Below, in pieces: positions 1 to 64,000 of a stretch of 64,000 nt of DNA (within the stretch, counting starts at the first letter, position 1; every line of letters starts with the position of its first letter). Made by a program: the position numbers and the translations under genes. Under the pieces are notes generated by a model. The model was not told the DNA's origin. It did not search any database and was given only the letters and a program-made list of their open reading frames with translations. The stretch is from Rhizophagus irregularis. Its lineage: Eukaryota. The stretch covers positions 1,054,001 to 1,118,000 of the forward strand of contig NC_089434.1 of the NCBI RefSeq assembly GCF_026210795.1, in the 5' to 3' direction.

Positions 1-581
1 TATGGTGGTCTACCAAGTCTACCAATTTGACGGAGCTGTGAGCACATTGCGGTTGACTCTAACCTTGTGATAATGTGAAGATTGTGGTAGCATTCAGCAG
101 ACCAACGCATTATCCCTCAGAAATGGGGAGACGTTAGAGAGTAGATTTAGGGTCCCAAGGGGCATTCTCGGGGGACGCCCTAAATCTTTGCCCAGAGGGT
201 GAGGTCTTGTTTACGAGATTTATAACCACAGCACCCCTAATAGCATAGTTTTTCGCTATTTTATAGTTGTTAACTTCTATTATGTATTTGTCATTGGTTA
301 CTCCTCTCTATAATAAAATAAATAAATAAAAATGTTTCGCACGTAAATAAAAGCATATTATTTCAATTGTGGCTGTGTATTTGCAAGGAATACTGTATCT
401 ATTTTTTCTGTTCTGAAATTTTGAGGACCTTATTAGGCGGAGAATATAAACTTTCGGTTAGTTTTACTAAGGTCAATATTTTTTAATTCTGATAATTCTA
501 TGTATCGTCGAATCATGTAATTTATTTTCTCATAAAGCCACATATTCTGATCGTGACATTTTGTCACGCACGGGTTATACA

Positions 582-830
582 ATGTCAAACGCTCAGCCTA
601 CAATGGATTCATTAAGAGAATCAAATACTGAACTTGCAAATCTTAGGAAGGAGAATGCCGAGATTCCCGAACTTTATAGAGAAAAGTAATTAAAGTTTGC
701 TGAGGTTGATGCGAAGCTGAGGCAGATTATTGAGGAGAATGCAAGGCGCGATGTTGAGCTTAAGGCCGAAGTAGTAGTAAGACTAAGGTATGACCATCAG
801 GAATTCAAAAAAGACGCAAAATAAATCTAC
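582..830 (+). pseudogene. Frameshifted fragment of a coiled-coil repeat-family protein (MSNAQPTMDSLRESNTELANLRKENAEIP...LRQIIEENARRDVELKAE)
   Basis: Manual translation from ATG 582 gives heptad-like coiled-coil sequence, broken by frameshift/stop near 670-690. It resembles a high-copy N-terminal module I recall from Glomeromycotina proteomes (unverified). Confidence 0.45.
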
Positions 831-1175
831 GATATATACCTACGAGTATGCTCATTTATTTATTTAACAAAAAAAATAGCGTATTTATTTGATTTATGAA
901 AATAGCGTATTTATTTGAAAAAGAAAAATAATGTCTTTATTTAATTAATAAGAGTGCAGCATATTTAAAATTTTATATGTAATACAGTAATATAAGCGTA
1001 TTTATTTAATTAACAATTAAAGAAAACGTATTTATCCAACTAATAAAAAAACATATTTATTTAATTAATAAGAGTAGTAGTATAATATAAAATTAAATTT
1101 ATTTATTCAATTACTAAACATTTAGAATAAATTTGTAAATAATGAAAAAGTTTCGATACTTAAAATATCCAACAA

Positions 1176-1715
1176 GGACCCAGAAATATATATATAGGGG
1201 TCAGGTGGCGAAAAATTTTTTTACTATGAGCTGTACGCAGAGACTTTTTATATGAGTAGTACGCATAATTGACACCTGATATTGAAAATCCTGCAAAAAT
1301 ACGCAAATAAAATTTCAGACATTAAGTTATTAATTATTTTATCATGGCTTCTATATTATTTATAAAACCAAATACTAATGTGAAAAAATAGAATTTACCA
1401 TTTTTTTAATAATATTTTTCTAAAATTTCACTTTTTAACCCTTAGAAATTTCTTTCAATTTATACTAAATATTACAATGCGGTTAGTACGTACAGTAAAT
1501 ATATTATATATATAAGATTAGCCAAATTTAGGCCAAAAATACGCAAACTAATTTTTTACATATAAAAATTTTGATAAAAAATACGCAATCTTGATGACCT
1601 AACTATAGATGAAAAGTTCTAAAATTGTACGCAAATCAAAACTTTACTCCGTCTAATTCCACTATGATGGCGACGCATCTGTGTACCCTACCCCTGTATA
1701 TATATTTCTGGGTCC
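1176..1715. mobile_element. Non-autonomous MULE-like MITE, 540 bp
   Basis: TIRs ggacccagaaatatatatatagggg / cccctgtatatatatttctgggtcc. Perfect 10-bp flanking direct repeat tatccaacaa at 1166-1175 and 1716-1725. Confidence 0.85.
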
Positions 1716-3432
1716 TATCCAACAACTAGCTACGGCACTACCATATGATTCACTATCCACGTCTTTCATATGTTATATATGTTGTTAAAGTTTTATGTTG
1801 AAATAAACTTTGAATATATCAATATCCCATTAATCTAAAAAAAAGAAAAAATTAATAAAGAAAAGAAAAGCCCACTTGTATGTAATCTCCTAAAAAAATC
1901 ATCTCAAGTTCTCAACAGTAGACTTTTCGAAATAACATAATAACGTCTAAATTCAGAGTCTAAGGGAACCACTTTGTAGTAAAGAGAAGGAAAAAAGAAC
2001 ATTAGTACAATGTTCTTAACTAAGAAAAAAAAAATCTTCACACTCTTATATACATACTAGTATACCACCTCCAATATTTAAAACCGGTACCTATAAAAAA
2101 ATTAGGGAATATTAGTAAACTTTTTTTAAACAAAATAAAAAAATCTTACATATTTCTCTTATTACGTACTCACTTTATTGGTATTCACAAAACTTTATTT
2201 GTCCTAAAGTCGAGATCTATTAAAGAAAAAAGGTAAAGAGCGTTAGTAACTATTCTTAACAACGTTCTTAACTAAAAAAATTCTATATTATATAAAAGTA
2301 ATAGTTATCAATGATATTCCGTACCATAAAGTCCTTTAATATACTTATTTTGACTAATAATGATGGAACTTTTTATTCCAATATCGATATACTTTTTATC
2401 CATCTTTTTAAATAAACCCACCCGTGAGAATGTCAAGAAATATTTTAACTAGGAACCGTGGGATAAACTATATTTTATATACTATGTATCCGCTTCCATA
2501 CTCATGACTAAAACACATTCTTACGTGAAATTACTAATAACAAAACAAAAAAATGAAAAGGAAAACAAGAATGAATTAAAGAAACTTACATAAGTATCTG
2601 CAATCAGTAAGGCAGTAAATGAAAAAAAAATTACTGTATATTATGGCACGTGACTACCTTCAGCCAATAAAAAAAATTTTGATCAAAATTTATTTTAACG
2701 ACAAGCGTCCAACAATATATTACGAGTAAGTTAGCGAATAAAAAAATACACTTGCGCGGTTACGCCACTTAATTTATTTTAGGTTTAATTTACAAGAAAA
2801 AAATATGTAAGATTTAAAAATTTAGATAAATTAAAAAAAAAATATTTATTTATTTATTTATTTATTTAGAGTATCGCGTATAGTTTATATATTTGTAACG
2901 GTACAGTATCTGATATTATCATACATATAAAAAATTTACGCCAAGAGGTTGGTGCAACAAACAATATTATTTCCCAATTTTTCCGTATTATTTTGCAATA
3001 TTATACAAACAAAAAATAAATTATTTTCCCAGAAATTTTAAAGGGATTTATTTTTAGAATCTCAAAATAGAATTTTATTAATCATTGTAAAAAAAAAAAA
3101 TCACACTAGTTTATATCTACACTAGTTTATATTATGCACAAAAGGTTTTAACAATGGATAAATTTTCATGATCCGCCGAATATAGTTTTGAATTTTAAGG
3201 AGTGATATCGTTAATTATTTTACGGGGTACTTTTTTGATTATATTCTAAATTTGGAAACAATTCTTTAACAAACATTTGACGAATGGTGATTATCATTTG
3301 TAAACTTGATAATACATCTCCAATTATAGTTGATAATTTGATATAATTTCATATTATTCTCAAAATTTATTTAAACATCGAGTTAATTTTTTGAAAAAAA
3401 AAAAATTCATTTTTTCATCCCTTTTTTTTGAC

Positions 3433-4050
3433 ATGGCAAAATTAACTTCAATTCCTATTGATGATACGACCAATAGCGGATACACCAGATATCAAACTAA
3501 TCCACGATATATACGTACTGAAGCTGGTTCTACATATTCTCAATCTCGAGAGACAACGGCATCTCGTTTTAGCGTACGTCTAGATAATACATTTATTGAT
3601 TCAAACCCTTTGTTAAAATCTCTTTACGATCAAGTGGATTCGATGTTACAACAATCTTCTGGTCAAGATGTGACGAAAATATTTTTTACCATTCTTGTGG
3701 CCATCGATAAAAATCTTTCAAATCCAAATTCACCACTTTCAATGAATTCTGATGCTAATGATTTAAGAAGATTATATAGTATTCCTTCAAATGGTAGAAT
3801 GAATATCACTTTAAGTTTAATGAGACCACCTCAACAATTTACTACGTCATCATCATCTCATGAAGAAATCGAAGAATCAACAAATTTGGAAGATTTTGAT
3901 TTTTCTTCTTATCATAGAATTGATTCAGATTTACTTCCTCCACCACCTGAAACCTGGACTGATTCGGATATGACTTCATTAATTGATCAAGCCACTGAAG
4001 AAATGGAAAAATCGAATAATACTTCATATGCTTATGGTGCCTATCGATAA
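3433..4050 (+). CDS. Hypothetical protein (~205 aa) with acidic, Ser/Pro-rich C-terminus
   Basis: Open frame with higher GC than its flanks. The track start at 3391 is a TTG in poly-A, so the first ATG at 3433 (MAKLTSIPIDD) is used. No recognisable domain. Confidence 0.6.
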   Translation: MAKLTSIPIDDTTNSGYTRYQTNPRYIRTEAGSTYSQSRETTASRFSVRLDNTFIDSNPLLKSLYDQVDSMLQQSSGQDVTKIFFTILVAIDKNLSNPNSPLSMNSDANDLRRLYSIPSNGRMNITLSLMRPPQQFTTSSSSHEEIEESTNLEDFDFSSYHRIDSDLLPPPPETWTDSDMTSLIDQATEEMEKSNNTSYAYGAYR

Positions 4051-4090
4051 AAAATATATAAGTAGTAGTATAAGTAGTATATATAAGATA

Positions 4091-4150
4091 TCGGTAGTAT
4101 ATAGTTTATTGGATGTCGGTAGTATATAGTATATTGGATGTCGGTAGTAT
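4091..4150 (+). repeat. 25-bp tandem repeat (tcggtagtatatagt(t/a)tattggatg), ~2.4 copies, with a further partial copy near 4201
   Basis: Read directly; lies just downstream of the 3433-4050 ORF. Confidence 0.7.
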
Positions 4151-5843
4151 GTCGTGTGCGTGGTTATCTTGGTTAAGTATATCAAAGTATATAGTATATT
4201 GTCGGTAGTATCGGTATTCGGTGGTTAATTTTTATTTATGAAAGGTTGAAAAGTTGAAAAGTTGAAAAAGTTCTTTTTTTCGTTCAAATACTTAATGTTT
4301 TGTTTGAAAATTAATTCTTAAATTTTTTTTTAAAAAAATATAAAAAAAATATAATAAAATAATTTTTCTTTTCTTTTTTTGTAATTTTTTAATTTTTATT
4401 TTTTTTTATTTTTTTTTTCAATAATAAATTTGTAATAATATATTTTTTTTTTTGCTATTTCCCCACAAAATACTTGGAACAATTATTGTCGATCATATTA
4501 TCACAAAAATGGATTACGTAATATTAAGTAAGATAATATATATTTTTTCGTTATCGACCAAAAGAGAATCTATAGAAATGTTTAAAATTATGAAAAGCAC
4601 GGGGAAAAGGTAAAAATAATAATAATGATTTTTTTTTTTTACTTTCATGAATTATTTATTACATTATTATTATTTTTTTTTTAAAACAATTTACCGCAAA
4701 AATTAAGTTTCACGTACAATGTATTAATTAGTTAATGAATATGGTCATATATGGAATATGGAATAAAAATCTCGGAATTTTTGTTAACAAAGAAAAAAAG
4801 AAAAAAAGAAAAAAAATAAAAGAAAAGAAAAAGGAAAATTGTAAGGTAACAAAGCAACAAAAAAAGAAAGAAAGAAAGAAAGAAAGAAAGAAAAAAAATA
4901 AAAAAATAAAAAAATAAAAAATAAAAAAATATATATAATAGATAATTTAATAAACCGGTATTACAATACATTAAAATTCAAAAATATCAAACATTTTTGG
5001 TTGTGAAGAAAAAAAAATAAACGGAAAGAAATGGAAGGTAATTACAGAATTAGTTAAATTATAGATCATCCCAAACAATGACTTGATCATTAGATTAACC
5101 ATTTTAAGAACCTACAGGATCGTGCTTTACAGGTTTGAATGCAGAAAGGTAGTATTATAGATTATTAATAATTTTTAATAAGTATAAATATATACAATTT
5201 TATTTTTTTACCGTATTTACGGAAATTTTTTCTTTCAAAATAATAAAAATATTTTAAATGACTTTAAATGACTTTCTAATTTTAATTTAAAAAAAAAAAA
5301 AAAAAATTTTTTTTATTTTTTTTTATTATTAAACAATAACAGACAATAATAATCTTATGTTATGTCTGTTAATTTTTAAGGAATGCAAATATGAACTAAT
5401 ATTTCCATTTTTTATTCACATTACAGGCATTACAAGTCATACCTTTATTTTTTTTTTTCTGAAAGAACCTTTACTTGAAACATCGATCATCAGCAAATAC
5501 ATTAGAATGCATGCACACCTCATTGAAGAAGCATATATGTACTTCCGCCATATAGTACCTGTCAAAAACATCATCTCTGAAGTTGAAAACCTGTCAGTAT
5601 TTTGAAGGGCGTCGGTGCAACACGTGATCTTCTCGGTCCCGCAATGTTCACTTTACTGTTTTTAGAAATGTTCTTTATTAAATTTGGTATGTATGGATTT
5701 ACCGCTTGCAAGTTTGTGTACCCACTTCTGCTTTCTCCATAATAAGTTATATTGCTGTCATTTTTATTCATTGAACTTTTTTTTTTTTTCTTGTAAAAAA
5801 AAAATTATACAAAAAAAAATTATTTTTTTCGTTAATCTCAAAT

Positions 5844-7646
5844 ATGAATAGTCTCAATACTCAAAATAAAGTCATACTTCCAGGAAAACTATCAATTGAA
5901 TGCTTTGAACAAGTTTTAACTAACCTTAAAGATGATCCTGGAACTCTTTTTTCATGTTTATTGGTAAATAGGTGTTGGTGTCGTCTTTCTGTACCTTTAT
6001 TATGGAGTCACCCTTTTGAATATCATGGTTTTGGGGAATTGGCCGCTAATATAATACAAGTTTATATTTCTTGTTTACCGGTTGATGAATTACAAATTTT
6101 AATTGATGAAGGTTTGGACCTTCCTGAATGTCACCCTCCCCTTTTTGATTATCCAAGATATTTACAAAGTTTTGAATCCGCTCATTTCACTGGTGCTATC
6201 ATGTCTTGGCTTTCTACAAAGGTTAATACAAAAACTTTTGCTTCCGTTCTTGAAGAACGTGATATGGATATTTCTACAAATACTTATATCGTTCAAACTA
6301 TTCTTGGTAATCTTTTATTTAGTCGTAGTAAAGGTATAAAAGATTTAGATATTGTTCATTTTGATGAAGATGATGATTCTTTAATCATGGATATTACTAC
6401 TTTTGATGATGCTAATAGAGCTTTATCTAGATTAGAAAAACTTCAATTCGATTATTCAGGTTGGTCCGAACAAGGGGATAAATCTTCTGAAATTATTTCA
6501 AATCTTTTCGATTTTATGACTCAAAGTTCTCATAATATTCAACATATTTATATTAATATAACAAATATATCTGATCAAGATTTTGATTTACCTCAAATTG
6601 CTATTAGTATTTCAAATTTAATTAAATCTCAAAATAATTTACGTGATTTAATTATGTTGGAATTTTGGACTCCTGATGCTGCAGCTACTATTTTTGATTC
6701 TTTACCTTCTCAATCAAATTCTTTAACTTATTTAAGACTTCATGATTTATATCAAGATCAATATCTTTTCTTATTAAAAATTTTACCTACTTTAAAAAAT
6801 TTAGAAACTTTACAATTAATTAATCTTCATCCTGATATTGATGAACCTTTTAGATTTATTGAATCTTCTGATACTATTATTAATCTTAAAAATTTACATT
6901 ATCAAGAAGAAAAATCTCATTTAGATATTTCTACTCTTATTGGTCCAATTATTCGTATGGCTAATTTAAATTTGAGATCTTTATCTTTAGCTTCCGTTAA
7001 TCCTGATTTAGTTGAAATTATTAGACAATATTGTCCTAATTTAACTCATTTATCTTTAACTTTAACTACTCCTGAAATTCCTATTTCTGTATCTAATTTA
7101 TTATCTACTTCAGTTTTTCTTCGTCATTTTTCTATTTATATTTATTCTTCAGAATTTCCTTTTCTTACAACTGAAGAATTACTTAAATTTTCAAGATCTT
7201 TTCCAAAATCAATTTTATATTTCGGTTTTTATTTAGCAATTAATTCTGATATTTTAAATTTCTTTTTAAAAGAATGTCCCGCTTCATTTCAAGTTTTATC
7301 TATATATAGACCTGAAACTATAGAGGAAAATTTATTAAAAGTTATAATAAATTACGCCAAAGATAAAAAATCTTTAAGAAAATTATTATTAGATTCTGAT
7401 GTTGATATTTATTCATATGAAGGAAGCGTTACATCTGCTACTATACAAGAAGCAAGATCAATCATACCTATAATAGATGGTACGATAGAACATAATAGAC
7501 CATATTCTGGGTAAGGTGTTGATTAAATCGTTTGATTTTTTTTTGTGATTATCGTTAAATTAATTAATTTTTTTTTTTTTAGGTCTGTTATGGATGATTT
7601 AAATGATAGGGAATTATGGGATAGTGATTTAACACCTTTATCATGA
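5844..7646 (+). CDS. F-box-like / LRR (RNI-like) protein; exons 5844-7510 and 7583-7646
   Basis: N-terminal F-box-like motif LSIECFEQVL..LFSCLLVNRCWCRLSVPLLWSHPF, then FDYPRYL and LRR-like repeats (LTYLRL, LKNLETLQL, CPNLTHLSL). Donor GTAAGG at 7511 and polypyrimidine/AG at 7581-7582 give an in-frame tail GSVMDDLNDRELWDSDLTPLS*. Confidence 0.85.
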
Positions 7647-9279
7647 TTTCATGATTTTCTTTTTTTCTTCATCAACAAAAAATCATAAAACAAAAACACA
7701 AACATTTTTTTTTTCTCCTTTCATTTTAGACTTTTTTTAGACATTGCATTTGTTAATTAAGATCAAAAAAAAAAATGATATTATTATTTTTTTTTCTCGT
7801 GAATATCAAAAAAAAAAAGATTTCACTTTTTTTTAATAATATTATTTTATCACATATAGATTTTAAAAAATCATTCAAATTATTTTTATTTAGAAAGAAA
7901 AAAAAAAAAAAATCTATGTTATATATTTTTATGTTTTATATATCACATATGCTTTATATATATATATATATATTAGAAATAATATTTATTTTATACATAA
8001 AAAAAAAAAAAATTATATATGTAATCATATATGTAGATTTTATACGCATCACAAAAAAAAAAAATTTTTTTAAGGTGAAATATTTATATAAAAAAATAAA
8101 TATTTTTTAAGTACAATTTGTAAAAAGTATATTTTTTCAAAAAAAAATATTTTTGATTCAATGATATTATTAAATTTTTTTAAAATTTTTTTCATATTTT
8201 AAAAATTTAAAGTCATCGAGATTCGAGTTGCAATGGACGCAAATTCTTAATGTACATTCTTAATGTACTCTTTGTGATCAGAATATTTCAAGATTATATT
8301 CTTCTTTACCTACAATTATATCTGATGATATCGATATCAAATATTCTAATAATATCACAAACCCCATATTTAAACCAATATTATAACTAACTAAACTGGG
8401 GCGATTGCTACTACAGATCCAAAATCAGATCGAACGACTTATCTCGTCGCCATGATACTGTACACCAATAATTATATGTTTTCTTAATTCATTCTTGATT
8501 CGTTCTTGATTCGTTCTTGTAAAGCATCTGTTATTCCCCATTAAAATTTGATCACGCATACAGTATCTATTAATCTTTTTCTCTTCAAAATTTGATTTAC
8601 AAATAAGAAATTAATTCATCTGAACTAAAAATTTATATACTTTATAACCATAACTGAACCTGATCACCAGTCATCATCAATTTTGAAGAAATTGGAATTT
8701 CATTCTCTTAAATCGTAACCTATAGCAACAAGTTAAGAAAATTTGAACGTGATGTAAAATAAGATTAACGACTTTTACCATCATAAAAATCGTTCATTAT
8801 TTAAAGTTTTAAATGAATTGAACCTACCAAATCTTTTTTAAAAATTGTTATGAAATATAATTTTTTTTTTTTATCATCATATTTCGATATGATTGAAACG
8901 CTAATAAAATATATAATAACTAGAATTGTTTAGATTAAGACGCCCAAAAAATTAATTGTAATAATAAAATCACTATGGATTATTTTTATTAAAATATATA
9001 TAAAACGTCTATACTAAAAAAGACACTTTTTTTTTAAAAAAAAAAAGAATTAATTATTATATATCGAAATTTAATTGATTTAATTAATTTGTTTTTCTAT
9101 TAACACGATCCAGTTTTCGATAGAAAAAGTCGAATTATGTGGCTTTGATGTTCGTTACATTTATTTTCACAAAATTTAATTCTCTGTCGTGGTTTGATTA
9201 TGGTTTGAACACTATAAACAAAAAAAATTGTCTTTAACAAATATTAATATTGTAACTTTACTCAATTGATCACTATATA

Positions 9280-9440
9280 CCCAGTAAATAGTTTTTGTAT
9301 AAATTTGTACCAAATGGGCTCATCCATATATGATTGGCTCTAGATTGGCTTAAATTTGGCTTATTTTTTGCATAAATTTGAGCTAATTTCGAGCCAATGA
9401 GCCCGTTTTGTATAAATTTATACAAAAACTATTTACTGGG
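9280..9440. mobile_element. 161-bp MITE with CCC termini and 3-bp TSD (ATA)
   Basis: Perfect 27-bp TIR cccagtaaatagtttttgtataaattt / aaatttatacaaaaactatttactggg, with ATA on both sides. Absent from the paralogous site in unit 2 (~17060). Confidence 0.9.
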
Positions 9441-10201
9441 ATAGTATCAATGATTTAACAATCTAAATTCATAATTAATTTATTATCTATCATATTATCG
9501 TATTTTTTTTTTTTTTGAAATAAATATTTTACGAAAAAATATTGTATATTCCATTCATTATTTCGTTATGAATATTTATTTATTTGTATATACAAATTTT
9601 TAAAATAATTAAATAACGTATCAATGAATATTCTTTCCAAATTAAATCAACATTTTTTCGAAATAATTGATATTATTAATATTTATTACATCATTTCAAC
9701 GCATGAACAAGTAATAAAAACCCATATACTCTATGAGATGATTTAGTTAAAAATCCTTCCAATAATTCTTTTTATTTGCTGTTGAATAAATAATCTACGC
9801 TAAATATGTCACAGCAATTAGTTATTATGTGTTTCTTCTTGCTAATGCCTTACAAGCTCATATTTCAGATGATTGTAGAGTGATTACAATTGTGAAATTT
9901 TCTGTTGTATTTCTTGCGTGAGAAACGTATCAAACTAATTATAACGTAAAATAGTTTTGGTTCAATTTTGATTAAGTGTTTTTGAATTATAATAAATTTG
10001 AATCCTAAAATCCTAAGATTTTTTGGTACGACTTACGGGAAATAATATGCACGATGCACCAATAAAATTGCTTGCTGGCGCACTTGTAAATCTGTATTCA
10101 CGCGTGATTTGAATTGTGGTTACACGATTAATTTAATAAATATTTCGGAGTTTATAAATGAATAACTGAACAAATTAAATATTTTATAATAAAATTTTAT
10201 T

Positions 10202-13200
10202 ATGTCTAATATAAGTAAAGTTCAAGCAGCACTTAATAGATCAAAAGCATTAATAGATTATAATATTTACAATAACATACATAAACAACTTAAATTTCGA
10301 AAACAAAAACTTCTTGCTGATAATTCCCTTACAGAAGATGAAAAAACTGAAGCAATAAAAATAATAAACCAAAAGTATGACAAAGAAAAAGTTTTTCATA
10401 ATTCAGGAACAAAAAGAATTTGTGAGAATTGTAATCAAGAATGTTTGGCTACATCATATTGTGAAGTTTGTATTCGAAATTATTTAAAAACAGAATTTTC
10501 CAATTGGACATCTGGAAATGATGATATTGATGATTTAATACAAAAATGTCAATTGGAAACAATTAGACCAAACGTGGTAATTGAATGGATACCATATAAT
10601 AAATTACAAAATATTAAATATCTAACAAAAGGTGGATTTTCTGAAATTTATACAGCAAAATGGATTGGTGGAAAATATAAAGTATGGAATTTTAAAGAAA
10701 AGAAATTAGAAAAATCTGGTAATATAAAAGTAATACTTAAAAGATTAGGAAATGTAGAAAATACAAACAAAAATTGGTTTGAAGAGGTTTGTAAAACATT
10801 TTTATAATTTTAAGTTATCAAAAGTTTCTACTAATAGTAATTTCTGTATTTTTGTATTTATAGGCTAAATCGCATTTAACTATCAGCAATAAAGATGCAA
10901 AATTTGTTCAGTGTTTTGGCTTAACTCAAGATCCATTAAAAAAAAAATTATATGCTTGTAATAAGTAAAATGGATATGGATTTGAGAAAATATTTGCAAC
11001 AAAATCATAATCAACTTACTTGGAAAGTAAAAATTTTTATTGTTCAAAGAATAATTGAAGCAGTTTATAATATTCATGAAAAAAATATAATTCATAGAGA
11101 TTTGCATTCTGGAAATATATTACATTCTCCAAGAAGTGATAAGTGGCATATTAGTGATCTTGGATTTTGTGGCCCTGCAGATAAACCAACAAAAAGTATA
11201 TATGGAAATCTTCCCTATATAGCACCTGAGGTTATTTCTGGAAAACAAACTACAACAGCATCTGATATTTATAGTGTTGCAATGCTTATGTGGGAGGTTT
11301 CATCTGGACAACCACCATTTATTAATTATGAACATGATTATGATCTTGCAATGAATATAATTAATGGTATAAGGCCAAGAATAGTATCAGGAACTCCTTT
11401 AGAATATAAAAATTTAATTGTACAATGTTGGGATGCCGATCCATCAAAAAGACCTAATATCAGGGAACTTCAAAGAAAAATAAGAGAAATTGATTTATCA
11501 TATCAAAACATGCCAAATGAATCATTTCAACCAAATATAACTAATAATTTTGAATCAGGTTTTACAAATACATATAACAAATTATTTGCAAGTAAAGTTC
11601 ACCAATTTGAAAATTTTCCCGAACCAAGAAATGCAACGGAAGGTACTACTACTTTACTATTATACTGTATAAAATATTTGTCTTTTCGTATTAAAAATTA
11701 ATATTGTGTATAATGTTTCTTCTTTTATTTATTTTACAATAATAGAAGAACAAGAAGGTAAGATTTTTATAGTATTTTGAAATTATTTATTTGTGAGAAA
11801 TAGTATTATTAATTTATATATTATGTGTAATTTAGAATTTCACAGTAAACCGCATGATTTTCATATTCCTGATAATAGTAAGTAAAGTGATTAAAATCAT
11901 TATTTAAATAAGATACAACATATTAATTAATTTCTTTCTATTTTTAGTTGATGATTTTGATAAATCAAATACTAATCAGAAAAGCAATAGTACATCATCA
12001 ACAATACTTTGCAGAAACCTCTGATTTTCACAAAATATGTTAGACATAATCACTACATGTTATTAACAGATGGTATATATATGTTCTACATATTTTAATA
12101 TACGTAATATGTTTGTAATATTAATAAAATAATGTTATAATATTTTTAATATATGTTGAAATTTAAACTAATGTAGTAAATAATTTTGTAATATGAATAA
12201 AATAATTTTACAATATTTTCAAAGTATGTTAAAATATGTACTCAAACTAATGATATAGTGAATATTTTGAATACATTGTTAATATATTTCAAATATGCTG
12301 TTGTTATATGAATAACATATTTTGAATGCTGTTGTTGATATACGAATAATATATTTTTATTTTTATGTTTCAGAAAAACCAATTTGAAGTAAAAATACGA
12401 ATAATATATTTTGAATATGTTGTTGATATATGAATAACAACGCTTCTAGCATGTGACTATCATATGACTATAAGGTCGATCGCTAGTGGCATTTTTTTTC
12501 GTCTCGGCTGTCCTATATTGGCTATATGAAGGCAGTACTATGAAACCTTAATTTTTTTTAATTTTAAATAATACAATTATATTTTTTTTAAAAAAAAAAT
12601 TTAAATTATAGATTTTATCCTTTTTGTCCTTTCACTTCAACTCGGCAATAAGAATGTTAATACAACAATTTTTTTTATTAATCCATTAACGAAAATATTA
12701 TCTGAAATAAAATTGTGTTCAAATTTACCTAATGTTAAAAAGTAATAGTTGTTAATTTATTGATATATAGCAAAAATGTATAATAACAAATTGTGACTTT
12801 TATACACATGTTAAATTTAAATGGTAGTCAATAAATTGTGTAATTAAACATAAGATATTTTGAGATATATATATAGTTGGAGCTTACTTAAGAATCATAA
12901 ACTTCGTAGCCACGCTCAATTAAGGCAATGTATTACTAGACCTACACTAAAGATGACTTTAGCAAGGCTTTCTTTGTGAATTAAAGAAATTTCATACACT
13001 TTGCCAGCTGGTGGGATAGCTTATGACCTTTAACCTCAAATCTGTTATACTAATAAACCCAGACTGTTTGCACCACTAATAAAAAGTATAAGTATAGTTA
13101 AGGTACTTCAAAGAATCCCTAAAAAGAAAAAAATTAAATGAGCAATTAGTAAACATTCATCAAATTAAAATAAAAAAAAAAATAAAATACTTTCATTTTG

Positions 13201-16200
13201 TTTATAATCACATGGTATCAATTGAGATAACAGTTCACACTTCAGACTTGTACAGACAATCCCGGAAAAATTACAGCCATATGATCATCAATATATCAAT
13301 TATCAACCAAATTTTACGCATCTAGATCCATCTAAAGAGCAAATATTCATCGGAAATCCAAAAACTTTAAGCTTCTTACTCTAGTGGTTCCTGTCTAATC
13401 TCATCAAAGATTAGCTTTAAATACTTTTTTTAAAAAAGAGATGAAATGATTTAAAGAATAATAAAATATAATTGTTCAATCTAAAAGTGTATAAGATATA
13501 ATTGTAAAGAATATGTAAAATAAACATTTAAAATGTATTAAATATATAATATTATACAGAGTCCATAAAGAATAAAATGAGTTAATTAATTAAAGTATAT
13601 GGTTTATTCATTCTAATCTAATGAAAGTCTCAAGGCAACGTTATTAAGCTTCTTAATAGACTTGATATTATATTTAGTATAACTGATAATGTATTCTCTG
13701 ACGAATACATATCATTATTTATATTATTTATATTAGATATATATATGTGTGTATATATATGAGCACATATAAATATCATTAAAAATATAAAAAAAAAATT
13801 TTATTTCGGGGAAGCCTCCTATTTATACTATTTTATATAAAATTATATATCACATGAATCATGTGATACAATATTAATATAACCGCAGCCACAGCCGCAG
13901 TTATTTATTTAAACTAAAAATAAGCTTTTTCCTTTTTGGGTTCGATTTTGATATAGTAAGTTTTTACGAACAAATTTTTACTTTTTTTTTTGAGAAAAGT
14001 TACTAACTTTTCTCATTTCTTTGTAGGTTCCATTTTTTTTTCTGAATATAGAAAGTTTCGCAATTTTTGCAAAACTTATTTTTTAAGAAACCAGATTTCG
14101 GTAAATATATTTTTCATTCTTTTTTTTTAATATTTTAACGAACTATTATTAACAGTTTTAGTTCTTTTTTTTTAGGTAATTCTTTGAGTCTCTTTGGACG
14201 TGGGAATTCGGCAAGTAAAATTTTTATTTTTTTCTTTTTTAGTTTAATAAATAGTTACTAACTGTTCGTTTTTTCTTTTTTTTAGATGGTTCTTTCAGGT
14301 TTTTTTAGAGGTTACATTCTGGTAAGTTTTTGACTATTTTTTTATTTAACTTTTCCATCTTTCAACGAACAGTTTCTAATACATTTTTTTTTTTTAGACA
14401 GTTTTTCGGATTTCTTAAGATATTGGATTTTGGTAAGTATATGTTTTCACTTTTCAAAATTTTTTTCGCCTTTTAACAAATGGTTTCTAACTGTTCATTT
14501 TATGTTTTTTAAGGCGTTCTCTCAAATCTTTGGATATGAAATTTTGGTAAGTAATTTTAATTTTTTTCTTAATAATTTTATTTTAACAACTTATTAACAG
14601 TTTATTCTTTGGTTTTTCTCTTTTAGGTTTTGCTGATTCTTTCTGGAAATAGAGGTGGCTATTAAAGATCAATGGAGTGCCAAAAAAGTTAAGTGTAAAG
14701 ACGTATCAAGAAAGTTGGCTGATAATCATCCATTTTATCGAAATCTCTATAGAGCTTATGCAGATTATTTAAATTAAAGTGCAGCAATATTGAACAAAAC
14801 ATAGAATTTTATAGTTCAATTTCATACATGGTTATTAAAGACAATCAAGAACCTGTACGATTAAAACTTCATATTGGCGATATTGTAGATCTAAATGAAG
14901 AATTTAAAGGTGTCGCATATGCTATAAAGCAAACAATGGTCAAATTTTACACTATTTTTTATTTAATTTCAGGTGACGAACTATGTTGATTTTATATCAA
15001 GATGTCCACTTTATAATATTCAGAAGCTGGAAGAATCACGTTAGTTTTGAATCTTTCCAATCAATTTTATTGATCACGTCTCAAATTCACTTTATTCACG
15101 AATATAAAAGTACATGTAGCACCAAGCATGATGAGGCTAATTGAAGTTATGTTTTAAATAGTTTTTATTATACTGCAGTTTAATCAGCTAGACAACTATA
15201 TTGCTAACATTATATTATTATATTACACTAGAGAAATTCTTTCAAAAATCAAGTCGTACATGAATTTATTGGAGGAAATTTTAATTTAAATCGAAATTTT
15301 TATCATACAATCATTATATTATTTTATTATTTTTGAAACATGGCTATTATATTATTTTATTATTATTACTCTGTCTTCGATATATTTTCAATATATGATT
15401 GTTATATAAAATTGAATTTCTATTATATTATTGATACATATTTACCATATGATGGCTATATAAAATTAATATTTCAAATAATATTTTTATCACATCTCTG
15501 ACACATATTTGGCATATAATAACCATATAAATTTAACATTCAAAATAATATTTTACCATGTCTCTAACATATAGTTACTATATAAAAATAAGATTTTTAT
15601 ATTATATGTTCAACATATTGTCAGCATATAGTTAAAACAGAGATAACATAAATAGGAATATCATATGTCTGGTATATTTTAAAAATATCGCTAACATATT
15701 TTGTAAAAACCAAAGGTTTCTGCAAAGTAATTAATAATTTTGAAGGTAATTTCATCCACAAGTTATTGGATTCGTCATCTGGCTCTTCCTCTGAATCCTG
15801 AAATGTGAAGCATTAGCAACGTTGTCTTTTTATATATGCTAAATAATTAATATTTAATACTTTAGGCGATAACAAAGACTTACTAACAAAATTTAATGAA
15901 TTACAAATAAATTCAGAAAATGGTAAGTCGAATAATATAAAAATAGATAATATATAGCTATTAATTATCGTAATAATTTTTATTATTTAGATACTCAAGA
16001 TAATTTTATTAAAGACGAAACGATACAACAACAAATAAAAAATTATCGTATTGATATTAGCGGTATATAAATATTTTTTAAAACTAATTAATATTTTTAA
16101 TTTTATTAATTTTATGATATATTGTATTTTATAGATGAAGATGAAATATGTAATAATCCAAATTTTCATTCAGAGGAACAAGATGAGTTTGAAATTCCTG

Positions 16201-16308
16201 ATGGTAATAATGTTTGTTACATGTATTTAGAATATTTTAAACTTATTTGACCTTAAAATACTGAAAATATTTTTTTTTACTATTAATAAAAATTTTTTAG
16301 ATATTTAA
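10202..16308 (+). pseudogene. TKL-type protein kinase, copy 1; probably disrupted (A10 frameshift in exon 2 and 3.7-kb TE in exon 5)
   Basis: Exon 1 is 10202-10786 and exon 2 is 10864-11642. Motifs KGGFSEIY, VILK, HRDLHSGNIL, SDLG, APE. Acceptor-to-MLV distance is 88 nt versus 87 nt in copies 2-4. Downstream small exons include 11746-11757, 11836-11877 and one starting at 11948 that is interrupted at 12007. Confidence 0.75.
12007..15727. mobile_element. 3.7-kb degenerate TIR DNA transposon with TA TSD, inserted in kinase copy 1 exon 5
   Basis: 37-bp imperfect TIR ctttgcagaaacctctgattttcacaaaatatgttag / ctaacatattttgtaaaaaccaaaggtttctgcaaag, TA on both sides. Empty site acaataagtaataattttgaagg in copy 2. 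Decayed coding remnant at ~14630-15200 (+) (..LKLHIGDIVDLNEE..HFIHEY..YVLNSFYYTAV*). Confidence 0.88.
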
Positions 16309-17813
16309 ACGAATGTAAAATAAACTATCGATTATCATGTTGATTCATTATTTCAGTTTTTTAAAAAAAATTATTTATATTTATATTCTGAATTATTTAA
16401 ACACTAAGGCTAGAGTAGTAAAATATTTTACAATTTCCTTAGTTTGTAATTTAATAAATATTGTATTTTTTTTCATATTTTATAAAAATAAACGACAATT
16501 TAAGCTTATAATTTATCAAAGTTTAATATTTTACGTTGTTGCACGTCCTTCATTATTAAATTTGAACAAAGAAAATTGTCTAAATAATTCTTTATAAATA
16601 TAATTTGTCTTTAAATATAATTTTATTTTCATCTTTAAATTTATTTCGTATATAGTATGATTGAACGCTAATAAATATATAATAATTAGAACTGTTAAGA
16701 TTAAGACGCCCAAAAATTTAATTGTAAATAATAAAATCATTATTGATTATTTTTATTAAAAAAATATATATATATTTTTTAAAACGTCTATACTAAAAAA
16801 GAATTTTTTTTTTTTTAAAAAAAAAGAATTAATTATTATATATCGAAATTTAATTGATTTCATTGATTTGTCTTTCTGTTAACAAGATCCAGTTTTCGAT
16901 AGAAAAGTCGAATTATGTGACTTTGATGTTCGTTACATTTATTTTCACAAAATATAATTCTACGTCGTGGCTTAATTATGGCTTGAACACTATATGACCA
17001 AATAAAAAAAAATGAAGCCTTTAACAAATATTAATATTGTAACTTTGCTCAAATGATCACATGTAGTATATCAATGATTTAACAATCTAAATTTATAATT
17101 ATTTATTATCGTATTTTTTTTTTTGAAATAAATATTTTACGAAAAAACATTGCATATTCCATTAATTATTTCATTATAAATATTTATTTATTTGTAAATA
17201 CAAATTTTTAAAATAATTAAATAACGCATCAATGAATATTCTTTCCGAATTAATTCAACATTTTTTCGAAATAATTGATATTTATTAATATTTATTACAT
17301 CATTTCAACGCATGAACAAATAATAAAAACCTCATATACTGTATGAGATGATTTAGTTAAAAAATCCTTCCAATATTTCTTTTTATTTGCTGTTGAATAA
17401 ATAATCCACGCTAAATATGTCACAGCAATTAGTTATTATGTGTTTCTTCTTGCCAATGCCTTACAAGCTTATATTTTAGATGATTGTAGAGTGATTATAA
17501 TTGTGAAATTTTCTATTGTATTTTTTTTGCATGAAAACGTATCAGACTAATTATTGCGTAAAATAGTTTTGGTTCAATTAAAAATTTTTTAATTAAATTT
17601 AAATCCTGGTACAACTTACGGGAAATAATATGCACGATGCACCAATAAAATTGCTTGCTGGCGCACTTGTAAATCTGTATTCACGCGTGATTGAATTGTG
17701 GTTACACGATTAATTTAATAGTAAATATTTCGGAGTTTATAAATGAATAACCCGAACTTTTTTTTTCATCTTGCTTTTTGAATAAATTAAATATTTTATA
17801 GTAAAATTTCATT

Positions 17814-20293
17814 ATGTCTACTATTAGTAAAGTTCAAGCAGCACTTAATAGAATGCAAGCATTAATGGATTTCAATATTTACAATGACTTACACAAACAA
17901 TATGAATTTCAAAAACAAACACTTCTTGCTGATAATTCCCTTACAGAAGATGAAAAAACTAAAGCAATAAAAAAAATAAGCGAAACTTATGACAGAAGAA
18001 AAGTTTATTATAATTCAGGAACAAAAAGAATTTGTGAGAATTGTAATCAAGAATGTTTGGCCACATTATGGTGTGAATATTGTATTCGAAATTATTTAAG
18101 AACAGAATTTTCAAATTGGACATCTGGGAATGATGATATTGATAATTTAATACAAAAATGCCAAATGGAAACACTTAATCCAACAAGGATAATTGAATGG
18201 ATTCCATATAATAATTTACAAAATATTAAATATCTAACAAAAGGTGGATTTTCTGAAATCTTTACAGCAAAATGGATTGGTGGAAGATATAAAGTATGGG
18301 ATTTTAAAGAACAGAAATTAGAAAAATCTGATAATATAAAAGTAATACTTAAAAAATTAGAAAATTTGGAAAGTACAAACAGAAATTGGTTTGAAGAGGT
18401 TTGTAAAACATTTTTATAATCTTAAGTTATCAAAAGTTTTTACTTAATAATTTCTGTATTTTTGTATTATAGGCTATATCGCATTTAACCATCAGTAATA
18501 AAGATGCATATTTTGTTCAGTGTTTTGGCTTAACCAAAGATCCATTAAAAAAAAATTATATGCTTGTAATGGATAGATTGGGTATAGATTTGAGAAAATA
18601 TTTGCAACAAAATCATAATCAACTTACTTGGAAAGTAAGAATTTTTATTGCTCACAGGATAATTAGTGCACTTGCTATAATTCACAAAAAAAATGTAATT
18701 CATAGAGATTTGCATTCTGGAAATATATTGCATTCTCCAAGAAGTGATAGGTGGCGTATTAGTGATCTTGGATTTTGTGGCCCTGCAGATAAACCAACAA
18801 AAAGTATATATGGAAATCTTCCCTATATAGCACCTGAGGTTATTTCTGGAAAACAAACTACAACAGCGTCTGATATTTATAGTGTTGCAATGCTTATGTG
18901 GGAGATTTCATCTGGACAACCACCATTTATTAATTATGAACATGATTATGATCTTGCAATGAATATAATTAATGGTATAAGGCCAAGAATAGTATCAGGA
19001 ACTCCTTTAGAATATAAAAATTTAATTGTACAATGTTGGGATGCCGATCCATCAAAAAGACTTAATATCAGTGAACTTCTAAGAAAAATAAGAGAAATTG
19101 ATTTATCATATCAAAACATGCCAAATGAATCATTTCAAACCAATATAACTAATAATTTAGAATCAGGTTTTACAAATACATATAACAAATTATTTACAAG
19201 TAAAATTCACCAATTTGAAAATTTTCCTGAACCAAGAAATGCAACTGAAGGTATTTGAGCATTATATATATAGTATTTGTCTTTTATATTAAAAATTATT
19301 ATATGTAATGTGTTTCTTTTTATTTAATTTACAATAACAGAAGAACAAGAAGGTAAGATTTTTACAGTATTTTGAAATTATTTACTTATGAGAAATAGTA
19401 TAATTAATTTATATACTATATGTAATTTAGAATTTCACAGTAAACCACATGATTTTCATATTCCTGATAATAGTAAGTAAAGTGATTAAATCATCATTTA
19501 AATAAAATATTACATACTAATTGATTTCTTTCTATTTTTAGTTGATGATTTTGATAAATCAAGTACTAATCAGAAAAGCAATAGTGCATCATCAACAATA
19601 AGTAATAATTTTGAAGGTAATTTCATCCGCAAGTTATTGAATTTATCATCTACTAACTCTTCTTCTGAACCCCGAAATGTGGAGAATTAGCAACGTTATC
19701 TTTTTATATATACTAAACAATTAATATTTAATACTTTTTAGGCGATAACAAAGACTTACTAACAAAATTTAATGAATTACAAATAAATTCAGAAAATGGT
19801 AGGCGAATAATATAAAAATAGATAATATATTGAGTCGTAGCAGGCTGCTTCCTAAGGAGATCAGGCCAAGGGGAGCCAAGGCAACCTAAACTAGATGTTC
19901 GTTTTTTCAAAGGGTTTGTGGTCTAACTGGAAAAACAATTAATAACTATTAATTATAATAATAATTTTTATTATTTAGATACCCAAAATAATTTTATTAA
20001 AGACGAACAACAAATAAAAAATTATCATATTGATATTAGTGGTATATAAATATTTTTTAAAACTAATTAATTTTACATTAATATTTTTAATTTTATTAAT
20101 TTTATGATATATTGTACTATTTTATAGATGAAGATGAGATATGTAATAATCCAAATTTTCATTCGGAGGAACAAGATGAGTTTGAAATTCCTGATGGTAA
20201 GATTATATGTATTTAGGATATTTTAAATTTATTTGACCATAAATTACTGAAAATATTTTTTTTACCATTAATAAAATTTTTTTAGATATTTAA
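17814..20293 (+). CDS. TKL-type protein kinase with N-terminal CxxC..CxxC module, copy 2 (multi-exon, apparently intact)
   Basis: Exon 1 from 17814 splices in phase 0 to exon 2 at 18473 (A9 run, in frame). All kinase motifs present. A 12-nt micro-exon (aagaacaagaag) and several small 3' exons end with D-I-stop at 20291-20293. The 3' exon model is inferred from splice consensus. Confidence 0.85.
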
Positions 20294-21036
20294 ACGAATG
20301 TAAAATGAACTATCGATTATTATATTGATTCTATTTTTTTTTTAAATTATTTAAATTTATATTCTGAATTATTTAAACACTATGGCTAGAGTAGTAAAAT
20401 ATTTTACAATTTCCTTAGTTTGTAATTTAAATAATTACTGTATTTTTTTATATTTTATAAAAAATAAACAACAATTTAAGCTTATAATTTACCAAAGTTT
20501 AATATTTTACGTTTTTACACGTCCCTTCATTATTAAATTTGAACAAAACAAATTGTTTAAATAATTCTTTACAAATAACTTGTCTTTAAATATAATTTTA
20601 TTTTCATCTTTAAATTTATTTCGGTAGTGTATAGTATGATTGAACGCTAATAAATATATAATAACTAGAATTGTTAAGATTAAGACGCCCAAAAATTTAA
20701 ATGCAAATAATAAAATCATTATTATTATTTTTATTAGTATATAAATTTTTTTAAAACGTCTATACTAAAAAAGAATTTTTTTTTTTAAAAAAAAGAATTA
20801 ATTATTATATACTATCAAAATTTAATTGATTTAATTAATTTGTTTTTCTGTTAACACGATCCAGTTTTCGATAGAAAAGTCGAATTACGTGGCTTTGATA
20901 TTCGTTATATTTATTTTCACAAAATTTAATTCTCTATCGTGGCTTATTATGGTTTGAACACTATATAACCAAAAAAAAAAATGACTTTAACAATTATTAA
21001 TATTGTAACTTTACTCAATTGATCACATACAGTATA

Positions 21037-23267
21037 GGCCTAACCAAGCAAAAAGTGTGTTTAACATAATATACAATACTACAGCTTAGGGGGGGGGAGG
21101 GGAAGTTGAACAACAATAAGTAAGTTGAACAAATATAATTTCAGTCAGAATTACTCTTAATTTTGGCCAAAATTTTTATAACAATATAATAGAATAAAGT
21201 TTCTATTTTGCATAAAAAATATTTATTATTATTATTTATTTGAAATTGCTCATTATATTTTAATGACTATTATAAACTTATAGATCATTTCTTTTTCTTT
21301 TCCGAGTATTAGTTTTATTGAAATTGCAATTGGCATATACAAAATTTCTTGTTGCCGTCTATCATCAACTGCAGGTGTATTCTATAAGCAATAATAAATT
21401 CTTTAAATAAAATTTAAATAAAATACGTAAATAATTAAACTTAAATATCTACTTCGTTAAAATATGCTCCCATCTCATCTCAGAAACGATTAAACTCTTT
21501 TCCTTTAAATCCATTATTAGTACGCAGATCAACAATAATTGATGGATCCTCAAGCTGCATCATTATACGTAAACGTTCTTCAATTTCTTTGCTAATTACA
21601 TTATTTGTTGTAGAGGCATCACCAGTTAAGTCAAAATATAAAGTTCGAAGTACAACTGGTGTAACCTTTTTAAAAAGAGAATACTTGAAAAAAATTGTAT
21701 TAGTTTCGCCTATTATAAATTCAATCATAATAGTAATACATTGTACAAAAAACTCACTTCTTTTAAAGCATTCTTGCGCATCTGACGTGTATAATATTTT
21801 GGCAAATTTTCATTAATTGCTGCTATTATGCGGGCATTTTCTGTTTCTGATCGATGGTCACTCCTTACTGGAACTTTCCAAATATAGTTAACAGTTCCAA
21901 GATAATTACCCTGATAATACCGGTAAATTGTTACAGGAACATTAAGTGGCAAATTTTTGATGTAATTGTATTTTTGTATTACATCATATGGTGTATATTC
22001 ATCAAGATCAAAAAACTCATAAGAATCTTTTTCAAGCAAAAAATTAGAGAGTTCTTCATATTTGGAATGAATGCTGTCAGATACTTCAATTGTGTATACT
22101 TTTAAATCACAACCAGGATTACGTGTTGAGACATCACTGTAATGTATTGTATTCATTTTTTGATTAACCTCTTGCAAATAAGAGATATACTTTTTAATAC
22201 TTTCAATCAGTAAAAGAACTTGAATAATAAAATCCATCCATTTATCTTTGCTTGCCCAAGGTTGTTCAATAGATGATTCTAATGATTTAACCAGTTGCTC
22301 AATTTTCTCACGTGAAAGCTGCTCCTTTTTATGATGTCCAGTAAAATAAAACTTATTGTAATTTTCGTTACATTGATATTGCTCTAATTCATTGAATATA
22401 TCTGGTAATTTTAATGAACGAGAAATTAGTTTTTCCCAGTGTGGATCAATATACCAGAGAAGAGCAACTAGTCTATCCACAAATTTTTTAGCAATTGACT
22501 CTGAATTTACGCCACTCCACCCATATTTTTGATTTTTTCTCAATAAAGAAATAACATCATTGTATAAAGTATCACGTTGAGTATCTTCTCTTTTTTGCAT
22601 AGGAAAGTAAGGTTGATGAGCTCTTTGCATCCGTCATGGTGTCAAAAATATTTGTTTGATTTTGTTGAATCTCTTGATTTCTAGAACTACTTTCATTTCG
22701 TCATATAGTCCTTCTTCAACATAAATCCATTTATTATTGATTTCTCCCACATAGTAAACATGAACACTTCGTGTAATAGAAACCAGATCTTTTGTAATTA
22801 CATCATACAATTCCTTAAAAGTATCTGTATTTGAGTCAATTTTAACAATTTTTTGACTGATAATATTTTTTTTTACCATCGTCAACCCTGACAAAAAAGT
22901 GACATGTTGGAAAATTAGTAACGCGTCAAAAAAAAAAATCAAATTGCGTAAAAAAATCATTTTGCGTATTACGGTAAATTGGTAATTCATCTGTATATAC
23001 GGTAAATTGCTGATTCGTTTGTACAAATGGTAAAATGCTGAAATTTCCGATTTCTTTTGTATATGTAGTATTAAGTAACGAAAGGGAGTGAGAAAATTTT
23101 CTTATTTATATGTGAAATTTGATGTGATACTGCATGTAAATTTTTTTTTTTTTTGTAGTATGATTTACTAATTAATCACATGATAATATTTAAGATTGTT
23201 CAAGAACAACTGTTTGACTTAGGGGGAAGGGGGGGTATGTTAAACACACTTTTTGCTTGGTCCGGCC
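21037..23267 (-). mobile_element. 2.2-kb internally deleted DNA transposon, GGCC termini, 3-bp TSD (ATA); Zator-like by terminal signature
   Basis: 32-bp TIR ggcctaaccaagcaaaaagtgtgtttaacata versus reverse complement of tatgttaaacacactttttgcttggtccggcc (2 mismatches). Empty site agtatatcaatg in unit 2. GG termini with 3-bp TSD fit Zator (Harbinger is an alternative). Confidence 0.85.
21300..22879 (-). pseudogene. Truncated transposase-associated ORF of the 21037-23267 element
   Basis: ORFs 22634-22879 and 21725-22630 are in the same frame, separated by one TGA. An intron leads to YSLFKKVTPVVLRTLY..DLRTNNG..NRF*DEMG (TGA probably from TGG), then PAVDDRRQ. No DDE core visible. Confidence 0.65.
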
Positions 23268-23967
23268 ATATCAATGATTTAACAATCTAAATTCATAATT
23301 AATTTCAGTTATTATCGTATTATCGTATTTTTTTTTTTTTTTTTTTGAAATAAATATTTTACGAAAAAACATTGCATATTCCATTCATTATTTCGTTATG
23401 AATATTTATTTATTTGTAAATACAAATTTTTAAAATAATTAAATAACGCAACAATGAATATTCTTTCCGAATTAAATCAACATTTTTTCGAAATAATTGA
23501 TATTTATTAATATTTATTGCATCATTTCAACGCATGAACAAGTAATAAAAACCTCATATACTGTATGAAATGATTTAGTTAAAAAATCCTTCCAATAATT
23601 CTTTTTATTTGCTGTTGAATAAATAATCTACGCTAAATATGTCACAGCAATTAGTTTCTTCTTGCCAATGCCTTACAAGCTTATATTTTTAGATAATTGT
23701 TAGAGTGATTACAATTGGGCTAAATGTTTTTTGAATTATAATAAACCTAAGATTATTTGTACGACTTACGGGAAATAATATACGCGATGCACCAATAAAA
23801 TTGCTTGCTGACGCACTTGTAAATCTGTATTCACGCGTGATTTGAATTGTGGTTACACGATTAATTAATTTAATAGTAAATATTTCGGAGTTTATAAATG
23901 AATAACCCGAACTTTTTTTTTCATCTTGCTTTTGAACAAATTAAATATTTTATAATAAAATTTCATC

Positions 23968-26347
23968 ATGTCCGGTATTCGAACAGAAGTAGTTTGGGCA
24001 GCACTTAATAGATCAAAAGCATTAATGGATTATAATATTTACAATAACATACATAAAAAATATGAATTTCAAAAACAAACACTTCTTGCTGATAATTCCC
24101 TTACAGAAGATGAAAAAACTGAAGCAATAAAAAAATTAAGCAAAACTTATGACAAATATAAAGTTTTAAAAAATGAAGGAACAAAAAGAATTTGTGAGAA
24201 TTGTAATCAAGAATGTTTGGCCACATTATGGTATGAATATTGTATTCGAAATTATTTAAAAACAAAATTTTCAAATTGGACATCTGGAAATGATGATATT
24301 GATGATTTAATACAAAAATGTCAAACGGAAACACTTAATCCAAGAGCGATAATTGAATGGATTCCATATAATAAATTACAGAATATTGAATTTCTAACAA
24401 AAGGTGGATTTTCTGAAATTTATACAGCAAAACGGATTGGTGGAAGATATGAAGTATGGAATTTTAAAGAACAGAAATTAGAAAGATCTGGCTTTAATAC
24501 AAATGTAATACTTAAAAGATTAGAAAATGTAGAAAATGCAAACAATAATTGGTTTGAAGAGGTTTGTAAACATTTTTATAATTTTAAGTTATCAAAAGTT
24601 TTTACTTAATAATTTTTGTATTTTTGTATTATAGGCTATATCGCATTTAACCATCAGCAATAAGGATGCATGCTTTGTTCAGTGTTATGGCTTAACCCAA
24701 GATCCATTAAAAAAAAATTATATGCTTGTAATGAATAAAATGGATATAGATTTGAGAAAATATTTGCAACAAAATCATAATCAACTTACTTGGAAAGTAA
24801 GAATTTTTATTGTTCGCGAAATAATTGTAGCAGTTTATAATATTCATAAAAAAAATATAATTCATAGAGATTTGCATTCTGGAAATATATTACATTCTCC
24901 AAGAAGTGATAGGTGGCATATTAGTGATCTTGGATTTTGTGGCCCTGCAGATAAACCAACAAAAAGTATATATGGAAATCTTCCCTATATAGCACCTGAG
25001 GTTATTTCTGGAAAACAAACTACAAAAGCATCTGATATTTATAGTGTTGCAATGCTTATGTGGGAGATTTCATCTGGACAACCACCATTTATTAATTATG
25101 AACATGATTATGATCTTGCAATAAATATAATTAATGGCATAAGGCCAAGAATAATATCAGGAACTCCTTTAGAATATAAAAATTTAATTGTACAATGTTG
25201 GGATGCCGATCCATCAAAAAGACCTAATATCAGTAAACTTCTAAGAAAAATAAGAGAAATTGATTTATCATATCAAAACATGCCAAATGAATCATTTCAA
25301 ACCAATATAACTAATAATTTAGAATCAGATTATACAAATACACATAACAAATTATTTGCAAGTAAAATTCACCAATTTGAAAATTTTCCTGAACCAAGAA
25401 ATGCGACTGAAGGTATTTGACAATTTATATATATAGTATTTGCCTTTTATATTAAAAATTATTATATATAATATGTTTCTTCTTTTTTATTTAATTCACA
25501 ATAACAGAAGAACAAGAAGGTAAGATTTTTATAGTATTTTGAAATTATTTTTTTATGATAAATGGTATGATTAATTTATATATGTAATTTAGAATTTCAC
25601 AGTAAACCACATGATTTTCATATTCCTGATAATAGTAAGTAAAGTAATTAAATCATTATTTAAATAAACATTACACACTAATTGATTCTTTTTATTTTTA
25701 GTTGATGATTTTGGTAAATCAAATACTAATCGGAAAAGCAGTAGTACATCAACAATAAGTGATAATTTCGAAGGTAATTTCATCCACAAGTTATTACTAT
25801 ATTCATCATCTGGTTCTTCCTCTGAACCTTGAAATGTGGAGTCTTTTTATATATACTAAATAATTAATATTTAATACTTTTAGACGATAACATATACTTA
25901 CTAACAAAATTTAATGAATTACAAATAAATTCAGCAAATGGTAAGTCGAATAATATAAAAATAGATAATATATAACTATTAATTATCATAATAATTTTTA
26001 TTATTTAGATACTCACAATAATTTTATTAAAGACGAAACAATACAACAACAAATAAAAAATTATCATATTGATATTAATGGTATATAAATATTTTTTTAA
26101 AATCTTTACTTTTACAGTAACAATTAATTTTACATTATTTTTAATTTTATTAATTTTATGGATTTTATAGATGAAGATGAGATATGTAATAATCCATATT
26201 TTCATTCAGAGGAACAAGATGAGTTTGATATTCCTGATGGTAAGAGTTTTTTGTTACATAGTATATTTAGAATATTTTAAATTTATTTGACCTTAAATTA
26301 CTGAAATATTTTTTTTTTACCATTAATAAAACTTTTTAGATATTTAA
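23968..26347 (+). CDS. TKL-type protein kinase, copy 3
   Basis: Exon 2 starts at 24635 in frame (A9). Motifs intact, but Cys->Tyr in the second CxxC (LWYEYC) and Trp->Arg (AKRIGG) relative to paralogs. Terminal D-I-stop at 26345-26347. Confidence 0.8.
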
Positions 26348-26630
26348 ACGAATGTAAAATGAACTTCATATTGATTCTATTTTTTTTTTATCATTATTTA
26401 TATTTATATTCTGAATTATTTAAACACTAAGGCTAGAGTAGTAAAATATTTTACAATTTCCTTAGTTTGTAATTTAAATAATTACTGTATTTTTATTTTT
26501 ATTTTTTCATATTTTATCCAAGTACTATCAATAAATAAACAAATTAAGCTTATAATTTACCAAAGTTTAATATTTTACGTTGAAAACATTGCATTAGCAA
26601 AATAATAAATACTATTTTAATATCTTAAGC

Positions 26631-27220
26631 ACCATATGAATCATTTCAGTCAGATACGATGCATGTAGCAGATTATTTATTATCGTTTTGAAATTTTCCT
26701 GAACCGAAAAATGCAACTGAAGGTATATATTATTGTATTTCCTATTTTAAAAATTCAATATTACTCTATACTAATAGCGGCTTCTACTAATAAATTTCTT
26801 CTTTTTATTTGTACAATAACTAACAACAGGACAAGAAAGTAAAATCTCTACAGTATTTTGAAATTTATTTATGAAAAGTATATGGCTAATATAACTTTTA
26901 TAACTAATTATTTTTTTAAATAAAATTTTGTAGAATTTACAGTAAATTACAAGATTTTTGTATCCCTGAGGATCGCAAATATTTTTATTAAATTTGATTC
27001 GACAATAAAGACATTAATTGATGGATTTTGACTTTTAGTTGAAATATCAATAAATCAAATAACCAAGAAAACCGATATTAGCGATAAGAAACGATAATTT
27101 TGAAAGAAATATTAGTTTTTTATTGTACTTATGTTTTAAAATTTGTTAGACTAAGCATTTTATAATTATTAGATAATAAAAATCCAACCAAAATATTTAA
27201 CAATCTACAAATAAATTCAT
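26631..27220 (+). pseudogene. Orphan 3' fragment of a copy-4-like kinase gene
   Basis: accatatgaatcatttcagtcagatacgatg and FPEPKNATEG-coding sequence plus decayed micro-exons match 29081-29830. No kinase domain. Confidence 0.75.
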
Positions 27221-27764
27221 ATTTATTTATTTTCATTATTACGATTTTACGAGCTTCATCAATGTAGGTACTAGGTGGTTTCCTTTATCTTATTATTAAT
27301 AATATTTATTTATTTGCAAATACAGTAAATAATTGATATTAATGTTCGTTGGGCCATTTTAACACTTGGAACAAATAATGAAAAAACGTCATAGATGATT
27401 TAATCAAAAATCTCTGATAATTTTTTTATTGACTGTTGAATAAAAATAAACTAAATTATCACGGCAAATGGTTGTTATTGGTGATACAATTGTAAAATCA
27501 TTATTTTCACAGAAACTGAGCGCAGTAGACGGAGTGAATCCGATAAGTTTACTCCATCGGCCAAGTTTTGCGGAAAAAATGTCCGGAGACTCCGGACGAT
27601 CGACCAATAACAGCTTCTATTCCAACGCACGTGACAAGTCTTCGTTACACAGCTAGTTTAATAAATAGCGTATTCGGAGTTACTTCCGATTTTTTTTTCC
27701 TGTCCCTTTTCTTTTTCCAGTTAAACTTTTTCTTTTTTTGAAACTTTATTAAGAAAATTTCATC

Positions 27765-29849
27765 ATGACTACCATTAGAATAGAATCAATTAATGCTGCG
27801 ATTAATAGAGCAAATTCATTAATTGATTATAGAATTTATGATAATATACATAAACAATATAATTTTCAAAAACAAACAGTTCTTTCTGATAATTCACTTA
27901 CAGAAAATGAAAAAACTGAAGCATGTATAACTTTAAATAAAATTTATGATAGATCTAAAATTCTTCATAATGATGGAACAAGAAGAATTTGTGAAAATTG
28001 TAAAGAAGAATGTTTAGCTACATCATATTGTGAATTATGTGTTCGAAATTATTTAAAATCAAAATTTTTAAATTGGACATCCGGAAATAATGATATTGAT
28101 AATTTTATAAAAAAATGTCAAATTGAAACTATTAGACCAAGTAGTATAATTGAATGGATTCCATATGAAAAATTACAAAATATTGATTATTTAACAAAAG
28201 GTGGATTCTCAGAGATTTATACAGCAAAATGGATTGTTGGAAGTTATGATGAATGGGATTCTAAAGAATGTCGATTAAAAAGATTTGGAGGACAAAAAGT
28301 AATACTTAAAAAATTACATAATGTTGAAAATGCAAATCAAAGTTGGTTTGATGAGGTTTGTAATTTAAAATACTCAAAAAAAATTTAAGGTCAAAGCTGT
28401 ATTTTTAAAAAATTTTTTTTTTTTTTTTAATAGGCAAAATCACATTTTACTATTAGCAATAAATATAATAATGTTGTCAAATGTTTTGGTTTAACACAAG
28501 ATCCATTAAATAAAAATTATATGCTTGTAATGGATACAATGTATAGTGATTTAAGAAATTATTTACAAAAATATCATAATCAACTTACATGGAAGGAAAG
28601 ATTTTATATCGCCCGTAAGATAATTAGTGCACTTCGTAGAATTCATGACGAAAATGCAATTCATAGAGATTTGCATTCTGGAAATATATTATATTCTCCA
28701 AAAACTAACAATTGGTATATTAGTGATCTTGGATTTTGTGGACCCGCAAATAAACCGTTAGAAAGTATATATGGAAGTTTACCTTACTTAGCACCTGAGG
28801 TTATTTGTGGAAATAAAACCACAAAAGCATCTGATGTTTATAGTATCGCAATACTTATGTGGGAAATTTCATCCGGACAACCACCATTTATTAATTATGA
28901 AATTGATAATAATCTTGCAGAAAATATAGTTAACGGTATAAGACCAAAAATAATATCAGATACTCCTTTAGAATATATGAATTTAATGGTACAATGTTGG
29001 GATGCAGATCCATTGAAAAGACCTAGAATTAGAAATCTTCAGAAAAGATTAAGAGAGATTGACCTATCATATCAAGGCATACCATATGAATCATTTCAGT
29101 TAGATACGATGGGAGAAACAAGTAATACAAATACATATAGAAGATTATTTACGAGTAAAGTTTATCGGTTTGAGAATTTTCTTGAACCAAAAAATGCAAC
29201 TGAAGGTACTATTATATTTATTAACCTTTAAAAAATTCAATGTTACTATATAATAACAGCTTCTAATATATTCTTATTATTTGTATAATAATAACAGTAG
29301 AACAAGAAGGTAAAATCTCTACAGTATTTTGAAATTTATTTTTGAGAAATATGGCTAATTAATTATTTTTTTTAAAATAAAATTGTGTAGAATTTTACAG
29401 TAAATTACATGATTTTTGTATCCCTGATGATCGTAAGTATTTTCTAAAAAAATTTGTATCAAATTATCATGATGTTAATCGATTGATTTTGGCTTTTAGT
29501 TGACGATATCAATAAACCAAACAACCAGGAAAACGATACATTAATTGAAAGCAATAATTCTGAAGGTAATTCAATTTTATTGAACGAACTAGGAAACGGA
29601 AACCGTTATGGGTCCGGAGCGATAAAATTTGCACATCTATTTATCTTGTTTATTACGTATCACAAATTTTATTCTATTTTTATCTTTATATTTTTTTTGT
29701 TAATCGATGCAGCAATGTAGACTTCGCCACGTGATCCAATATGTGATTAACGTTCATAAACATTTATAGTTCTTCGCTTCGCTCCAGATAATTATTAGAT
29801 GATAAAAACAAAGATATTCAACAAACTACATATAATGCTAGAAAGTGGT
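27765..29849 (+). CDS. TKL-type protein kinase, copy 4 (more diverged; 3' end uncertain)
   Basis: Exon 1 from 27765; exon 2 from 28434 in frame (AKSHFTISNKYNNVVKCFGLTQDPLNKNYMLVM). HRDLHSGNIL, SDLG and APE intact; micro-exons follow. Final exon(s) not identified. Confidence 0.8.
29589..29788 (-). mobile_element. 200-bp non-autonomous Helitron-like element in an intron of kinase copy 4
   Basis: On the minus strand it begins TC, ends CTAG and sits between A and T without TSD. Hairpin aacgg-aaa-ccgtt at 29595-29607. Absent from the paralogous intron at ~27110-27170. Confidence 0.65.
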
Positions 29850-30371
29850 AAGTAAAATATTTATTAGCAAATAATTTTTTTAAAAAATTTATTTAGATTA
29901 TTCTTCCAATTATTTTTCCAATTGGTCAAATTTTATTTTTACAAATGAATTCTTATTATAGTAAAATCTTTTCACTAAACTATTTATAACTATTCATATT
30001 TATGGTAAAATTATTTAAACACTAAGACTAGAGTAGTAAAATATTTACAATTTCTTAGTTTGTAATTGAATAATTTTTATTTATTTTTCCATATTATATC
30101 TTAACACAATAAATTAACAATTTAAGCTTATCATTTAATCAAAGTTTAATATTATATATAGTAAAAATATGATATTTTGCAATTGTTATTTTGAGCTATA
30201 AACACGTTACAAAAATATTAGTAACAAACTATTTAAATTGATATTAAATTTTGCTAATTTTGCCGCTATAATTAGATGTATCTACTTTTAAAATTTTATG
30301 AAAATATCAACAATAATACTTAAAAAAATTAATAATGTTATCAATAATCAATAATTTGATCGTTACAGTAA

Positions 30372-30596
30372 GGCGACACAAAGTGGTAAAAATGGTTTTC
30401 ATAGTCCGGCCGGGTCAGTTTTGTTAAGTCTAAAAAAAAATTTTTTATATTATTACTATGCCGCGTGAGAATTTTTTAAAAATTGAAAAAAAATTTCGCA
30501 TATAAAATTTTTGAAAAAAAAAATTAAAAGCCGGGTTGCCGGGTTATTGATGAAATTTTTATATTATGAAAACCATAAAATCAAGTTTGTATGGCC
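30372..30596. mobile_element. 225-bp MITE with GGC..GCC termini and TAA TSD (Zator/Harbinger-like)
   Basis: Imperfect TIR ggcgacacaaagtggtaaaaatggttttcata versus ggccatacaaacttgattttatggttttcata (reverse complement of right end). TAA on both flanks. Confidence 0.65.
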
Positions 30597-32227
30597 TAAT
30601 TATTATTTCAATTTATTTTTGTGAAGTTGCAGTATCTAATAATTAAGGTTTTAATTTTTACTTGAAAATGTTGAAGTGACATAAAAGATTGATCGCCCTT
30701 TCATCTCAAAAATAAATTAACCAATTAAATTGTTAAATCGCCTAGTATGATTGTAGTCATTGCACATTAATAAAATATGTAATGACAAAATTGTTAGTAT
30801 TAGTAAAAGTAAAATTTTAAGGTTTCATTACAAATGATCTTTAACATAAGCGAGCGATATTGTGATTTCAAGTTTTCAACGTAAATTTTTACAATAAACT
30901 TATTTACTTTATGGCCACTTTAGATATAATAATTTAAGCTTCAAGATTACAAAAACTGCTTTAATTTTTTGTACCAATGTGACACAGATAATAAAGTGGT
31001 GTATTTTTTTGATGTTTAAAAATTCTTTTTGCTGCAAAGATCACAAACGAGAGTATGTATATAAGAATTTTTATCATGTTCCTGCCATGTAAGAGAAAAT
31101 TCAACTCATTATACTTGGCACCATTAAATTATAATGATTTGGTATCCATGACGTGTGTGTTTACTGTGTTATCAGCTGAAATTTATAAACAAATTAATAA
31201 AATAATGTTGAAATCGTACTGATTTTCAGAAAAACATTTGATATAGTTAATCATTACTAGACACAAATCACATCTGAAATCGGCAAAGATAGGCTTGCAC
31301 TTGTATTACTCAATCGCACATTGTCTTGTACTAAATTATCAATGTTTATTACGAAAATAACTCAAGAAGTAGCCAAGTTTAAAATATTATATTGAAATAA
31401 ATTAATTATCAAACGGACAACAAGTTAAAGTTCCTTGTTATAATTATGGAGTTGATTACTCACCAACTAAAGTAAAAATTTCTAATTAAGCTCTAACAAG
31501 TTATTACTTTAATATTATTCCTCACGTAATGCTCGTATTTCTAATTTACTTAATTTATTAAAAACTCTAATCTAAATTAATTTACGATAAATTACTTATG
31601 TTTAAAGAAGAAAATATAACTCACATAAATAAAATACAGAAATATCATAATTTGATTATTGTATTTCATTTATCTAACAAAAATTGATCATAAGTTCAAT
31701 AAATCAACGGTAACTACTACGGATCATTAATTTTTAAGTTATGGTTAACTGTTAATTTTACAATTCGTATTTTAATAAGTTGAATAATTAATCTTTTACC
31801 AAGAACATTTATTCAAAGTAGCATTCATAAAAAAATAAATTTCATAAGCAAGGATTATAATAAATTATGAAATCGACTAAACTTTTTTTGAATCCTAGAC
31901 TCTAAATAATAGTTAATTTGTATTTCTTTAGTTAAAATTGTGATGAATTAGAAAATAAATAATTTATACTTAATTTGTAGCATTATTTCGTAAAAGGATA
32001 TAAAATGGAACGGGAAAGCCTGAGATTTTGATAAATATATCAGTTACAATTATGCTTGCGTATAGTACTGTATACAGGTTACAGGTATTATCAGAGTATC
32101 TTTTACTAACTAATACTGTAAATTTCAGACATTTGAAAATTATTTGGTAATTTTGGCCAGAAGTCAATTAACGACTAGCTTTTTTGTTCATCCAATATTC
32201 ACCCGACATAATATAACGATATAAGGC

Positions 32228-32649
32228 TAGAGCTGCGACCCGTTACCCGGTTACCCGGATACAATTCGGGTATTTATGACATGGAATAGCGAATTAGTAA
32301 AATGGGCAATGCCCGTTTTGTATCCGTTTTACATCTCGAGTATTGCCCAGGTAATTACTCCAACCGAAAATTAAATTTTGCCAGAGTTAAGTTGTTAACT
32401 CTGGCCAGAATTTTAATGCCGGCCGGAATTAAGGGTTATATGGATTTTGCTTGGCCGAATGAAATTTTTTTTTAAATCTGGCGGCCAAAATTATAGTATT
32501 CGGCTTGCTTAAGTGGTATGTTGACGGTCAGTACCGGAAAGTTTTTTAAATTCAATAAATATCTTGATTTAGTCAAAAGTATAAACGGGTAATACCCGTT
32601 ACTGGAGTCGGGTAATACTGTACCGAAATTCTGACGGGTCGCAGCTCTA
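32228..32649. mobile_element. hAT-like MITE, 422 bp
   Basis: Perfect 16-bp TIR tagagctgcgacccgt / acgggtcgcagctcta; repeated subterminal acccg/cgggt motifs. TSD only approximate (tataaggc / ctataagc). Confidence 0.75.
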
Positions 32650-32999
32650 CTATAAGCTAGCTATAAGAGCTTGCAGGAATATTTAAAATCAGAATTTTGG
32701 TTATGATTACATTTTGTACATTAATTATCCAAAATCTGAACTTTAAATTGGAGGAAAAAAGGATAATCGAAGCGTTCATCTATATTTTTTTTTAGAAATT
32801 CAACTAACCATTTTGGCAAATGGTAAATAAACTAAACTTATAAAAGAAACAAGTTTACATGTCAGCGATTTATAAACAGGTTCTGGTGAGAGTGACTGGA
32901 TCACTTGAAGATTTATTTTAATATTGCGTGTAAAAAATATTATAGTATAATAAAATGACTTCATATATATTTTTTTAATTATCAGAGTATATACTGAAT

Positions 33000-33290
33000 A
33001 CGAATGAGGAATTGGGAATTCAATGTAGTTTAAAAGCTATACATGAATTATTTTTGAATAATCCAGTTAATATTGATTGAATAAAATTCGCTCTTCAAAA
33101 TCATTAATTATGGCAAAGTGAACGAAATTCTGCAATAAATTTTGATATATCATTTTTTTTTTTTCAATTTAATAATGAAGTAACATTCTCTAATTATAAT
33201 GGGAACGAAAGAATATCATTATCTTTTAAGAATTGAATTTGCTTTATCCATTCATCTGGATGAATATTTCCATCATATTTTGGATTTCAT
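33000..33290 (-). pseudogene. Decayed fragment starting PKYDGNIHPDEWIKQIQF (gag-like N-terminus)
   Basis: Manual translation of the minus strand at 33230-33287, with stops downstream. Family resemblance is from memory only. Confidence 0.3.
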
Positions 33291-34400
33291 TTTTCTTTAA
33301 GAAACAAGTTACAAGACAACCAAATGGCGTGATGGTGGTTTATAAAATAAAATATCTTTACATATAAAATCAAATCAATGATAATTTAAATCAAACATAC
33401 CAATATCAAATATTGAACTATTCAATATAGAAACACGATTTACACTCGTAAAAATCCAAATTAATATTACTCTATTAATAACATTTAATAAATTATACTT
33501 TCGGGTATATAATTTTTAGACTTTATTTTTAATTTATTAAACTTGTCCCAAATTACATGAATAGACAGTTGGGGTATCAATAAAGAAGTTAGTTTTATCA
33601 AGATATGAGTTTGTAAAAAAAAACAATTTAAATTAAAATATCAATATCTAGCTAGAAAAAATTATTTATAATAAATAAAGAAAATTGGTAATAAATTAAA
33701 ATATTGTTACGATCGAAAAAAAGTTTTTTTTTTTACCATCTTATTCTTCAGAATGAAGAAATTTTTACTTAACCATTAAAAATTATATTTGATCCTTTTA
33801 CATTGTCATTCTTTAATAATCATTTTTAGTATCTAATCACATTATAATAAATAAATTATATTACTGTATATTTTAAAAACTTGTAAAACGATATTTGTTT
33901 TTTACATTTTTATTTTTTTTTATTTCTACACGTCCACACGACACAGCAAAAAGAAATCCGTGATCTACGTATTCTGGATGAAAAACGTTTGCGTACAAAT
34001 AATTTCCGTGTCAATGGAACTTGATATGTTTAATAAAAACTCTGAACATGCTGAAGGTATTGCTTCATAATGTGCGTGCGTGATATGTTATTGTCCCCGT
34101 TATTCAAAGAAACATATCACATGATCAATAACACATGAAAATCTGTAAATCTTTTGTAAACGAAATTTTTTCCAAATTAAAAATACAAGGAATAGCATGA
34201 AAGAATGATAATAGATAAAAAACAGCTGGTGGGAACTGATACCGTTAAAGTTCGACATTATTATTTTATTATTTAGTTATTATATGTTAATGATGTTATA
34301 CATTTTTAATTTTATATACTATTTAATTAAAATATTATAAAAAGTATATATATATATATATTATTAATATAATTCTACGCACGCAGACATTAAATAACTA

Positions 34401-35618
34401 TCATACTTTATTTATGTATACATTTTCGGGCGTCTTAACGGCATGTTCGTAATAATCTGTTTCGACATAGTATTTTGTAAGGAGGTTTTTGAATTCAGCT
34501 TGATTGCTTAGATTACTCGTTTTGGTGTCAATATCAACCTCCTTTTCCTCTTTTTCCCAGGTGCTTAATTCTACATTGCTATCACCTTTCATTTTTCCTA
34601 ATTCCTTAAGAAGTTTTGTCCTATCTTGTTTTATGAATACAAACCGTGCCACAAACCCGAATGGGTCCATCTTGCTACTACCAAAGAGAAAGCCGAAAAT
34701 TCCCCAGATGCCAAGGTAACCACCGACGTTACTAAAAAGGTCGGCTAGCGTGAGGGATGGATCTTCAACCTGATTTATGACCATTCTTGGTTCGATTATG
34801 GTAACTCTTATACTTGTTTCATCGACATTAAAAGGTCCTTCAATGACAGAGATCTGAAAGCTTCTATCCACGGTATCGTTTAAAGCTGTATGACGGGTCT
34901 CTGTATATTGGATAACCCCACCATTTCCATCTAACACTTGAACCCCTACATCACTAAGCAAGCTTCCTTGAGGAATGCGAAGAGTCCAATCCATATTCGT
35001 ATTGTTATCGCCAATGAAAACAATAATACCGGGAATATCACCTATAAAGTTTAGTACATAGTCTCCTCTACTGGCATTTATTGGCTTAAGAAAATTTGTA
35101 CCATTAAAAAATTGGCATGTCCCATATTCTCCTTTAATATCGGTTAAAACAATGGAATAAGATTCAGGATTATCAGAATTATCATTAAAAATAGGATAAT
35201 ATTCGCCAGAAATATATTTAAGACTAAAAGTTTTATTTCCACCATTGCAAAAAAGCATAGATGGAGCCATATCGTTCTTTATTAACGTCACAGATATCTT
35301 GGGGGAATCATGTATCATTTTGGAAATATTGAAATATAATACTCCTACTAATCCGGCAGTTAGTAACAAGAAAATGATCACTTTAAGTATTCTTGTAGGG
35401 ACACTTCGAGTGTTGTCAACCATGCCATCATTGAAATCATTGATAATTTGCTGGCGGAGGCGGGGTAATTGAATGATTCGTATAATGAATACAATAATTA
35501 TAATAAATGCAAAAATTATGGCAACCGCTAAGGCAAACAATCCGGCTCCGCCATTTAGGGTCTCACGCCAACTATGATCAAAGGGATTAAAGGGAACTGA
35601 ATCGAGAGAGTCTCCCAT
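34401..35618 (-). CDS. Intronless 405-aa membrane protein with DEG/ENaC-like topology and TM2 motif
   Basis: Hydrophobic helices at ~aa 25-50 and ~77-97, a ~190-aa N-x-S/T-rich loop with 2 Cys, then LADLFSNVGGYLGIWGIFGFLFG followed by PFGFV. Confidence 0.8.
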   Translation of the reverse strand: MGDSLDSVPFNPFDHSWRETLNGGAGLFALAVAIIFAFIIIIVFIIRIIQLPRLRQQIINDFNDGMVDNTRSVPTRILKVIIFLLLTAGLVGVLYFNISKMIHDSPKISVTLIKNDMAPSMLFCNGGNKTFSLKYISGEYYPIFNDNSDNPESYSIVLTDIKGEYGTCQFFNGTNFLKPINASRGDYVLNFIGDIPGIIVFIGDNNTNMDWTLRIPQGSLLSDVGVQVLDGNGGVIQYTETRHTALNDTVDRSFQISVIEGPFNVDETSIRVTIIEPRMVINQVEDPSLTLADLFSNVGGYLGIWGIFGFLFGSSKMDPFGFVARFVFIKQDRTKLLKELGKMKGDSNVELSTWEKEEKEVDIDTKTSNLSNQAEFKNLLTKYYVETDYYEHAVKTPENVYINKV

Positions 35619-37063
35619 ATTGAAAACTTTAGGTTTTTGCTAATAAATTTATGACTTTAGTGGATTATTTTTTTCGCACCAAAATAAAAAAATAGAAAAA
35701 AAATAGAAAAAATATTTTTAATATTCTCAACAAATTTATATTTTCTTTAACAATAAGGTGCCATCATTTTGTTAATAATATCTAAGTTGATTCGATTTGT
35801 TTATGTTACTTTACTAATTTATTCCGATTATAAATTCCAAATAAAGCGATTTATATCGAAATATATAAAGTACTTGTTTGATACATGTGGAGTAACATTG
35901 TGACAAATCCATGATGATCGTTTCCTAAATGTATTAACAGGATAATTGTCAAAAAAGTAGGAATCGATCTCAGATCTTACATTTAATCTAATTTGAAGTT
36001 TTATTTTGGCAAAAAACCTTTCACAAATGCGAATCTTTACTTTTATTAACTTAATTTTTTCCACTTTTCTTTTAGTGTTAATTGCAGGTTTGAAAAATCC
36101 ATCGAGTTTGACGCCACCATGCAATGTCGATCATTTTTTTAATTAAGTCTTACTGTAACAAATACGCGAAAAAAGAAAGAATCACAGATGATCATACTCC
36201 TGTACACAAGATTAAGGTTTGTATAACGATATGAGCGGAGTTGAGTTCCCGAAGATACTCTTTACTCTTCAATCAGACAGCCATTATAAATCTTGTGTCA
36301 CACGAACGAACGAGTTAGATCAGCAGGATGTGCAAAATTCTTAGATTGCTCTTCTTAAAAACGACCAAAAAAAAGAAATTCTAGTTATAGATTAAAAGGA
36401 GAGCTTACAAATTCCTTCTAATCGCTGCAGAATAATATAAATTCTATTCCATTGTTTAGACTTCAACGCGAGATCAATTATGCAATCGAGGCATTCTTCT
36501 TTAATAGCATCTTATTTTCATCACGGGGTAAGCAGCATAAAGTTTCCTTAGATATTCTCCCAGGATATCAAATCCATACGAACCAACAGGGTGAGACTGC
36601 ATTAAAAATGCAGTAACTGAAGTTGCCGTAAACCATTGAATTTACTATTTCTTCCAGTGAATAAAATCATGCACATGATGCGCAGTAAAATATGCGCATG
36701 AAATTTTTAAAAAAATCTATGTGCAAATTCTTTTTGTAAGTATGAAATATAATAAATCCAAAACAAGCGTATAAGGACATATCTGATAAAGTTCGAAGTA
36801 AATTAGATGATGTTAGAACTTCCAAGGTACCAAGGTACTATATGCTTGATAGTATAATTCAATTGTTATAAATTTAAGATTGTTGTGAGTTTTATTTTTT
36901 ATCAGTTTGGATTTTAATCCATATCTTAAATAAAATTATTTGATATAATATTCAATAATTTATGGTTATAATGTCATTTATTTGAATAATTATTTTGAAT
37001 CAATTAATGTGCAATATTAAAGAGCTCACCGGCGGGATATTCACCGGTTATAGTGCAATATTA

Positions 37064-37256
37064 CAGCTGTTTTCATAAGATCTGGGACAAACTAAATTTT
37101 TGAACCCGATCCGCCGATCCGCCGATCCGGTATTTTAGCTGGGCACGTGATCCTGATTTGATAGTTTGATTTGTAAAATAAATAACTGAACCGGATCGGT
37201 GGGTCGGCGGTCGGGTTCAAAAATTTATTTTGTCCCAGGTCTTATGAAAACAGTTG
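37064..37256. mobile_element. Tc1/mariner-type MITE, 193 bp, TA TSD
   Basis: ~55-bp TIRs cagctgttttcataagatctgggacaaactaaatttttgaacccga / tcgggttcaaaaatttattttgtcccaggtcttatgaaaacagttg, flanked by TA. Confidence 0.88.
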
Positions 37257-37872
37257 TAAAATAAATCCATGAAATAATTGCCTAGGCGCAGACATCAAGT
37301 CATCGACATTGATCGTGATCTTGATCAACCTCGATCTCGACATCTAGTTCACGATCTTGTAGAAGGAAAAATTATAAATTATAGAATAGAATAATAAATT
37401 GATCGAGATGATGACGTTAAAATAACTTATTTATTGTACGAATTTTATTCTTGTATAAAAAATTTTTTTTTATTCTTGATATATTTTGCCAGATTTTTTT
37501 TCCTTAATTAAATTCTCTTATGGTTTACTTATCTTCTTAAATACTCTCATTCAAAGTCTTTAGAAGAAAATTTAAAGAAATACCTGCTGTAAAATACCGG
37601 AAAGTAATTTTTTTATATTTTTAAAATCATCGTTCAAATAACTTGAAGGATTCAGGTTTCTGAGCAATACCCATTAAGCATATGTTCCTAAACTTGGACT
37701 TCGAAAGATATTTTTAAAATATACAGTATGCAAAATCAAGTGAATTAAAAAAACTTTTCTGGCTCTTGGAACCATCTTTATATGTGCAAAGAATATATTA
37801 CGCACTACACAGACAATTAGCGCTTCTATTTAATGTGTTGTTATATTAAACGCGGAAAATTGTACTGTATAA

Positions 37873-37905
37873 CTAGAATATGCGTTTTGCGGGGACTTCG
37901 TCCCC
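37873..37905 (-). mobile_element. Helitron-like 3' terminus (5' end not located)
   Basis: Minus strand reads ggggac-gaa-gtcccc hairpin, a 14-nt spacer, CTAG, then T. Confidence 0.55.
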
Positions 37906-40007
37906 CATTGTTTAATTTTCTGTATTTAAATATTGAAATCAAATCTAAGAGTTGCATTTTACTGGCATTTACAAAAATACTCTAACTGAAAATATTTATA
38001 AACCAAAATTTTTAAATTTCTTTTTCAAATTTTACAATTATTATAATTATTATTTAATGACAACTAACATTATTTATAATATTTTATTAAAAGCATTTCC
38101 AAATAAAAAAAAATCAAATTAATTTATTGTACTATATGTTTAATTAAATATGCTAATTTTTTTAATTAATAAAGAAACGTTTCGCAACGTTTTTTTATTA
38201 AAACAGTTAAAAAACGTTGCGAACCGTTTTTTTAACATGTAATTTAACAATAAAAAATGTTTCGTAAACGTTCATTTTTAATTATTTTAATAAAAGCGTA
38301 TACCCAAATATAAATAATTGAACATAACACTCCCGCTATTCTTTATTTTTCACCAAAATAATATACGACTCCTCCTTGATTTCTCCTTTGACAACAACAA
38401 CTCCTTTGGCAGCAAAGAGAATATTAAGTTAACTGTGGATTATGGCAAAATCTTTTGTGAATAATAGATGGTAACAATAAATTGGTAAATAATAAATTGG
38501 TACAATAAATCGGTAAAATGGTAAACAAAATGGATAATAACCTCAACCCTGCTGACGAGCTTAAACAATTCCTGTTTCTTCCAATACTCCTAATAAAAAA
38601 AATATTAGAAAAACTGAACGCCCCTCTCCGCAAAACACGCAAGATGCATGTATGGCGAAAAATAGATTATGGACTCATCTTAGGAAGCACTTCTCCCAAC
38701 ATTTCCTCATTGAAATATCCATTTCAAGGTCAAAAGTCCACTCCCCGAATAGCTCATTGGGTATCGGAAAAAAAACACTTTTCGAAAAAATAAACAGTGT
38801 ATAGAGAACAATTATGTATTTATATTATATGAAATGTTCAAACTTTACTGCGTAATGATCTACTGTATAAAAAATACATTTATTCATTACCGGACTGATG
38901 GGATATTTATTTATTTCAATTAATTTGATTTAGAGATTTCTGATTTATTCATTAAGAAATACGTTGAAATACGAATTAAAATTGTGATATAATATAAATA
39001 TGAAATCCAAACCGTCCCAGATATTCTGTTTTATGTATTTCATGGTGATCATGATTTTGACCATGATTTTGACATATGATGACTCATTTCTTTATTACAA
39101 TTAAATCCATGATCAAGATGGGCAAAGTAATCATGTGTTATACATAATAGACTTGCGACTGATTGTTTTCGCGTTTTTCGCGTTTTCACGTGTATTAAGG
39201 GAAAATCTGAAATACAATAAGTTATGAGTCATCACGATTTAAATATTTAAGCTTATATAACAAAAAATATATATATATATTATTTCTCTTTTCTAGGTCT
39301 TTAGGCGGACTTGCGTTTTTCTTTCTTTCAAGTTTTGTCTTCTCTTTGTTTAGGTCTACTTTTTTTTTCGACTTTCTCTTATTCTAGGTTTTTTTTCGGA
39401 GTTCTCTTTTTTTTAAAATCTCTGCTTTTTTTAGTTCTTTTTTTTCAGGTTTCGTTTTTGCCTTTCAAGCTTCTCAGAACCCATATTTTTCTTAGGAGCG
39501 GTAAAATTTATACATGGGTGAGGCATCCCTTATTTGTTAACTTAGTCTTCTCTTTTTTTTAGGACTTTGCTTTTTTTCTAAGTCTTCTTTTTTTTATGTC
39601 TTCTCCTTTTTTAGGTCTTCTATTTTTTAGGTTTTTTTTCGGTCTTTTCTTTTTAGGGCTTTTTTTGGGTCTCTTTTTCGGGTTTTTTTCAAGTTTTTCA
39701 GAACTTGCATTTTTCTTAGGAGCAGGTATAGGCATGGGCGAGGCATCCTTTGTGGTAGGGTTAATTTATTTTGTTAAGTTTTTTCTCTTTTTTAGATATT
39801 CTCTCTCTCTTTTTTTGATTTTCTCTTTTTTTACTAGGTCTTCTCTTTTTTTTTGGTCTTCTTTTTTTTTAGGACTCCACTTTCTTTCTAGGTTTTCTCT
39901 TTTTTTTAAGTCTTTTTTTGGAAATGGTATAACAGATAAGTTCTATGCATAGACAGGTAAGTTTATTGGGTATTTATATTGGAGCAGCATGACGCTATGC
40001 ATGGGTG

Positions 40008-40250
40008 GGAGCATAGTGTGCTTACTTTGTAAGCCTGTGAGTACCAGCTTTGCTGCAGTCTCACAGTAGGGCTGGCTGGGAATTTTTTTGGAGCGGTATA
40101 GTACTATGCGAAAGGGTTGGAGCATAGGCGCTTACTTTTAGTAAGCTCGTAGGTACCAGTTTTTGCTGCAGTCCTGCGATAGGACCGGTTGGTTGTGGTA
40201 CGGCATGGTGCTATGCGTAATTTTCATGGGAGGAGCATAGTGCGCTTCTT
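40008..40250 (+). repeat. ~112-bp degenerate GC-richer tandem repeat (2+ units) at the end of a T-rich repeat element (~39290-40280)
   Basis: ggagcatag..gcttacttt..gtaagc..gtaccag..ttgctgcagtc at ~40008 and ~40119; partial unit at ~40233. Confidence 0.65.
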
Positions 40251-43200
40251 AGGAAGTCCCTTGTGGCAGGGCCGTAATACTTAATCATTAATTGTCTATG
40301 AGAAAGTATAAGATTTTCAAATAAGATAAAAAAAAATTGATCGACGCATGATCACATTTGGAAAAGTAATTAATTTAATTTTATCAAAGTCACATCAAAT
40401 TCGCTTCTTATAATAAAAATTTTTTAAAAAAATATTTATTTGCCAAATTTTTATTTGATATGTATAAAGGTTTATAATAAAAAACTAGTATTACATCCTT
40501 TAAAAAGTTTAAATCACAAAAAAGTTTCTCTTTAACTTCTTTAGCCTACTTATTGAAGTGATGTAATGGATCTTTGGAAATGTTCATTGCACATTTCTTT
40601 AAAAAAAATTGATAAGTTAGGATAAGTTTTATTGTATATAAAAAATCGTGAATAAAAATTTTTTTTGTACTTTCTAATAATAGAAACGAGAATAATTTTA
40701 TGAGATCAAATATATAATTATGAGATTACTATTTAGTGCTAGAAAATTGTTTATGAAAAACTATGTTAAATAATTTAGGTAATTAAGAAATTTTATAGAT
40801 ATCTGATATATCAATTTATTCAATTTTTTTTTAAAAAATAATTCAATAATATAATTTATTTAATTTTTTGCCAATATTTATTATAAATGACACTGGATTT
40901 TGGTTCTTTTATCTGACTTATGCGAATTATGTTTAATTTTTATAAAAATTCTTTCAAAATTTTATTAAAATCAATAGCGTTCGATTCTATATATAAAAGA
41001 TTATGCATTTGATTGGTTATATCACATGATTGCTGATCTAATTCGAAATTTTAATTTCAGCTTCTCCGTAGTTATAATTCATTATGGTCTAAAGGTATTA
41101 CATAGAATAGTAATGATGAAGTTGATTAATAGGAATCATATTCCATTTTCATATTAGGTCCTTTCCAAAGAACGTCGTTTAACTTCCTTTGTTAGATAAT
41201 GCTAAAGAATGGTCTAAATTCACTTATCTCATTTCACAAAAAAAGATATTTTTTTTAAGCTCCTTTTTTTTAATACATACATTTTTGTTTAGCCTAGACC
41301 TAAGAAACCAAGACGCTGGGAACCTTCAGAAACATTGGATGTTTTAAATCACCTTTCTAGTAAATTTTAACGTGTGGTATGATATCCTGCGCTGAAGCAA
41401 TAAAGGCTACTAATATTAAATGAGGAAGTAGTTCAGTTTATGGTAAAGTTTATTATTAGAATTATGGATAATTGTGACATCTTATGGTAGAATAAAAAAG
41501 CGTGATTTAATAAAAGAAATGCGTCATAAAACCAAAGAAAGAAAGAGAAAGAAACTACGAAAAGACCGTGAGAAAAGGTATGGCATCAGAATTTATACAT
41601 TTAAGATGGTTGATACTATTATAAATTTATATTAATCTCATTTTCTGGTAATATAACTGAGACATCCACAAATCAGATGGTATTAAAGCCAAGAGGGACT
41701 ATTCGAGAAATTCGTGATTTGTGTATCTCAACTTCAGGTAAGTTGAAAAAGTTTCTATGATGATAATCTCCGATTGATTGATTTTTTTTTTGTAATATGA
41801 TTTATTGATTAATTTACGCAATGCTTTTATAGAATAATGGCTCTTCTGATTATTGATTTGTACATAATTTTTATCTAGAGAATAATAGGTTTCTTTTTTT
41901 CTTTCTTTCACATAATAAGGTGAGCTTAACCTTTATATTATGTATATTCTTTTTTACTTAAGCAAACATATCACATGATGATTTGTGTAAATTATTTATT
42001 ATACAAGTTTATAAGCGAAACTAAATTGAGCACGATTGAAGGATTTTTATCATCTTCTTTTTTAAGTTGAGGGATTTGGTGTTTAAAGTTGTAGTTTATT
42101 AAGAGTTGTTGGACAAATAAAAATTTTAAATAAGAGTATTTTAACAATATTGGTTTTTCGTTACGATACTCCTGTATTGTTAAAAGATATTCCAAGTTGA
42201 TCGACGATTATGTCCATCTGCCCAATCAAAATAAAGAGGGTTGCCTCCTGATCAAAATTAATAAAGTAGCGTGATCCGTTATTTTTTTTAAAAAAGGTTG
42301 TATTTAATTAATAAGTCTAAGCTCATCATGTGATAATAATACTAAAAATTATATCATAATTACCGAATAAACCCGTTTTCTTAATGTAACGCTTAGCCGT
42401 TTTATCAATTATAAAATAAAAAAAAAATATTCGTTTATTTATTTTTTCGTGATTTTTTTTTGTTAAAGAGACTTTTTATGCAACATTACATTTTTTAAAA
42501 ATATTTTTGCTGATTTCACATTAAATTTTTTGTATAATTACAAAATTTCTACAATTGTTATGTTCATTTAGTTCATTAAATTATGAATAATTTTTTTCTT
42601 CTAATCTTCTACTACTTTTTACCGTTTCTACTTTTTTTATATAAATATAAAAACTTTATTAACCAAATTTCTTAGATTTAAGAAAAAAGTAAACCTCTTA
42701 AATTATTTATATTTAAAAGATACCTTAAATAAATTAAAGACCAAAACGGTGGAATGTTTCAGAGTTGATTGAAAATTTTCATTAACCTTAATAATAATTT
42801 CTTCGAAGAATGATATGAAAACTCTTACGATACTTGTAATAAAGTGATAGAAACCACAAATATTTTCATGTTAATCTATTATATTATGAAAAAGCAAGCG
42901 AAAGAAAATGAAGAAGCTATAAAGAGAAGAAATTTGTGAACTATTCTAATCACGACTGCGCTGTGGAATTACTATTACAATATTTTTAGACGCGTATAAA
43001 ATAGCTTCGAATAATGAGCTTATGCAACATTTCATATTTAAAATAGCATGATTTCTTATCTCTCACTATGATTTAACAATTGGATAGCACAAGCAAACTA
43101 ACTTTTTATGTAGTAAAATCTACATATTTCGAGATGTTTAAGTTTAGTTCCATTTTTAAGCTTATTCAAGAAATTTTACAGATGCATATAAAGGAATGGA

Positions 43201-43716
43201 TACTAGTATATATAAATAAATACAGTGCTTATTTAAGTTTGTATATATATATATATATATATATATTATGTGAAAAATTCGTTATAATATAGTTAGAACT
43301 CTTATTATATATTGTCTTACGTACGCTTTAGCTGAAAGTTTTCAACAATTTGCCAACTTTATCAAGATATAATAATTTATGCTTGCATTAAAAAAATATA
43401 CAATAATACAAAGGAATTTGACTTTTATGCGGGATGCATAAATTGCATCCCATGCATAGTAATTCTGATATACATGGTATTTAAATTATTTAATAAATAC
43501 ATCATAATTGTCTCATGCGCAGCTTTTTTTGATACGCGTCTAAATTTAGACTTTTTTATTTCACATGATCACGTGTTTAAATTATATTATACTTTTTTTC
43601 CCAACGATTATCATCTTTCCTCTTCCCCTCTCTTCCTCTCTTCCTATCTCCCCTCTTCTTCTCTAGTCTCTCCTCTCAACCTCTTTCTCCCACTTATAAA
43701 TTTTATTACAACTAAA

Positions 43717-46292
43717 ATGAGTGACTCCGAATTTATGTCAAGCGATGATGAAATTTTCGATGAGGCTTTTGATAATGATTTTATTGAAAATATTCCTAAC
43801 GACAGTGACTCTGATGGTGAAGACAATGGCGGTTCCTCCAATGAAACTCTGAAATTGGAAGTTGGGATGGCTTTTCTCACCTGGAAGATTGCATTTAACC
43901 ACATCAAGCAATGGGCTCACCAACAGGGCTTTGGCATACGCAAAGGAAGATCAGAAAAAATAGAATCTAAATTAAGAAAACAAACAATTGTATGTTTTTG
44001 TGAAGGAGTTTATAATAATCAATCAAAAAAAACTAACAAACCATCAAAAACACATCGCACAAACTGCAAATGGCATGTTAATCTTTCTCGGCCAACAAAA
44101 AATAACCAAAACTCTATGATTTTCATTACTACAATTGTTGATGAACATTCTGGACACAGTTTGGATCCTTGTGCACGTCGATTTGAAGCAGATAAAGCTT
44201 TTACAAAACCAATGTTAGATGATATTGAATGGATGTATGTGCATGGTCATTTAAAGCCATTAGCAATTAAACGAATGTTGAAGGCTAAATATAAACGTAA
44301 AGTTTATAACAAGGATCTTTATAAAATAATTTACAAGTACCATCGCAATATTGATCAATTAGGCAATGATGTTTCACAACTTTTTGAGTATCTTGAAAAA
44401 TGTAAGGAAGATGATCCACGTTGGATAATTTATAAAGATTGGGACCGTGAAACCAACACACTGACGAAACTTTTTTGGATGAATCCTGATCAATTAGAAA
44501 CTTGGTATCGCTATAATGATGTAATTCTTAATGATAATACTTCAAAAACAAATCGTTATGAAATGTCTCTTTCTTTTTTTGTAGCAATAGACAATAGTAT
44601 GAAATCTCGAATTGTAGCACAAGCATTGATGGATCGTGAAACAAAGGATGCGTACGCTTGGGTTTTGCAATGTACAATTGATGCAACAGGAATTATTCCA
44701 AAAGTATTCATAACAGATGCTGATCCTGGTATGGATCTAGCTATTCGGTTAAAATATTCATCCACATTTCCTATTCATTGTATCTGGCATATTGGACAGA
44801 ATTTACCTTTACGTCTTAAGTCAAAGCTTGGTGGTTTATTTGACCAATTTAAAAAAGATTTTTATGAATGTAGGAATAGTTTGAAACAAGAAATATTTGA
44901 ACATCGTTGGGCAAATTTACTTATTAACTATCCAAATGCTGCTAATTATCTTGAAAAGTTTCTTTATCCTTCTAAATGTTCTTGGGCTCGAGCATTTAGT
45001 GTCATGATTTTTACAATAGATATTCAAACAACATCACGTTGTGAATCTGTTAATGCCACATTTAAAAATCTCTTACAAAATTCAAATAATACACTTGTAG
45101 ATATATTTTTTACTATTGAAGAGCGGTTAGAAGAAGAGCAAGATAATACTGATTATTTAAATTGGCAGAACTCTCTTACAACAATTCAATCCAGTACAAT
45201 AGCTTCTAATGCTTTTACTGATGTAATTAACAAACTCAAGGATTTTACAACTCCTTCAATTCAAAAAATTCATAATAATGAAATGGAATTGGCATTTAGT
45301 TATGACACTAGACCTTTGGATCAATCTTATATTAATAATGAAGATTCTCATGTATGATGTTAATTATTAAGTTCATTTATTTTTCAGATTGATATGTAAC
45401 AAATTTTAACTCTTTTTTAGGATTTATTATTTGCTAATGATTTTATTGAAAAACAAGAAGTACGGCAACTTTCCTTTCAGCAACTTTTACTATCATGTGA
45501 CCAGAAAGAAATTAAAAGTCTTTGGGGCGTTAGCTATTTAACCTCTTCCGATACACACCATTTAGTCATTTTATTAGATAATGGGATGTATAAATGTTCG
45601 TGTATGTCTCTGATTAATCGTGGTACTGTTTGTAGGCATTATTTCTGTGTAATGTTACGAACATCTCAAGCTCAATTCCATATTGGATTCCTTAATCCGC
45701 GGTGGTTTGTTGAAACTTCTCCAGATCTTAGGAGTCGTCCATTCTGTCCTGCTTCGAAGTTTAAAATGGATTTGGTTATTCCATATTTAGAATCTAATAA
45801 TCCTCCTAATTTTCTTCATTCAATAAATGAAAATATTTTGAATAGAAATAATCCGTATGTCACTCTTAGTAAGCAAAAGTTATATTATATGAATATTAAA
45901 GGTTTGTCTAAACAAGCAAGTTGTGTTGCTTGCAAAACTTGTGATGAATCTTTTGTTACATTACTTGAGGATTATATTACCAAGAAAATCATGAAGCATT
46001 GGAGTGGGCGCAACTTGGATCATTAAACAATCGATCTCAAGATTTGATTAATTTAGAACCTGATCAGGAAAATGCTGAACAACTTGGAAATCCTATAATT
46101 CGGCGGCCTAAGGGAAGACCTCCGGGAGTTGCAAGGTACAAAAATCCTTTAGAGGAATCATCTAAACCTAATGAAGGTACCTGTAAAAGAAAAAATCAAC
46201 AAAATAAATGTAGTTTGTGTAATAATGTTGGACATAATCGTACAACTTGTCCTTCAAATCCAAATGGAAAGAAAAGGAAAACATCATTGTAA
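43717..46292 (+). CDS. MULE (FAR1-like) transposase; exons 43717-45351 and 45421-46292; 1-nt deletion at ~45985 puts the C-terminal AT-hook/zinc knuckle out of frame
   Basis: Acidic N-terminus (MSDSEF), FAR1/WRKY-like domain (CFCEG..CKW..EHSGH), DDE core (LNDNT, ITDAD, CIWH, SRCES), SWIM (YKCSC..VCRH), AT-hook-like RPKGRP and CSLCNNVGHNRTTC. Sequence aagaaaatcatg here versus aagaaaaatcatg in the other arm. Confidence 0.9.
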
Positions 46293-46309
46293 TTTAATGG
46301 CTCAAATCA

Positions 46310-48628
46310 CTACTGTAATTCAAGCCGCTGCTGCGCCCACTCCAATGCTTCATGATTTTTCTTGGTAATATAATCCTCAAGTAATGTAACAAAAGATTCA
46401 TCACAAGTTTTGCAAGCAACACAACTTGCTTGTTTAGACAAACCTTTAATATTCATATAATATAACTTTTGCTTACTAAGAGTGACATACGGATTATTTC
46501 TATTCAAAATATTTTCATTTATTGAATGAAGAAAATTAGGAGGATTATTAGATTCTAAATATGGAATAACCAAATCCATTTTAAACTTCGAAGCAGGACA
46601 GAATGGACGACTCCTAAGATCTGGAGAAGTTTCAACAAACCACCGCGGATTAAGGAATCCAATATGGAATTGAGCTTGAGATGTTCATAACATTACACAG
46701 AAATAATGCCTACAAACAGTACCACGATTAATCAGAGACATACACGAACATTTATACATCCCATTATCTAATAAAATGACTAAATGGTGTGTATCGGAAG
46801 AGGTTAAATAGCTAACGCCCCAAAGACTTTTAATTTCTTTCTGGTCACATGATAGTAAAAGTTGCTGAAAGGAAAGTTGCCGTACTTCTTGTTTTTCAAT
46901 AAAATCATTAGCAAATAATAAATCCTAAAAAAGAGTTAAAATTTGTTACATATCAATCTGAAAAATAAATGAACTTAATAATTAACATCATACATGAGAA
47001 TCTTCATTATTAATATAAGATTGATCCAAAGGTCTAGCGTCATAACTAAATGCCAATTCCATTTCATTATTATGAATTTTTTGAATTGAAGGAGTTGTAA
47101 AATCCTTGAGTTTGTTAATTACATCAGTAAAAGCATTAGAAGCTATTGTACTGGATTGAATTGTTGTAAGAGAGTTCTGCCAATTTAAATAATCAGTATT
47201 ATCTTGCTCTTCTTCTAACCGCTCTTCAATAGTAAAAAATATATCTACAAGTGTATTATTTGAATTTTGTAAGAGATTTTTAAATGTGGCATTAACAGAT
47301 TCACAACGTGATGTTGTTTGAATATCTATTGTAAAAATCATGACACTAAATGCTCGAGCCCAAGAACATTTAGAAGGATAAAGAAACTTTTCAAGATAAT
47401 TAGCAGCATTTGGATAGTTAATAAGTAAATTTGCCCAACGATGTTCAAATATTTCTTGTTTCAAACTATTCCTACATTCATAAAAATCTTTTTTAAATTG
47501 GTCAAATAAACCACCAAGCTTTGACTTAAGACGTAAAGGTAAATTCTGTCCAATATGCCAGATACAATGAATAGGAAATGTGGATGAATATTTTAACCAA
47601 ATAGCTAGATCCATACCAGGATCAGCATCTGTTATGAATACTTTTGGAATAATTCCTGTTGCATCAATTGTACATTGCAAAACCCAAGCGTACGCATCCT
47701 TTATTTCACGATCCATCAATGCTTGTGCTACAATTCGAGATTTCATACTATTGTCTATTGCTACAAAAAAAGAAAGAGACATTTCATAACGATTTGTTTT
47801 TGAAGTATTATCATTAAGAATTACATCATTATAGCGATACCAAGTTTCTAATTGATCAGGATTCATCCAAAAAAGTTTCGTCAGTGTGTTGGTTTCACGG
47901 TCCCAATCTTTATAAATTATCCAACGTGGATCATCTTCCTTACATTTTTCAAGATACTCAAAAAGTTGTGAAACATCATTGCCTAATTGATCAATATTGC
48001 GATGGTACTTGTAAATTATTTTATAAAGATCCTTGTTATAAACTTTACGTTTATATTTAGCCTTCAACATTCGTTTAATTGCTAATGGCTTTAAATGACC
48101 ATGCACATACATCCATTCAATATCATCTAACATTGGTTTTGTAAAAGCTTTATCTGCTTCAAATCGACGTGCACAAGGATCCAAACTGTGTCCAGAATGT
48201 TCATCAACAATTGTAGTAATGAAAATCATAGAGTTTTGGTTATTTTTTGTTGGCCGAGAAAGATTAACATGCCATTTGCAGTTTGTGCGATGTGTTTTTG
48301 ATGGTTTGTTAGTTTTTTTTGATTGATTATTATAAACTCCTTCACAAAAACATACAATTGTTTGTTTTCTTAATTTAGATTCTATTTTTTCTGATCTTCC
48401 TTTGCGTATGCCAAAGCCCTGTTGGTGAGCCCATTGCTTGATGTGGTTAAATGCAATCTTCCAGGTGAGAAAAGCCATCCCAACTTCCAATTTCAGAGTT
48501 TCATTGGAGGAACCGCCATTATCTTCACCATCAGAGTCACTGTCGTTAGGAATATTTTCAATAAAATCATTATCAAAAGCCTCATCGAAAATTTCATCAT
48601 CGCTTGACATAAATTCGGAGTCACTCAT
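46310..48628 (-). pseudogene. Mirror MULE transposase copy; intron 46925-46993; nonsense codon at 46685-46687; lacks AT-hook/zinc knuckle
   Basis: Same protein as the + arm, but CGA->TGA just after the SWIM motif (VML*TS). The downstream frame ends ..EWAQQRLELQ*. Confidence 0.88.
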
Positions 48629-49129
48629 TTTAGTTGTAATAAAATTTATAAGTGGGAGAAAGAGGTTGAGAGGAGAGACTAGAGAAGAAGAGGGGAGATA
48701 GGAAGAGAGGAAGAGAGGGGAAGAGGAAAGATGATAATCGTTGGGAAAAAAAGTATAATATAATTTAAACACGTGATCATGTGAAATAAAAAAGTCTAAA
48801 TTTAGACGCGTATCAAAAAAAGCTGCGCATGAGACAATTATGATGTATTTATTAAATAATTTAAATACCATGTATATCAGAATTACTATGCATGGGATGC
48901 AATTTATGCATCCCGCATAAAAGTCAAATTCCTATATAAAAATATTTAAACTTCTTTTAAATATTTTAGATAATTTTTTACTACTAGCTAAAAAAGTTTA
49001 AGATATAAATTAATACTTATTTAAAGACTTAATGTTAGTAAATTAGTACTTTAAAAATACTACTCATTAATGTACTATTATTTTTCCAATAAATTGACTT
49101 ATTAAAATCATCAACTATAAAGTAAAAAT

Positions 49130-49450
49130 CAATTAATAAAATGATTAATGAATATTATACCATAATAAACACTTACTATTATCAGGAATTTGAAAGTCAT
49201 CATATGATTTACTATAAAATGCTACAAAGAAATAAAATCATTAGGTATTAAAAGTAAATAACTTTCAAATAAAAATTGTTGATTCATACCTTCTTGTTCT
49301 TCTATTATTATAATCGAGAATTTGAAAAATATATATTATACAATATTAGTATATTTTAAATTTTATAAATAATGGTAAGTATATAATAATTAATACCTTC
49401 TGTTGTATTTTTTGGTTCGGAGAAAGTTTCAAATTGATGAATTTTTCGGC
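49130..49450 (-). pseudogene. Orphan 3' exons of a TKL kinase paralog
   Basis: Minus strand encodes KIHQFETFSEPKNTTEG, the aagaacaagaag micro-exon and a DFQIPDN exon, matching the kinase array tail. Confidence 0.75.
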
Positions 49451-50559
49451 TTTTCACGGACGGTAGGATAATATATTGAAAAAAAAATTGGTATACGTAA
49501 TAAAAAATAATGTTCATTGTCAATTATTGTATTAGTCTTAAGTCTCTTCATATATAATATTTTTTTTATTTAGTAGGCATCATTGAATTTTAATGATAAA
49601 AAATTTACGATAAATTTTTTTATGACGATACACAATAAATAATCTAAAAGATTTTTTTTCAAAAAAAAAATGACATTGTAAATTATGTATCGTTCATATA
49701 ATATTTAAAATTATAAACCATATTATAGTTATCAACGAAAAAAATTGGTTTGGGCAATTTTTTTTTTTTCAAAAAAATTCATATTTTCACCTAAAAATCA
49801 TCATTAGAAAAAATATTAAAATATTTATAAAAAAAATCAAACAATTATATTCCTAACATAAGGTTTAATAAATTTAAAATTTGATCCGATTTGAAATCAG
49901 ATTATACAGCATAAAAACAATTTATATAATAAGAACATGATGAATTGGAAATTCTTGACGGTAAAGATCTTTTAAAATAATATTTTAGAATTACTAATTT
50001 ACTAAATTTTATATAAATTATAATTTTATTTCTAAGAATTTTGTTTCGTTCCTATATCCTGTGAAATCTAGTCTGGATCTTAAATTCTAGTGATGTTTAA
50101 TTGTAATTTCACATATTAGATTAAATTTCTATATCATTTAATAACAGGGCGTAACTCTGAATGAAAATGTGTTGTAATTGTTTCTTTTCTTTTTCTCTTT
50201 CTTTTTGTTTTTATCCCTATTTTTGAATTATTTAATCTCTAAATTTATAGTAAGATATCTTCAATTCTTTACATAGTTTGTAATTCATTATAACTTGAAA
50301 TATAAATTATTAATTTTTTTGTAAAAAATTATTACAATAACATGATAAAATTATCTATAAAAAACAAATAAAATAAAATGAAATTTTAATAGTTATATAC
50401 TTCCTATAATTATTTTCTGTTTCGCATATCTTTATTAATAAGTAAATTAATTATAGATCAATAGAAATATAAAAATAATAATCTCAGAGAAAATTATCTT
50501 TATAACTAAATTAACTATCTAAATCTAAAATCTATATTTATTTCTAGAAAATCTGTAAT

Positions 50560-52570
50560 TACAATCTAACTAAATTTACTTTCGTTATTTGCTTGTGATC
50601 ATTTTGTCAAATGTTACCTGTTTTTCTAATTCTAATAATTTCTTTAATTTGCTTTTTCTATATATTTTTGAGTTTTTGTTCGTTTTATCATCATTTTCTT
50701 TGTAACTACGACTATGTCCAATCGCTCTTTTATCTCTACCACTAATATTATTTAATTTTTCTCAACGATAATTTCAAATAATAGTTCTCAAATTATTAAA
50801 GCATAACTCCCATAATTCTTTTATTGTTTCATCACCTGATCACGACCTAAAATAATTGAATGTAATAACTCTAGTATTTTCTTATCTTGATGTTTCTGTT
50901 TTGAATTTTCTTCATAATCTACAAGCGTTGAAAAAACAACTTTCCTTATCGATCTTTTATTATCTTCACAAATCCATATGTGATTCCAGTCTCAATCTCT
51001 CTATTACATCTTATATCGCTCCGTCTATCATATTGTTTCCCGTTCATATAATATTATTAATTTTATAACCCCATCAAAACTATCCTCTTTGTTACATTGA
51101 AATTTGTTATGAACATTTCTATTACTAATAAAATTAAATGTCTCCGCAATCTATTTAATGAGGACTAATAATACCAAAAATATCATTTAATAGCGCACGA
51201 TGTAATATTTCATTTTCATATTTAGCAATTGTAACTTTTTTAGTCCAGTTACGATAATTTCCTGAAATTAAAAAACTCTTCCAATATAACGTGAATTCTT
51301 GAACTATTATATTATTACTTTTGAGTTTTAACGTATAAATAAGTATAATCCATTAATAAGTAAACGTTGATTTTTTAATATCGTCTTCTAAATCCTTTTT
51401 ATATTTCTCTACGTAGGCAAAATTATGGTTTTCTACCTCGATAATATCAATTTTATACTTATCTAATCATTCTTCAATAAAAGATAACTCGACCATGTAT
51501 TTATTATCAAGACGTCTTCGTATATTTCTCTCATTTATAAAGTTAATAATAATTCTCATTATCTGCTCATCTGTTATAATCGTTACATTACTATTAGAAG
51601 GAATTATTAATAATATTAATATACAGTTCACCCTCGCTATAGTGAAGCTCATGGGCTGAAGGTTAAGATTCACTATAGTAAGGGATTCACTATAGCGAAG
51701 GTGAACTGTATTAAGAATTATTATTTATATAGAAAATCCGTACCTGAGCTTTTCTTTACTATAGCAAATTATTCACTATATAAAAATTCACTATAGCGAG
51801 GGTGAACTGTATATGATAGTGTGTAAAATGGTGTCATCCATGAAAGCAGTCGTGTTGAATGTCAAATTTTCATCTATTTTTTTTCATCACTTGATCGTAC
51901 ATCGTCTTTATATCTTACTTCAATTCTATAACAAACTTCATTTCTTACTAATTCTAGTCTCGTTAGTGAAACATCGTAAAAAATACGCCATAATATTGGT
52001 GACCAAATCTCACCTTGGTCTAAACCGTCCCTTACATCGTAACTTCTTTGTTTACAATAACTCTATTAAATCTGTTATTAATGATATCCTACTATATTGA
52101 TGAGTTTTGTAGGAAGTTTTAAGCGTCCTAAGTTTTTTTCAAGCATAATACTACTAACAGAATCATAGACCTTTGAAATGTCCATTAGTAAAATTCAAGC
52201 TTCCTTTTTATATTTGTTGGCGTCTTTTATAATTCCTTGAATAATTTTAATTGGTTCAAACACACAGTTGTTACTCAATGCCACGTAATTATTAGGATTA
52301 AGAATTTCACTGATAATATTGCGTCAAGTCTTTTCTTTAAAATTTTCATCATTAGTTTTCTTGCTGTTTCAATAAGAGTTATCGGACGCGTTAAATTTAG
52401 ATCCTTATTCCAACCTTCTTTCTTCTCAATTGGATACACCAGTCTTCTTCATTCTCTAAACACTCATTAATTATTAATATTAAAAGCAATTTTGTAGTAT
52501 CTTTAGCTTTTTCCAAAATACATACGTTATACCACTACTTCCCGCTGCGGGCGCTGCCTTATTATTTTTT
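50560..52570 (-). mobile_element. Decayed non-LTR retrotransposon (LINE) RT and C-terminal zinc-knuckle region
   Basis: Minus-strand translation gives RT motifs in order: DLNLTRPITLIETARK (~52400), ILLMDISKVYDS (~52180), GLDQGEIWSPILWRIF (~52010), AFMDDT (~51840), then WNHIWIC (~50980). Many stops and frameshifts; boundaries approximate. Confidence 0.85.
51624..51809. mobile_element. pogo/Tc1-type MITE, TA TSD, nested in the LINE, with an extra internal right TIR ending at 51708
   Basis: TIR cagttcaccctcgctatagtgaa / ttcactatagcgagggtgaactg, TA flanks. Second copy ttcactatagcgaaggtgaactg-ta at ~51686-51710. Confidence 0.88.
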
Positions 52571-53524
52571 GATAAACTAATTATTTCTGTTGTTATAAAC
52601 TAATAAATTATAAAAAAAATATCGTTACTTGTGTTACGAAAGGACGAAAGGTGCATAATCAGAAGGATCATCCCAAAAAGAAATTGAGATGACGTAAGTG
52701 GATTGATGTAAAGAAAATACATGGGTTAATACGAGATATAGTTCACTCTGGACAATTGCCGTTATTAAATTTTTACTAATATGGTAGGAAATTTTATAAT
52801 CAAAATTATTTCTTTTAAACAACAAACAAGATGATAAATTTAATATGAAAATCTTAGTAAGGAAACATTAGAACAACGAATTATTTCTGCATAGCAGACA
52901 AAATTTTGATTTTGCAAATTAACCGAATATATGTGTAAAACTTAGTAATAACCAATAAATAATACAAGTATTAAGTAATTTATTCTTAATTTTTATTTAA
53001 AAATTATCCCTGCAAAAATTTTATGTAAAAACTCCGTGAATATAATACATTTACGGAAAAAATAACAAAAAATCTAAGCAACTTGGATAATTTCCATGTT
53101 TTGAGGCTATAAATTCCGTGCATTATTTACATTTGGTGTTCTAAAGGATTTAAGAAAATTGGGTTGGCGTATATTAGATATTGGTCTAAGATCTTCGATA
53201 TAATATCATGACATGATAAGATGTATTTAGAAAATAAAATAAAAATTCTATCATGATAAAATTAATATAATTATTGTAAGCATAATAAATGAGAGTTCTT
53301 ATATACTAATAATTAAATAAACAATTAAATTTCATCCGGACATACTAACATGGAATAAAAAAAACACGGAATAAATGTTCGATATAAAATATACAGAAGA
53401 TACGAAAAAATTGTTATGGTGTTACCGAATTTTTTCGTAACAAATTCATTATAAAGTATATAAAATTATAAATTCATTTATACAAAATAATATACATTTG
53501 CAATTGCTTCAAAGTATTTTATAA

Positions 53525-54190
53525 ACTATAAAAATCATCTTTAATAATTGGTCGCATTATATCACCTTGAAATACACTATTATTTTCTTTAGCATTCCTT
53601 TTTCACATTTAGATTATGTGCAATCATATAATAGACAATGAATGAAAGCATATTTGCGGACTATAAAAAAGTAATGGTTATTATAATTCAAGTTGTTAAA
53701 GAACATTACATTTATGTTATTAGGCCATTCCAAACTAATAATTAGTTTAACGTTTTTTCTGGCTGAAAATTTTGGGGGGGAGGGAATAATTTAAACATAT
53801 ATAATATTTAAACATATTAAAATTTTCGGAAGTTTCGGTAAAATCGGAAATATTTGGTACACCCAATTTCAGAAAAGAGAGGGGGGCTTTAAACATATGT
53901 GAACATATGTGTTTAAATTATTTTAAAATTTTCAAAAATAGGGGGAAAGGAGGACGTTAAACTAAAAATTGATTCGGAATGGCCTAAACTTCGATGATTT
54001 ATCGCAAAAAAATAAAATTTTCTAAGTTCCACTAAAATTCCTTCAGGTAAATTGACTCGAATTTCGCTATCAGTCATAGATCACCAGCTTCGATATAATT
54101 AACACCACGAAATGTATTTTTGATAATCATCGATGTCAACATATTATGCGGTAAAGGCTCATCAAATGATCTTCTTATCGTCTCTCTTTT
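53525..54190 (-). pseudogene. Cytochrome P450 pseudogene fragment (paralog of the two downstream genes)
   Basis: 53525-53660 matches exon 2 start (56060-56195) and 54030-54157 matches exon 1 end (56305-56440). This is joined directly to 5' flank sequence (cttatcgtctctcttttc), i.e. a large internal deletion with frameshifts. Confidence 0.8.
53723..53984. mobile_element. 262-bp MITE with GGCC termini in the P450 pseudogene intron
   Basis: ggccattccaaactaataattagtttaacg versus reverse complement of cgttaaactaaaaattgattcggaatggcc. Flanks tta / taa. Confidence 0.75.
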
Positions 54191-54220
54191 CTTTATTTTA
54201 TTTTTTTTTTTATGTTGAAC

Positions 54221-54380
54221 GGGTGTCGTCTAAAATCTTGAAACTCAAAATCCTAAAATCCAACAGGTCAAAATCTTTACAGAACGACTTTCAGGCAGCA
54301 TTAAAGCTTAATGTGGGCCAATTTTTCTGGATTTTGGATTTCGGGATTCGGAGTCGGGATTTTGAGTTTCGGGATTTCGC
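54221..54380. mobile_element. 160-bp insertion with 8-bp TSD (tgttgaac), built of aaatcc/ggattt inverted motifs; related fragment at ~61435-61520
   Basis: Direct repeat at 54213-54220 and 54381-54388. Absent from the paralogous 5' flanks at ~57375 and ~60435. Confidence 0.7.
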
Positions 54381-55622
54381 TGTTGAACAGCGTCTTCAAT
54401 TCCTTTAACTTTATTTTCTCAGGATATTTATATTTTTCTTTTTTTTTCTTGTATTACTAGTAATTTGAAATTATTTTACACACACTATATTTGTCGTCGG
54501 AATTAATTACGGTGTATGGAGTTTATACCCTTATGCCGTAATTCAAATACCGTAAAATAAAAAGATTGCGCGATATAAAAAAAAGAAATCCATTTGAATA
54601 TTTATCAAAAAATCAACATAAGCATTATAGATTTACAATTTATGGCATTATTTAATATGCATTTATGAATAATATATAGCATATTCAACATGCCGAATTT
54701 AATAATTCGCTATTTTCGACGATACGTCGATACGTACAGTCGTACAATATTAGTTGATCACCGACATAATTTGATTCAAGATGTGTGATTGTCAATTATA
54801 CAATGAGATGTATGACGCTCTCTAAATTAAATATTACCACTTCAATTATTAACTGCATGTGATAAATTTGTTAAATGGGATTTTTTCTTAAATTGATAAA
54901 CAGTATTACTTTAGGTCTTTTATTTTAAAACCCGATATAGTCAATATTGGATATTAAAAGATTTGATATTAAATTCGCAATATAATCTTGATAATACATA
55001 AAATATTATCCTGATGGGCCATATTTTTTATTACAAGGATCTACCGTATAATGCGGCCTGAAGAATTTTGTAAATTTCAGAGCTTTGACACATTATATGT
55101 TTGAAACTTACATAATTATATCGCCAGAAAATGAAAGGGGTATTATAACTACTAAGAGAGCTATGGTTTTGAACAATATTCCGCAGTTTCTTGACAGGTT
55201 CAGCTATACCATATCCAGTTTGCCAATTAATGTGTTGATTATATTCATTTCGTTACGTACAGTAATACATGCCAATTTTGCAAAACTTTTGCCAAAATAA
55301 ATGATTTAATTACTTACCATATGAAAAAATCTAGAAAAAACTCCAATAAATGATCATTTTTCTAGTTTTTATTTCGAAGAAACTCAGGCACGTGATCATT
55401 TTTCCGAAAAATTTTTTATAGGGTTATAATGTTGTCTAAATTATTCATGAACAATCACAAACCCCAATCCCGTAAAATATCTCCGCAATCATAATGCATC
55501 CTAACTTTATATATTTAGTCCTATTCAGTTATAAAAAAAATTGTGTAACATAATACATTACGTACCGCTGCGGTAAATATAAAATATTAAATTTATTTAG
55601 AGATGATATAGTAATAAGAAAA

Positions 55623-57338
55623 TCAATTTCTTGGTTTAATTTCAACTAATAATTCGACACAAGAAACTAAAATACCGCCATCACACTTAACTTTAATAGG
55701 AGAATTCATATCTACTAAATTAATTTCATATTTTCTAAACAATAAAGCAATCAAACAAACTAATTCAATCGTTGCTAACTTTCTTCCTGGACATAATCTT
55801 AATCCTCCACCAAACATGATAAAAGAATTTTTCTTTGGTTCAAAATTTTCATCCATCCATCTATCAGGGTTAAATTTATTAGGTTTCTCCCAATAATCAT
55901 TATTATTATGAATAGCTTGAATGTTAGCTAAAAACAATGTATCAGCCGGCCATTGATATCCTGCTATTTCACTAGGTTTATCAATATATCTTGTATTAAA
56001 GTGCACAATTGGGAGAATGCGAGCTGTTTCTTTTACAATTGCTTCACAGTATTTTAAATTATAAAAATCATCTTTATTAATTGTTCGCATTTTATCATCT
56101 TGGAATATACTATCAATTTCTTCTAACATTTTCTTTTTCACATTTGGATGATGTGCAATATAATAAATAATGAATGAAAGCATATTTGCAGACTATATTT
56201 GAAATAAAAAAAAGGAATTGTTAATATAATTCAAGTTAAAGCATATTGCATTTATGTTAAAAATAAAACATAAAATTCTCTAAAAACTTACTTTGTAAGA
56301 TCCATTGGAAATTCCATCGAATAAATTGACACGAATTTCACTGTCAGTCATAGATCTATTGGCTTCACCAGTTTCGATATAATTACCATCACGAAATGTA
56401 TTTTTGATAATCATCGATGTCAACATATCATGAGGTAAGGGTTTGTCCAATGGTGTATCTTCAATTTGTTGTCTACGTCTCTTAATAATTTCATCCAGTT
56501 TTTGATTGGTAAAACCTATGTTTTGAAGTATATCATTTGCTATATTTTTATAATACGGAACATAACGTCGTATAAAAGGAGTAGTTACGGAAAAGAATAA
56601 ATATCCCGTATGAAATTTACGAATTGCTTGAAATAATTTTTCAGAATCTTCGACTCTCTCTGATTGATGACCAGATTTTTCATCACTAAGAGTATTAAAA
56701 TAATTTGCCATTGAATAAGTCCTTTCCCCAGTTAATAATTTGATTATCATATCATTTTTATAATGATTAAACCAAATAAAAAAATCTAATTTATTTTTTT
56801 TTTCTTTGATAATTTCTTCTCTAGAAAATAACTTATCCCAATAACCTTCTAATTCATTGAAAAGTTCGTTTGTCCAATCAATAACTTCATTAGTAAATTT
56901 CGGTGACAAAATAGCTTGATTAAAAAAATGACGATTAAATGTCCAAGACTTAAAATTATTATTGTACGTTATTCCTTTTCCTTCAATTCCCAATTCTTTT
57001 AATCCCTTGTAATTTGCAGATCTCATTCCATGTGTACTCTTTGATAAAAAATCCTCAAGATATTCTGCTCGACATAATACTATGCATCGCAATAAATTAT
57101 TAGTTTCATATATGCCACCATATTTCTCGTAACAATATTTATAAAACATTGTGGTATCTCCATTATACCAAATAATATAAGGAAGAGTGCCAATTAGTGG
57201 GAACGGGAAAGGGCCAGGTAAAGGATTAACACGAGTAAAATATTTGTAATAATAATATATCACATATATTATTAATACTGTACTTAAAAACGATAAAATA
57301 AAATTATTAATTTCAAAATTCTCTATTTTAAAGATCAT
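55623..57338 (-). CDS. Cytochrome P450; exons 57338-56292 and 56192-55623
   Basis: N-terminal TM anchor, LPGPFPFP hinge, ETAR (ExxR), PDRW, heme motif FGGGLRLCPG. A 99-bp GT-AG phase-0 intron joins GSYK|SANML. Confidence 0.93.
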
Positions 57339-57642
57339 CTTATCGTTTCTCTTTTCTTTCTTTCTTTCTTTTTTGTTGCTAAACAGCTACTTAAATTCCT
57401 TTAACTTAGTTTTTTCAGGATTATACATGTATATATATATTTTTGTTGTATTTTGTAACATCTCATTTTAAATTTGATTCAATATGAGTGATCGTCATTT
57501 CACCGTATTTTGTAGTATATAAGCACCCCCTTTTTTTACACTTAATGCCAGTCAAGATCCTCATAATTCTGGGCGAAATCGCTATAATTCTGGCCAGGTG
57601 GTAGGGGTTCCTTGGTATTAACGATTAACGCTATCACGTGCA

Positions 57643-57841
57643 CCCTGTAAAAAATCTGATCCGTGTTTTATCTTTCCATGTTTTTTCCGTGAATGTATCA
57701 TTTTCATGGAATTTATAGCCTTAAATCATGGAAATTTTCATCTCGCTAACACGGATATCCGTGAATGTATCATTTTCACGGAATTTTTACGGAAGACACG
57801 GAGAAATAATGGAAATATTCGGATAAAAATTTTTTATAGGG
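57643..57841. mobile_element. ~200-bp MITE with CCCT termini
   Basis: ccctgtaaaaaatctgatccg versus cggataaaaattttttataggg; internal duplicated ccgtgaatgtatcattttca. Absent from paralogous intergenic segments. Confidence 0.6.
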
Positions 57842-58090
57842 GCAAGTGCATGACTTCTAAACTCGGGGCCAGTTCATCCGTTAATCCCCCATGTGGTAAA
57901 TTTGTTAAATGGGATTTTATTCCTTAATCGATTGTCAGACTGGTTGCAGTATATGCAGTATGATTTCCCAAGTACCATTTTCCTGAAATCAATTTTTCGA
58001 TTGACTATTTCCCGAACTGGATCATTTCCTAAAGCTGTGGCTTTGAACGATATTTTGCAGCTTCTTGACAGGTTCAGCTGTATCATATCC

Positions 58091-58386
58091 TAGAGGTTGA
58101 AACCGACCAAAAAAACCTTAACCGATTAATAATCGATTAACCAAGGGCCCTAATCGATTAATAATCGACAAATATTAACATTAAAAAATTTTTTTTTTTT
58201 TGGCCGCAGATTGCACCAAATTGTTTTTTTATAATACAAAAGTTAAAGAAAAGTCTTATTTTATTATTATTATTAAAAAATTAATACAAGTTCGGAGAAC
58301 ACGTGATCAAAAATTCACAGCTCTGGCTAGAATTATGGGTTGGATAATTTTAATCGATTAACCGTCTTAATCGATTCCAAACTCTG
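58091..58386. mobile_element. hAT-type MITE, 296 bp, 8-bp TSD tcatatcc
   Basis: Imperfect TIR tagaggttgaaaccga versus cagagtttggaatcga (reverse complement of right end). TSD at 58083-58090 and 58387-58394; repeated aatcgatt motifs. Empty paralogous sites at ~55210 and ~60830. Confidence 0.9.
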
Positions 58387-58679
58387 TCATATCCAGTTTG
58401 TCAATTAATGTGGTTGATTATATTCGTTTCGTTACGTACAGTACATAATGACAATTTTGCAAAACTTTTACAAAAATATAAATAAGTCTGACCTAAACGA
58501 TTTAATTACATATAAACGTCGTTTAAATTAATCGCAAAACCTAATTCCGTAAAGTATTCCGCAATCATAATGCATCCTAACTCAGTCCTATTCAGTTATA
58601 AAAAAATCGTGTAACATAATACAATACGTGCCGCTGCGGTACATAATTTATTTAGAGATGACTGACATAGTACATTTAT

Positions 58680-60391
58680 TCAATTTCTTGGTTTAATTTC
58701 AACTAATAATTCGACACAAGAAATTAAAATACCGTTACACTTAGTTTTAATAGGAGAATTCATATCTACTAAATTAATTTCATATTTTCTAAACAATAAA
58801 ACCATCAAACAAACTAATTCAATCACTGCTAACTTTCTTCCCGGACATAATCTTAATCCGTTACCAAACATGATAAAAGAATTTTTCTTTGGTTCAAAAT
58901 TTTCATTCATCCATCTATCAGGGTTAAATTCATTAGGTTCCTCCCAATAATTACCATTATTATGAATAGTTTGAACATTAATTAGAAAAAATGTGTCAGC
59001 TGGCCATTGATATCCTGCTATTTCACTAGGTTTATCAATATATCTTGTATTAAAGTGCACAATTGGGAGAATGCGAGCTGTTTCTTTTACAATTGCTTCA
59101 CAGTATTTTAGATTATAAAAATCATCTTTATTAATTGTTCGCATTTTATCATCTTGGAATATACTATCAATTTCTTCTAACATTTTCTTTTTCACATTTG
59201 GATGATGTGCAATATAATAAATAATGAATGAAAGCATATTTGCAGACTATATTTGAAATAAAAAAAGGAATTGTTAATATAATTCAAGTTAAAGCATATT
59301 GCATTTATGTTAAAAATAAAACATAAAATTCTCTAAAAACTTACTTTGTAAGATCCATTGGAAATTCCATCGAATAAATTGACACGAATTTCACTATCAG
59401 TCATAGATCTATTGGCTTCATCAGTTTCGACATAATCACCATCACGAAATGTATTCTTGATGATCATCGATGTCAACATATCATGAGGTAAGAGTTTATC
59501 CAATGGTGTAACTTCAATTTGTTGTCTACGTCTCTTAATAATTTCATCCAGTTTTTGATTGGTAAACTCTATGCTTTGAAGTAAATTATCTGCTATATTT
59601 TTAAAAAACGGAACATAACGTCGTACAAAAGGATAAATTATGAAAAAGAAACAATGTCCCGTATGAAATTTACGAATTGCTTGAAATAGTTTCTCAGAAT
59701 CTTCGACTCTCTCTGATTGATGACCAGATTTTTCATCACTAAGAGTATTAAAATAATTTGCCATTGAATAAGTTCTTTCCCCAGTTAATAATTTAATAAT
59801 CATATCATTTTTATAATGATTAAACCAATCAATAAAATCTAATTTATTTTTATTTTCTTTAATAATCTCTTCTCTAAGAAATAACTTATCCCAATAACTT
59901 TCTAATTCATTGAAAAGTTCATTTGTCCAATCAATAACTTCATTAGTAAATTTCGGTGACAAAATAGCTTTATTAAAAAAATTACGATTAAATGTCCACG
60001 ACCTAAAATTATTATTGTACGTTATTCCTTTTCCTTCAATTCCCAATTCTTTTAATCCTTTGTGATTTGGCGATCTCATCCAATGCGTATTTGATAAAAA
60101 ATTTTCAAGATATTCCGGTCGACATAAAACTATACTTCGTAAAATATTATTAGTCTCATATATGTCACCATATTTCTCGTAACAATATTTATTAAACATT
60201 AAAGTATCTCCTTTAAACCAAATAACATAATGGAAAGTACCAATGAATGGGAGGGGGAAAGGGCCAGGTAAAGGATTAACACGAGTAAAATATTTGTAAT
60301 AATAATATATCACATATATCATTAATACTGTACTTAAAAACGATAAAATAAAATTATTAATTTCAAAATTCTCAAGTGGTTTAAAAATCAT
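58680..60391 (-). CDS. Cytochrome P450, tandem paralog; exons 60391-59345 and 59246-58680
   Basis: Same architecture; heme motif FGNGLRLCPG; 98-bp GT-AG intron. Confidence 0.93.
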
Positions 60392-63300
60392 CTTATCGTT
60401 TCTCTTTTCTTTATTTTTCTTTCTTTCTTTCTTGTTGTTAAACAGCTACTTAAGCTCCTTTAACTTAATTTTTTCAGGATTTTATATATATATATATTTT
60501 TATTTTTTGTATTTTATAATTTGAAAATTATTTGTATATATGATCACGTCATTCTAAATTTGATTCAATACTATGTGTGATCGTCAATTACACAATGGGG
60601 AAGTGTATTTCACCTCTAATTAAATATTATCATCCCTTAACTGCATGTGGTAAATTTTGTTAAATGGGATCTTTTTCTTTAACTGATCGATAGACTGGTT
60701 GCTGTATGATTTCCCGAGTGTCATTTTGCTGAAGTCAATTTCCGATTCATTTCCCGAACTGGATCATTTCCTGAAACTGTGGCATGGTTTTGAACAATAT
60801 TCCGCAACTTCTTTACAGATTCAGCTGTATCATATCTAGTTTGTCAATTAATGTGGTTGGTTATGTTCGTCTCGTTACGTATATTTTCAATTTTGCGAAA
60901 CCTCAAGTGAACAAAATATAAACAAACAAATTTAAACTTAAATAATATAATTACTTGCTTGTAAGCGTTGTTTAAATTATTCACTATTAATCACAAGGCC
61001 TAATCTCGACTAACCCTATATATTTCAGTTCTATCGATAGCATAGAATAAAAAATTACAACGTGTAAAACAGTACTGAACTTTTGTAGTACATTGCGTGC
61101 CGCTGCGGTATATAATTCATTATACAGCAGATAACATACATTTGATTTACATAAATAACAAGAGTTCATGTTTAAAGGTGAGTTAGGATTATAAAATGTA
61201 AAATACATGGCTTTTAACTTCAGTTGTTCATTTCTAATAAAAACATGACATTCGAATTTATAATAATTATTTTTTAACCATAATTGAGTTAATTATGCAA
61301 ATTTTTTAGTATCTTGTTGTTATTTTTTTGTGTTAGTTAGAAATTTTTTTTAAAAAATAATTTTGTAGTGTTTTGCCGCTAATTTTATTGCTTATTAAAT
61401 GTCCCGTGATTAAGTGTGCGGATCGGCCTATTAGGGGGTGCCATCCAAAAATCTCGACAGGTCAATATCTTACAGAGCGACTTTCGGTCGGATTTATACC
61501 TGTCGGGATTTTGAGTTCTACCATACCATTATTGTATATTTCATTTACAATTATATATTATATTTAATTAGATAATGACACATTGTGCAAAGGTAGTGCG
61601 TAGAATTGACCAAAATAATAATGTAGGTCTTTCCTTTTATAGATAATGCCGCCGAAATATATTTCCTTTTTCAGACGTTGACTGGAATTATCATAATTCC
61701 GGCCCTGAAAAAATGCTTAGAGCTAATAGTAATTTTTATTTTGGATGCACCTTACCTCTATATATATAGATAAATTTAATGCTTATTTCAAGACATCATT
61801 AGAGTTAGGAATGCGATTGAAAATAATTTGATGGGAATTGGATTAAGTAATTCCTCCAAAAAATAAAAAATTTGATGATTTTTTATTTACGGACAACAAA
61901 AATGATCAAAAATTGTGTCGTCAGGTTTGTCTAAGAAGGCGTTATCGCAGTCATCATTAATAGTACAAGAGAACGCAATAGAATTTTTGGAACCGAGGTT
62001 GGTGAAGATGAAGTAGTTAATAAACATAGGCAAGGGTTCTTGTACAAAGAAACATCTAAATAATTTCATAATCAACTAAAGATTATACTGCATTGGAGGT
62101 AGTAAGTACTGTATAATTAATGAAAAACGAAAAGAAGATAACCAAATAAAGACAGTAGAACATAAAGTCAGCGTTTAGGATACAAGCGGATCAAGAAAAC
62201 CAATGAATGAAGAATTTATAGAATTTCACGATGTTAATTTGGCTTGCATCTCACGTTTACTAAAAAATTAAGTGAAAGTTGACAAAAAGTAAGTACAAAA
62301 CGAACTAGTAATGAAGTGTGCAAGAAGGTCTGAATCAATCATGTAACGAGAGCAAAAAAGAGAAAAAGAGTAAAAAGAAAACTCAAGAGCTCGGGAAGAG
62401 ACGAATAATGCTCAGAAAAAGTTGATGCATTGAATAAATATAGAAAGGCGGATGGTAAGACCAATCGATTGAGATCGATTGACATATTCAAATGACATTT
62501 GATTGGACGAAAGTGCTTTATTTACAACAGGACGAACAAACAGAACAAATAAAAGAGTATAGAAATTCGGTATCGAAAGAGGTTTTCGTGGAGTATTTAA
62601 AAGAACAAAAGTTAAATAAACATTATAATGAAGATGGTAATCCATCGTCATAGTTTTTTTTATTGTAGTAAATTTAACTAATCATAAATTTTAGATTAGT
62701 TTATAATAACAAAAAATTTTTCATGTTATTTTTATTTTGTATATACTTTATTGATAACATGCATAGCGTGCACATCTTGGTAACATGATATTTTGTTATC
62801 AGTTATCAATAAAGAGAGTTATTAAAAAATTAATTCCTATTAGTTTCAGTTAAATAATGCAAACTTGGTACAAACTCCAAATTTTTCGTTGAACTTCATA
62901 ATCTACAATTTATTCTTTTGCTAGCAAGAAACTCTAATTTCCGCTATTATGAAAAAGCAATAAATTGAATCATGTGTTATCCAACCATCAAGAATTTTAA
63001 CTATGCTTCGAATAGCAAAATGAAAACTTATGCAACTAAATATTGTATAGCTTTAATAATTTTAGTAACTTTCTGACCTCATGAGATACTGTTAACATTT
63101 CTCTCCGAAATAATAAAAACCTATTATACAATTTCCATTTGATTTTCCAACTGTAGACAAACATGATAACGCCAAATTAGATTTTTCCTCTCATATTCTA
63201 TACGGTATTATACCATACGTCCTTATTAAAAGATTAGACTGTAATAATATTAAAGTAAATATTAAAACGATTTTATCAATTAAGTTTAGGAAATACTTTT

Positions 63301-64000
63301 AAGAAATGAAAAAATTAATTTTACGTGAATCTATAGAAATGAAGTATACAATATAATAATTGTGGATTAAATTAAAAATTATCTTGGAAAAATGGATGCA
63401 ATAGGCATAATATATATTTGTTTTGTAGTACAATTATCTACATCTTTAGAGAATAAAATAATTGTTAAATTTACATGCTAGTTAAACCTATTGGAGTAAA
63501 AAAAAAAATCGACATTCCTCTAATTTTTATCATAAATTGTAATTGATAAAATTTATTAATATTCAATCAGAAATTCTAAATCATAGACATTAACATCAAG
63601 CAACATTGTGAATTCTTTAGTGTCTTTGAACATTTTTTATTATAAAAATATTTTCAGTTTTTAGATTTTTGTTTGCGTAGAAAGAAGGATTACTAATAAC
63701 ACGATTTTTACGTGTTAATGATATTTTTGGTGTCATAATAATTCATCTACAGTAACAATGTGAATGATACGGTAAATTCCGGCCGCAGCATGGCGCAAAA
63801 AAAAATTTCTCTTTTACTTATTATCTCGGAGCCAAGACAAAACGACATGGCTACATTCGTGAGTGGGAGGGCGGGTTGCCTGTGGCAACACCGCGGGGCT
63901 TTCATTTTTTTATATCAAAGTGGATATGTAGTCAAATGAGAACTCCCGCAGGAGAGGAGTAATCATGTGATATGTCATCATATGAGCAGAAAATTTTGGA

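What the first reader, a model, noticed from the sequence alone, without database searches (positions are those of the whole stretch)
43413..48932. Giant MULE palindrome with Mu killer-like architecture: candidate endogenous hairpin-RNA transposon silencer
Seen: two ~2.6-kb arms, each with the element's left end, promoter region and transposase exons, point toward each other around a 319-bp spacer. No separate right end is present. Both ORFs are damaged in different ways (frameshift in +, nonsense in -), and there is no intact TSD. Any read-through or convergent transcription would give kilobases of dsRNA covering the transposase. Established: maize Mu killer is an inverted duplication of the MuDR 5' end whose hairpin transcript yields siRNAs that silence MuDR in trans, and AM fungi have RNAi machinery and TE-derived small RNAs. 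Inference: a fungal 'killer' locus for this MULE family. The alternative is a foldback element that is mobile as a unit, since both ends are transposase-binding ends and the + arm keeps its DDE core and SWIM.
Basis: partly seen in the sequence, partly recalled or inferred. Interest (0 to 1): 0.92.

Follow-up and report, generated by a model that had tools for sequence, protein, structure and literature searches.

The report
Mirror-image transposon in mycorrhizal fungus
A jumping gene in a plant-root fungus sits as a real 5.5-kb back-to-front duplication with both copies broken; if transcribed it would fold into RNA hairpins that could silence its family, but none was seen in the limited RNA data checked.

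Summary
The palindrome is real. The arms (43413-46012 and 46332-48932) are 99.8% identical, with 5 substitutions and 1 indel. An independent short-read contig bridges the central joint, and read depth falls from about 3 to 2 copies in the spacer. The host is Rhizophagus irregularis. The 'spacer' is the 3' end of the transposase gene, so the + copy is a nearly whole MULE with a frameshift; the - copy has a nonsense codon. Both arms share a rare allele, so they descend from one copy. The break lies in the loop of a short palindrome that normal family copies carry behind the stop codon, joined at 4 bases of microhomology. Depth suggests normal copies lack long TIRs. There is no target-site duplication. 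Best reading: a local tail-to-tail hop followed by a central deletion, now a decaying and probably methylated relic. The native 3' end is lost, so read-through would give a hairpin of about 0.45-0.65 kb, not kilobases. The architecture is Mu killer-like, but killer function is unshown: no RNA crossed the joint, and a published small-RNA table lists no locus on the family gene models checked.

The parts
43413..46012 (+). Left arm: element left end, promoter region, transposase exon 1, intron, most of exon 2
   Evidence: blastn and pairwise alignment
46332..48932 (-). Right arm: inverted copy of the same 2.6 kb
   Evidence: its private alleles are in X1 contigs
46013..46331 (+). Unduplicated centre: 3' end of the transposase CDS (zinc knuckle, stop 46290-46292) plus 39 nt of 3' UTR
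   Evidence: depth about 2 copies against about 3 for the arms in X6
43413..43470 (+). Left end with subterminal hairpin, conserved in the 75%-identical relative L001 (about 114-172); mirror copy at 48875-48932
   Evidence: z -5.1; 0 of 200 shuffles fold as well
43717..45351 (+). Transposase exon 1: FAR1 DNA-binding domain, MULE DDE domain
   Evidence: Pfam PF03101, PF10551 (E 2.6e-16), PF21056
45352..45420 (+). 69-nt GT-AG intron
   Evidence: spliced out in contigs of X18 and X20
45421..46292 (+). Transposase exon 2, broken by a 1-base loss in the A run at 45985
   Evidence: the 4A form is in X1 record 7 with 0 gaps
46994..48628 (-). Right-arm exon 1, open, with private changes T309I and R344W
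46685..46687 (-). Nonsense codon (CGA to TGA at a CpG) in right-arm exon 2
46299..46335 (+). Left half and loop of a short family palindrome; breakpoint with 4-base microhomology (46332-46335) to the arm
   Evidence: loose ends in X6, X16, X10 continue as the reverse complement; homologous hairpin in L001
46770..46969 (+). First four AATAAA hexamers a read-through transcript would meet; mirror set at 45575-45381 on the - strand
   Evidence: AAUAAA at 56.7% of poly(A) sites (PMC10234402 passages); their use here is inferred

Best explanation
This is a real 5.5-kb tail-to-tail duplication of one Rhizophagus MULE copy, with both transposase copies broken, which likely arose when the element hopped next to itself in inverted orientation and the unstable centre was then deleted from the loop of a short family palindrome through 4 bases of microhomology. 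Shown: the structure, the descent of both arms from one copy, the breakpoint, and the loss of the native 3' end. Inferred: the hop-then-delete route, which gives clean outer ends without a matching target-site duplication because the inner duplications were deleted. Also inferred: the locus is now a methylated, decaying relic that cannot encode a full-length transposase. If either promoter fires, the transcript would run into the opposite arm as far as the first AAUAAA signals and fold into a stem of about 0.45-0.65 kb over exon 2, a Dicer substrate. I put meaningful siRNA output at about 30% and heritable silencing of other copies at about 15-20%.
For: The joint 46012/46331 is bridged by an X1 contig with 55 letters on the short side; X16 also shows it, but with 28 letters, under the tool's 31 rule (2 of 4 runs). 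X1 contigs carry the right-arm alleles and the left-arm 4A. X6 depth is 3.1 copies for the arms and 1.9 for the centre, against 7.2 and 7.2 in X12. K506 is in 3 of 21 proteins that cover the site, two being models with the arms' own alleles. Contigs of 3 of 7 runs laid continue from 46335 as the mirror of 46316-46325, so normal copies hold a short palindrome centred on the break. The same site is deleted in other ways in other copies (X18, X6 and X10 loose ends at 46303; P0067 and P0088). No TSD. 3 of 5 substitutions lie at CpG (P 4e-4 over sites; P 0.005 for 3 of 4 C>T/G>A changes), which fits 5mC decay. A spliced family transcript runs 266 nt beyond 46303 (X18), into sequence this locus lacks.
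Against: The empty site and the normal right end were not seen, so the route is not proven. The flank comparison was inconclusive. The outer junctions are covered with only 30 (X1) and 27 (X10) letters on the element side, under the 31 rule. P0089 has K506 without either arm's defects; it could be a collapsed consensus or a separate copy. A break exactly at a hairpin loop fits fold-back replication equally well. A 6-of-8 flank match could be a decayed TSD. Methylation was not measured, and MULE-MuDR elements expressed in spores had low median mCG (12.5%) in PMC8647823 (passage).
Confidence: 0.45

Rival explanations
1. Same product, other origin: a break at the short family palindrome was hairpin-capped or fold-back primed and replicated into a large palindrome. 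Transposase then cut at the copied left end, or an Ac-killer-type sister-chromatid transposition with aborted re-replication produced the two facing ends.
For: The breakpoint is in the palindrome loop. Short inverted repeats seed large palindromic duplications (PMC7999016 passages). Ac killers consist of two 5' ends in inverted orientation, with arms of 1.8-3.9 kb (bioRxiv 2020.01.07.897926 Discussion).
Against: It needs a second precise event at the terminus, and depth suggests there is no long TIR to re-enter by homology. The Ac composite insertions have perfect 8-bp TSDs; this locus has none.
Confidence: 0.25
2. Whatever its origin, the locus is an active killer: its own promoters make hairpin or convergent RNA, Dicer cuts it, and the siRNAs silence the family in trans.
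For: Killer-type architecture. The native 3' end is lost. The centre folds with 462 arm-arm pairs at -865 kcal/mol against about -250 for 5 shuffles. DCL, HEN1 and 10 AGO proteins were detected in spores, and young TEs give 24-nt sRNA (PMC8647823 section 8 part 1). One Ac killer is probably driven by its own promoter. An intact 835-aa gene and a spliced transcript were seen only with alleles that differ from the window's (P0035, X18), while the other model under the same strain label, P0047, lacks 19 aa.
Against: No RNA contig crossed the joint in X18 or X20. 0 of 4 family or sister-family gene ids overlap any of 2,131 sRNA loci at 10 RPM or more, including the id of P0044, the model that reads into an inverted arm (PMC6399891 file 4). 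CpG decay in both arms suggests silent promoters. The intact-versus-broken contrast rests on about two genotypes.
Confidence: 0.2
3. It is a fold-back element that moves, or moved, as one unit on two left ends, using transposase in trans.
For: Both outer ends are precise and identical element ends. The best flank match is 6 of 8. P0044 reads into an inverted arm but carries alleles of another copy.
Against: No perfect TSD although the arms differ by only 0.2%. Depth leaves room for one spacer-less arm only in X6 and none in X12. Only 1 of 113 proteins fetched shows antisense read-through, and its splice sites fit this locus's own layout. Consecutive accession pairs elsewhere look like alternative models of single loci.
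Confidence: 0.07
4. Assembly or chimeric-read artefact.
For: No listed contig spans the whole locus. X6 showed no joint. X1 may be the data behind the assembly (tool warning).
Against: The symmetry stops exactly at the element ends, with unrelated flanks. The differences are CpG-biased. The joint appears in runs of two studies. The depth step is seen in a third.
Confidence: 0.03

Closest known systems
Mu killer (maize); passages of PMC3440606 and bioRxiv 2020.01.09.900282; Slotkin 2005 itself not read
   Same: MULE superfamily. Two copies of the same element end face inward, with transposase sequence in an inverted repeat and the other end missing.
   Different: Muk arms hold about 1.3 kb of mudrA. 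Here the arms are 2.6 kb, the + copy holds the whole CDS, and the centre is its 3' end. Muk comes from a long-TIR element, whereas this family appears to lack long TIRs. Muk has shown transcripts, 21-22-nt siRNAs and heritable trans-silencing; none is shown here. No intact flanking gene that could read in was identified.
Ac killers p1-ww-id1 and p1-ww-id4 (maize); passages and Discussion of bioRxiv 2020.01.07.897926
   Same: Two 5' ends in inverted orientation, kilobase arms of unequal extent (1.8-3.9 kb in id4), and possible transcription from the element's own promoter.
   Different: hAT superfamily, flanked by perfect 8-bp TSDs and linked to 0.3-3.2 Mb inverted duplications, with silencing shown. 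Here there is no TSD and the breakpoint is at a family hairpin.
Palindromic duplications seeded by short inverted repeats (PMC7999016 passages)
   Same: Centre at a pre-existing short palindrome; a spacer of about 300 bp that stabilises the repeat, like yeast fragile site 2 (two 6-kb Ty elements, 280-bp spacer).
   Different: Here the duplication ends exactly at a transposon terminus, not at a chromosome break.
Fungal MULE/FAR1-type transposons of Rhizophagus (P0035 and relatives, L001)
   Same: Intact family protein of 835 aa with FAR1, MULE and zinc-knuckle parts; same intron, left end and 3' hairpin.
   Different: Normal copies run on past the hairpin into a different 3' end; this locus does not.

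Membership tests
MULE superfamily | MULE-type DDE transposase | tested here: met
   PF10551 E 2.6e-16, with PF03101 and PF21056; motifs LNDNT, FITDAD, HCIWH, RCESVN in both arms (their catalytic role is recalled)
MULE superfamily (intact element) | 8-11-bp target-site duplication (recalled) | tested here: not met
   best 6 of 8; so filed as a rearranged derivative, not an intact element
MULE superfamily (intact element) | Long terminal inverted repeats in the normal element | tested here: inconclusive
   Terminus depth equals one end per element in X6 (5.8 against 3.1 + 3.05) and X12 (9.7 against about 9.5 at the 3' hairpin). The right end itself was not seen. X1 shows a much higher, unexplained terminus depth (22.7).
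Killer loci (Mu killer, Ac killers) | Inverted duplication of part of an autonomous element with both ends from the same terminus | tested here: met
Killer loci (Mu killer, Ac killers) | Transcription through the inverted repeat into dsRNA | tested here: inconclusive
   no contig across the joint in X18 or X20, but X18 carries other copies' alleles, X20 has only 3 faint contigs, and contigs cannot show absence
Killer loci (Mu killer, Ac killers) | 21-24-nt siRNAs from the arms | tested here: inconclusive
   0 of 4 gene ids among 2,131 loci; indirect, because the window was not placed on that assembly and the member lists were cut (15 of 19)
Killer loci (Mu killer, Ac killers) | Heritable silencing of intact elements in trans | not testable with these tools
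   needs expression and methylation data by isolate or nucleus type
Foldback elements (mobile long-inverted-repeat form; definition recalled) | Several dispersed palindromic copies, each with a TSD | tested here: not met
   no TSD; one spacer-less arm by depth in X6 and none in X12; 1 of 113 proteins with antisense read-through; no whole genome was held for a direct search

The most novel reading that the evidence does not exclude
This MULE family carries a fragile hairpin behind its stop codon that predisposes it to make facing, 3'-end-less duplicates. This locus is one, and works as a self-driven killer whose siRNAs shut down the family across the many nuclei of the shared fungal cytoplasm: a fungal counterpart of Mu killer.
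Probability: 0.15. Interest if true: 0.8.

Novelty: new variant of a known kind. Interest (0 to 1): 0.42.

Why it matters
How an active transposon first gets silenced is shown in only a few plant cases (Mu killer, Ac killers). Searches for a fungal or mycorrhizal case listed none, within a library that lacks most subscription papers. This locus makes the question testable with existing data, because six arm-private differences and a unique joint let small and long RNA reads be assigned to it, and isolates differ in copy number (about 3 against 7) and in having an intact, expressed gene. If it silences in trans, one nucleus type could regulate a transposon family in others. If it does not, it is an ordinary rearrangement scar that still shows a breakage hotspot inside the family.

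Tried and rejected
No whole genome was held, so there was no direct copy census or empty-site search. A scan of metagenome contigs gave 1 locus from 89 candidate stretches (L001), which ends at the hairpin. The terminus pattern had 0 hits in genome and viral contigs; the hairpin pattern had 0 in viral contigs. The protein gave none in viral contigs and one weak bacterial match, L002 (51 residues, E 2e-4), set aside as irrelevant. Rfam: 0 matches in 41000-51000. Consecutive accessions CAB4402783/4 and CAB4402626/7 first looked like more doublets. I rejected that because the members share private changes and differ only in the middle, like alternative models of one locus. P0044 as a second palindrome is unresolved; the simplest reading is this same layout with a predicted intron from 46136 to about 46531. 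46304-46331 as foreign filler was rejected, since it is normal family sequence (X12 record 9; L001). A flanking promoter was looked for: the right flank holds only a 3' remnant of a kinase gene (49070-49451) with no upstream body detected. Flank contiguity against kinase paralogues was uninformative, as only 1 of 6 paralogue pairs is conserved there. X20 has only 3 contigs at depth under 3 and cannot be assigned to this locus. Supplements of PMC8647823 hold none of 3 protein accessions searched; file 1 was not searched. could not list the central joint, because it is collinear in that stretch and 273 pieces were not shown. Earlier scan notes by place and by sequence were empty. No structure or complex prediction was run, since nothing turned on it.
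Full report
Observation. The window holds one long inverted repeat. The arms are 43413-46012 and 46332-48932 (2600/2601 bp, 99.77% identical) around a 319-bp centre; the next pair is 66 nt at 74%. The arms differ at five bases and one A-run. The symmetry stops at the element ends and the flanks are unrelated. No target-site duplication is perfect for 6-12 bp and offsets of -2 to +2; the best is 6 of 8. The closest named homologue is 99% identical and labelled Rhizophagus irregularis DAOM 181602=DAOM 197198. No whole genome was held.

Gene anatomy. Exon 1 (43717-45351) carries FAR1 and MULE domains. A 69-nt GT-AG intron is spliced out in contigs of two RNA-type runs (X18; X20). Exon 2 runs through the centre to a stop at 46290-46292 and ends in a zinc knuckle, so the centre is coding sequence. 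Against the intact 835-aa family protein P0035, the + copy shifts frame at residue 735 and ends at 746 aa. The - copy stops after residue 624 and has T309I and R344W. Both keep the DDE-region motifs and neither yields the C-terminal knuckle. SWIM is a motif-level and database-name label only; Pfam did not call it.

Reality of the structure. 17 of 24 listed runs hold half or more of the sampled words; I laid 7 runs. The strand-switch joint 46012/46331 is in contigs of 2 of 4 runs: X1 with 55 letters on the short side, and X16, another study, with 28, under the tool's 31-letter rule. X1 may be the assembly's own data. X1 contigs carry three right-arm alleles and the left-arm 4A form. X6 shows no joint, but its depth is 3.1 copies over the arms and 1.9 over the centre, whereas X12 gives 7.2 and 7.2 (from per-contig means, so rough). 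The outer junctions are overlapped by 30 letters (X1) and 27 letters (X10), short of the rule. Three of five substitutions lie at CpG (P 4e-4 over sites; 3 of 4 C>T/G>A changes, P 0.005), which fits methyl-cytosine decay rather than read error. An artefact is very unlikely.

Origin. Both arms carry K506, found in 3 of 21 proteins that cover the site: the two arm-type models and P0089, which may be a collapsed consensus or another copy. The arms therefore come from one copy. The break is not random. Contigs of X6, X16 and X10 continue from 46335 as the mirror of the preceding bases, and an X6 contig gives the far side (the tables were cut to 24 of 64 and 18 of 48 rows). Normal copies thus hold a palindrome with arms of about 30 bp (inferred from these short ends), and the window joins its loop to 46012 through four shared bases. 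The site is deleted in other ways in other copies (loose ends at 46303 in X18, X6 and X10; P0067 and P0088). The relative L001 (75% protein identity) has a perfect hairpin there (z -6.6) and a homologous left end. Terminus depth equals one end per element in X6 and X12, so normal copies probably lack long TIRs; X1 does not fit this (22.7 copies) and is unexplained. Two precise outer ends, no TSD and no TIR to re-enter are explained most simply by a local inverted hop followed by deletion of the centre (inference, 0.45). Fold-back replication from the hairpin, or Ac-killer-type alternative transposition, is the main rival (0.25). Short inverted repeats do seed such duplications (PMC7999016 passages), but the Ac cases keep perfect TSDs. 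The empty site was not seen and the flank tests were uninformative.

Function. A spliced family transcript starts near 43622 and runs 266 nt past 46303 (X18), close to the 250-nt mean 3' UTR of the species (PMC10234402 passages). This locus has lost that 3' end, so a transcript from either arm would enter the opposite arm. The first AATAAA lies at 46770, with three more by 46964, and AAUAAA marks 56.7% of poly(A) sites. The likely stem is therefore about 0.45-0.65 kb over exon 2. Two AATAAA inside the sense unit are evidently read through, so longer products are possible. The centre folds as expected (462 arm-arm pairs). The RNAi machinery is present in spores (PMC8647823 section 8 part 1 of 2).

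Results against an active killer. No RNA contig crossed the joint, but X18 carries the alleles of other copies (13 other letters, P0035 type) and X20 has 3 faint contigs. In the table of 2,131 small-RNA loci at 10 RPM or more from strain DAOM 197198 (PMC6399891 passages, file 4 part 1 of 76, and searches), none of four family or sister-family gene ids appears. One locus has a MuDR label, on a gene whose relation to this family is unknown. This test is indirect, because I could not place the window on that assembly. A weak point in favour is that an intact, expressed gene was seen only with alleles other than the window's, while the other model under the same strain label lacks 19 aa; that is about two genotypes.

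Comparison. It works like Mu killer in shape only: the same end twice, facing, with transposase in the stem (PMC3440606 and bioRxiv 2020.01.09.900282 passages). The four shared features of killers listed in bioRxiv 2020.01.07.897926 (Discussion) are inverted duplication, transcription to dsRNA and siRNA, heritable trans-silencing, and long-range siRNA movement. Only the first is met here, so I do not file it as a killer. It differs in holding a whole CDS, in its apparently non-TIR family and in its hairpin breakpoint. Passages of PMC9757828, PMC11075540, PMC5751038 and PMC11624286 and the search listings showed no description of this locus or of a fungal killer. The library lacks most subscription papers, and supplements of bioRxiv preprints and of PMC10234402 were not seen; the latter may hold small-RNA loci that bear on this. 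Earlier notes of this scan list six similar transposon palindromes in other genomes, none with silencing shown (unchecked), which lowers the surprise.

Verdict. A real, young, locus-specific inverted duplication of a MULE with a killer-like shape and an informative breakpoint; silencing function unshown and slightly disfavoured. New variant of a known kind; interest 0.42.

Noticed in passing
window 44029 to 46266 joint: An internally deleted, non-autonomous derivative of the family (2,236 bp skipped) is in runs X6 (about 3 copies) and X16; protein model P0034 on 3 contigs has the same join.
   Followed up: partly
P0044: A database gene model reads from the transposase into the antisense of 45815-45675 but carries alleles of another copy: either this layout in a mosaic assembly or a second palindromic locus.
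   Followed up: partly
window 46299-46303 loose ends in X1 and X6; L001 3013-3040: The 3' hairpin cassette also occurs with diverged neighbouring sequence, so other repeat families seem to share it; its role is unknown.
   Followed up: partly
window 10193-29231; remnants near 26668-26870 and 49070-49451: Four tandem kinase paralogues (Pkinase for the one scanned) and two 3' remnants; one remnant points at the right end of the palindrome from about 140 bp away.
   Followed up: partly
window 21445-23101 (- strand): Two ORFs of 302 and 155 aa with no Pfam match, between kinase copies; possibly a transposon fragment.
   Followed up: partly
window 9280-9440, 37058-37262, 12005-15729, 53086-57739: Short inverted-repeat pairs (44-52-bp arms), MITE- or TIR-like; no clear TSD by eye.
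   Followed up: partly
window 55623-60445 (- strand): Two tandem genes about 3.05 kb apart that look like cytochrome P450 by a heme motif (recalled); the one exon scanned had no Pfam match.
   Followed up: no
window 5775-7514 (+); 39300-39950 (-): An F-box-like gene (weak PF12937) and a lysine-rich low-complexity stretch.
   Followed up: no
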